A stretch of 64,000 nt of DNA. It comes from Enoplolaimus lenunculus (lineage: Eukaryota). The number at the start of each line of letters is the position of its first letter. The first letter of the stretch is position 1. The notes beneath the pieces were generated by a model. That model was not told the DNA's origin. It made no database searches and saw nothing but the letters and a program-made list of their open reading frames with translations. Below, piece by piece: positions 1 through 64,000 of this stretch. The translations under genes and the position numbers were made by a program. The stretch lies in assembly GCA_030248215.1 (NCBI GenBank), contig JASANG010002092.1:310001-374000 (forward strand). The letters run 5' to 3'.

Positions 1-227
1 AAGCACCAATTGTCAGGCACAGAACTATTTGGACTAAAATATGGAATTATTTTTTAGCTCTAAAACAATAGGTTAAAACTACAACTCTTGTGCGCACAAC
101 TTTTAAAAATAACCACTATCAACTTTCAGATGCAAAGCAATAGCTCGATCTGCTAACAAACCTCGTTCTATTTTAATTAAGCAATGTCCGCTCCGCAGCG
201 CTCAGGCGTAATTGCCTTACTTATAAA
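1..227 (+). repeat. 3' end of a dispersed repeat (Helitron/Helentron-like non-autonomous element), apparently inserted in the left arm of the piggyBac
   Basis: Near-identical to 3897-4123. Ends in the imperfect hairpin TAAGCAATGTCCGCTCCGCAGCGCTCAGGCGTAATTGCCTTA. The family assignment is inference. Confidence 0.75.
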
Positions 228-2863
228 TGTCCCTAGGACACGCGTTAAAAGAGCTACAGTAAACGAATAGCTAGTCATACTCTGTTGATTTATTGATATA
301 TACGTTTTTTAGACTGTTTATAGTATTATTAACAGCTTTACAGTGTTTTATTGATCATTGTTTTTGTTTGGCGTTCATTGCAAATACGTTATGGATAGCC
401 ATAAAAGGTAAGTAGAATGAATTGTATTGCTATTTACGTTGTATTTCTTAGCCAACGAAGATTTTATCACCATATTACCTTGTGATTATAGCAGTATATA
501 TAATACGAAAATCAGCTTCATGTCTCGATCTATACTTGTACAAGAGGTACTAGTAGTTGCTGTCTATTTTACTAGACCCTAGGAACAAGGGGTCTCAATT
601 TTTGCAAAAATCAGAAGTATCTGCTAGACAGTAAATAACGTTTGTGAGCAAACCGTTGTATAAATATAAATTCGTTTGAATCTTGTGCACTTCTAGGACA
701 GCTAAAGCTTAGGCCCATGCTTATGGTTAAGACTTTAGGCTAACGCTTCGTTTCATGTGTTTATTGTAATTTTGCTCCTCAGATATTCCGTGCAAGAAGT
801 CTTAGACATGGTTACTGCTGACGACGAAGATGTGGAAGCGATATACGTAGTGCCACCAAACCGTACATACGATACAGATGAAGATTCGGGCGATGAAGAC
901 GGCGGATTGCTTGACAACCTAAATGGGCGTCGGCTACAGGCGGAAGCTGAAGTCGTACTGCGATCTGGAACACGGTTGGGTGGAGAAACTGAAGATTCGA
1001 ATGGCGATAAATCTGAAGAAGAACACACATCAAACAAGGTGCCAGCGGCAAAAAAGAAAAAGGTCAGTAAATGGGCCGATGGTGACATTGATGAGATACA
1101 TTTTACTCCAGTCTCTGCGGATAAATCGTCGTATATAGGCAAATCGCCAACGGAACTTTTTGAATTGTTCTGGGACGATAGATTGTTTGAATATCTTAGC
1201 GAACAGTGCAGCAGTTACGCACGATACAAAAATTGTGCTGATCCAGAAATTACTGTGGAAGAGTTGAAGTGTTTTATGGCAATTTTGATTGTTAGTGGCT
1301 ACGCAAAACTGCCGGGCAAGCGATTTTTTTTGGGATAGTGGATCTGATATGAGAAATACGGCGGTTTATGAATCAATGAGGCGCAATCGCTTTGAACAAA
1401 TAATGTCGTTTCTTCATGTTGCTGATAACAATCAACCGTTAACCGGGGACAAATATTGGAAGTTGCGCCCCTTGATTGAAAATCTACAGGAAAAGTTTGC
1501 TCGAAATTTCTTGCCAAAGCTTCATATAGACCATGATGAAACTATGATAGAATATTTTGGCCGCCATGGCTGTAAACAATTTTTACGCGGTAAACCGATT
1601 AGATTCGGATATAAAGGGTGGTGCCTCAATACTCCAGATGGTTACCTTCTCGCGTTCGAATTCTACCAAGGAAAAACCTTCAAAAGAAACTCTGACTACG
1701 AAGCAAGGTTTGGAAAAGCGGGGGCGGCCATGATGCAACTAGTTGACAGTCTTCCCAATGAAATTCAAAATCTTCAGTTGTATTTCTACCACGACAACCT
1801 GTTTACAGGAATGAATCTTATTGAAGAATTGGGAAACAGAGGATATGGTTCAACCGGAACAATAAGAGACAACAGAATACCACGTGAAGTAGGCATACAG
1901 GATATGAGAACGGTCAAGAAGCAGGATCGCGGGTATTATGTCCAACGAAAATGCTGCGACGAAAGGGGAATAGTTATTGTGCGCTGGATGGACAATGCTG
2001 TTGTTACAGCTGCTTCAAACTGTCACAGCGTTGATCCTTGCACAAACGTGAGCAGGTGGTCGCAGAAGGAAAAACGCACTATTCAAATTCCGCGTCCTAA
2101 CTTGATCAGTTGCTATAACGCATATATGGGTGGGACAGATCGAATGGACCAGAATGTTTCGTTATATAGAATTGGAGTCCGAGGGAAAAAATGGTGGTGG
2201 CCATTGTTTACATGGCTAATTGACGTGTCTATTACAAATGCATGGTGCATATATCGAGAATGTGCCACCTCCAATATCGAAAGCGTGTTGCCGCAGCTGA
2301 ATTTTCGACGTCATATAGCCCAAGTGTATTTGGCAAGATATAGGACAGCGCCAAAAAGCGCAGGACGACCGGCTATTGCTCATTCAAGTACTTCGGATAC
2401 ACGGGTACATGACGATGTTCGTTTTGACAACACAGGGCACTATTTGATTTATACAGAAGGCAAAAAACAAAGACGTTGTGCGGGAAAAAACTGTACGACA
2501 AAGTGTATTACCCAATGCGATAAATGCCAGGTTGGCTTGTGTATTGGATGTAATAGAACGTATCATCAAAAAATTGAGATGAGGTGACTAATATGTAATA
2601 TAGTTGTTGTAATAATTTTGTATTTGAGTGCTCTTGGCTCCTGCATTTATCTTTTCATTGTTTTCATGTAAAAATTTTAATTTTGACAGTTTGAAGGTTG
2701 TGATATGTCCTAGTGTCCATTATAGTGGACAGCGCGTATTTGAGTAGCAAACCAATTATTTGTTAAGAACATTATACAGATATGTTTACCAAGTTATAAT
2801 TTTCGTAAAATGACTAGAATATATTGGATTTTTCGAAAAAATTAAAATTCAGGATAATATGGG
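228..2863 (+). mobile_element. piggyBac DNA transposon (left terminus not in window)
   Basis: Right end ...AGGATAATATGGG|TTAA (GGG 2861-2863, TTAA 2864-2867). Subterminal palindromes TGTCCCTAGGACA (228-240) and TGTCCATTATAGTGGACA (2714-2731). Contains a piggyBac transposase. Confidence 0.85.
391..2587 (+). CDS. piggyBac (PGBD-type) DDD transposase: exon 391-407, intron 408-782, exon 783-2587 with a +1 frameshift in the T8 run at 1324-1331
   Basis: Motifs IDHDETM, KPIRFGYK, YHDNLFT, GTIRDNR, YNAYMGGTDRMDQ, KKWWWPLF and a C-terminal Cys-rich domain (RRC..C...CDKC..LC..C...H). ATG GAT AGC CAT AAA AG|GTAAGT splices in frame to CTCCTCAG|ATATTCC, giving MDSHKRYSVQEV. ORFs 757-1338 and 1289-2587 join if one T is removed. 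Confidence 0.9.
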
Positions 2864-2994
2864 TTAATAGTGTCGCGTCAGATCTCTTCTGCGCACGTAT
2901 CTGCACGAGAAGCGTGCCGGGAGGTGAGGCAGGTGGCCGGGGCTCCCCACAATCGGAACCAGTTAGTCTGTCATAATTTAGATATTTAGACTAA
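2864..2994. repeat. partial unit of the 182-bp tandem repeat; target of both the piggyBac (TTAA) and the large TIR element (TAA)
   Basis: Near-identical to 21617-21748 (TTAATAGTGT...GGCTCCCCACAATCGGAACCAGTTAGTCTGTCATAATTTAGATATTTAGACTAA). Confidence 0.9.
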
Positions 2995-3639
2995 TGCATC
3001 ATCCAGGTAATAACGCGCACGCGATGTGAAAATTTGTCCGCTCAATATTCATAGGGTGCCAAAATTTTGAAGCTATATTGACGACTGAATAATATTTTTT
3101 GTCCCTATTTAGCTAGCATGACGAATTTTTATGATATTATTAAGAAGACTGCCAAAAATGGCAGACTGTTAAAATAGGGTTTTATTTTTTGATGTCCTTT
3201 TAAGAACCTAACAAATTTTTTCGTTTTAAAATTATTTTTCACATTTTCAGGTGGACCGAAATTATTTTACTGTAATTTTCAGCTCAAAAGTATCCACGCG
3301 GAGAACAGGTGAGTAAAAGATTTTTAGTTTATACTTTAAAGTATGTGTTTGGCAGAGCCGTATTTCTAAATGCAGAGCGAGTTCGACATTCTTGAGCACC
3401 CGATATGGGTTTTTAGCAAGGCGTTTGTCAAAAAGTAGATATTTACTTTGCTAGTGTACATTTGACGAGTAGCCGTTTAGAAAAGGGTAAATACGAAAGG
3501 TGTACGTTCAGCACCATGTGCTCGGGGCTGTTCTTAAGTAACCGACACACATCTGAGTTTCATACACTGTACCGTGCACATATACTGACAGCCAGAGCAC
3601 ACTAACCGGCACATTCTTGTCAGATAAGCCCCTATTCTC

Positions 3640-4123
3640 AAATGTGTGGCATGTCGGTTTTGTATTTCGGTTCTGTATTTCATCCGGTTGTGTGTTTCGG
3701 GTCTGTTCCTTTCTGTGTGATCCGGGTAGCTATCTATTGTATTCGTAACCGCGTCAACTGTATTTTGGGGTCTAACGGCTAATGGATCCGTACTTCAACT
3801 AAGATCGATCGCTCCGCAGGAAACGCACGGTTTTGGAAATTTTATATAAAAGTAAAATAGCAAATACGGAATGACAAATAAGACTATAAAATTTAAAGCA
3901 CCAATTGTCAGGCACAGAACTATTTGGACTAAAATATGGAATTATTTTTAGCTCTAAAACAATAGGTTAAAACTACAACTCTTGTGCGCACAACTTTTAA
4001 AAATAACCACTATCAACTTTCAGATGCAAAGCAATAGCTCGATCTGCTAATAAACCTCGTTCTATTTTAATTAAGCAATGTCCGCTCCGCAGCGCTCAGG
4101 CGTAATTGCCTTATACTTATAAA
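3640..4123 (+). repeat. second copy of the dispersed Helitron/Helentron-like repeat (left boundary approximate)
   Basis: 3897-4123 matches 1-227. Upstream TGT/CGG-rich microsatellite-like tract (3650-3725) and the same terminal hairpin. Confidence 0.65.
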
Positions 4124-4359
4124 GGTCCCAATTCCACCTAAGCCTATGACTGCTGCGTACAGCTTGCCGTAAAGAATTACCAACACGACTGCTCACACGA
4201 GCCAGTCGATTTCACTATTAATGCAATACTCACCAAATACCGGGGAAAACAATTGGCTCCAAAGGAGACACACGCAGGGGAAACTAAACTAACAGTCAAA
4301 ATTCCGGGAATAAGTCACACTTTGGATCACAACACATCTCCGCAAAATATATCCAAAAC

Positions 4360-4820
4360 TGTAGATAAAAACGCAACTGATAATTTCAACCAACTGAGGA
4401 ATTCTTAACTAAGAATTTTTTTTTGGTTATTTTTTAGTAAATTTAATATTAATTTTTGTAGAATTTTTTTAAGAATATTGTTTTAGAACTATTTTTACAC
4501 GCACGACGCCGATATAATCAAAAATACACAAAAATAACACAAAAAACAATAACTAAAAACACCCTAAAAACCACGTCTTAACCCTAGCTAGGTAATTGTT
4601 TTTAGGTTTTGAAAATAGATTTTTATATATTTTTAGTAAAATATCCGGCACGACTTAAGAGTCGCACTCGGATATTGGCCAGCGGGGTCACAGCTCAGAA
4701 ATAAGAAAAAGAGTGCTAAATAGGAGCCCAGGGCGCTCCAGAAAAAGGGAAAGCTGAGGGAGGGTGATTTAGAAAATTAAAAGTAAAAACCCAAAATTCA
4801 AAGGTGAGACACCACCTACA
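4360..4820 (-). mobile_element. LTR copy A (solo or 5' LTR) of the gypsy-like family; left boundary uncertain (4360, or as far as ~4126)
   Basis: 4662-4820 matches 5412-5570 with about 5 mismatches in 159 bp. Begins TGTAGGTGG on the minus strand at 4820 with no adjacent PPT. TGTAG at 4360 would complete a TGTAG...CTACA terminus. Confidence 0.6.
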
Positions 4821-5104
4821 TCGCAGTGCACTGTCTGTGGCTTGTTATGTCGAAAACATGACTATATTGGTGGCAGTGATGCATACATAGGAGAATGAAC
4901 AGAGGCCGTTTGACTTTAAAAGCTACGTACGTACATTTTGTTTTGCGGGTAATCTTTTTGTCCATTTTAGACCCACGATCTGCCACAGTACTTAATAATG
5001 GTCGAGACGAAATAGCGATAATGATTTTTCTCATTCTCAGTGAGTTTCTTTTCAGCTAATTATGTTACACATTATCAATGCTGCTTAGTTTTTGGACTGA
5101 GAAT

Positions 5105-5570
5105 TGTAAAAATAATTATAAAAAAAAAATTAAAACAAAAAATACATTATATCTTCCCTCCAAAATTTCAACAAAAAAAAATAAAAAAAAAAAAAAAAAA
5201 AAAATATATAAAAAACCAATAACAATCAAAAAAAAACAAAAACAACAAAAAAAAACAAAACAAAACAAAAAACAAAAACAAAAAAACACCCACCCCAAAC
5301 TATAACACACCACCCAAAAAAAAAAAAAAAAAATAAAAAAAAAAAAAAAAACCAAAACCACCCACCCAACACCCCACCCATAAAAAAAATTTATATATAA
5401 AAAAAAAAACATCGCACTCGGATATTGGCCAGCGGAGTCACAGCTCAGAAATAGGAAAAAGAGTGCTAAATAGGAGCCCAGGGCGCTCCAGAACAAGGAA
5501 AAGCTGAGGGAGGGTGATTTAGAAAATAAAAAGTAAAAACCCAAAATTCAAAGGTGAGACACCACCTACA
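5105..5570 (-). mobile_element. 3' LTR (copy B) of the gypsy-like retrotransposon; left part garbled
   Basis: Minus strand reads PPT GAAGGGGGAT (5571-5580) followed immediately by TGTAGGTGGTGTCTC. 5116-5410 is G-depleted A/C low-complexity sequence. Confidence 0.7.
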
Positions 5571-5943
5571 ATCCCCCTTCGACGCAAAACGCCGACCCCT
5601 GGCGTTTACCCACAAAAAATTGGACCAAAAATAATTTTACCCTACTGACCCCGCTTACATAAAAATTTAAAAAGAGGGGTTAAAAATAAGAAAAATATTT
5701 TAAATTTTGTTTGAAATATTTTTAAAATGCTTAAAAATAGAAACAAAAACATAAAAAATATAAAAACACAACAGTTATACGTAATATTTCACCATATATA
5801 TAAAATACACCGTATATTTAACAAGTATGGAATGACAAGTAATTTTTGGAAGGCAATTATTTGACAAGTAACTATGACCATTATAAAATAAATGGAATTA
5901 AAGTGACAATGTCACAACATATAATACATATTTATACATTTTT

Positions 5944-6195
5944 AAAACAGTTTTTTATAAAACAGTTTTTATACATACAGTTTATGCTATAAATCACAGT
6001 TCAAGACACATTATGCAAGTTTTTATAAAACAGTTTTTATACAGGTTATTTTATAAAACTCATTTCAAAACACAGTATTCAAGTTTTGTATAAAACAGTT
6101 TTATACAGGTTATGTTATAAAACTCAGTTCAATACATACTATGCAAGTTTTTACAAAACAGTTTTTATAACATACGAATTATTTTTATAAAACAC
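5944..6195. repeat. imperfect ~64-bp tandem repeat (about 3.5 units) in the retroelement 3' UTR
   Basis: Recurring AAAACAGTTTTTATACA...TATAAAACTCA...TATGCAAGTTTTT. Confidence 0.7.
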
Positions 6196-6272
6196 AATAA
6201 AAACATAATTATTGTCGCATCCGTGAAAAATAACTTCCGTCTTTGTGATTGTCTTTAACCTTTGTCCCGTCT

Positions 6273-9200
6273 TTAAAACTTGAATCGCCTTCTTTCTTGT
6301 GATCCTGACTGGTCCCAATTCTCCGGTGGTTGACTTTGAAACATCGGTCGCACGTTGATCGACATTAATGACGGCAATCGTGGCCTTTCTTGTCCTTGAC
6401 CCAACGAATCGACTCGCGGCGTACTTTGGTGACGACGCGGGCTTCTCCGTAATTGCGGTTCCACAGGCGTTTGTTGTTGTTGTTGTTGTTGTTCTACCTG
6501 CTCTTGTGAAAGCCGGCTTACCACCGGAATATAATTATGACTACATTCATCATATACAATCCTAGGTTCATCCTGGGACTGGCGAACCTCTTGGTCGCTT
6601 GTCCCTCTTTCCACAATTTCACCTTCACTTAATTCCTGCTGTTCCTGCGATTGGGCATAACCTTCGACTTCTATAGTCGTTGGTTGCTTTTGGCTAACAT
6701 GTGGTATATTCTGACTTTCGGGTTGGGCCGGGGGTGGGGGAGGAGGATTTACCTGCTGGATTGTCACAGCAGAGACATTTTGTCTCCCCTGTGACGGAAC
6801 TGCTACTACCTTTTGGCGGGAACGGTTGCGTTGTTCAATTATTTCCTGTTGCAATTCCAGGTCCGAAGCTTGTATTATTCTCCGAACTTCCGCAACAGAG
6901 TTAGTTACACGCCTCATTTCGGTTTCTAGAAAACTTTCCGCATGTGGGTTAATTTCCTTTAATTTTTCTTCAAAATTTAGGCTATGGGGTGGGCCCTCAA
7001 TTATAGCATCCTGGAACTCCATAGGCCATGGATGCTCTTCCATTAGGCATGCGGTACTTTTAGCCAACAATTCCTTGTTTTCATTTGGAATTTGAGCTAA
7101 TGTTAATTTTTCCAATTCCGGTTGTTCATTGTCCAATTCATTGAAGAGTCTTGCACGTTTCTGTTTGTCGTGCACTTCGTTAATGGCCTGAATATTTTTC
7201 CTATCGAATGCGTTCCTGATTTTCCAATAGTTACTGTTAGAGTACCCCGCACACTCAACTAATATGAGCATTGCTTGGGCTCTAACATCCCTACATTTTG
7301 AATACCTTTGTTGAACAACGTATTGCGATAAAGGAAGGAAATATTCGGGGGGCGCATTTATGTAGTATCGACGTCGCCAAGACATGCGTTCGATGCAATA
7401 TTTTCTTAATTCACATGCAAACCATCGCATCAGATCCTCGTATTCCCTCGTCGACATATTCGGTTTAATCTTTGTTACTGAAACTGCTAAACCATATTCT
7501 GCATAATTCAAATAATTTAACAAATCCTTAAATTCAGCCTTTACATGGAGTCTAAATCTCCATGCTTCTAAAAATGCCTCTTTCCATTTATCTGCTAATT
7601 TTCGAAGCCTAGTTGCAGACATCAATGTCTGTGGCATAGGAACAATATCGTTGATAGCAAAATAATAGATTTGTAATCTATATTCATAACCTATAGGCGG
7701 TTGTTGTACTAAGTCTGCTGGTTCCATTAGTAATATATTTGGATAAGTTAAATTTAAACTGGAAGAGGTGGCTTCACCTTCTGGTTCTTGCTCTTGTACT
7801 CCGACGGCTGCAGCCGCTGAAGTACCCGCTATAGGGGACATTGACCTAGGGAGTGGTTCATTCATACTTTCTAAACGTGCCTGTTTAACAATTACCATTG
7901 GCGTTCGAGCCCTTTTTTGTTTACTTGGACCTTTAGCCACGTCTTTGCCTTTATCTGTTATCACTTTTTCCACTATTACGTCTGATTGTTGTCCTGCTTG
8001 ATCGTCGGCGTCTTCGTCGATTATCAATTCACCCATACTGTCGGCACCTAAATCCTGCCTAGCAGGCTCCTGAAATTCTGTTTGTGTTTCCGATTCCAAG
8101 ATATTCGGAACAGGGCCTAATTTTCTTTCTAATTGCAAAATTCTCTTTTCCAATTTTCGTTTATCATCCAATAAATTTAGTAATTCTGTATGATCTCTAA
8201 CAGAATTTTGCATTGCCTTTGTTAAAACTTTTTCAGTACTTACCTTTTCCTGTTCTAATTTGCAGATTCGAACTTCCTGAATTGCAAATTTTTTAATATA
8301 TTCCTGCCTCAATTTTTCATCGTTTTCCTTCATCCAATCAGTATGTATGGAAGCTGCCTGAAGGGTGGACTTTGCTTGTTCAATAGTATCATCCACCATA
8401 CTGACATATTCCTGATAATAATGAAGCTTTAACATTGCTTCCTTTGCCTCTCGGTCCAAATTATTCCTTTGTAATATTACTCCATTCAAGCTTTTAATAG
8501 CCGCCTGAAGTACAATATACCGTTGTTCAATTTGGTAATATGGGAATCCAACTTCTGGGACAAATTTTTTCATAGCGGCTTGTACTTCCGCCATTGCCTT
8601 TAATTCCTTCTTTTGTATTTCCTCGATCCTATTTTTAATTAAATCCGTAATTGTTACAGATCCACCTGGGGGCGTTAGTTCACGGGTGGTATCGATTCCT
8701 GGAGGATATGGAATAAAACTCATCCACGTCGCTCCCTCTGGTACTGTAAATCTACTAGTTGTTTTGGGTCTATAGGAGACACCGGGCGATGGTTGTATAA
8801 CTGATAATTTTTCTTGCTCACCTAAAATAGATGTATTAAATTTCTTACTTATCTGTAATGTTTCATATTCCGAAGGTACCTGTTGGAAAACGTCCTGTTC
8901 AAGTTCCGTGATTGTTGTGTCCCCCAGTCTTGCACTGGAAGAAATTGTTTCCACAGGGCTTGGATATGAACTTACTCCTGAAACTGGTTCTGAAGTACGA
9001 CTTATTGTAGTCGGTTCTTCAGAAAATTTCTCAACTTCCATTGACTGGACAGCTAACCTATTTGCTAAATCGCTGTTAACATCCGTAATTGACGTTTCTT
9101 GAGGTGATTCCGTAGTGTCCATTTGTTGAAACAACGGAACTGTATCTTGCCTTGCAAGCCTTATCTGTTCCTCTGAAAGAGTTGGCGCTTTTGCCACCTC

Positions 9201-11135
9201 TTTAGGCACAGTTTCTTTTTGGGGTTGTTCTTTTGGGGGTAACGGGATTGCTGAAATTTCCTGAGGTTGAGGTGGTTTCATACCAACTACCTCTTCTAAT
9301 GTTTTTGGTCTATACGGTTTTGGTCCTTTTGGGGGTGGAGGTGGTGGCTCATCTGCCACTGCCTCCTGGGTTTCAATTCCACTCTGTCCTGGTCCTGATG
9401 GTTTAACAGTCATAAATTGACTAAACCATTCAGTTGCTATTCTATGTTCCTCCATAGCCTTTTTCCTTTCCTCTGTTTCCGGACCAAACATTTCGTCACT
9501 AATTTCACCTGTTATGGGTCTTTCCGGGTCGGCCCATTCCGGAAATCCTAATATGACTTCTTCGTCTTCGGAATCTAAAATACATTGTTTAACTTTACTT
9601 TTACCTTTTGATTTCTTTTTAGGTTTTTGGTCATCTTTTTGTTGCTTTTTGAAACCATCCCATCTGACGCATTGTCTTGCCCATTGTGGCCAATGATGCA
9701 CTGGGTCATTGATCACATCTCTTTCCCTAATTTCTTTGTCTCGTAATGCGTCTTCCCTTCGGATTCTTTCGATACTGGGCCATACCAATTCCATTCTCAT
9801 CTTGACTTCGGGTATTGTTGTATCAATTGGAATTGGATTTGTGTCCTGAAATAACTGAAAAATGGCCCTCCTACGAGGGACCTTTACCTTTTGACTTGCC
9901 TGAAATGAATATTCGATTGTGCACAAATTTGTTGCTTCCGTTATAGCATAGTTTTCCCAGGCAGCTTTTGTGTTTGCTCCTGGCATTATGTTAACTTTTA
10001 TGTCTCTATTGTGGACTTTTCCGAATACCTCAATTGCCTTAAAAAGTTGGAATGGGATATCCGATAAATTTCGTTTTGCAATCTTTTCAGGGTCTCGACA
10101 AATCATGGCTACAGCTACATCAGCTAGCATGACGTCTAAACTGGCATACCTAATAAACTCCATAAATCGTGTGTCATCCGTATCAACCGTCTGTGGACCT
10201 TTTGTCCATTGACGGAGATATCCCATCATGTATTCACCGTATGGAGTTTTTCCCTTATTGTATCTAAAATAAGCGGTTATGACATCTCCTAGTCCCGCTT
10301 GACCATATGCATGTTTATGGCAATTTTGTAGATCTAAAGTATTTGAATCGTAGGGAAATTTCTTATTTGGAGGTGCATTTTTCGAATCGCCATACAACAT
10401 TTCCCACATATTTCTATCATTATGCACGCTCCACCATAATTGTACAAAATTTTCATCGTGCAATAATTCGGATAGAGACTTAGGTATCTCTACTCCAAAA
10501 GCCTGAACATTAAAAATAAAAATTGCCCCTTCCGTTGTTCCTATTTGAAGTGTTCGCATTAAATTTTTACGAACTACCGTTGGTTTAGAACACCATTCCT
10601 CTAGGCAATATGTTTGATGGCCATCGGGGAGAAGTCTAGTATTGGAAGGGTGGGGATTTTCTTTGGGGTTTTCTTGGTGTTTTTCCAACATTTTCATATA
10701 AGTTTTATATTTTTGCCTTGAAAAATTTACTCCTTCAATGTCTAACGCTAAAATATTAGTCCTTGAAGCTCTTATTATTTCTACCGCCGCGTCTACCTGG
10801 TCTTCATCCGATAAAATTCCAACATACCGCGGTTTTCCCCATTCGCGCATCAACGTTTGTACTGGAACCCAGTATTCCAAGGAATGACATGGGTGGTTTG
10901 CATCATACATTGGGGATCCAACCGGCGGCTTTTCGAAAATCTCCGGCCATTGTACCTTTGAATTCGTTGCTGGCATTGTGTAATTAATCAATAACTGTCC
11001 ACCATACAGTATATCGTCAATATTTGAATTAAAACTTTTTGCAAATAACCAAACTACATGCACTAACACCAATATCAATACTATATAATATTTACTAAAT
11101 TCTTTTAAAGAATTTTTTACTTTTTTAATACTCAC
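6273..11135 (-). CDS. retroelement accessory ORF (1620 aa; first ATG at 10976 gives 1567 aa): N-terminal DEDDy 3'-5' exonuclease (RNase D/WRN/EXD/MUT-7-like), coiled coil, helical region and Q/P/E-rich disordered regions
   Basis: ExoI ILALDIEG, LQIGT, ExoII SVHND, LDLQ, GLGDV, ExoIII YASLDV (about 10110-10800). Single uninterrupted frame with no introns. Heptad-like stretch at about 8117-8640. Confidence 0.85.
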   Translation of the reverse strand: MSIKKVKNSLKEFSKYYIVLILVLVHVVWLFAKSFNSNIDDILYGGQLLINYTMPATNSKVQWPEIFEKPPVGSPMYDANHPCHSLEYWVPVQTLMREWGKPRYVGILSDEDQVDAAVEIIRASRTNILALDIEGVNFSRQKYKTYMKMLEKHQENPKENPHPSNTRLLPDGHQTYCLEEWCSKPTVVRKNLMRTLQIGTTEGAIFIFNVQAFGVEIPKSLSELLHDENFVQLWWSVHNDRNMWEMLYGDSKNAPPNKKFPYDSNTLDLQNCHKHAYGQAGLGDVITAYFRYNKGKTPYGEYMMGYLRQWTKGPQTVDTDDTRFMEFIRYASLDVMLADVAVAMICRDPEKIAKRNLSDIPFQLFKAIEVFGKVHNRDIKVNIMPGANTKAAWENYAITEATNLCTIEYSFQASQKVKVPRRRAIFQLFQDTNPIPIDTTIPEVKMRMELVWPSIERIRREDALRDKEIRERDVINDPVHHWPQWARQCVRWDGFKKQQKDDQKPKKKSKGKSKVKQCILDSEDEEVILGFPEWADPERPITGEISDEMFGPETEERKKAMEEHRIATEWFSQFMTVKPSGPGQSGIETQEAVADEPPPPPPKGPKPYRPKTLEEVVGMKPPQPQEISAIPLPPKEQPQKETVPKEVAKAPTLSEEQIRLARQDTVPLFQQMDTTESPQETSITDVNSDLANRLAVQSMEVEKFSEEPTTISRTSEPVSGVSSYPSPVETISSSARLGDTTITELEQDVFQQVPSEYETLQISKKFNTSILGEQEKLSVIQPSPGVSYRPKTTSRFTVPEGATWMSFIPYPPGIDTTRELTPPGGSVTITDLIKNRIEEIQKKELKAMAEVQAAMKKFVPEVGFPYYQIEQRYIVLQAAIKSLNGVILQRNNLDREAKEAMLKLHYYQEYVSMVDDTIEQAKSTLQAASIHTDWMKENDEKLRQEYIKKFAIQEVRICKLEQEKVSTEKVLTKAMQNSVRDHTELLNLLDDKRKLEKRILQLERKLGPVPNILESETQTEFQEPARQDLGADSMGELIIDEDADDQAGQQSDVIVEKVITDKGKDVAKGPSKQKRARTPMVIVKQARLESMNEPLPRSMSPIAGTSAAAAVGVQEQEPEGEATSSSLNLTYPNILLMEPADLVQQPPIGYEYRLQIYYFAINDIVPMPQTLMSATRLRKLADKWKEAFLEAWRFRLHVKAEFKDLLNYLNYAEYGLAVSVTKIKPNMSTREYEDLMRWFACELRKYCIERMSWRRRYYINAPPEYFLPLSQYVVQQRYSKCRDVRAQAMLILVECAGYSNSNYWKIRNAFDRKNIQAINEVHDKQKRARLFNELDNEQPELEKLTLAQIPNENKELLAKSTACLMEEHPWPMEFQDAIIEGPPHSLNFEEKLKEINPHAESFLETEMRRVTNSVAEVRRIIQASDLELQQEIIEQRNRSRQKVVAVPSQGRQNVSAVTIQQVNPPPPPPAQPESQNIPHVSQKQPTTIEVEGYAQSQEQQELSEGEIVERGTSDQEVRQSQDEPRIVYDECSHNYIPVVSRLSQEQVEQQQQQQQTPVEPQLRRSPRRHQSTPRVDSLGQGQERPRLPSLMSINVRPMFQSQPPENWDQSGSQERRRFKF

Positions 11136-11165
11136 ATCTATAACAATTACAAAGCCCGTATGTAG

Positions 11166-11785
11166 TCATAAGCTACCTTGGGCTTGTAAACACTGGGGAC
11201 AATACCATAAGGCTTGTGCTGGTTCGTCTATAAGACCAACACAGGTAAAATGAAACCATGATAGGCATAAGTCACATTGAATCCAATCTATGACCAAATC
11301 CGTTTGTAAATCAGTAGAATAGGAACCCTTGCAAATTTGACAATCCGCATCTTCCGATTCCTTATTTGAAATTCCGGCCCTTAATTTTGTTTCATATGCT
11401 AAATAATCTTCAATAGAGCCTCCAAAGTGTTTAACTAAAGCCTAGTTATACCAAGAGTCGGCTCGTGTTGCCGATCCTAGGTATTGTAATTTTAAATTAG
11501 GTCCGTCAACCCCTTTCCCCCGTAAATTTTCCAAATCGGGAAAAAAATTTTTAAAAAATTCCTCTTAGATTTTTTTTTTTCTTCCTCTCCAAACCCAAAA
11601 ACACCCCCGTAAAAATTCCCTTACTTTAGCCCTTTTATCATAATAGGACTTGTATTTGGTTTGGGAATGCAAAATTTGTTTTGCAGTATTTTCCCATGCC
11701 TGTGATAAATCTTGCAGCAGCCGAGCACTACAACCTGCCGGTTCTGTTGCCTTTAAGGTTGACATTAAACATCTACTGGTACCTA
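11166..11785 (-). pseudogene. C-terminal remnant of a gypsy-type integrase ending in a PHD finger
   Basis: Manual translation: VPVDV / ...QILHSQTKYKSYYDKRAKVREF... / VDGPNLKLQYLG...YN*ALVKHF...DADCQICKGSYSTDLQTDLVIDWIQCDLCLSWFHFTCVGLIDEPAQALWYCPQCLQAQGSL*. The C4HC3 PHD is at 11190-11342. In-frame TAG at 11442-11444. Garbled patch at 11520-11610. Confidence 0.8.
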
Positions 11786-11939
11786 CGCCTATTTTCGGGT
11801 AGCGAAAGAATTTTTGTTCTCGTCTAAATTAGTGTATGTATATTATATTTGCTTGTTATCGTCAGATTATTTGTTGTCGTCGCATACTTTAAATTCATTG
11901 TTTCATTCAAGTGGCTGATTTTCATATGGAGATGGAACT

Positions 11940-14190
11940 TTGAATAGTGGCTTTCCGCCGAACGTTAGGAAGTATTCAGCTGTTTTAGGTTGGCACGAAT
12001 TTCCTCCGTTTGAAATTCCTGATGCTCCATACACAGGACTGTCGCAGGGTGATAAGAGTAGTTCAACCGGCTATGCTCCGCAAGACCCATTACGGCAACA
12101 ACCTGTTCTTAAGTTGGCAACAGATAAGATTTGTTCAGTACCACTGGGTTCATCAATGCTGGGAACCGCGACGCAAACTACGAATTTAGCTGCTTGCGCA
12201 ACAATACGATATAACTCCAATTCGTGCACTGAAAAATTTGTTTCTGAGAAGTCTCAAGCTTTAAAAAATTGTAAAGTGTCTGTTGCGGCCGCAGGTATGT
12301 TTTAGAAAATCGTAATTCATTGCTATTTTCATACCGTCGATAGTAGCTGTTTAAAACGGTATACTTGTGAATTTTAGCATGGTATTAACCTTCATAATTT
12401 TTTATCAAATTTTGTATGTGTCATTTTGAATTGAAATTTAAAAACATGTGGCCATGGCTAACTGCACTAGCTGATTCTTGTCAATTGACTGACTTAAAGG
12501 TAATTGAGTATAAACAAGTGAACAGTGCCCAAACCACAATATTGCGCGTAACTGATGTATCATCTTTGTGCCACGTGATAATCTATGTGGTATTCGGTAA
12601 CAAAGCCGCTGCATTCCACCATCTCATCTACGGTAACTTCGTTCAGCTTTCAAAAAAACTTTTTCCATGCACTACCAAATATTCCAATTAAGAAGTAACA
12701 GAAAAACAAAAAATAATTCTATTTAGAACAAACCAAACAAAGAGAGAGTCAATCAATAGAAGATGGTAACTTGAATGAGACGAACGTAACTGGCGAATCT
12801 GTGTGTGTTGAAAATATCACAGAATCGAACTCAACTAGTGGTCAAAATGTGTTGTGCACATTAACAGAAATTGATGATGCAACACAGCCAACTCGAAATG
12901 TGGTTTCATCATATGGCGAGTCACAAACAGGTAACAAACTGGTATTGAGTGATAACACAACAAATACAACACACACTACATGTATATAGGATATTATACG
13001 TATATTTTACATGCATATATAAATATAACAATGTGTCTTGTTTCGTTTGCAGTATTGTTGCATTCAATTTGTGTATTGAGCCTGAAACAATAATACAATA
13101 AACCTTGTTAATAATATATTTTACAAATTTGTTCAATGTTAATATATACCAAGGAAGTCTTTATTGATATTGTTACCCGGAGAGACATAATTCAAGGCGT
13201 TTCAATCATGTTTCTTTGTATCTACTGCTTTAGGTACGGCGGAAACAAATAGTGAATTGGTTCAACGTAACAGGGAAGCACTTGCAAATCCTGATAACAC
13301 ACAGCTAGGTAAACCACTTTGTGTAATTGATAAATTATAATATATACCGAACGTAGCCTTTCGAAATCACAGCATGGTCGCTATTCTCATTCGGTGCACT
13401 AATGTCAATCCATGTGTTGTTCCAATTCTCGGAACTATGGGTATTTTAAAAGCCGTTGTAAAATTATTAAGCTATGTGTTTACTTCTATTATTTGCTAAT
13501 CTGATTTCAATAATCTGTTTGAAATGCTTTCGATAGCGCAAAGACGAAACTGTGCTATTTAATGCCCTATTTTTCTTCCTAAGTGAACAAGAGTTATATA
13601 TGTCACATTAACAAATTCATTAACTCGTTTTAGAGTTAGATGACTCGCTGGTTCTTCACATTTTGGATGTTGTTGATCCGAAAGTAAGTAACACCAGCCT
13701 TGTTCGTCCTTCTCGGGTTAAACAAATGCATCGTATTACCACAGATGAACTGGAAAAGATTTTTGACCAAGACTTGCCTTATCTAGAAATACGAGATGGC
13801 GGTCCTGGTTTAGGAGTTTTTGCGTTCAGAAGGTTTTTGCCTGGCGAAGCAGTTGCCGCATATGTCGGTGTCCGCATTTTACAAGTAGATGCGGAAGCAT
13901 TGGAAAACGAGCGTAACCAATCCCAAAACCCTAATGACTATTTGTTCTTTTTTACACACAACAGAGTCGCATATTGCGTTGATGCTCAGAACGCCACTAC
14001 GAGAGTTGGTCGATATATAAACCACTCCAAAAAGCATCGCAATTTGAAGCCGTTTGTTCATATGATAAGCAGTGGACCGCAAGTTTTTTTCAAAGCAAGA
14101 CACACTATAGAAATTGGTTATCAATTGTTTTATGACTATGATGATAGGCGTATGTTTGTTCGTAAAGCATTTCCATGGATAAATCGATGA
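11940..14190 (+). CDS. spliced SET-domain histone lysine methyltransferase, SETD8/PR-Set7/KMT5A-like; exons ~11940-12294, 12727-12930 (or -12981), 13234-13308, 13634-14190; 5' end unresolved
   Basis: Last exon: GLGVFA..F.PGE.V..YVG, YLFFF, YCVDA...RVGRYINHSK, LFYDYDDR...FPWI, collinear with the SETD8 SET and C-flank. All proposed introns are GT-AG and phase 1 and join in frame. Confidence 0.8.
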
Positions 14191-14629
14191 GTGCAATATT
14201 TTCACTAAACTTTAACATATAATCTGTTTGTCGCAACTTTAATCACGTTAGTGGAAAATTTCGGTTCGAATTCAAATACTATCTTGTGACAATTTTTGTA
14301 CCTGTGGTTTAAATATTTCTAATTTTACCTTTTCCGTAAAAACAAAATAATGAATTGCTCATGTTTATTTAAATGATAGCATTCAAACTAGACGTACTAT
14401 AACTTATTAAGAAAGTAATGTAAGAAAACCAGTTATGACAAAGCGCGCAACAACTAACAAAACTTTTCAATCGAGTCGTTTTTCAATTTGTTACGGCATC
14501 TCTTGAAAATTTGTGAATTTTGTTTTGCGTTTTAGAGATTAGAACTGTACAGGCATTTCTTATGGCTTTAATTGCATTGTGTTGTTTTGTGTCTCCACTA
14601 TTTGTGCAACGTGTAATACAATATGTGTT

Positions 14630-14820
14630 CAAACTCGGTGCTTATATTTGTTTAAATGCTCAGTGTACACAATATTCGTTCAGCATAATGTGCCTATATA
14701 TTTTGTTCAACGCAATGTGCTTATATATTTCTAGCAGCTCAATGTGCCTATATATTTTAACAATGTGCCTATATTTGTTAACTGTTCTTACCAATCTTGT
14801 ATGTACCTATATATGTGATT
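14630..14820. repeat. degenerate minisatellite (AATGTGCCTATATATTT motif)
   Basis: The motif recurs about 6 times and explains the spurious MCLYI ORF. Confidence 0.6.
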
Positions 14821-15963
14821 GCCTGAGTCTGTAAATATATAGTGTTACTTTTGTTGTTTATTGGTGCAGTGATAACTGTTATGTGCATATCATATTGGCC
14901 CAATGTTATAACCATACTCATTTATGCACGAATGTGCTATTGTGTCTGTAAGTATTCATGTTTGGTACTGTGCCATTCTACGCGCGGGCGGTTTAGCGTA
15001 CAGAATTTTTTACAGTGCGTTGATGGTTTTACTGCTTCGAAACTTACGAGATTATAACAACGACAACGGTACTTTTCTAGCTTTGGCAGGCTGCTATGTT
15101 CTCAGAACCTCCAATAAAAATATTTTGAATTGGTTGCGTAGTTGCAAAACGTAAATACAATTGTATTGTTTGCAAAACTCGTCATGGGAAATACAACTAA
15201 CGGGATTGCACCGCGCCAATGAAATGTTCGAAACGTGCCTTCTTCATATTATATCAGCCAACTTAGCGTCATTTATTCTGTAATTTGGTACATTTTGTAG
15301 TCGGTTTGTGTTCAAGTGTCTTGCTTTGAAAAATCTTGCCTTCGCTGTACTTGAAAAATATATGTATCTGCTTGACTGACAGGCTGTCTTTTAACTTCCA
15401 GGATTTCGATGTCTTGGTTCGTACATTACTACGACTACTGCTTCAGCGGTGAGTATTTGTATTGCCGTATGATTAAGACAACATTTAACCTGACACTGTT
15501 TGCTGTTTTATACGTTACTCATTTGTTTGTGTTTGCAAACCAATTTGATGCCAGAAATATACTTGGCGCAATATTACGTGGGGTCAGCACACTCAATGTA
15601 TGAGTACGTTTTAGCTATATTCCCGCGCCTTTTCATTAGCTTTACAAATTCTGAACTTTATGCCCGCGTCTTGTTTTAATCAGTTTTTCCAAATTGGGAT
15701 AGTTCGTTTTACATAGTAGTTTGAGACTATTTCCAAATCTCAGTAAAGCTGACCGAGTTTCAGCAATTGCAAGATCTCTACTTAACGCTTTACGCTCATG
15801 GCGTAGACATAGTTTCTTAAGTTTCACATTTCGTAGGAACATCGTAAACGCACATTTTGTTTAAGAGTGGATACCGACAGCTTCTCAACGATTCATGAGC
15901 TTAAAGGCAGCCATGAGAGCGACCGCAATGTGACCGTTTCTTTGCTCCCCCCCCGGTGTTCTG

Positions 15964-18900
15964 GTGCCATTGACGTATTATTGCAACGAATATTGCTCGT
16001 TTGGTAGACCAGTTCATATGGCAGCAATAAAGTTTGGGCTGCTTTTATTGCAAACGTCATGTTTGGACTTGAAAGAGGCTTTTCAATGCTGCAGCCAACA
16101 GCTTTTCCGGGTGAAACCAGCCACTGCGATGGCTATGAAGTATCCTACAGTGTTGGCCTACTGTCCTCTTAGAAAAAAACACTCGATTTTTCTAAAAATC
16201 GCTAAAACTTCTGCCGAGTTGTGTAGATTTCGCGATTTCACACAGCTAAGTGACATATTATTGCATGAACGGCAACAAAGAGATTGCGCTGACAGGGAAG
16301 TTTTACGAGAGTTATGTCCGCTATAAAATCTGTGCGATCGACCGCTACTAAAATACGCGATCATGCAATCGCAATCGCGTAGCTGTCGCGAAAACAATCA
16401 AATAGGTATATACAGAACTAAATCTATTACACTGAGCGTCCAAAGCAGGCTAGCGCATCTGGCAGAAGCTCAGAGCAAACTGGATCGTTTTGTGTTGCAA
16501 GAAATCAACGAAGACACAACGGGTACTGAGGCAATGGAATCAATTGACAGACAGTTGCACGATTTTTCTAGTCCTGAATCATTATTAGAGTTGTATTACT
16601 ATATGAAAAAGTGTGCTGAAATGTCTGCTTCCGTATTTGCTCGTTTAACCGGCACGGATAATGATGCAGAATTGTTCAAACTTTTGATTCATCAGTTGTT
16701 GTGCTTTGCTCGAAACAGAGGTCTTGAGGTTCCAGGTAGTTTCGCAAATTTAGCTGCTTCCCCAGGATGTCCGTTCGCTGATGAGGTGGATGAAGATATG
16801 TTAACGTTAAACGAACCTGTGGATCTGTTATTGGCAGCAGAGAATGAGCATACTTTAAGGGCTTTGGCCAAAAAATTGAAAAAAACAATTTGGTCTTATT
16901 ATCTCAGCAGAAAACGTCGTTTGCTAAAAGAGTTAAGAAATATAAAAGTAATAAGAGTAAATCGCGTGCCTGATGTCGTCAAACGTTTCCCTAACATAGG
17001 TCAAGAAATCGAAAACTTTGTAAGAGCAAACAATTGCGGGGCTGGGCCCTGGCGTCGAACGTCCGCTTTGACAGTCGGGATTGGTCGCGATGGGTTTTAC
17101 CCAGCAACAAAAAAAGTTACATGTTCTTCAACTCAACACAATTTAAACAAACTTGAAAACCCAATTAAACTCTCGAGAAGTTTAGTAAACAACTGCTGTG
17201 CATTAGCCAGGAAGCGAAACCGTCAATGCTCGGCTTGTTCGAAGAAACAGAGAAGTAGTTGTTTTTGCAAAGGACGTTACTCACTGGCTGATGTGATATG
17301 GCAACGAAGTCGCAAAGGCTTTAACTTAAAATTTTCGGCAGATGCATATTGGAGCAATAGTAACTATCGTAACAAAACTTATGTGGAAGCAGGCACCCCG
17401 AACACTCTGAGGATTGATAGTGACGACTTGTCGACCCTTCGCACAGATACTATTGCAACTCATGCTCAACATAGGTGTTTAATTATACGAGGTGAGCCCA
17501 TTGTTCGTTTAAGAACCGATTACAGATACCAAACTAAGACTTCTCTTCAGATTTCAACAATATACGTGCCACGGCGACCAGGAGTCACTCAGAGAACAGT
17601 AGCTGTTGTCAAGCGTAACATTGGTTTTCCTAAATCCGCAACACAACATTATGTCGATCGAGCACCAGTATTGGCCGAGTATAATAACATTAGAATTTGT
17701 TTACATAGGCGTGACGGTGCCAGTGATGAAGCACCGGATAAAAAGCAACCCCAATTCTGGGCTGCTTATGAACACTATCGTTTAAATCGCTGTCTTACTG
17801 TTGTTACTGTGAGATATCCAGGAGGCTCGTTTCTGAATGTAGTTGAGCGTGCAAACGGCGCGTTAGTGTTAGCTCATAGTAATCTACATCTGCCTTCAAC
17901 TCTGCATCATTCTCGTGTTGATACAAAATCAAGTGAGGGTACCAAAAAACTGAATGAAAACATGGATGAGTTACTTAATGTATACATCGATCACGTGAAG
18001 GGTGCTAGATTTATGGGTACGGAAATTGAATATGTTAAGGGCTGTAAGAACGCTCCCATTCCGGACGATGTTTTGAGGGCATTTATCTATGGACCGGATA
18101 CAAAAAGAAAAGCAATTAAACACGAATATCCAGAATGTTGGACAATCTTTAGTACTGTAGAGCAAATCAGGCGAGATCACGAAATGGTGGACAACAATAA
18201 ATACTTCTATGGTTTGAAAGCTTTGTGTGGAAATCCAAAATGCAAACACGCTATTTGTCAGAGATCCTGTTGGGACGTCGAGTTCAGAAACCAAATGTAA
18301 GCGATATTATTAAGTGTAGGGATAGCAAAGGGCTTCTGTTCAATTCATGATTTGCAGTACATTTTATATGTAGTTTACTTAAGTTAACTGTTTTGACATT
18401 GATTACAGGCTTTGTTGCAAATTTTTTCGTACAAATTTTGTTTCGAAACGCATATGCGCTGGAGATATTGTATCTTAATAACAAATGGCACACTACGATG
18501 AATAAATCGTAGGTATACGTTAACTATTCAACTTATGGTTATCTTTCTTGCCCATGTTGACAATACTTGCCTGCTAAGCTTAAGCTTTAAGCTAAGCCGA
18601 AGCCTCAACATATGCCTAAACAAAAAGCCTCAGCTTTTCAGTATCTAAGTTCTACAGTTCTCTTGTCTTCTTGTGAATCGTCTCCTATAATAAACACAGA
18701 CTAGTTTGTTGTTGATATGTCGGTAACTGAAATAGTTTCCATTTTCAGTAATTCTTTGAAATGGTTTCATGGTGGCCCAAGTATTTTTTTTGTTCCGTGG
18801 CCAGTGCCTCATCCCGATGCATGTCAGCAATGGGGACAGAGCGACTGCTCAACATGCAGTGGAGTATGCAGAGGTCATTATCTTGATGGTACGATTTGTA

Positions 18901-19420
18901 AAATTCCTGTGAATTTATTATAATCATTCGTGCAGATTATACAGTTAGACAGTGGTAACAATATGTATATCATTTCTGCATTTAGTTTGTATCATGCACC
19001 GTTATAAATGTTTAATTTTGCAAACTATAGCGTAAAAGATCGGGTGTCCGTGCTCGTTATATTGTGCGGTGCTTATAAGTACCGAAGGTATGGTTTTCCG
19101 GAAGTAAACTTTTACATTTGTTTTAAGCCCATGAAGCAATAAACGCTGCCTTGAAAGATCCGACCTGTCAAATGAAGGTTTACCCGTCAATGATTATTCG
19201 AGAACATGTCCGGTCATGTAACGCATCAAAGCCAAGAGTAAACCTCAGAAACCAAATACACCAGCTGGCTTTAAAGTGTTTACTGCGCGAAGAAGAAGTT
19301 GAATGGGTCTTGAACCACGAGTGCGAAAAATACGAGCACCTAAGTACGAGTAACCGTCAGTTTAAATTTAGTTTCATTCACTCTGAAAGGCGGGACGTTG
19401 ATTCCATACGACACTGTTAA
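15964..19420 (+). pseudogene. Zator-like DDE transposase, spliced, probably decayed (in-frame TAA at 16324-16326); main exon to 18296, exon 18749-18888, last exon about 19128-19420
   Basis: Putative triad DSDD (17416-17427), RRDGASDEAP (17713) and PGGSFLNVVERANG (17845), resembling the Zator DD...DGxxDE...PGxSxxNxVER pattern. Intron 18297-18748 (GTAAGC...TTTTCAG) joins in frame to KWFHGGPS...PVP...CSTCSGVCRGHYL. ORFs 15964 and 16363 are in the same frame. Confidence 0.75.
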
Positions 19421-21563
19421 CTAATACTAGCGGCAACCATTAGTATTTCTGCATGCCATGGATTGTGTATTTAGAAAATAAAGGTTCGCGCTCTACATAG
19501 CTTAACAGTTCTTGCAAGTTATATAAATTTCAATTCCAAAGAATGCTACAGCTTGCAGTGCCACTGTCTTGATGTGTTATAATCTTGTATAGCCCAGCAA
19601 ACAATTCAATTTCTTAGATGTATCTTTTACAGTTTTGCAAATGTTTGTAGCGTGGGCCGGACATGTCTTATGGTGTAAGCAAAACAGACAAGGCTGTGGG
19701 TAAGCATAAATAAGTCAATCTTCAGCTTATGCCGCCTGTGTTTATTACTGCGCAAGCTTTTGATGTGTCAACTATTTCATTAATAAGAAGTTGCTATTTG
19801 AACTTCTATAAGCTTCGACAATCTTAGATAAGTAACTGACTGAGTAACAACGACCAACGTTAACTAAAGTTAGAGTTTACGTCCAAAATTTTAGGATGTA
19901 TGCCAGCTGAATCGGACTCGCAGGGTGATGCAGACTTAGTGTAAGTTTTGTAGTATTAAAAAGTGCGATATGCTTGTACGAGATATTTTAACAAGTGAAA
20001 TTGCAAAGGGTTAGATGATTTAACTGCAAATATCTCCGGATGGTCGCCGTAGGTTTATTACGCATATTTTGTTACGTCTGCTATGTATCTACCAAGACGC
20101 TCGGTTGTTGTTGTATCATACTAATTTTCATATACCGCCGGCAATCAAAAATGAAAATAACCTTTGTGTTTGCTATCTATAATTTAAGCTCTGTCTATAT
20201 CTGTTTTAGCTCAAGTGTATGTTCCGACGAATACTAAGCAGAAAAACTGTTATTTGTAATTGTTTTTGCTATGTGCATTGACATGTTTTACGTGTTTGCA
20301 TTTTGGCTTGAGTTAAGTCAGTTCGTGTCGGGTGAATAACCTAACACAAAACAGAAGGACTGTGTGCGTGTAGGTTTATTTCTTCTATAACAACTTTACT
20401 TTTGTAGATTGTCCACAGTTTCAAGCCTGTGATGTCGTAATTGTTGTATATGCATCTTGATGAGCTACGCTATCTATTGAGGAAGTAATATTTTTATGGG
20501 GTTTACACTGTACTGTAACATAATTTTAAGACGAATATGACGGTCGCGTGTGCAATAGATCGACCTTTTGTCTACGGGATTAAAACTTGTGTGGGATATA
20601 TTTCTCAAAAATGCTATTTACAGATGGTGTTTGCGCAAATAATACATAGGATATCAGTATTAACTTAGTAGGCTATGTAGCAACGTGTTGAGCGGTGTGT
20701 TAGAGTTAGCATAATCGCATAACAATGTATAGTATTCAACAATGTATTACTCATATATTTGTTTGTGTTTGGAATTAAACAATATTTTGTATGGTTTTGA
20801 GCGCCAATAATAGCAAAGAGTTTAAATTTTTGTCATGTTAGAAGTAAAGTTAAATGTTGGCTTCAATAACCTTGCGCAATGTATCTGTCAAAGGCGTAAC
20901 AATAGTATAAGCATAATCCTAAGCATCCTGTAAACTAAGCCTAGTCCAAAGCCTAAGCAAAGACAATAAGTCTGAAGCTTAAGCTTACCTTATTGCATTC
21001 ACGCGCAAAACGGTACGCCCTTCAAAGTACAATAGACCAGTACTGCAGTCCTGTAGAAAACGGTGCGCCCTTCATAGTACTATTGGCCATAATCGTGGTA
21101 AAATTTAACAAAAAAGTATTGCAGGGACCCGTCAATAAGCGCAACACAACCTAAAGTACTATTTTTAGAAGCATTTTACATAAACATACTTAAATTGCCA
21201 ATCTCCTCGGAAGCTAAAAAAGCAGTGCCATTTGCGAATTTTCTAAAACATGATAACGTTATTTCACTTCTGAACAAAATGTTTTACAGCTTCTTCTAAT
21301 ACGCTTAAGTAGATCTGGGAGATATGAATAGATAATTTTCAAATTTTTTATACTTCTGTGCACTGTTAAAATAAATTGCATACTCTTTTTGCTAACTCTA
21401 GTTTTTTATGCCCTTTTTGTCAACCCGATGATTTTTCGCAGCTTATTTTAATAGCTAGCTATATTTTGACACTATTAAAATAGTATGTTAAAAAATAGCT
21501 AGGCATTAAAAAGAGAAAAGACAAGTTTTTACATCGCGTGTGCATTATTACCTGGACGATGCA

Positions 21564-21793
21564 TAAAGATACAGAAATTACGTGTAGTTTCTCGCTCGCT
21601 TCGCTCGCTATCCTGCTTTAATAGTGTGGTGTCAGATCTCTTCTGCGCACGTATCTGCACCAGGAGCGTGCCGGGAGGTGAGGCAGGGGGCCGGGGCTCC
21701 CCACAATCGGAACCAGTTAGTCTGTCATAATTTAGATATTTAGACTAAAGATACAGAAATTACGTGTAGTTTCTCGCTCGCTTCGCTCGCTAT
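21564..21793. repeat. 182-bp tandem repeat (about 1.3 units here, continuing from 2864-2994)
   Basis: TAAAGATACAGAAATTACGTGTAGTTTCTCGCTCGCTTCGCTCGCTAT occurs at 21564 and 21746. Confidence 0.9.
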
Positions 21794-22984
21794 TAACCCC
21801 TTCGCCCATGATTTTAGAAAGTACACGATAAAATTTAATATTGCATAAAAACGAGTTATAAAGAACCATATAAACATGAAAAAACACATAAACTTGTACA
21901 GATCAGCCACGCTCTAAAATATATTTTGTTGCCCATGAGCAACTTTATGAAGCAACCACAAAGATTGGGCTCCTAATTGCAACTCGCTAAAATGCACATT
22001 ATCGCTTGAAAATTTGATGAAACAACTGACGGTCAACAGCGGCATCATAATTTAAACTTGACAGAAGCTGAAATATTTACAAGAGGTTAATATTCAATTT
22101 TCGAAAAATTTTGCCTGTGGCGCTGTTTATAGAAACGCAAATCCTTGACCGGGAGTAGGTCCGGTTTGGTGATTTAGCGATTCAGTCTCGCCTAGCTACC
22201 CAGCCCGCAAAAAATTTAGGGAACCTCAAAGACGACTCTGAAGCCAATCTCCTATATCCCGCCAAAAAATTTAGATATGTCACTGCTGATGGGCTCTAAA
22301 GTTTACTTCTAAGGTGGAAATCCAAGGCACGGACCTGGCAGGATGCGGCCCCTCCAACCCAAATTTCTCGGAACAAAATAGTTTGTTTCTGATCATTCAT
22401 CGCGACCACACTGAAATCTATAAATTTGAAAAATGCCTACATCTATTATTCGATAAGTAATACAGAAATTTAGGTTATTCGCGGCCTCACCTCATCTAGT
22501 TTGCGTTTACATGTTTGTGCGCTCAGTTTTTGATTTGCATATGCATTATGCACGTAAAGTGTAACATTGGCAATTGTACATGTACAATAGGTAGACAGGT
22601 AAAAACAGAAATACTAAACATGAATAATTTAGAAGAGGAATTTTTGGAATGCATGCGGGCATAAGGCACCTACCTACATAGCATTCGGCTTGGAATTTTT
22701 AATTTAATAGCTAAGGTCAGTTTCAAAATTTTATCTTAAACAGAATACTAAAACATTCTGATTTTTTATAAAAAACTTACAAAGCTTTTTAACACGCAGT
22801 TGCGGAACGAGACAGTAGGTTTTTGAAACACTAAAAAGCTTCATAAATTGGGAATGGAAGATATGCCAATTATAGATGGGCAACGGATATCCGGATACAA
22901 AAATTATCCGGATATATTTATCCGAAAATAAACGTGTATATATCCGAATATCTGAAATGCTATTGTGTAAAAAATTTTGGAGTA

Positions 22985-23415
22985 CTGTATTGACCCGAAT
23001 AAGAGGGGGTCCCCATTTTGAGTCCGATGAGTCCGTATCCCTAATAAAAGTCCGTAAGAGGATAGAGTCCCTAAGCCCTAATTACAGTCCATAAATGTCA
23101 ATTAACCCTAATTGTAGAGCATAAATGACTCCAGGACCAAATAATTTGAATTCGAAACTTTAAAGCGTACTTAAATTATGAAATTACATTCCTAAGTATA
23201 ACCTTGTATTATCGCTCAAGCTATTGACACAAGACAAATAAACGTTTGATTCAACGGATAATTGCAGTAATACACCTCATATAAATCGGTAATGAAGAGC
23301 GGCGGAGCGTGAGTTAAAAATAAATAACTGTCCGTAACCGAATAACAAGGGGGGTACGTTCTGGAGAGGCCAAATAAATATCAGTCCCCCCTCCCTCTTA
23401 TTCGGGTCACTACAG
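22985..23415. mobile_element. MITE with TA target duplication
   Basis: TA|CTGTATTGACCCGAATAAGAGGG ... CCCTCTTATTCGGGTCACTACAG|TA. A second, inverted copy is at 36099-36528. Confidence 0.85.
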
Positions 23416-23615
23416 TAATTTGTATTGTTAATACACCATTAAAGTATATACATGGAGCTGACTAAAAGAAGTTCATGTAAGTATTGGAACCTCAGTTAAT
23501 ATATTGAACCGCATTCCTGCATAATTCCATAATAATTTAAAATTGTGATTTCTTCTCAAAACATGCAAAAATTAAAAAAACTTCAGTTTACTTGATATTT
23601 TTCGGAATAATGACT

Positions 23616-24532
23616 TCGTATTGTTGAATTATCGCAAAATTATCCCAGTGAAAAATTTGCATCGAATACGCACAGGTAATACTGAATTTATTACCATTGC
23701 AAGAAACTAAGCATATAAACAGTTTTGCTGTCGTATTGTTGAATTATCGCAAAATTAGCCCATTGAAAAATTTGCATCGATTACGCACAGGTAATACTGA
23801 ATTTATTACCATTGCAAGAAACTAAGCATATAAACAGTTTTGCTGTCGTATTGTTGAATTATCGCAAAATTAGCCCAGTGAAAAATTTGCATCGAATACG
23901 CACAGGTAATACTGAATTTATTACCATTGCAAGAAACTAAGCATATAAACAGTTTTGCTGTCGTATTGTTGAATTATCGCAAAATTAGCCCAGTGAAAAA
24001 TTTGCATCGAATACGCACAGGTAATACTGAATTTATTACCATTGCAAGAAACTAGGCATATAAACAGTTTTGCTGTCGTATTGTTGAATTATCGCAAAAT
24101 TAGCCCAGTGAAAAATTTGCATCGAATACGCACAGGTAATACTGAATTTATTACCATTGCAAGAAACTAAGCATGTAAACAGTTTTGCTGTCGTATTGTT
24201 GAATTATCGCAAAATTAGCCCAGTGAAAAATTTGCATCGAATACGCACAGGAATACTGAATTTATTACCATTGCAAGAAACTAAGCATATAAACAGTTTT
24301 GCTGTCGTATTGTTGAATTATCGCAAAATTAGCCCAGTGAAAAATTTGCATCGAATACGCACAGGAATACTGAATTTATTACCATTGCAAGAAACTAAGC
24401 ATATAAACAGTTTTGCTGTCGTATTGTTGAATTATCGCAAAATTAGCCCAGTGAAAAATTTGCATCGAATACGCACAGGAATACTGAATTTATTACCATT
24501 GCAAGAAACTAAGCATATAAACAGTTTTGCTG
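23616..24532. repeat. tandem satellite: 8 near-identical units (5 x 115 bp, then 3 x 114 bp)
   Basis: Unit starts (TCGTATTGTTG) at 23616, 23731, 23846, 23961, 24076, 24191, 24305 and 24419. Confidence 0.95.
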
Positions 24533-25052
24533 ATTTTGTCAATCAGTTATACTGAAAAGTTGTTGATTGAGAAATGCGAGTTTTTTCAAATGGGTGATAG
24601 ATAATTTTTACAGTGAAAGTTTTGTGGAAGCCATGTGATTATAAAACATATGCAAAATGATATTCCAACCACGCTTTGGAATTCATGGACGTATATATAC
24701 ACGGTTCAAATTGAACAGTGATGAGATACTGAGCTATTCGGTTTCCTCGGTATCGACAAATTTGCAAGAGATTGTACTTACACAATGTGTGCCACAGCAA
24801 AACGGAGCACTTGCTTTCCGGTTGTTGGGCATCCAACCCTCTCCCCCATCACCCCCCCCCCCCCCAAACCCAAAACACAAAAAACCCCCCCCCCCCCACC
24901 ACGCTAAAGTGACATGATCAACAAACCTCAAAAACACAGAAAGCTACTTTAAGTGCCAGATTACTTTTCCGATCCTGTCGTTGCATTTTCGATTTTAAAA
25001 ACATAACATCGCATAGTCTGACAGCTAAAATGGCAATTTTTTGTATATATTA

Positions 25053-25305
25053 CACTGTAAATTCCAGTGAGTTGATTTCAACTCAGACCGAGTTGAATCA
25101 CTCAGTCTGACTTTAGGACTATCAGAACTCATAATTCTGAGTTGATATAGCTCATTCTGATTTAATTAATAAACTTTCCTGGAATCAAATCAATTCAGAG
25201 TCAGAATCAACTCAACTCGAAGTTAGTTAAAGTCTGCTGTTATTAACTCAGAAGTAACTAACTTTACGTCTGAGTTGATTAATGAACTCAGTGCAATTTA
25301 CAGCG
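25053..25305. mobile_element. MITE with CACTGTAAA termini, copy 1
   Basis: TA|CACTGTAAATTCCAGTGAGTT ... AACTCAGTGCAATTTACAGCG|TA. Internal GAGTT/AACTC repeats. Confidence 0.75.
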
Positions 25306-25495
25306 TACTAAATGTACTTAGCAAGATATTCACTTGTTTATAGCGAAAAATTTCGAGTTTAATAAATAAAATTTGTATTGTTTTAGACGAAATTGTGACG
25401 TTAAGTATTTTGGATCTTCGCTTCCCGGATTTGTCGGAAATTTGCACAACACTTCGCGAACGTATTGGATTTTAAAATAAAGTTCTTTTACCGTT

Positions 25496-25747
25496 CACTG
25501 TAAATTCCAATGAGTTGATTAATCATTTCAGCTAACGAGTTGGTTGTTTCTGAATTAATATCAGTAAACATTAACTCACTCTGAGTTGAGTTGATTCTCA
25601 TTCTGAGTTAAGTTGACTTCAGGTTAGTTGATTAAATAACTCAAAATGAATTGAATCAACACAAAATTCTGAGTTCTGATAGTCCTAACTCAGACTGAGT
25701 GATTGAACTCATTCTGACTTAAAATGAACTCACTGAAATTTACAGTG
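25496..25747. mobile_element. MITE with CACTGTAAA termini, copy 2 (inverted relative to copy 1)
   Basis: CACTGTAAATTCCAATGAGTT ... AACTCACTGAAATTTACAGTG. The interior is the reverse complement of copy 1 (e.g. AGGACTATCAGAACTC vs GAGTTCTGATAGTCCT). Confidence 0.75.
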
Positions 25748-28076
25748 ATTGCGCCCGAAATTGTGGCTTGAAATTTATTAAATTCAGATGAAAGCATAAA
25801 ATATTGATGCAGAAAAATTCAAGTTTAGTTTTACACTTTTATAATTTTAAACCTACATGTATAACCTATAATTTTAATTGGCTTTCGCGGTAAATTTTTG
25901 GTCATTCCAACCAACTCGACGAATCGCATGAGGGTTCTTCGGGCAATCACATGGAAGCCATGCTAACCTATTTGCGAAACAAGTTTTATTTGCATTAAAT
26001 ATACGCAGTTTGCCAATTCAATATATTGTTTGAACAGGTTTTAGCATTGTAAATGTTCAGGTATTTCATAATTCTGCGTGGAACTATTTTGGATCAATTA
26101 TTGTTTTTCTTAAAAATTAAGGTAAGGAAATAATAATTATTTAATTCAGCCAATTTCGTTCTGGTTGAATATAATAATGAAAGAAAATTCAGATCTAAAA
26201 CAAAAAATTAACAAGGGTAGCAACCAGAGGTCTGCCTCTAGCCTCACGCAAAAATCGATTAAATACCAATTTCTGACAATACTTAACATTTACAGTTATA
26301 CCTCAACTTTGTCTCACTTTTGGCACTGGCAAAATTTGTGGATCTCCGGCTCCGGCATTGGATTTTTCTACCTCCTGTTACATCCTGACCTGTGACAAAG
26401 ATGCATAACTAAAAAACCACTATTGGCATTTTGCCATTAGGAGCGTAAAACTACCAAATTTTATTGCAAACTATTTTTCTATACTAACCAACATTATTTT
26501 CTTTTCGCAATTACTGCGTTAAAGTTAAAGCGGTGTCGTCTTCAGCAAAAAAAACGGAAAAAATAACATTTATTATGGCTGTTATTGCACAACATTGACA
26601 CAATATGAACGATGCACAAAATTCAGGATAACAAAATCCATAACTCATTATTATTAATATACAACAATTGTAAAGCTACGGTGTGTCATTTTACCTAAAA
26701 ACCAAACACAATTGTGTGCTATTGCATACCGTCCTTTATACCGTACCTATTTAAATCCAAAATTAAGCTTAAAACTGCATTAGCCTTCAAAAGATTTCTC
26801 CCTGTTTCAATTCTAAAAAAAATTTTTTTCTCGTATGCTTTAATAATTACAACAGAAAAATTTCTCACACATTTGTGTTTCAGCAGGTTTTACTGGTCTT
26901 TCAAATTATAGATACAAATAAACCACGAAAACGACACTATCGATCACGGTTGGGCACCGGAAAAACCAGCGAGAAAAACAGTTTTTTTTTCCGGTTTTTT
27001 AAAATTGGGGTGGACGGAAAAAACGGGAAAAAAGTTTTTTTAAAATATATAAATTTTAGCAAATTGCGTGCCAATGACGAAACGGAGCAGAAACTTGTAA
27101 AAAACGTTGTTGTGTTCACTGTAGCTGCGATAGAGTTGTATTGGAAGCAAAAACAATTTCTACGTTCTCAGCTGAGGCTTATAGTTTTACTCACGATGTT
27201 TTTACTGATGCATCCTAGCTCATGAATCTAATAATGATAGCTGCAAATATTATAGATTTCAATTTTGTATATTTTGCTTGATGTAAGATTGCCAGCTGTG
27301 TAACGCGTTAAGTTTTGAATTAAATTTTTGATTAAATTCATGTAACAATGAAACTACAAAGGCTGTTTTTAGAGACAAATCTGACACTTCGTGTTGTTTA
27401 AATTCAATTAATCTGGAACAAACTTACTTTGCTATGTGTGTCAAAAGCTTTAGTTCCAATTCGTTTTAGTTTCCTAATATCTCAATCAACTGTAGCTAGG
27501 ATCTGGAACGTTCAACAGAGTTGAAAACCGAAATTTTTGATTAATTTTTTGAGTATACGCCTGCTAAAATGTGTTTGGCTTCTCGCTCGTGTCGCTCAAG
27601 AGGTTTTTCTATATTACATATGCCGCTACCTCCCCATCAGAAATTTCGGGATCATTGCTGCATTCCGTTTTGATGTCAACAGTATATATACTAATAGCAG
27701 CAAAATCATTGACCCATTATACAATATATGCTGTTACTACTTTAGCCGTTGAAACAATTGTTTTCAAATTTGTATTCGCTGCTAAGTACCGATCCTCCAT
27801 AGAACTGGTTCCGCTCAGAACAAAATACGGTTCTGTTCTGTTTAAAATGATTGCACAGGTTTCCAAAATTAAAATCAGTGGTAAATGACTTTAAGTACCA
27901 TTTACCAACTGCATAAGCTCGGTTTCGACTTAAAACAGTCGGTTTTCATTCTGTTAGACATATCTCCACAGGTTTCCAAAATTGAATTTGGCTTCACTTC
28001 AAGCCCCACTAAACATTATGCTCGATCCATGCTGAAAAAAGGCGTTTTCAAGTCCGTTTAGTATGGTTATTGCAAC

Positions 28077-31000
28077 TTAATCATCGCACGGAGAACACGG
28101 AGAACAACAAATTTGGTGTGATACTGGCGGCGCGTCTGAGTCTGCATCATCTTCCATATCGGAATCCATCGTGCCAAATTCAACCCCACTCGCTCCTGAA
28201 CTGCTGATGCATCCTGCGCCTGATTTGTGTTGCTTTTTCAACATCTTTTTGTGCTTCATTCGACGATTTTGAAACCATGTTTTCACCTGAAAATATATTC
28301 ACAGTGAATTTTCAAAAATATATTCACAGTGAATTTTCAAAAATATATTCACAGTGAATTTTCAAAGATATATTCACAGTGAATTTTTAAAAATATATTC
28401 ACAGTGAATTTTCAAAAATATATTCACAGTGAATTTTCAAAAATATATTCACAGTAAATTTTCAAAAATATATTCACAGTGAATTTTCAAAAATATATTC
28501 ACAGTGAGTTTTCCCTGAAAATATGTTCACAGTGAATCTACAATTCGTCGCACGACAAGTGGTTGCCAAACAGCGTCCTTGAACCTATCGATAAATATAA
28601 GCATAATCCTAAGCCTATACCTAAGCCTAACCGTAATGATGGGCGACGAATTGTCGAGTTGATAAAATTTCGGATTACAAGTTGTCGAGCGACGAGTTGT
28701 CGGGCGACATAAATGGCAATGAAAACAGAACAGTTACTTAATTTTGATTCAGGAAAATAGGAGAATAGCGTTTTTGAGTGCTTGTCGAAAATTAAAAACT
28801 AATGAAAGTTACATTTTCTTTAAAAATTCAAAGCCATAACTTGACTTCAATTAAAGGCTAACTGATTGTATTAATAACTGCGACAAAACTATCCGTTTTA
28901 AGCTTTTCATGCTAGTAGCTGGTTCAGTGTGAGCTCATGGGGATTAGCACCCACTTTCTTATGATCGTTTCATCTGTATCTCTGCTTTGAATAACATTCA
29001 TAGTTTCAATTTAGAATAATTCGCGTCTCCAGTATTTAAATATTCTGAATCGGCCTTTGCATGCTATTTTTTATTTTTCTTTTTCTTAATTTTTTTGTAT
29101 TTAAAACTTTGGGATAGCAAAGACTTTTTTAATACAACGGTCTTTTAATGCAGCTTGAATTGAAATAGCTTTTGAAACTTATAACAACAAGAGTCGCCGA
29201 CCGAGGACAGTGACAATAAATTTAAAACAATCGCAATACGTTATTACTTGCGTCTCAGACAAATTCAACGCCGCTGCTAGCTCGATGCGTTCCGGTGTTG
29301 ACAAATACTTTTGACATTCGAATCGTTTTTCAAGTCCCTGCAATTGATGATCAGAAAATACCGTTCGCGCTTTTCGCCGTCGATACGATTTACTAGCGGC
29401 TGCAGCAGCAGCAGCAACAGCGGCAGCACTTCCTGCTGCCATAATGTTGCAAAACATTGCGTTTCCTCTGTTGCTGTTGTTAATGCTGTTGTTGTTGCTA
29501 CTGCTTGCAGTTGTTACATGGTCGACACCACCGAACATAGTATTAATATTGCTATTATGCGCTGTTCCGGATGATGGCGTACCTTGGCCGCTAGGAGATG
29601 AAGTCCATATTCGGTGATTGTTGATGGGTAGACCTAAAGATTTTTGAGTTCATGCTTTAACGCTAAATACAAAGACATACAGCCAAAAGAAACTGACGGA
29701 TGCAAGGGGTGCCACCACGACCTAAGCCCCCTTATTATGGAGCGCGCTGTATATACTAATCAACATGTTGCAAAATTTGCTACACTGTAGCTTTAAGTGC
29801 ATAACGCTTGCCAGTAATCAGAGTTTCACGTTAATATTTTTACTAAAATCTATTCTGTATGAAAAAAGACTATCACCATATATACTGACTGATCATTCAT
29901 TTGCAATTATGCGCTTTTCTTCTGCTTTGCACATATTATGCTCTGAAATGCTGGAACGCTGATCAAAATGTGGGGTGTTTCATCTTTAATTATATAGATA
30001 TTATATAATCATGTATATATACATCAAATATAGTGTTTCTCAAAAATGCAGTTAGGCTGTTTTGAAAGAATTAAAATTTAAAAATAATATGAAAGATTAA
30101 AAAAGTTTCTTGAAATAGAAAGCAGCATTTTTGGCAAAAATAAACAATAAAGCAAAACTAGTAATTGTTTGGTATGTTTTTGCCGCAGAATAATTTCTTA
30201 CATCTTAATATATATTTAGCAATGCATTTTGGAAGGATGTTGATACCGATCTGCTAATCTAATCAGCAGTTAATAATTGTGTTTCCTAAGGACGCAATCT
30301 ATTTATTAAAAAATTTTCCGGACAGGTTAAACTTAAACGTTCGTAGGTTCTTATAGTGCTTCCCACTCGCAGTGAAACTGAAGCGTGCTCTGCAGGCGCT
30401 GTCTTGCACATTAAATTGTGTCAACGTTGCCGCTACTTTTCGGAAACCGTTCAGAATAAGATTTGTATCACAATTCTTGGCCCTCAGCTCGCCGACCGAC
30501 TACTTGTAGCCCGACGTCTCGTCGACCCCGACAACGTGTAGATCAGACAACGCTTCTCCTACCAGTAAGCACAAAACCTCGACCCGATAACTTCTCTATT
30601 GGCTTTTAGGTTTAGGTTAGCCGGATCGACTAATTTTTACGAGATGTCGGGGCGACGAGATGTCGGGGTAACAAGCTGTTGGGTGAGAAATTGTCGTGCA
30701 TTGATTCATATTGAGAGTTACGCCAAATGGGATTGTATGAACTGGGCAGAAAAACGATCATCCTCCAGTTCAGCACACAAACCCTGGCCAAATGAGCAAT
30801 ATTGGTCCGCAATAGGCTGCACAAAGACAGAACAGAACTGTAGATTGTTCTCGCGTGGCATTGCAATCATTTCATATCAAACAAGAAAAGCGTTTGTGAT
30901 GTGGCTATTTATAATTAGTACGTTTAATTTAATGGTTTGAAAATTTGAGGCATCAAAAAACAAATATGACGGAAATTTTATTGTCACCGCCCTCGTGCGG

Positions 31001-34000
31001 TGACTAAAGAAATACGCGCTGTAGGAAACAATGTTTTTAACATGTTTGCAGAATACATTGTAGAATGTTTTCTACAAAAGAAAATTTGATTTTGTTTATA
31101 AGTTACTGTGAGTATTACCGGATGTATGCCAATTACTCCGACAGAAGCTTGAGTTCCGGCACTCACTGTTTTATAAAAATTATGTTGTTTAGTAACTTAA
31201 TTTAGCATTGGGTCTTTTATTGAAGTTTGTACGTTGATTTTTTTAATTTCTCAAAAACAAATACAACAAATGATATCTTGTTTTATTAATGCATTTGTTC
31301 TCGTTGGGAAAATTACATTTAAATATCTACACTAAAAACTACCAACAGGCGTGCCCAGTTTACAAGAAAACAACTGTTGAACTGTAAGAAACCCTAAATC
31401 GTTGTTATGCGACAATAAAATAGTCACATGGCGTAATTCTACAATCACTATGCTTGCAGGATGTAAACGAACAGTAAAAATAACGAAAACGGAAACGGGC
31501 AGTGATCAATAATAGCGGAAACGAAAAACGGATATTGAAGTATAAAAGTTTCAAAGATGTTTTATTTTTCTGCCAATAAAATTGAGGAATCCAAATATTC
31601 ACATGCTTTCTAAAATTTTACAGGAAAATAGCGGATGTAGTGAAATTTTCTAAGTTTTGAATGAATTTCGCAGTTTATCATGCTCATACATCGAACGATT
31701 ACAGCATATTTGTAGTGAAAAACTGCGATATATTTTCGTGATTTAAAACTAAATTTGAGCACAAAAATAACCGAAGTTCCGGTATTTTTATAACGGAAAC
31801 GGACACCAGTTTTTACAAGGAACGGAAACGGATATCCGGTTACACCCTGCTGTCTGGGATATTTTACTTTTTAAAAATTTTATGTGGTTCATAAAAAATT
31901 CGTGTGCGGCATTTTTTTGTCCACGGTGGTTTGTCTGATAGGTTATGTCGTGGTGACCATAAATTTGACTTTAAGACAAACTTCCTTGTTTCTTTTGGGT
32001 TCAGAAATGAAGTTGTCCACTTTTTCAGTATATTCTAATTATATATAATCGCTTGGCGTTGGTTTTTACGTAACAATAAACTCTGGTGCTGGCTCTTGGG
32101 TGCAACCGAAGAAGAAAAATAGTCAGCCGAACACAACACCTTTTACCGTAACCCGAGTTGATGATGAGACATACGTTCTTAAAATATTGTGTTTAAAAAC
32201 TGTGAATTTTAAAAAAATATTGCCGCATTTTTGTCAATTGTTAGTCTCTAAGCTTGTTTTAATATGTCAACAAGTAAAGCTTCTAAAGTTACTCCAGAGT
32301 CACTAGGGGCGATTAAATGCCGAGGATAAAGAAGAGGTGCACCATACACTTGGCCATAGACAGTTAGAGAGAGTTTCGGACCGTAGTGGGGTCCGCTGAT
32401 TTGCCCCATTGGTTAAACAGAATACCGAAGCACTGAACATGCAAATTTACAGTGCGACGTACCGCTACAAACCTCAACAACTAAACATGCAGTTTTGTTA
32501 AACGTGTGAAGCGCGAAATCGCACTTTTTTCAGCTAAATAGCCGAAAGTTACAAATTTTTGGACTGGAGATTGACAAACAATTTAGCCCACTCGGTCAAA
32601 TGCGAGGAAGAGCAATCTGTCGTCGACACCGTTATCACCGCTTTTGAAAGTAACAAAAACTCGCTGAACGACACAAGTTTTATAAAATACGAAATATTTC
32701 ACAATACTGAAATTGTCGAAAACTAAACGCAAATATTCCACAGAAGGCGAAAGTCTATTTTCCAGCTGCAAGTGGTAGGCAGATCTTCGGTTGTACCCTG
32801 ATACATATATCAAAACAAACCATTATTCTATAAATAAAATAACGTAACATCAGGCTAAATAAGGGTAGTTAACTATCCTTGTTGGTCGTCATGTTTACCA
32901 GAATGCTAGGCGGATAAACAATCGAATATCTTATCCGCGTCTTCAAGTTCTTTACCGGTGTGAGTATATACGTGTCAAAAATTTATAGTACTCATCTCGC
33001 GTTTACACACGGGTCGCGCGAACAATTATTCTACAACCTGTAAGAGTAAGTTTTTAGTTTTTCTAGGAATGTCAGGCGGTATATCTTTCTATCATCCCTT
33101 AAATATGCCCATGGATACCGTGCTTGCATCGTTCCAGTTTGATGCATTTTCACTTTGAGGCAAAATTCTGTGCTGGTCAATGTAGGATTTTTCGGCGAAC
33201 GGTGATATATCCATTTGTTTTGAAACTTTTTATGTTTTTAAAGCACATTTCTCAAATAATAATCATACTAACTAAAATTGTTCTGTATGTATATGTATCA
33301 ATGTAAAGTATGTACGGTGTTGTGGAGGCCAGTTGGTTTAATTTCGGAAACTAAAAATTCGGTCTCTGGGCCAATTTTTTATGAGGAGTAACACAGAATA
33401 GGTGGTTTTGACCTCAAATATCATTTCTAAATCGTTGGAGACATTTAGCCTTACAAATAGTCCTGAATACAGTTATGTACAAAGGTGCAGGTCTGATGGT
33501 TCGAACTCGGAAGTTAAAAACTTAGCGCCTAGGTCAGTTTATCTTAGGAGTAACATGGAATAGCTGGCATTTACCATAGATGTCGTTTCAGGCCATAGTT
33601 TAAATGGACTGACTTTTAACCCCAGCAATCCTGGGTGCTCCAGCTAGTAATTGATTCAATATTCTAAAACTTACAAAATACGGCGAAAGTGCAAAATGTT
33701 TTAGACTCTGTTGCATTCGCATGATATTTTTGAACAATTTTGCAAGAAAACACTTGCTTCTCATAAGCAATTTTCACTGCAAAATTTTCAGCACGGCAGT
33801 GCTTGTGAAGACATATAACTCATCCTAAATCCACCTAAATTCACCGCTTGTTTAAACACCAAACAATTTAAATGTTCTTTAACCGCCTGTCACCCTTTGC
33901 CCTCGTAGATTTTATACACAACCTTTCACTTCAGAATTATGAAAAAAATTAAATTTTAAGAGTCCCACTGCAACTAAATCCATTGAATTTGTCGGCACTT

Positions 34001-37000
34001 GATATGCAAACGATGCATTTTCAATTATTGTGAATGATATCAAATTGCCGAAGAACAACACAACAGCCAGAATTTCGCAAACAGTGCCGATAAAATTGAA
34101 CGACACACATGAGCAGATTATTAGATACATAGTCTCGTTTCTTATTAAATACTTAAAGTTGAAAGAAAATTTGTTAAACGGTAAACTACTTTAGAAATAG
34201 ATCTTTCCTTAGTAAATCGAAGTTGATGTGTTATAATGAGTGTCAGATTAAGAACTGCGGATATGAATATTTATTAGACATTGATTGTTCATGACAATTA
34301 TTGAGATTAAAATCGAAAGAAATTTATACTCAGAATTTCGAAAAAGATCGGGGATCTATCCGTCATTTCACAGCTAATATAGGTACTGCAAGACTCGCTT
34401 CTGTTATCCTACTGGAGAATGTTCAATGTTCATTGTTGAAAAGGCAACCGTCGGAAAATAACAGATATCTAGTTGAGGTGGAAGTTACAACACAAACAAG
34501 AAAACTTGCTTTTTCAAAAACATTGTGTCACTGCCAGTTTGGTTTGGAATCTTTAAAGAAAAATTTAATTTTGATAAGCTTATTGGAGGAATATACATAT
34601 TATATATGTGTTTTGTGCATAAACAAATTACCGTATAACTAGTAAGCCGGCAATCAGGAAAGTGAAAGAAGAGTACGCAAGCAAAAAGAATATAGAAGCT
34701 TTGCGACAATATTAAGAGTACAGTTATCAAGTCGTATCCGGATATTCACTTTGGTATTTTGTTTGCTGTGTTCCTACCCGTTTTCGAAGTACGATCTCTG
34801 GAGAATCAAAAATTCCGATATTTTTATCATAATTGTGAAAGTGTTTCAGTTTTAAAATTTTTGGCTTTACTGCAATTCATTGTTAAATTGAGCTGAAATA
34901 GTACAAAATCGATATGTGGTATATAAAAATTTATGTAAAATTTAAACGAGAGATCTGCTGCAAATGTATATGCTTGTTCTGTTTGTATAGACAACAAAGC
35001 CAAACGTTTATTGAAATGTATTTCCAACGTAAAACGTTCGTTTACACATTTCCACGTTTATTTTTTCGTAAACTATGTTGTGAAAGGTTCAATTTTTGTT
35101 TGAGCAGCTAAAATGGAAGTTATTTCGAGTTTACTTAGGAAATAATATCAATTTTTGTATTTAGTATTTCGTTAGCTATTCGTTTTTGGTAATTTGATAG
35201 CTATCTGTTGCTTATATTTTTACAATATATTTAATGCTCCATCCGTGTTTACTGTTGAAACATAAAGAAAAATATTGAATTTACCAATCATTCCGCGACT
35301 AGTGGGCAATACCAAACAGCCAGGTGACGTATTAGATGCGTCCAGTTGCCCCGAACCACCGTTTGCTCCGGCACAAACGTCCAATCCGGATGCAGCAAAT
35401 TGTAACCACGGTGGTGGATGCAGACCGAGGAGTGTCGCTGCCGCAGCTGCAGCATGATGTTGACTTAAATTTGCCAGAACACTGTCAACATTGGCCCCCG
35501 CTGATGGTTGTGCAGGGATCCACGAGTGTACAGTTGGTGCATTGGTTGTTGTAGTTTGATGAGATTTAAGATAAAATTTAGCCAAACTTTGCGACGAATT
35601 TACTTCCGGCTCAGCATGAAATTTTGCCAAAGTTTGTGCAGTTACTTCCGGGTCAGTAGTATTTTGTTCCCGGCGCTCTACATTGTCAGATTCGGATGTG
35701 TGACGGATTATTTCATAAGAAGTCGTGTCGTGTCTTAGTTCAGCGATGCTCGAAAGCAACTCGCTGTTGATGAGATTCGTTACGCTGACTTTGGGTGAGT
35801 TGAGTTGTTGCTGTTGTTGTCGTTGTAGGTGTTGCAGTAGCAAAACGTCTTGATCTAATTGACATGGTAACAAACTATTAGGTGGTAGCTGATCAGCCGT
35901 AGATGCTTGAATGGTGTTGTTTGCAATCGGATGTCCAGTGTATGGATGGGAAGCTTCGGGTTCTATTTCGTCAAATGCTTAAAATATAAATTAATACAAA
36001 ATATTCGCGATTTTTTAAATTGAATTTTTTAACCTTCAAATTTTGGATCAATTAATGATCCTGAATTTAAGTAAGGAGGAACTTTATTTGATCCGATACT
36101 GCAGTGACCCGAATGAGAGGGGGGACTGAAATTTACTTTGCCTCCCTTCCTGTTAGTCGGTTAAGGATTGCTATTTATTTTTAACCTGCCCTCCGCCGCC
36201 CTTCGTTACTGATATATATCCGGTATTGCAACTATCCGTTGGATTATACTTTATTTGTCTTGTATCAAAAGCTTAGGCGATGATGTAAGGTTATACTTAG
36301 GAATATACTTTCAAAACCTAAGTATGCTTTAAAGTTTCGAGCTCAACTTTATTTGGTCCTGGAGTCATTTATACACTACAATTAGAGATAATTGCATTTA
36401 CGAACGCTATTTATGGTTTAGGAACACTATTCGCTTACGGACTCTTATTAAGGAACGGACTCCAATTGATTAGGGCTTAAAATGCTGACCCTCCTCTTAT
36501 TTCCCGCCTTCTATTCTGGTCACTACAGCAACAGAGGGGGATCTTAACTTATGTCTGATGGAAATAAGAATTATAATTTATCCCATGTTTTAGGAATACT
36601 AAACCAATTGCATTTTCACATCCTCTATGTCAGTCAATGCAGTCGGCTACGGGCCCACATTGTTCTATTTGCAGTCATTGTGGAAAATAAAGACGTTTCA
36701 CTCTAAACAAGCTCCGAGCCGTGTTTTAAACTTGAATAAATTACATTTAACTCAACCCAATTCAAAATCGACGCAAAAATTAAACAGATTAGTGCTGAGG
36801 TATACTAAAAACTGCGTATTTCGCTGCGGTTTGGTTCAGGGATTGCCTCTAAGTTCAAGTGTAAAATTTTTCGCAATCAAACGTCGGGCTTACGAGTCAG
36901 AGTAAAATAACAGATTTAGTGCGCTGCCAACAATTTGGGCCAGCGCGACATCCCGGCTGAGTGGAGGATAATCGAAAAGATCCTGAATTCCTACTAGGCA

Positions 37001-37256
37001 AGGACACTGCCTGATTGAATCAGCTGTTTTTCCGGTGCCAACCCTTTTTAATTTAAATTTGGTGCTTCATATAATGATTGCTTAGCATAAATTTAATACC
37101 TGAACTTTTTGGGCATTCATTCATTATCACACGGTCCTTATCATCATCGACATCAGCGCGTAGTATAGAATTTATCGAGAAACGTATTTTTGACCGACTG
37201 TTTTGATCAGTAGAACCATTACTGGCAGTAACTTTACAGCTGGTACCTGCCGACAT
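28077..37256 (-). CDS. Bsx: brain-specific homeobox protein (Bsx/bsh, NK-class); exons 37100-37256, 35285-35977, 29248-29633, 28077-28286
   Basis: Homeodomain [59 protein letters not shown]. eh1 motif FSINSIL in exon 1. GT-AG introns with compatible phases 1, 1 and 0. Poly-Ala and poly-Gln tracts. Confidence 0.92.
28290..28537. repeat. 25-bp minisatellite (about 10 units) abutting the last Bsx splice acceptor
   Basis: Unit AAAATATATTCACAGTGAATTTTCA. Confidence 0.95.
33263..33647 (+). mobile_element. non-autonomous Helitron (about 385 bp) in Bsx intron 2
   Basis: A|TCATACTAACTAAAATTG 5' end. 3' hairpin CCCAG-CAATC-CTGGG followed by CTAG|T. Inserted between A and T with no TSD. Confidence 0.65.
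36099..36528. mobile_element. MITE, diverged inverted copy of 22985-23415, in Bsx intron 1
   Basis: CTGCAGTGACCCGAATGAGAGG ... GGTCACTACAG. The interior matches the reverse complement of the first copy (e.g. ATTTGGTCCTGGAGTCATTTAT). Confidence 0.8.
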
Positions 37257-38064
37257 CTTTGAGTACTGTTTAGGTATTATGTTTCAATAATTTTAGAATT
37301 AACTGTCAAAAAATTGTGAACATATTCTTTTAATAAAATTCGCTATAACTATGATTTTCGGCGCAAATACATTCCTACAGCCAGCTGAACAGGGTTAATT
37401 ATTTCATGAGAGGTGTGCTAGTTTTCCCGATGGCTTATAAGAACCAAATTAAACTTTTTGTAGTGATTTAAAATTTGTTATAATGTGGTTGCACTCTCTC
37501 GTGGCTCTTCACTGGTTAGGGGCTCGTTTAACCTTTTACAACACTTTTTTGGTTTGATTTTTTGCTATGCTACTCAGTTTCTTAAGAATAAAACAGGACA
37601 ACATTAAGACTATTTAAAAATACAATTCTCAGAATAGCAAAATCCACTATACATTAGGAATGTACCGATGTGAAAATTTTTGCCGATGCTGATTCTAAGT
37701 TTCAAAATTTACAGGTGCCGAACAGATGTCGATTCCAAATTTAGTACACCAAGTTTAAGGAGAAGATAGGATACTGCATTGCATCGTTATGCTAAAACTT
37801 GAACCCTAACCACCATAAACTGATATAATTATTTTATGACAACGGTTCATTTCAATTAATTTTTTCAAACACAGAAGCAAGAGAGATAACAAATTCTTTA
37901 ATTAGACACAGTGATACGCGTCAAAAAGTGAAATTGATAGCATTCAAACTGTCTACAATGAGCAAAAAGTATCGGCAAAGAATCGGCAATGATTTTGCTG
38001 TGCCGATGCCTCTTTAATCAAACAATGTCAGAAGGCCAACAATAAAAACTTGAAGGATTATTCG

Positions 38065-38311
38065 CAATGTAAATTCCAATGAGTAACTTTTTCTCACAAT
38101 GAATTTAATCTGCTCATGAGCCAGAGCTATGAATTAGGTCTTTCAGAATTCTGAATTTCAATATCTTCCGAGTTAATAATTATATAATCGACGTCCCCGG
38201 AATTAGATCAGCTCAGAGCGAGTTGATGTTTCCTGTTGTTACCTCAAAAATAACCAGAAATGATTAATTCAGCCTCTGAGTTGATTAATCAGCTCATCGG
38301 AATTTACACTG
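38065..38311. mobile_element. diverged third copy of the CACTGTAAA MITE
   Basis: CAATGTAAATTCCAATGAG ... TGAGTTGATTAATCAGCTCATCGGAATTTACACTG. Confidence 0.6.
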
Positions 38312-41300
38312 CGAGTATATAATATTGTAAACGGTGAACACAAAAATTACAAAAGTTTCCGGAAGTTTCACAACGAAATACTTTCCGGTTTTAGTGGAAA
38401 CGTATATCCAGTTAAGAATCTGTTTAAAACAAGGAAGCGTGTGAAAAATACAATAAATACAAAGTCTAAGCTTATTAAATTACAGACTCGTACATCTTTT
38501 ACTACCGGCTTTTACTAGAAATTTACAATTTTAGTGGCTGGCTGCAAGTGCGAGGTATTTAAACAAAAACATTACAGCAGAATTATCATAAACCACAAAA
38601 TTGTCGAACAAATTACATGTTAAATGCACATCGCGTTTAATCCAATTAAGCTCTCTCCAACAGCGTGAGTGCGAGATAGATCCCTGCTGAATTTTAAATT
38701 AGTGCACAATTGCAAAACAAATTTATTAACCGTGTTCGTCTTCTCGTGTTACATTTACACAGATCATGAATGCAATGATTTGTGACCTACTGTAGATTGT
38801 TTAGTTCGACTTGTCAAATCAGAATTGAACGCACATTATTTCAAAACTTCACACGTGGCATCAAAAATTCAAGGACTGTAATTAGAATTAAAATTAAACT
38901 GGGTTATGAATTGTATAACCAGTATATGCTTAGAAAAACAGTGTGACACCTTGAGAATTGTTAACAATAAACTTTTCGATGCAACTATGGTCGCCCCAAC
39001 CGAAAATTTTTTGACAACATTATATGTATTATAATAATAGCAAAATAGCAAGATTTCTTCGCTCGTATATATGCCAGAAATCTTGTTGCATCGTAGTGAT
39101 TACACTATTACACATCTTTACGCTAAAGGCAAACCTACAAACAGTCGCCTACGTACAAAATTTGTTTATTGGAAATATTTAAAAAATGCGGATGGAATTA
39201 ATTTGTGCAAATAATATCACCAAAATATATAAGCATTAAATAATTAAAAATTAAAATTTTTTCGCAAATTTGTTAAGTTTACTATACTAATATTTTCGGT
39301 TATATGTGTAAACTGTGCAAGGGAAAAATAATACTAAACCGATGCAAAAGCAAAAAAATGCAAAAGACAACCTTTAATTTTAATATAGCGCATGCTAAAA
39401 ATAATGTCATGATCAGCCGAAGTTATCTGATTTGTTAAGCGTACTTCGAATATAAAATACCTCCAAAATTGTTTAGATATGAGTTAGAATAATTTATCTT
39501 TATAATTGTCAATGATTACGGTAGATGGGCTGGGGTAAGTATGGGTTAGTGTAGCTATATGATGTGCTCTTGTAGGCACTAAAGCCTAAAGATAGCAGAA
39601 ATTTTAAATTGATCCTACAAAACAACTAGGTGAAAGTTTCCAAATATAAATATATTTGCAGCATTTTGAGCTATTGATAGCAAAATGTCCCTTGTAACTT
39701 GAAAACTAAATGTATGTGTTTGCATACTAATTAAAAGTTGAGGTGGTCTTTAAAATTGCTGATTGCGAACAACACAATAAGGGCAAAGGCAATTAGACAA
39801 GCCTGAACCATAACTCATTTTAATCTATAATCAACATCAGGTTGATTTCAGATTGACTATAGTTATAAATTTCAAAAGCATCGAATTAGCGATTGCGTTT
39901 ATTTAGATTCGTCAAAATTATTCTTAAATTATTAGTAGTGAAATTGCTAAAGGCGACAAGCTCAGCGGTAGCGCAACTACAGAGGCGTGTATACCCGAAC
40001 CAAAATGGATCATTTAATAAATTTTACATTATCAAACTCGAGTTTAGAAAGCGAGTATAATATAAAACCGCACGAAATTTAAATAATTTCACTTTGCATA
40101 CAATGGTTGTAAGTCTTAGCATAGTCTTTTGAGCAATGTTATATCTAATTATCTATTGAAATGTTGATGTGCCTGCGCATATAATCATGGCTTTGTAGCA
40201 GTCACCGCATTTCCCTGAAGATATTCTAATTAAGTGACGGCAAAGTGTTCTGAGCATGGAACACTTGCGGACTTTAGTTTTATACAGATACAAATGCGAG
40301 AATTTAGTGTTTCATGTATTATTGTATTTATTGTCGATGAGTAGAATATGATTGCACGAATTAGCGTGAACACCTTACTTTATTTTCATACTGTTAAAAT
40401 ACGAACTTCACCACCGAATAATCAGAGAGGCTTGGACAGGTTTTCTGTTCGGATAGGAATAATTTCATGTGCAGGAAAATTTTTACTTTCAGAATCCAAT
40501 TGTGAGATTTAATGCCTGATAAAAGTGCTTTTTATGTCACCAGTCATTTTCGTGGCAGGATATATTAGCTTTATCTCTTCTCTTGTATTATATATACACC
40601 CTTCGAACTATGGGCAGTAAAACTAATTCAAGGAATGTGACTTCAAACTATATCATGTATTGAATTGCTTAAACGTTTCTGGAATTAAAACTTGCTAAAT
40701 GTTCTAAAAACCTCAAGTAGTATTATTTCAGTCTGACAGTTAAAGTTTGTGCATTAGACAAAACGTTACATTTGACAACCGGAACTTAAACAAGATTTTC
40801 GTTTGCACGAAATACGATAAATCGAAAAATGTTCAAAGACAATAAAGCCAGCAGCGTTAAGACAACAATCTTTTATAAAATTTTATTCAAATATATGAGA
40901 ACTAAATTTATAATTAAATCCCGAATGCTTAATCACTGAAATCATAATCCCATTAGCAATTCAGTATAAATGCGAATGTAGTGATATTTTAAAGAGTAAA
41001 ACGTTGCGTTTGGACAACGACTATAAAAGTGGAGTTTTAGTGAGAGACATACAGGAAAGCGATCGGATGAAGAACAAAGCACTAAATTCCAGGTGTAAGA
41101 GGCAGCTTAGAGCGGTTTAGAATTAATAAATTTACCATACTCAATTGGGTCGAACATGTCTGGCAAATATGAGTCAGGGGGTGCAGCTGAGGTTCCCTGA
41201 GCAAGTTTAAACGTTAGTAGGTAGAGAAATAATTGCCCAATTTCTTGCTGAATCAGTTTATCTTAAAACTTTTCCACTGGGTCTTTACTTGCACACTTCA

Positions 41301-42783
41301 ACCTAATATTCTGGCGGCGCCCATGATGGTTTAATACCTTGATATATTAGGCTTAACAACTCAGATATCCACTGTTAATATATCCTGTCTTGTTTAGGTG
41401 GTTAATATGATACATAACGTTAAGGTCGATGTATATTTTAAAGATTTTTGGTTGCAATTCTATAGAATGGAAGTTAACAATGTTGAAACTTTAGTATACT
41501 CGGCGGCACAGAGTTCCATTTAAAACCAAAGTAGTATTGCGGTGTATTATTTTTACAGTAAGAGTGCAGGTTTGCATACAACAAATCCGTGGTAATTTTG
41601 CGCTTTAAATGTTGCCGAATATTTTCAAATTTAAAATACTTTTTATCAAGTAAGTAATAAACTGTGCAATTAGTAATAAACGGAAATTGCTCGGGAGGTA
41701 TTCATCGAAACTCAAAATACAACATTATGCGCTATATAAATATTTGGCAGATGACCAGTCTGTTTAAAAAGTAAAAGCCCGATCTACCGCGCCCGACACA
41801 CTGTGGGTTTTCAAGGATCATCGCAAAACTTTTGGATGGTAACCGTATATATTAATGATGATATTTTTCGGTAAGGCAAGGACAGAGATGCATATTTGCT
41901 GTACCTGTCCCGCACTAAAGCAATTACAGTTTTATGGTGTATAAAGTATATTCTGATTTCGTATGAGAAAAAAAACCTCTGTTTCATTTTGCATTGGTCT
42001 ATATTCTTTAATGTGTCTAGCATCAATAACCACTCGGCGATAAATGTCTTGCAACTGTTTTGAGTGAGTGAATAGTGAAGTTTAAACTTCACACATGTTC
42101 CTTTTATTCCATTTACCGCGCTTCAGCGCAAATTTTGGGACGGGGTTCTGTGAGGCTTCTTTTAGTTAAAAAATCTATGGCTATTACTGATGATAGTTGT
42201 TCGGAATTATGAACACTGATGTACATGTGACGTCAAAAATATTTGGAAGAAATTTTTGCTTCTTCTTGGTGCGAGCGATTTGCTGCACAATGTCAGTTAG
42301 ACGCCTATGCAAAGTAGTATTTGTGATTTAATTCAATTTAAACTCAAATTACTTCACTAATTTCCTTATGTTCCTCGAATTTGTCGCAACCGAACAACAT
42401 AAGCGCGAATCTATTGACGGCTGTATTAAGCGCACTCAGTATAAGTAAAAGGCTGATGGGTACGATCTTTTGGAGACAAATATGATAATGAAACCAGAAT
42501 TCCCGACGGAGCCAATTTGGACTTTTAGCTCAGACCAGTTCTGTCTTCAAACAATTATAATTGTTCAATTAGTTCAAAACAAAGATTTAAACATAACGGA
42601 TATAATTTAAAGCTTTAGGTTAAGCGCAGAAAATGTACATATATATTCTGTATTATATCTATATGTATTTGCATATTATATATAATATATATTATATATA
42701 TACAAAATATAGAGTAATATTGACACATAAAGCAATAGTCATATTTAATTTTTTATATCTGATTTTATCTTCAAAGTTGATAG

Positions 42784-43110
42784 TTAATTTATACAGATTT
42801 TTAAATCATTATCTACTAACTGAAAAACTGTATGATCAGACAAAATATTATTCATCTTAGAAATATAGTCGGATCTATTTAATAAGACCAGACCATTACC
42901 TTTGTCAGGTTTCGAAATGACTATTCTACGATCATTAGCTAAACTTTTCAAAGTTGAGATAAAATTTTTTGGAATGTTGGAAACATTTTTATATCTCTTA
43001 ACCATACCAAGCGCATTAGTGATCAACTGCCTAAATTTATCCCGAAAAACAAACGGTAACTGAATTTGCTTATTAGAATTTTGGATAGAGTGGGCTAGGA
43101 GCTCATTGCT
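42784..43110 (-). pseudogene. fragment of the N-terminal region of a Penelope-like retroelement reverse transcriptase
   Basis: LKSLANDRRIVISKPDKGNGLVLLNRSDYISKMNNILSD matches the 'DKG' pre-RT motif typical of PLEs. No RT core nearby. Confidence 0.65.
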
Positions 43111-46100
43111 AACTTATACAATAATGCGAGGACAGGTCTTTTCAATTCTGATGATAAGTCAGGGGATTATTTTATAGCTTTTATAGCGCTACAACGTATT
43201 TTTAGGATGAGATCAGTGCGATAAACTGTTGTTATATATGGTACAGATTTACAAGTAAACCCTTTATTAAGTTTAGAACATCCGCATAGAAAGCATGTCT
43301 ATAGGAAGTAGGTAGCGTATTATTTTCGTGGGAGTACAAAATTATATCAAAGTCCAAAAAAGTAAAAATTGTTCGTTGTTAAAACATTTTTTGCACGGTG
43401 CCACTGTATTCATCTATTGCTGAACTGAAAAAAGCGTCACATGTCATAATTCGGTTCCTTCATATTCAGCAAATTTCGCAAGTTCACATTTTTACTGCTT
43501 ATTAAACGAAGTCTCGTACACATACGTTTTACCACTAAGGCTGGGTTGCATAAGTAGGCTTTGTTTAAATATAATTTTGGCCGAAGTCGACATTTCACTA
43601 ACGTTTTGCAGCTTTATCTTAACTCTCACATAGGCGTTTAAAAAATTACTTGCCAAAAGGTTGCCAAAAATTGAGCTATAAAATTTTGATCTTCTTTTCG
43701 CCGATTGTTCAAGCGATAAATAACTCGTCAGAGACAATACGTATTTATCAAAATCTAAAACTTTTAAACTTGAGCATGTTTTGTGACTGAATACCCAAAA
43801 TAGACTAAGTAAGAGGTTGAGTTTAATTGGTGTTTTTGCAACCCAACCTCAGACTCTAAACATCTCATTTAGAATAATATATATTCTCAACTACCAAAGT
43901 ACCTACGAAATGTCAAACATAAACACAAAATATTAATATATTTAATTGCGATATTTGATTGAATTATTAATTTAATTTATGGTCGTTTCAAGTTAATGTT
44001 TTAGTATTTAAACACAAATTAATTAAAAGAACAAAAGTTTAAGAGCTAATCAGCTTCTAATATTTAACCATAAACGATACATTTACGTTCATTAATTTTA
44101 CATTTTAGAACAAAACCAAAATCTATGCAACGCATCATAATTTACACTTAATTTGATTTAATTGACTTGTTCTCAAATTTTAACTGAAATACTCTCACAA
44201 TTCAAATTCAATTAAAATGATACATTTCCTACACGCCCACTTTGTTAACGTTGAAGGCGTCGGTGGCTTGAACATCTATGTACCGGTTTGTAATTTTAAA
44301 ATTGTTAAATGAGTTTGAAAATTGAAATTCCGGCTATTAATCTAGACGAAACAAACACGTGGAAGTAAAACCAGCAGGCGACAACTGTACTCGAAAAATA
44401 TCGAAAGGAGGTAAAACAAACTTTGAAGCAGCTTTGATCGGAGCCAGTTGTCAAGTTGGTATGGAGTTAAAATAATGTTGGAATTGCAAATTTTAGCAAT
44501 GTAAATGGTGATTCTGAAAACTCACTGAACGACACAACTGTCATATAAAATATGTATACTAAGAATTTTACCAGCGAAATTGCTCGAACCGTTAGTAAAA
44601 TTGCCAGGGAAACCGAAAATTGATTTCTGCTGGAGCCGTACTCATAGCTTTGGTTTCACCAGTGGCACAGGAACGATTCATAAAATGGGGAACAACATGA
44701 CCAAAACGTTTCATAAAGCGTAAGTCTGGTGACAAATTCTGAATAAGTCTGTTAGTCGAGATTCTCTGGGAGTTAATTCCTTGCGACTATCACACTTCTC
44801 TTAAAGGTTCGTTTGTTTTTTTTCGGCAACTTAAAATAATTTGAATGAGTAGTTTTATTTGCCCGACAAAAAAGAATTTGAAGTAGTTTAAGGCAAGATT
44901 TGGGATTTTGGAATTTCTGCCTGAGATTTTAAAATCTTAGGATGTGGTCGCAAGTGGGATCTTGTACTTTGGGCTATTTCAGTTCAGAGGCAATGTTTTG
45001 TGGGAACCCCATCTGGATCACCGAAGCCCCCATGTAATCGAATTACGCCCCCACGAGACTCAACCAGGCGCCTATTAAATTCACCGAAACCAGGAGCCGT
45101 CTACCGTGACCCTGCGCACAATATATACAAATTATTCATACATGCTTTTAGAGCTAAAGCTTTTGACTGAAATAATCAGCATTTGGAAGTATGTATCCCA
45201 ATACTAAATTTTTGATGTGGAAAAATTTAGTTTGAAGATCTGACTTTAACAATTTCGCTTAAACAGTGCCTTAAGAGTAAACTATTAAATATTTACGGTG
45301 AAGAAACCTAGTGAGCAAAGCGAGACAGAATAAGTCTAAGAATAACCGGAAGGCTAATCCTTAACTTATTAATAATGAGCCTAGGTCTAGAACGCATTAA
45401 TTAAATGATGGACTAAAAATTGTCGAGTTGACGAGTTTTCGTATGCAAGTTAATCGTCGAGTAGTTGTCCAGTTACAAATTGTCATGATGCCAAGAAACA
45501 TCAGAATGATTTCTAATACTAAAATTATGGTTGCCAGGTATATGCAGGTTTGGTAGTGGAATTTTTCGCGTAATAGAAACTTTAGGGCAATCTTGGAATG
45601 CCTATTTTATTTCGCCAAAGTGGCCTAAATTAAAACTACCTAATTCGCTTCACCCCCAACTCCAGTAACATTTGTTGATCGGCGGTTCCTGCTTCCGTCG
45701 TTTGCACCTCCCTGACATTACCAAGCTCATGATGTATTGAACGCCAGCTTAATTTACTTTCATCAAAGCAGATAACCGAAATGTAAAAACGTTCAAATGT
45801 TATATTAAAACTTCAAACCTTGATATGTGAAAAAGACAAAATATTTAATAAATAGATATACACGTGATATGACTACATGGCGTTGTCACTTCTTTCGTGA
45901 CGTCGGTAGTTTTACACACTGTAGCCAAATTAAACTTTATGTACTCAAGAATATTCGTGTTATTGAAAAAAATCTATTTTCATTATGTATATGCCATAAT
46001 TGCTATTAATAGCGGACAATATCGTCTTCACGGCGAAGAAATAGATTAAAACATATCCGTTATTCCGGCTCATACATTGCACGTGGAGAAATGTGTTTAG

Positions 46101-46737
46101 TGAAAGTAAACCTGTCTGTGTTGAAGTCTGATACCAGAAATACACTTAATGACATAAGCAAACTAAAATAAGATTAAAACGTTAGAAACCATATCAAGTA
46201 TTCAGCTATATATTAGAAAACCATGGCAAAACAAACATATTATAAAGGCAGTGACAGAATGACATGACCATCGATAGTAAGTAGTTCTACTGTAGACATT
46301 TTGCAATAATTATATTTCTACAATAGTTTTGCTATTTACAAATTCAATTGCGATGATCTCACAGATCATTTATTGAAGTTATTAAAATATACGTAACATA
46401 GTAAAAACCAAAATCTTCGTTCAGAAATCTCGCTTTAATACATTTTTCGAAATCTCACCAACATTAACGTATTAATTCGAAAAGCGAAACAATACTTATA
46501 AAAGCTAACCGTTAGGCAACTAAAGGAAGAGTGTTCATACTTCCAACAGCAACACCATAAATATATACAGCATACACCTGGCCAAAAATGAGCACAATGT
46601 TTTTGACAAAAAGATTGTCCTGCTTAGTACGTCAAGGTTTGGGCTGCTGCTGATAATACTAGAGCACAACAAGAACACACACAGCAGCACAACAAATAAT
46701 GTAGCATGTCCATCAAAATACATCTACGCGGTGTTAC

Positions 46738-49700
46738 TTAAAAATCAGAAAAATTCGGCTCAGGTGAAGCTTCGCTGGATCCACCGGCTGGATGATCCTT
46801 GTATTTCGCTTTTCGGATGGCTGCCAGTTTTACACGCGCTTCACCCAATTCGCGTTCTTTTCGAAGAACCTCCTCTTGTGCATCAAGAACCTGCGAATTT
46901 TAATTCGAAACAAATAATTTTCATCAGGCGAAAGTCAAACCCATCAGACCAAAGATTTCAAAGCATAATATGGTGTTTTTGCATGGATTCAAAACATTGT
47001 TGCCTAGTAAACGTTTGTAATCCAAAGAAGTATTCTGAATAGAATCCAAAGAGGGGACTCGTCTTCTGAATAGCATCCAAAGAGGGGACTCGTCTTCTGC
47101 ACCGCATTACAATACATCGGTGCCAAACAAAACATGAAAAAAGTAGTTTTGTAACAACCAAACTTGTGAAATAATTTAAATAGACTTAACTATAAGTTGA
47201 TATGCAAATTAATTAATAGCTAACTATTCAATTATCGGTCTTGGAGGTTTATAAACAATTTTCAGATGTCTCACACTCAAACCCTTTAGTGTTGAATTTG
47301 ATTGCCTGCAACCGTCATAATCAGTGAAATAATATTAAATAGTCCTAAGTTAGCTTAACTAATTAAGCTAAAATGCAAATTAGGTATTAGCTAACTATTC
47401 AATTATTGGCCTTGAAGGTATAATGGACAATTTAGGTCGATTGGTCGCACCCAAAAACCCTTCAGTGACCCTAATAATCAGTGAAATAATTTAAACAGTC
47501 TAACTTTAGGCTTATTAATCAAGCTTAGCTATTAGCTAACTAATCTATCGGCTTTGGAGGTTTGTAAACAGTTTTTATTTTGATTTCTAGTACCCAGAAA
47601 CCCTTTAATGCTGAAATTAGATTGCTTGTAACTCTAATAATTAGTGAAATACAGTAAAAAGTACTAATTTAGGCTTAACCAAATTATACAAATTACTGTG
47701 TAGCTAATAAACGGACTAAGTTTTAAAACCCCAAATGCGAGGTTAATACCCCAGGATAAAGAAGCTTTCAAACAAAAAAGTTTATCAAAATCGGTTCGGT
47801 TACTGAAATTTTTTTCAGACGGACGGACAGACGGACATCCACCTTTCGACCCCCGAGCACAAAATATAAAACGCTTCGTGAATTTCGCTTTGCTCAAAAA
47901 ATATTAAAATTTGCAATATTGTATACATTACTTACCTGTGTAATGCCGCCCACCATTCGCTGACTAATAATTAACGTGCGTTCATCTTCAACTTCGATTG
48001 CGTGTTTTGCAGCGCGAACTAAATGATCAGTTGCAATTTTAACAGCATTACCTGCTGCCTGAAAATTGTTACAAAAAGTTTGATAAATAAAATGAAATCA
48101 CAGCCAAAAGACCAAACAATAGCCTCAAACTATTGGTAACACACTAGGTAAAGTTATTCAATAAAGATGTTGGGAATTAAGTTTCACAACGACACAGATT
48201 TAATTCTGAACGGAACGGTTAATTAATCGTTGCATATACATTATAAGAACATATCACCTCAGATCCTAATCACTGTCTGGAGTACAATCGCGTCGCGATT
48301 GCATTCCAAACCGGGACTCTGATGGCAGTTGCATTTTCCTTGTAGTAAAAGCTATCGCTCCGAATTCTCACAAAATTGTGCACGTGACTGCCCATTATAT
48401 CTCTACCACTCACTTGTAATCTATGCATTGCTTTCGAATTCATATCGGCTTTCACTTGACACGCGACCAATAATTGGGCAGTGCTAGCGGCGACTTGTTT
48501 TGCTGCAGAAATTAACTTTTCTTCAGTCGCATGTCCTTGTACGAGTGAGTTCGCTGCTTCACACAAGGTATGGGTCGCAGCGGCGACCAGTCGCGCTGCG
48601 GAAATGAGTCCTTCAGACCACTGATAGTCTTCCGATGCTACTTTTGGTCGAGGATCAATCTGTATTCAGTATAAAATACATACTTTAATCGCGATATTAA
48701 TTTTAATGTTTAACTTCCACTTTCAATTTAAGTAAAATGAAAATTATTACGTAGACCAATAATTAGTAAAAGATTTTTTGTTACAAACGGAATTTCAGCC
48801 AATTATTTAGATCCAGTAAAAGATTACACAAGTTAAAGGCCCTGCGGTCTTAAAAAGTGTCTGAAAATATTGCTTGCAATGCAGATTACGCGCGTACAAC
48901 AAATTAATAGGAAATTTATACGGAACAAGTAAAACATTACTCGTCCTTGGTTGACCAGCTCGCGTTGCGCTGCAGATGCGGCTTTAACCAGCGTTGAAAC
49001 TGCGGTTGCAATTGATTTTGCAGCCTCCAAGATTTGTTCGTCAAAATTCAATGATTCGTCGGCAGTCTGAAATTTATTAAAACATTAATGAAGCAAAATA
49101 TTTTAGCGAAAACTCAAAATAAATACAAAATTTTTTTTATCATATAGCTTTTAACAGATTAACAGATGTACCGTTCAGTTTTTTCAAGATTTTTTTATAC
49201 AAAACCAGTACCCAAAGGCCAAAATTATATAGTACATATAGCACATTGCACTACGACATCCAAGAAACGTGTGAAATGGTTATTTTATTATTATAACTAA
49301 CTAGCAATGTTTTCAATATCAGCGTAGTTATTAATACTCGTTGAATAACAACAGAAACAGTAGATTGGTTTCTACCATTACCAGTTCCTATGTCATTTAA
49401 TTCTAATAAACTTCAATTTGTTTGTTAAATACTGTTAAGTAATCGTTTAGCAAAAAATGCGGTCAAGGAATTCATCGGTGAGTTATGACAAGGCATTTGA
49501 CAACTACGACCGCGTCCAGCACCGACCATACAAACTCGATTAGACCCAATGCACCGAAGACACAAAACGGTCGATTTATAAGCTGCAATGTGGATATGTG
49601 TGATATCTGGTTGAATGGATCGTTCATGTAACACTCATTCAATTGGCCAACCCAAGAATATCAAACATATCTCATTGCAACCACGAGTCTTTCACTTCGA

Positions 49701-52700
49701 TCAAGCGAAATTATTTCGTAGTGAACATTTTTTAACGAAGTCTTCTTGTTTAATATTCACCAAATAATAATTCAAACAATGCCGTTAAATAAATTCACGA
49801 ATTCATGTTTTTCTTCAGTCACACCACATCGCACAATTGACCTGTTTATATACAACTTTAAAAACGTAAAGTCCAACAGAAGTTAAATATTTATTAATAT
49901 TTTATGGCATCAAAATTATAGCCTGTTGCAGTCATACAAGTTAACAGTCGATGTTTTCACACGTCCGCCAAAGAGAACAAAACGTACTAATCTACTAACG
50001 GTTTGCACAAAAAATTTTGATAACCAATCTTTACGCATAGCTACTGAATCGTTTGACCAAAAAATAGATCAAATTATAAAACAAGAAGTTAAAGTAGCAT
50101 GGAAATGATTTGCATCTGATACGACTAATCGCAGTAAGTTTAGCATTGTGTTTCTATCGCTAATAGCTCGATTCTGTAATGTATTATATTGGGCAACAAA
50201 AACAAAAAACAACAACAACTGCTACTACAACAACTACTACAAGAACTTTAATGTTGCGAGCTAATGCGTGGTACCTGCCTTAGTTATAGAGTGAAAAGTT
50301 TTAACACTTACTTTAACACTGATCTCTCGCGGCTTCAACGTCGCAAGCTTTCTAGCTGCTGCTTCAATAGAATTCGCAGCACCCAACAATTCATTTTCAG
50401 CAATTACTGTAGGGTCAGATGGGTCGACCCAGTCAGAACCTGAGAAGCGCACGAAAACAGTACAAATATAACATTACAAAACAACTAAACTACAACAATT
50501 TATGTATTTTATAACAACAATAACTCTGAAATGATTGTGAACTTTAAGGACAATAATGTGCCGCGTAAAACAAACACTATTCAAGAAACTTGCAATCGAT
50601 CAACATCCCATTACAATGACAGCCACACAGTACGGAGCCGGCTTACGAATTGGAATTCTAACACCGCAATTAAGCTGAGCGAGCAGAAAACTTAAACTAA
50701 GAACTACATATTGAATAAACTAATAATAATTGTTCCGCATTATGAATAGTTTTTTGTGAGAGCAATAGTGCAATAGTCACTAGCATTAAACGATGCTATT
50801 CGAGCTTTCCAACAGATTGGTTTGTGAAAGTTTCAGCCTTGTTTCATTTTCGAGAATAATATTATCCAAGCTTTAGAAACATAACATAACTTACAATGAA
50901 TATTTTTTATACCTTTAAGCACTTCAGCATAAGATATCAAATCGGTGACGGCTTGTGCAATATTGCGCGACGCAGGCGCTAAGAGTTGTTTGGTTTCTCC
51001 AGTTGGTTTTTGCAGTATCAAATGTAACGCTTGAAGCATTTCCCGAACCTTGATTGCAACATCGCGACCTGCGTCCAGTGCACGATATTTTCCATCTGCG
51101 TTATCTGCCTTTGATGCAACTGCCTGCAGAATAACTCAAAGTGTGTATAAATAGACCACAATCAGTATGATGCCATTAAAGAAAAGACCAGCGGCATATT
51201 TAAAATAATGCGACTATACAACAGATAAACTCAAGGAATACCTTTGCGGGCAGTGCCAGGGTCAAACTCTTTTGTTTGGAATTTTTGTTCAGTTGTTCGT
51301 AGGCGTTTTTAGTTGGTAAAATATGAACCCCCTTGGAGATATTTATAGAACATGACTCCCATTCCAAAATCCTGGCTATGCAGATAAGTAAACATGGACC
51401 CTTTTCCAAAATCCGGGCTACGCCTATGAATAAACTCACCATTATGCACGAACGATGTAAAAGCTGTATTTTCGTACACCATTACTACAATATTAATATC
51501 TTTTCAACACAGACATAACAAGGTTTACAGGCGGCTACTTCAACTTCAAAGCTAACTGCAACTCCTAGCATTAATTTTAGTCCCGAACGGTCTACTGACC
51601 AAAACTGCTTGCTTAACGCTTGAATATCTGCAGCTACTGCTGTAGACAAACCAACCTTGCACGTGTTTAATAAATCTGCTACGACTTTTCGTGCCATATT
51701 TCCAGCGACAATGACGTCATCTTGTTGACACGAAGTGCCAGCAGCCACAGTTTTCGCCGTTGCATCAGTGATTGGTTTTGTAACTCGAATCAAATCTTCT
51801 GGATTCGCATCGATCGACGAGGCCGTATCACTGCTTGCATCATACGCCTAAACTAACCAAAAAACAACTCTCTATAGGCATGATAAACAGAAAATTAGCG
51901 ATATTATCGAGGTAGATTTTGAATAACGATTATTCAACAGATCAACTAAATGTGTCAGTAAATTTTTCAAAAACATAGATCTACTTAAAATGCTAACTAC
52001 GACAAAGAAACCGTTGAGTAGCATTATTACCGAAAAAAACATTTTGATAAAAAATTCTTCTAAACTGAAGCTCATTGGAAACGAAGTTTGTAAACGTTTT
52101 TATGGGACAGAAATTTTAATTGTGAAATAAAATGTACTGATCTTATAAAATAACTAGTCAGTATAAATAATACAAAACGATGCTGCAGCTAGGGAATATG
52201 ATTGAAAATGGGGTACAAAGCCGAATCTTACCCGAATTTCCTGTGCAATTGCTTCAATTGCCGCCTCCAACGCCCGAGTTCCTCGTTGATGTTCGTCTTC
52301 GACAGTTTTGACAGTTTTCAGCAAACTAGTTACATTCGTCACCATTACCTAAAATAAAACCGATCAAAGATTAACAAATTTTGATTAAATCATAGCACGA
52401 TAAATATAACTATTATAATCACTAACCTGTTTTCTTGGTTTACCTGGGGTTACTCTAGAGTTGTTGAAGGCATCGTCAAATGAGGTACAGTTTAGTAAAT
52501 AAAAGCATTGCTAAAACGTTAACGAAGAATTCTGCACGGAAAGTTTGTCTTTTGGTATGACCCACGTCTAATCAACCATAATTAAATTTTTGACCAGTTG
52601 GTCATAAACGTAAATTTTAATGAAATTTTTGAATACTTCATGTAACAGGCACAGAATCGATGCAGTAACCCCAGGTTAATGCTGAAACAGAATACCTGAA

Positions 52701-55700
52701 ACCAAATCCTGAAACAAAATACTGATGCGAAAAGCTAGAAAAATGTTTTAATACTCACCACCGTTTGTCAATCCAATAATACTGAAATTTAAACTTTATG
52801 CCTGCAAATAACAGAAACTTGTTTAGTTTTGAAAAGATTGTAATAAAAACAGACATAAAATGAATGATACGCACCATGCGCTCTGTCGCAATGTACCGCC
52901 CTTTAGCAAATAAGTAGTGAACATGATGCAATCGAATATTCAGCTCCGATAAAAAAATCGACATCCAGCTCCGATAAAAAAATCGATATCCGGCTCCGGA
53001 GGAACAACCTTATAGGAAATTTCATAGTCGGTAATACTACTACAATCGCGTTATTAATTTTCAGTTTTTGTTGAAATTATGTACTTAAATATCCGGCTCT
53101 GGCTCTGGTTATTTTGGTATACAGTTGAACCATGACAGCGACCGGATAAAAGCACAAGATAAAGCTAAAGGGCGATACAAATCGAAAGATGGTCAGTGAG
53201 CGCTCTTTCTTGCGCACCTTTGCAGCTTCTTTCAAATAAATCATTGCCGGGTCATTATATCGTTTGCCTGAGGCGTTTTTGGTGGCTTGTATTAGATTTG
53301 CTAACGCTGCGGCAACATCTTTGACTGCGTTAATCACAAGCACCTAAAAGCTCTGCATTCATGGTTAAAAACACAACACTCAAAAATAATTAACAGAACC
53401 AAAAAATTATTCTTTTAGAAAAATTAATCGTAGATTTTATGGTAGACACAAAAACGAAAAGTATTGGTATTATTTCAGCATTTCGCTAAACCAATCTCGA
53501 AGATTCCTCCGGGATCAACACGGAGAAACATGGTAATGGGGTCTTTTTAGAAAACACCCAATATAGAAATCAGGGGTAAAATTTGAAATAAAAAGCACTA
53601 AGGTAAATATCAGGAGTAAACAATTAGAACTTCTCACCACTGTATTTTTAGCAAATTTTCGTTAAATTTGCCGTTTCGGAGATAATAGGTGGCAGGTTAC
53701 GAAAATTGATTTTTTACGTTTCAGTTATTGGAATGATATCTGTCTGCTGTAATGATATACACATTACCTGTTATCACACAACGAGCAAAAACAAAACAAA
53801 AATCAAGCACAAAACAGTGTAAACAGGTGTCGCCTACAAACTAACATCTACAGCACGGGTTAATGTGGGCAAAAATGCACAAACTCTAAAAATGCGCAAA
53901 AAACGTATTAGCTATAGGAACGTAATCGGTAATTTTTCATTTAATGTTATGTTTTCTGTTAACAATCTCATGCTTTATGTGGCGTTTATACAGTGTTAGC
54001 GGCGTAACTTTGGACAACCAGAATCACAGTGGAACGGGCCGGTGTAGTAGTGAAATACACAGAGTTGCGTAGGCACAGCTAAAAACCTAATTCATGTAAA
54101 ACAAATTTCAACAAACTAATTGATTTAAAATTAATCATTGAGTGTTGCACAAAACTAGCTTGCTAGCATTTCGAAATATGTGTTGGGTAATTTACGTTCT
54201 TAAGTAATAATTGCATTTTAGGAAAACAGCTTGTCTAAACTGAACGATATGTAAATATAAAGAATAAACTTGCATCACGAATACAATTTTTATGTCTAGT
54301 AAGTAGCAAAGGCGCAATAACTTTTTCTAAGTGTCATAACATAAGACATAATTTCGCTTAGCATGTCAAACTAACATTCAAACAAAGACTCTATTCATGT
54401 GACAAAGATTAAGCATGCATGGCGCAGCCCAAAGTACAGATATTTGTGTTTCCTACCAATAGACTGAAAAAAACTGAGCTCGGATTTAGCTGTCTTATGT
54501 TATTTTCGGGATTTTATTTGATCAGTAATCTGCCCACATTAACACTAACTACGACACCGTCCTGTTCTGCTATGATTTTTGATTTGTTTAGTACCACGTT
54601 ATAAATACGGCATACCATTACACATAACATAACTATAAAGATTGACAGGACATTTTTTGTTGCGGCAGCGTTATTCTCTTCTAAAAACTACGTTGCAAAA
54701 ATTTCAACATAAAATATATTGTCAATTTTTTTGCAAAATTTGGTTCTCCAGTTTAAACATAAGCATATTTGGATGGTCGAAAACAAAGTAACACGTTACT
54801 TCTAAAATATTCTGTTTCTTTCAAACAGTACGTACTACCTATACGATCTTACATAAAATACAAGCCATCCAAACGGTAACAAGGGCCAATAAAACTGTTC
54901 ACCAAAATATGATCATGATATAAATACTAAAAACGTTAATGCGCTGTAAAGCCAATTCTCAGCAGTATAATAACGGCAATAATGTAACTGTTCTAGAGTT
55001 AAATTTCTGACAATACTAAGCCTAACCCGCAAGCGCCTTTTCTTGCCAGTTCAGTACATGGCATCCCTGATTGTAATGCCCGAGACTTCAAAACTGAGTA
55101 TAAAAGCAGTATTGCCTGTATCCAGAAATCGCCCCAGTTATCTTCAAACGTCTAATTTCATACTAATGAAATGACCTAGCATTAATGTAATGAATACGGC
55201 GAAATAGTGTTGACACCCACCTGGGCTTCTGAATTCTGAGATGTAAGAGCCGCAGCACCAGACTTAACCACATCAGACAAATTGACAATAGTCCGAACGG
55301 CGTTCTGAGCTGCGACTGCTAGCTGCTCCTGGCTAGACGCTGCACCTGACACTAAGGCTTTAGTGTCTTCTACAAGAGCTTTGGCAGTCTGAAAAATGCA
55401 ATTACGGTTATAAAATACAGAGCATGGAAAAATAGACGCAAAATATCAAAAACTATGTGATAACCTAACCAAGCATAAACAAACTCTACATAAGAAGATT
55501 TTACGGTTTTTATTTATGTAATGTTGTTTTAACCAATTTCGCTTCTTGGGCACCGAGTTCTTAACGTCCACAGTTCGTACCAAAACATGGTTCACAAAAA
55601 TTACGGTTGATGAAAAGCATAGGGCCCTGCTCACTAGAAAACATGTGGTTAGGAAACTTAGAGGCTGGAAAGCTTATGCTGACTTCGGCTTAAAATTAGA

Positions 55701-58700
55701 CTTATGTTTAGATTTGGGCCACAACTACGTTTGACACTATTCTATTACCACACCTAATGCAGCAAAATGTGACCATGTAATATTTTCTCACTTTAAGAAT
55801 AGCTTCTCTGTGATCGGAAAATACATCGCCTTCCTTTTCTGGATTTAGTGTGCCCGCTGTCGCAAACATTATTGTTGTGTCTAGATCTCCAATGATTCCA
55901 GATACTGTGGATGCGGCATTAATACATGCTTGTGTTCCTGATAACATATTCTATGTTTAGTTTATTCTTAACAGTTTTAGCTGTAGTCAAATGCGTACAA
56001 CGCTCTAAATAAAAAATTTCCTGCTTGGAACAAAGCATGTGAAACAAATATATTAAATTCGCGGTTTAGCAACGCAAATACTAAACGTAGCTCTAATCTA
56101 ATCTTACACCTAATGGTATTCACAAAAGCGGGTAGACCTATCGCCAGCTAGTAAACAAAACACGAACTATGTGTCGCAAACTCAACTAACACGTACAACA
56201 ATTGCAAAAATTGTGCTAAAATTCGAAGCTCGCCATTACCTGGCTTGCAAGCCGCTACTTCTTACTTAACGTTTCGTTAAATTAAACACGCACCTCGGCT
56301 AGAAGATTGCAGCGCTGCAAGAACAAATGCCACCTTTTCTGAAACAATGCGAGCAGAATCAGCCAGATCGCGTTTTGCAAACGTATCGGATGGATTAGCT
56401 CTAACAGCACCAGCGTATTTGACCAGATCCATGCATGCAGTGCCGAGTTCTTGAACACTTGAACGAATGCGGAAAGCGGACTGCAAAAATTATCTCACTA
56501 GCTACAACAAACTGTCAATTAAAGACGTCTTTCACGCTCAATTTTAAGGAACAAACTAAAAAATAGTTAGCAGAAACTTGAACCTCCAGTGATAAATGCT
56601 AATTATATCAAGTTGATTAACATGCACCCTGTCAACCGCACTACATAAACTATGATTAACTTCTAGCAAAACTTTATACCAAATAGAAATAACTTGACAA
56701 CAAGCAAAACTTGAACCTCGAAATGACACAATATAGTTAGGCCAAGTTGATAAAAATATGCGCAGTCGATGACCTGACTTCCAAACTTTATTTATGACTC
56801 CTATCTCAATTACAGACAGCTATGAACTTCACAGCTGGCAAAAACTTGACCTCGAAATAACAATGCTAATTAGGCACAGGCTGATTAAAATACAACACAT
56901 TTCGTCGCGACAAAATCACTGTCTTAGTAATAAATACAATACCTCAGATCCGGCACACGAGGCAACAGCATATCGTGTGTCGTCCGCAAGCAGCGAATAA
57001 TGATGAGCGAGTTCAACGGCAAGTTGAGCCAACTCATTTACATTCGTATATGATTTCGATACCATTTCCTGTGACAAGCGGGCAATTTCTTTACACGATT
57101 TCACCATTCGTGTTTGAACATCGACAAACGAATATTCTTCTGTTATTGTTAGCGTTTCGTCAGTCTGAAACCAAAATAGTACAAGCGGAATTACCTTTGC
57201 AAATAAAATCTTAACACCCTTGAAAAAAATTTCACCTGCGCAAAACATTGTGAATACAAATACAATACATACCTACCATATATACATTTGAGAAATGAAT
57301 ACACGTACTTGTAACACCAAACAAAACATCAAATAAACTGGCACCTCATGGCAGGCACCAGCAAACATACATAAATTACAATACTGCACATTAGTACAGT
57401 TAATACTGTTAGTATGCACCCAATATTTCACGATAAAATTGTGCTGCAAACTTAATGAGCATAACCTAAGATAGCATAATAATATTGTGTAAAAGCTTAG
57501 TTTTGTAGACGCTGCAGTGTAACTTGGTACGCAAACTAAACAAGAGCCTTTTTAAGCTACAGCGCTATGAAGCTGACATTTCAATTGTATTCCTACGTGC
57601 TTCTGCGATTCTGTTATAAAAAGTTAAAGTTCCATGCGCGATTCAGTCATCACTCAATGTTCAATGTGTAACGAAATCTACAAAATGAAATCATGCGATT
57701 AGACACACTGACAAATAAATTTTAACTTTGTTCACTTTGAATTTAGTTCCTTCAAAAATGATAAAATTTAATAAGATGCCGCGCATTTAGCTGGCATACT
57801 AATACTATTCAAGAACTAGGTAGAGCTTGGCATCAAACTGTCAAACTTATCTTATAGATTCAAAGATTCATACCGAAGTTTATAAAAAAGTATTTTCAAA
57901 TCAGATATCAAAACAGTGCTGGCTGAATCAAAGAAATTATTACAGTTTTCCCTAATAACGACATAGAGTACCATTTTTATACCAAAGTTTGGTACGAAAA
58001 TCCCTTTAACATCTGAATCAAAAAAGATTTCTGGTTCAAGAGATTTTCCCAATAAAACATAATACGAAAAGTAGAATAGAAACTCACCTTTGCGATCGAT
58101 TTGCTAATAGTGTCAAGCGTAGTCGATAAGACTCCGCTTTCTGCCACTGCATGCGACAATGTCGCTTGCAGTTCTGATAGCGCATCACGAAGTGTTTCTG
58201 CTGCTTCGTCCACAGCCGAATGCAAATGGTCTGCCTGAAATACACAAAAACGCACCGAGTCAATTCAGGTATTTGCCCGCAAACCATAAACAAACTAAGG
58301 ATGTTAGTAAATTCACACATAAGCGTAAACCGCAAAATGCAATAATAAACCTGGATAAAAATAAGTGTTGGAAATTGCACTGTAATATTGTGCGATGGTG
58401 TCCAGTAGCGAACGTAAAAATAGTTTCATAACTAGAAATTCGGTGCTATTCGACGCAGAAATATGTTGGATGTTGTTAAAAAGTGCAGCACAACCTTTAG
58501 ACTGACTTTGAAATAAATAAAATAGCAAGGTATCTGGATGAACGTAACTAATTTGTTCTTGGAAGTCAGTCGGCAAACATTTCTCAAAACCAAGTCGACT
58601 TATTTAACGACATTGAGAATACGTAAAAATGTATTCTCATGACACTTCTTAGAAATTTCTTCCATGTCGATTTCTAATAATTAAACTCAATGCTTCTTTA

Positions 58701-61700
58701 CTGCAACTGAATTATCTTCAGACATGCTTTGAAACCTTGGTTAGTTTTTAAACATAAAGTTAAGTTGGGATGTCCGAAAAGCCAAACAAAACGAAAGATC
58801 AACCCTCTAACATAATGTTTTTCAGCAAAAACTTGAATTTTCTATTTGTTCAAGTCAAAATTAAAAACAGGATTAAAAAGGTTAACTTAAATGCTAGTTC
58901 GCAATACGTATATGCCAGCAAAAATAACCACACGTAAGATTAATTTTAGATAAAACAGGATAACCGCGTTATACTCTGTTTCAGCATTTGCCAAACGCTT
59001 TTCAGTTAAATCGTTCATATTCTTCCACTAATTACAAGCAAAAACGAAGTTTCTCAGCGGCTCACCTTTGGATTGCCACCGGCGTCTTTAATCGCGAACA
59101 ACATTTGTGCGTGTGCTTCGCACACAGTTTTGCATTGATCTAATAGCGCCATTTGGCGTCGACTATTGTACGACAAAGATGCCGCTCCAATACAACTATC
59201 GGACAGCGGCCGATAATAACCGCCAATATCTGTGACGCTGTGGCCAATATTTTCGGCACGATACTTACCAGCATCACGTACCATTGAAACGCGTTGCACA
59301 ATTTGTTCGACTGCGTTCGCCATTTGCTCGTGAAAACCCTATAAAGAATCATGTCAATATTTAAATCTTCCGAAAACTGAATTCAAGCTCAAGGTCTAGC
59401 GATAATCTTAAAACACCGTTTGAGATCTACAAAAAGACTGAATTGAAATTTTAAATGTTAAATTTCGAGATGGTCTTCAATCATTCTTTATAAATCTTGA
59501 AACAAGCTAACTTGACCCCCCAGCTCATAAAAGCCTGTATGTGTCGCTAAATTTAAATTTTCTGAACAACTGAATTCAAACTCGAAGCTTATGAGAGGGC
59601 CGACATAAACGACTATTTAAGTCTCATTGAAAATTCTAAACGTCTGAACTTAATTTTAAACACAGTGAAAATCAGAAGCAATCATACCTTAGATCTTTGA
59701 AACGATTCTATTTTAATTTATTGTGATCTATCGAAGTTTTGTTGCACTACTACGCAGCGTCACTCGTAATGGCATTCAACCAGCGATTGAATATGCTGCG
59801 TAAAATGCGAAGAATTTGGTTAGGTACTGGAAAAGTTCTTGGGATATTAAATACCCGCAACATCACATTTCTACGCATGTGACATACCTGTTCGTTGTTA
59901 TCCTGTCGAGGAGACAACGACTGATTAATAGCTTCCATTGATGCCTGATCCAAAATTTGAATAATCGAGTTGATTTGCTGAATGCAAGAATCACATTCAG
60001 ACTGCCCTGGCGCTTTGTCTCTGAAAATATGACAGTATAATCCGAAATAGTACGATGAATCAAGTTCCAATAATTATCATTTTTTCAGGAGTTTCTGAAC
60101 CATTTCAAGTTGATAACACACTACAGAACCCTTGGAATTTTTTAAGAACGTATTTTTCCATTCAAAAATAGGCGCCACAAACTTCTGACAAATGGCGTGC
60201 TGATTGCTACATTCATGTACTGGAGCAAGCTGCTGTCAATCATAACAAAAATAGAACAACAATCAAACTAATAATGCTAACAACATTTTCGATCACAAAA
60301 TGTTAATAAAGTCATAGTGAAAATCACTAAATTTAATTAGCAAAACCGTAATTTAGTACGGCAAATATTAACCTTATAGCTGACACGAGAGTCTTGATGG
60401 CGTCGGAAACAACTTTAGAATGGTTGGAAAGCTCTTGCCATTTCGGCTTGTCTTTAGGATTTTTGGCGAGAGACTTCGCGACTGTAATCATTGCACACGA
60501 ACCATCCAGCATTCGTCGACTAGGATCAAGTATGGGGACTTGGAGTTGTTGACCCTAAAAAGAGCATAATTTATATTTTTGACTGTTTTTCAAATGTTTA
60601 ATTTTCAGCGCATGCCGATTGAATCTAAACTGGCTCTGTGCAAACCCACATTTTCGACTTATCACAATTAACTTCGGTGAAGACTCAGAGTAAGTGTAAA
60701 GTTTCAGTCTCACAGCACTCGGTAACCAAACTGAATAATAATTATGAAAAAAATTTTGACACCATATTTTTTTACACAGCCTAAATACTGCCATTTTGTT
60801 CAGAAGCTAAGCAAAATTTGGATACAACATTAGGAAAAAATATTTTAAACGATATACAAAACTATTTTGTACCTTTAAGCTAATTTTCGCAGGAATGCTA
60901 GCAAATTCTCGTGAATTTGCGAAATCAGTCAAATTTTCCAGCGCGGTCAACAATGGTGCTGTTGCGTTTGTGCATAGTTGCCTATTTTGGTCGTTAAAAT
61001 CAGAGTCGAGCACCTAGAACAACCTAATCAAGTATTACGCTCACAGTAGACCGACGCTGAGAATTCCAAAAAACTTTTACAATTATTAAAAAATTGTACA
61101 TAAACAATTAATTTAAACTAGAAATATAGAACACAAAAACTTTATAAACCAGATTCATGCAGTCCATCTGCTAAATACAAAAACATTGTTTGCGTGACTG
61201 ACTCAACAAATTTAATAATTTTAACCCAGATAATAAAGAATATTTGCCAATATTTCCACCATAAAGGTTCCACTTACCTTAATTGTTTTGATAAGTTCCG
61301 CTGTAGAGCCTGCAACATCGCGCGCACAATTTATGAAATGCTTCTTGGCATTCGCGTTGTCAGTTTTCGCCGACGCATCACGGCAAATATTTGCAAGAAT
61401 TCCGGTATGATGAGCAATTACAGAAGCACATTCGAGTACCTGGAAATACGTTAAAAGAATAGAATATAATGTTAAGAAAATCTATATTAACAGAAAATAA
61501 TACCTAATTAGATTAAACTGGATAAGTTTATCGTTTCAACAATATTACAGCTAGGCTCGCAAAATGCTTCCACAAGAAGCAGTATCACTTACTTGACGCT
61601 GAGTAACACGCGACGACTGCAATGTGCAACATGCATCGCGGACAGCGTTTGCAGACCGCGAATACTTTGTCATTTCAACCAGTCCGGCTCTTCCACGCAC

Positions 61701-64000
61701 CGATGATAGTTCTGACGCACCAACCAGATAAGCAGCTTGTCCGGCTGATTCTGCTAAATGACACACCGCATCGGATACTACATGCACAGCGCTTGCAAAC
61801 GAATCAAGCTCGCCATTTTTGGCATGATGCGCAATTCCAGTAATGCCATCGCCAAGGTTCTAAAAAATAAAATAAATCAGCCAAAAATTAGAAATTTCAC
61901 TTTCGCAACCAAAAATAGATTTCGACTAGCCGCTGCGTAAAAAACAGCTTCCGTCTGTAAACATAAACTTATATTATTGCTGGGACCTCCATGTAATACA
62001 GATCGTGAGCAACCACACGCAAGTGTTATTCCTTTTACAGAAAAGCCTCAACAATTTATTTCAAAAGCGCCATTTTAATTTTGATCACTGCGTTATCCCA
62101 ATAGAAACCGAAATCCTAATAAATTAGCCATTTATTTTGTACTTTATTTACCTTTGAGCTTACGGTGACCACATCTAAACATTCGTAATAACTGTAGTCG
62201 TTGACTGGTTCAGTAGGATTATCAAGTAGTTGTCTCATTGCTTGAATGCTCCGAAGAGCATTATCGCACTCCTTTGTCCAAGGACCACTCGAAATGCAAA
62301 CGTCTAACAAACAACAAAATCAAGCTATATACGTACGCAGATCACAAAATGCAATGACTATATCGGAGTCAATTACAACAGCGCAACTACGTTTTGATAG
62401 TTGTACAAATAGCCTAGTGTTGGGACTTATATCCTCTAACGTAGTAAATGTGGTTCATTGCGAAAACACAAGGAACACTTCAAGTGGGTAGAAGAGAACT
62501 ATAGCTACCGTAATTATTCCTCATATGCTTCAACTGGAGGACCTTGGGGTTCGCTACGAGGGTGGGGGTCGTGGTGGGGCCCACCACTTACCAAAAGCCA
62601 TCCCCTTTAAGATTTTCCCGCGGCTCATCACCAGTATGAATTAAACATACCCTGTCCTCTTGATCATATGTTTTATATATTTGACCTGAGTTTATTATTT
62701 ATATGGTTGTTTTTGACTATTTGCTTGTAGGCGTAACTAAACACTGGCTAGTGCAACAAACTGACGCTTTATTGAAAATTCTGCAACCCCCACTCAGAAA
62801 GTTTTCCCCGGTTGCAAACCCGGGGTCCCCCGACTCAGTCAATGCCTAGAGGAAGTTCGGTCTATTGGAAGGCACCGTACTACGAGCACAAATAGTGATT
62901 TGATTGTATTTTCGTCGGCTTGGAAATATTTTGTAAAAGAGTCTTTACAGTTTCACTGAACCTTCGATGTTGCCTTACTATGAGTCGTTATAATGTAGTC
63001 GAGTCATAGACGTACGCAAGGAGGGGGTGGGGGCACGGCCGCTTCAGCCTTCGACGTCAAGCCATCAACATAAAAATTACCAGTGAAAAAATAACCAAAC
63101 AATTTTGTAGCCTTATAAAATTGTATAGAATCCGCCCCCCCTTTAACATTCCTGTGAATGCCTCACGTTATCTTTGTGTCATAAGTTCAGAACAATCTGT
63201 GGTTCCAAACTGGCTGTGTTTATTCCGGTACCATACACCTTAACAGTGTTAGACCTTTAAAATGCAAAACATGCGGCTGGCTTATAAATCACTTCACTAG
63301 AGATATGTCATTTACCGTATCAATTCTTTTTGTCAAGGTTTATGTGACCGCATTACAAGCTTCGTACTGACCGCGAGTAACCCAGCTCAAATTAGACATG
63401 TACGCATGGGCGTAGCTAAGACGTAAGAATAGGGTAAGGGGTATTACGTTCTATAAGAATTACGAACAAGGGGGAGGGTTATTGCGTCGCAAAAATCACT
63501 CGACTATGGGGATTTACTGTTACTGTGTTTATTTTTGTCTAGACTAGGTATAAACATACTTAGTCGAAACTGGTACGGAGTTGCTACAGGTATGCTTACT
63601 GCCGCATTTTATCATACGAAAAAAGTTACTACCACATACTCCTAGTTTTAATCCAAGAGTAACAAATTTACTACGCAATTAATCCAGTAGTAACTTAACT
63701 ACCGCTTTTGGTGTACGGCCTTGATAGTATTTTAGCATGCACAGACTCTATTTTCGAAATAATTTTCTATTTTAACCGAAAGTTTCAAAACCATTTGAAT
63801 TTTAGATTTTTTGGAGTTCGTTTATACAAATATAATATACAACCAAGACAGCCTCACCCAATAATTTGTTGACACAGTCTGTGACACTTCGCGTGTATGC
63901 TGAAAGATTCGCTTTAACGGAAGGAGCACTAGGATCAGCGGCAGATGATTTGAGTTGAACCAGAAATCTACCGGTTTGTTGCGCAAGAGACCGAAGACCT
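46738..64000 (-). CDS. TLN: talin, C-terminal rod, I/LWEQ actin-binding domain and dimerisation helix (5' part outside window). Approximate exons: 63858->64000, 62152-62303, 61593-61859, 61278-61439, 60873-61013, 60373-60554, 59888-60020, 59066-59338, 58088-58234, 56943-57164, 56294-56480, 55792-55937, 55221-55388, 53218-53343, 52232-52348, 51656-51847, 50913-51123, 50312-50439, 48941-49066, 48414-48659, 47936-48058, 46738-46890
   Basis: Talin peptides KECDNALRSI, GTQACINAASTVSGIIGDLDTTIMFATAGTL, MVTNVTSLLKTVKTVEDEHQRGTRALEA, WVDPSDPTVIAENELLGAA, FDEQILEAAKSI, EEKLISAAKQVAASTAQLLVAC and AQEEVLRKERELGEAR. GT-AG boundaries. Stop at 46738-46740. Confidence 0.97.
47165..47897 (+). mobile_element. 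DINE/HINE-like non-autonomous Helentron in the last talin intron
   Basis: Internal ~160-bp tandem units (AGTGAAATA at 47323, 47480, 47643), a CAGACGGACGGACAGACGGACA microsatellite, and a terminal inverted GAGCA...TGCTC followed by an A-run. Confidence 0.6.

What the first reader, a model, noticed from the sequence alone, without database searches (positions are those of the whole stretch)
6273..11135. Gypsy-like LTR element with a huge extra ORF containing an intact DEDDy 3'-5' exonuclease in the env position
Seen: between the integrase stop (11166) and the PPT/LTR (5580) lies one intronless 4.86-kb ORF. All DEDDy catalytic positions are present (DIE, HND, YASLD), followed by more than 1200 aa of coiled-coil, helical and disordered sequence ending in RRSPRR...RRRFKF. 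It has no fusogen-like Cys/TM architecture. Established: relatives of this nuclease fold (MUT-7/Nibbler, EXD1) act in small-RNA transposon silencing, and DEDDy accessory ORFs are known from some bdelloid rotifer retroelements. Inference: this could be a retrotransposon-encoded small-RNA trimming or counter-defence factor in a nematode-like host, with a large uncharacterised scaffold.
Basis: partly seen in the sequence, partly recalled or inferred. Interest (0 to 1): 0.85.

Follow-up and report, generated by a model that had tools for sequence, protein, structure and literature searches.

The report
Retrotransposon's giant exonuclease accessory protein
What is likely the broken end of a jumping gene in an animal genome carries, where a viral coat gene would sit, an intact 1,567-residue gene whose front part has the predicted shape and all the working residues of an RNA-trimming enzyme, so it may be a large, apparently undescribed tool that the element uses to handle RNA or blunt host silencing.

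Summary
The ORF is real: minus strand, first ATG 10976, stop 6273, 1,567 aa. Residues ~45-315 are a DEDDy 3'-5' exonuclease domain. D79, E81, D187, Y277 and D281 are invariant in three remote unnamed homologues. The template-free model matches WRN, Nibbler, EXD1 and RNase D (Z 13-14), and the only significant sequence-profile hit is Egalitarian (E 1.8e-5). Two homologues are also 1,700-1,840 aa, and a helical C-terminal domain of no known family is shared with at least one. The ORF lies between a PHD finger and a polypurine tract plus TG-starting repeat. The retrotransposon setting is likely but incomplete: no gag, RT or integrase core remains, and no homologue's neighbourhood could be seen. 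New here: one TGA-CTA and a stop-free 63-codon linker join the upstream frame to the ORF, hinting at readthrough, though the linker's codon use looks non-coding. DEDDy third ORFs are published for bdelloid rotifers, and this scan noted other exonuclease-bearing LTR elements in other genomes. Verdict: new variant of a known kind; activity and counter-silencing role untested.

The parts
6273..10976 (-). Large intact ORF, 1,567 aa from the first ATG (frame open from 11165)
10032..10844 (-). DEDDy 3'-5' exonuclease domain, aa ~45-315, with a ~55-residue insertion after motif I; D79 (nt 10742), E81, D187 (10418), Y277, D281 (10136)
   Evidence: invariant in 4 of 4 sequences
9642..10031 (-). Ordered-looking segment after the exonuclease, aa ~316-445; relation to the homologues' equivalent not shown
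   Evidence: aligned (P430, W439 invariant) but pairwise scores no better than shuffles
8112..8651 (-). Predicted coiled-coil region, aa ~776-955, between disordered stretches
   Evidence: crude heptad score and composition profile
7077..7679 (-). C-terminal ordered domain, aa ~1100-1300, probably helical, no known family
   Evidence: shared with P0004 (0 of 300 shuffles reach the score), not with P0001 directly (175 of 300); alignment A2; no PDB, Atlas or convincing Pfam match
10977..11165 (-). 189-nt AT-rich linker, stop-free only in the ORF's frame; three out-of-frame ATGs, two directly followed by a stop; splice-like sites near 11140-11130
11166..11168 (-). Single TGA between the PHD-bearing frame and the ORF, followed by CTA (type II readthrough context)
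   Evidence: motif class from passages of PMC3159437
11169..11441 (-). End of the upstream (pol-like) frame with a PHD finger
   Evidence: Pfam PF00628 E 4e-9
11442..11760 (-). Likely integrase C-terminal remnant, broken by stops at 11567-11565 and 11444-11442 in a homopolymer-rich stretch; unrelated plus-strand sequence lies beyond ~11770
   Evidence: read by eye against recalled gypsy motifs; no Pfam or PDB support; run density
5581..6272 (-). 3' untranslated region with a 64-bp tandem repeat (5952-6169); no poly(A) run, no AATAAA, no 9-mer shared with the linker
5572..5580 (-). Polypurine tract GAAGGGGGA
5412..5570 (-). Start of the likely 3' LTR (TGTAGG...), running into a low-complexity T-rich stretch
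4662..4820 (-). Second copy of the same 159 bp (97%), beginning at the same TG after unrelated sequence; a possible end CTACA lies near 4361, with no matching target duplication

Best explanation
This is likely the accessory third gene of a truncated gypsy-type LTR retrotransposon: it encodes a 1,567-residue protein whose N-terminal domain has the predicted DEDDy 3'-5' exonuclease fold with all five catalytic residues, and which likely trims RNA 3' ends for the element's benefit, most plausibly destroying host silencing small RNAs. Shown: the ORF, the motifs and their invariance in three remote relatives, the position between a PHD finger and a polypurine tract plus TG-starting repeat, and the lack of envelope features. 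Predicted: the fold, the coiled coil and the helical C-terminal domain. Inferred: that it belongs to the element (about 0.8), that it is catalytically active (about 0.7), that it is made from its own ATG at 10976 (about 0.45, against readthrough about 0.35 and the remainder for splicing or a decayed fusion), and that the disordered and coiled-coil body oligomerises the enzyme and places it in RNA granules where Argonaute-bound small RNAs or their precursors are trimmed away.
For: Five catalytic positions are among only 21 invariant columns in four sequences that share 19-23% identity, which points to long selection on the active site. The four-sequence profile hits Egalitarian at E 1.8e-5. The Atlas gives PF01612 at 0.92. 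All 41 Foldseek rows shown are DEDD-family exonucleases or complexes holding one, and VIA-align gives Z 13-14 to Pol I exo, WRN, Nibbler, EXD1 and RNase D. P0001 (1,836 aa) sits on a 6,712-bp contig, leaving little room for introns, and P0004 (1,696 aa) on a 14,505-bp contig. P0001 starts within about 15 residues of the ATG used here. No poly(A) or flanking repeat marks the ORF as a separate insertion. DEDDy third ORFs are published for bdelloid LTR elements (PMC5408684).
Against: No result here bears on the substrate. Egalitarian retains the same five residues without needing them. Gag, RT and the integrase core are absent, and the integrase tail has no database support. Seven locus scans confirmed no true relative in context (the one locus returned is trigger factor by my reading). 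The model is weak overall (mean pLDDT 40; 60-74 only in the core). The family has only four known members, and the window protein's C-terminal domain does not score against P0001 (175 of 300 shuffles). Rodriguez et al. note that a silencing-related role is speculative and that activity was never shown.
Confidence: 0.4

Rival explanations
1. The ORF is translated by readthrough of the single UGA-CUA as a long extension of Pol. The exonuclease would then enter the particle with reverse transcriptase and integrase and edit the element's own RNA or cDNA ends, possibly as a proofreader.
For: The ORF is in frame with the PHD-bearing frame behind one TGA followed by CTA. The 63-codon linker is stop-free in that frame only (10 and 6 stops in the other two); 23 of 20,000 dinucleotide shuffles are open. 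UGA-CUA is a described readthrough context, and SIRE1 is cited as separating pol and env by one in-frame stop (passage of PMC2194720). Pol I proofreading domains are among the top fold matches.
Against: The test was chosen after seeing the feature. The linker's codon score (-0.26) resembles the 3' UTR (-0.29 to -0.52), not the ORF (+0.10 to +0.57). No stable hairpin follows the stop (z 0.27, -0.39, -0.40). P0001 begins near the same ATG. The upstream frame has two other stops, so this one could be decay or a sequencing error. PMC2194720 found that a similar-looking junction in Tca2 works through an internal promoter, not readthrough.
Confidence: 0.2
2. The domain works like Egalitarian's: it binds a structured signal in the element's RNA without cutting it, and the coiled coil links that RNA to motors or germ granules so that the element reaches the germ line.
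For: Egalitarian is the only significant sequence-profile hit and the top Foldseek row. Egalitarian carries I-factor retrotransposon RNA to dynein and its catalytic residues are dispensable. An ETQT motif, recalled as dynein-light-chain-like, follows the coiled coil at aa 964.
Against: By VIA-align Egalitarian ranks 15th (Z 11.7), below WRN, Nibbler and EXD1. The exonuclease starts at about residue 45, leaving no room for Egalitarian's N-terminal domains. My estimate is that about 0.4 TQT motifs are expected by chance in a protein of this size, and P0001 has none.
Confidence: 0.2
3. The ORF is not part of the LTR element. It is an intronless host gene, a retrocopy, or cargo of another mobile element or virus that lies between LTR fragments in a cluster of nested insertions, or the arrangement is an assembly artefact.
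For: The neighbourhood is crowded with other elements (piggyBac-like transposase, SET-domain ORF). Two low-quality-looking stretches flank the ORF (5110-5410 and about 11450-11620). The ORF is intact while the upstream frame is broken. Atlas neighbours include giant-virus clusters. Reads could not be consulted.
Against: Same strand and same frame as the upstream remnant, 189 nt after its stop; followed by a tandem-repeat UTR and the window's only polypurine-tract-plus-TGT match, which coincides with the edge of the 159-bp repeat; no poly(A) or flanking duplication.
Confidence: 0.15
4. The ORF is an envelope or other membrane protein, gaining a membrane anchor from the hydrophobic stretch in the linker through splicing.
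For: The linker frame holds a 19-residue stretch of hydropathy 2.24 after basic residues, and an acceptor-like TTATAG lies just upstream.
Against: 1,894 of 20,000 random stop-free peptides of the linker's composition reach that hydropathy. The ORF itself has no membrane segment and few cysteines, and its N-terminal domain is a nuclease fold.
Confidence: 0.05

Closest known systems
DEDDy-exonuclease ORF3 of bdelloid rotifer Juno and Vesta LTR retrotransposons and Athena/Terminon elements (Rodriguez et al. 2017, PMC5408684; main text read, figures and supplement not seen)
   Same: Non-envelope ORF downstream of pol, DEDDy fold, catalytic residues intact, activity unproven.
   Different: The rotifer ORFs have a DEED variant and lack coiled-coil and membrane segments; this one keeps DEDD and adds about 1,250 residues with predicted coiled coil and a new C-terminal domain. 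A PHD finger precedes it. Shared ancestry with the rotifer ORFs was not tested.
Drosophila Egalitarian (PDB 9uju, 9rwb; passages of 10.1101/2025.08.03.668247 and PMC13186709)
   Same: Closest exonuclease domain by sequence profile (E 1.8e-5); intact DEDDy set inside a large, partly disordered protein.
   Different: A host gene with N-terminal LOTUS-like domains that bind BicD. Here the exonuclease is N-terminal, has a ~55-residue insertion, and nothing else matches.
MUT-7/Nibbler, EXD1, EXD2, WRN exonuclease, RNase D/Rrp6
   Same: Same fold, Z 12-14, effectively tied.
   Different: Only 10-19% identity in the structural alignments; no sequence-profile hit to any of them at E up to 10.
SIRE1 of soybean (pol and env-like ORF separated by one stop; seen only as a passage and a reference entry in PMC2194720)
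   Same: One in-frame stop between the pol-like frame and the 3' ORF.
   Different: A plant element with an envelope-like ORF; readthrough here is untested.
Burro giant gypsy-like elements of planarians (section 7 of PMC6431247)
   Same: Gypsy-like elements with kilobases of extra coiled-coil and regulatory coding sequence.
   Different: Burro's extras lie in a gag-pol polyprotein or upstream; that section names no exonuclease.

Membership tests
DnaQ-like DEDDy 3'-5' exonucleases | ExoI DxE, ExoII D, ExoIII YxxxD | tested here: met
   D79, E81, D187, Y277, D281 invariant in 4 of 4 sequences
DnaQ-like DEDDy 3'-5' exonucleases | DnaQ/RNase D fold | tested here: met
   Z 13.9 (rmsd 2.9, 159 aligned) to Pol I exo, Z 13.8 (rmsd 3.7, 193 aligned) to Nibbler; Foldseek E 1e-6; model mean pLDDT only 40
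DnaQ-like DEDDy 3'-5' exonucleases | Metal-dependent 3'-5' nuclease activity | not testable with these tools
   needs a bench assay
Ty3/gypsy LTR retrotransposon | gag and PR-RT-RH-IN in that order | tested here: inconclusive
   absent from the window; the remnant ends near 11770 and no genome is held
Ty3/gypsy LTR retrotransposon | Integrase C-terminal (GPY/F-type) module | tested here: inconclusive
   recognised by eye from recalled motifs; no Pfam or PDB match
Ty3/gypsy LTR retrotransposon | Polypurine tract abutting a TG-starting LTR | tested here: met
   5580-5572 then TGT; 1 match in the window, at the edge of a 159-bp repeat
Ty3/gypsy LTR retrotransposon | Two LTRs flanking the element, TG...CA ends, target-site duplication | tested here: inconclusive
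   no upstream LTR in the window; far end and duplication unresolved
Bdelloid DEDDy ORF3 (Juno/Vesta) | DEED variant of the motif | tested here: not met
   D-E-D-D here; DEED stated in PMC5408684
Bdelloid DEDDy ORF3 (Juno/Vesta) | No coiled-coil or membrane domain | tested here: not met
   heptad segments at aa 776-955 and 1345-1391 by a crude score; lack of them stated
Bdelloid DEDDy ORF3 (Juno/Vesta) | Clusters with rotifer ORF3 sequences in a tree; dUTPase in pol | not tested
   no rotifer sequence was retrieved; pol is missing
Egalitarian | Egl-type exonuclease homology domain | tested here: inconclusive
   best sequence-profile hit but tied with or below other subfamilies by fold; no tree
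Egalitarian | N-terminal LOTUS-like/BicD-binding domains before the exonuclease | tested here: not met
   exonuclease begins at about residue 45
Retroviral-type envelope (env) | Transmembrane anchor and cysteine-rich ectodomain | tested here: not met
   best hydropathy 1.55, 15 Cys in 1,567 aa
Type II stop-codon readthrough | UGA-CUA or UGA-CGG with an open downstream frame | tested here: met
   TGA CTA, 63 open codons, 23 of 20,000 shuffles
Type II stop-codon readthrough | 3' stem-loop and conservation across copies | tested here: inconclusive
   no unusual folding; no second copy available

The most novel reading that the evidence does not exclude
A lineage of animal gypsy-type retrotransposons encodes a 1,600-1,800-residue accessory protein, with an active DEDDy exonuclease and a new C-terminal domain, that is joined to Pol by programmed UGA-CUA readthrough. 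Reverse transcriptase, a PHD-tipped integrase and a 3'-5' exonuclease would then travel as one polyprotein: a retroelement with its own editing or anti-silencing nuclease.
Probability: 0.2. Interest if true: 0.85.

Novelty: new variant of a known kind. Interest (0 to 1): 0.55.

Why it matters
Whether LTR retrotransposons carry their own enzymes against host RNA silencing, or their own 3'-5' editing activity, is open: the rotifer cases were never assayed. This ORF supplies an intact candidate in another animal, a four-member family that pins down the catalytic residues, an unclassified C-terminal domain, and a simple recoding hypothesis. Each can be tested with a purified domain or a reporter. 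It also adds to unchecked notes from this scan that DEDD-type nucleases were captured several times by unrelated LTR elements.

Tried and rejected
No match from single-sequence searches: Pfam on the whole ORF and on the exonuclease part, PDB sequences (SMAD3 at E 0.4, rejected), word-based homologue searches at lengths 861-2743 and 187-595, and a profile search of 789-2250-residue proteins that returned only P0004, so no Pol fusion was seen; that is weak evidence. The ORF is not in the 15-billion collection by exact sequence. The single-sequence fold was unusable (pLDDT 35). P0003 was dropped from the 4 phmmer hits: a repeat protein matching short stretches without the motifs. Locus scans found no true relative in viral, metagenome or prokaryote contigs; L005 is a pattern-seeded chance match to what I read as trigger factor. 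The three viral contigs with an 18-base LTR match share nothing further with the element. The C-terminal domain matched nothing in PDB sequences, the Atlas or, convincingly, Pfam; it was not folded, so it cannot be called a new fold. The segment after the exonuclease did not beat shuffles in any of 4 pairings. The linker's hydrophobic stretch and folding are at chance level. In the window-wide control 2 of 321 overlapping AT-rich 189-nt stretches were stop-free; I did not check whether these are the linker itself. The E. coli RNase D region was fetched and not used. No complex was predicted. No reads, expression data or whole genome were available, so dN/dS and copy comparison were not done. 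Literature searches listed no paper on such a protein outside rotifers; the library lacks most subscription journals and Repbase, and no supplements were read.

Full report
Observation. The minus strand holds one open frame from 11165 to 6273, 1,630 codons stop to stop, by far the longest of the 10 frames of 150 aa or more in the window. The motifs DIEG, HND, YASLD and RRSPRR lie at residues 79, 185, 277 and 1510. From the ATG the best 19-residue hydropathy is 1.55 and there are 15 cysteines, so it is not envelope-like.

The exonuclease. Single-sequence searches saw nothing. An exhaustive phmmer search of 1.84 billion representatives with residues 1-340 gave 4 hits at E up to 0.001. I kept 3: P0001 (1,836 aa), P0002 (435 aa) and P0004 (1,696 aa), each an unnamed single-member cluster from ENA assemblies. 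P0003 is a repeat protein without the motifs and was dropped. The four-sequence alignment has 19-23% identity and 21 invariant columns, among them D79, E81, D187, Y277 and D281; H185 is S in the other three. Its profile finds Drosophila Egalitarian in the PDB at E 1.8e-5 and nothing else below 0.06. The Atlas places residues 20-340 with PF01612 clusters at 0.92, a score shuffled proteins reach 4 to 10 times in 100. A template-free model from these four sequences is weak overall (pLDDT 40) but 60-74 in the core. Foldseek returns Egalitarian, RNase D, WRN, Nibbler, Rrp6, EXD2 and EXD1, and VIA-align gives Z 13-14 to Pol I exonuclease, WRN, Nibbler, EXD1 and RNase D, with Egalitarian at 11.7. The DEDDy call is firm; the subfamily is not.

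The rest of the protein. After the exonuclease come long disordered stretches, heptad segments at about 776-955 and 1345-1391 by a crude score, and an ordered block at about 1100-1300. That block scores above all 300 shuffles against the C-terminus of P0004; P0001 against P0004 is matched by 4 of 300 shuffles; the window protein against P0001 is at chance (175 of 300). The three-way alignment has 21 invariant columns and no match in PDB sequences, the Atlas or, convincingly, Pfam. So size and layout look like family traits, on thin sampling. P0001's 5.5-kb coding length on a 6,712-bp contig leaves little room for introns.

The setting. Downstream are a 692-nt AT-rich region with a 64-bp tandem repeat, GAAGGGGGA at 5580-5572 and TGTAGG at 5570. 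This is the window's only match to a purine-tract-plus-TGT pattern, and it marks the exact edge of a 159-bp repeat whose second copy starts at 4820. The LTR's other end and a target duplication could not be fixed. Upstream, the same frame carries a PHD finger (E 4e-9) and, before it, a stretch I read as a gypsy integrase tail from recalled motifs. It has two in-frame stops in a homopolymer-rich patch and no database match. Beyond about 11770 lies unrelated plus-strand sequence leading to a SET-domain ORF. No RT, RNase H, integrase-core or gag motif was found. I scanned 84 of the 97 longer reading segments listed, plus 4 from further along the window, against Pfam, with no retroelement family; the 13 left out were low-complexity, tandem-repeat duplicates or already scanned. 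No poly(A) or flanking repeat suggests that the ORF arrived separately. No genome is held, no reads were seen, and seven locus scans gave no true relative. Membership of the element therefore rests on this one copy; I put it at about 0.8.

How it is expressed. The 189-nt linker has no stop in that frame but 10 and 6 in the others; 23 of 20,000 dinucleotide shuffles are open. UGA-CUA is the type II readthrough context (passages of PMC3159437), and SIRE1 is cited as a pol/env case (passages of PMC2194720). Against: the test is post hoc; the linker's codon score is like the 3' UTR's; there is no stable hairpin; P0001 starts near the same ATG; and Tca2 shows that such a junction can hide an internal promoter. 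Own start about 0.45, readthrough about 0.35, splicing or a decayed fusion the rest. These odds are my judgement.

Mechanism. Invariance of all five catalytic residues at about 20% identity favours an active enzyme. Several relatives of this fold act on small RNAs (MUT-7/Nibbler from my recall; mut-7 and EXD1 are named), so I commit to a 3' trimming nuclease, multimerised and positioned by its scaffold, that weakens small-RNA silencing (0.4 for the whole chain). Editing of the element's own nucleic acid as a Pol extension (0.2) and an Egalitarian-like RNA adaptor (0.2) are close rivals. Egalitarian keeps the same residues yet does not need them, and it transports I-factor RNA (passages). The host is an animal: talin and a mir-190-family hairpin are in the window. 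That it is a nematode is recall; if it is one outside clade V it would lack piRNAs (passages of PMC4323106).

Comparison and novelty. DEDDy third ORFs are published for bdelloid Juno and Vesta elements, with a DEED motif, no coiled coil and no demonstrated activity (PMC5408684, main text read; echoed in passages of PMC6431247 and PMC5718144). This ORF fails two of those features and is not filed in that family, though it probably works in a similar way. Six literature searches listed no report of such a protein elsewhere, within the library's limits. Unchecked notes from this scan describe Rrp6-like and DEDDh ORFs in LTR elements of other genomes, while sequence look-ups found no note on this family. 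The idea recurs; this family appears new. Verdict: new variant of a known kind, interest 0.55.

Noticed in passing
window 739-2587 (+): piggyBac-like transposase in two overlapping frames (Pfam DDE_Tnp_1_7, E 1e-8 and 6e-59); nearby sequence at 2864-3038 recurs, direct and inverted, at 21520-21793.
   Followed up: partly
window 11919-14190 (+): SET-domain ORF (E 3e-12) preceded by two open, exon-like segments that begin right at the break of the retroelement remnant; possibly cargo of another transposon.
   Followed up: partly
window 16327-18300 (+): 657-codon uninterrupted frame with no Pfam match and not in the protein collection by exact sequence.
   Followed up: partly
window 49582-49681 (-): mir-190-family hairpin (Rfam E 2e-7) between exons of a talin gene.
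   Followed up: partly
window 28080-29649 (-): Homeobox split over two exons, with further likely exons at 35220-35978 and 37053-37283.
   Followed up: no
window 5110-5410 and about 11450-11620: Homopolymer-rich stretches that look like poor-quality sequence or heavy decay; the first lies between the two 159-bp LTR copies.
   Followed up: partly
window 11137, 11059, 11005 (-): Three out-of-frame ATGs in the linker; two are followed at once by a stop codon. They could damp or steer initiation at 10976.
   Followed up: no
window 1-233 and 3896-4129: 98%-identical direct repeat flanking the piggyBac-like region.
   Followed up: no
window 42787-43113 (-): Short frame that by recall resembles a Penelope-like retroelement fragment; no Pfam match.
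   Followed up: no
window 23616-24532 and 28290-28537: Young tandem arrays: 115 bp x 8 (98%) and 25 bp x 10.
   Followed up: no
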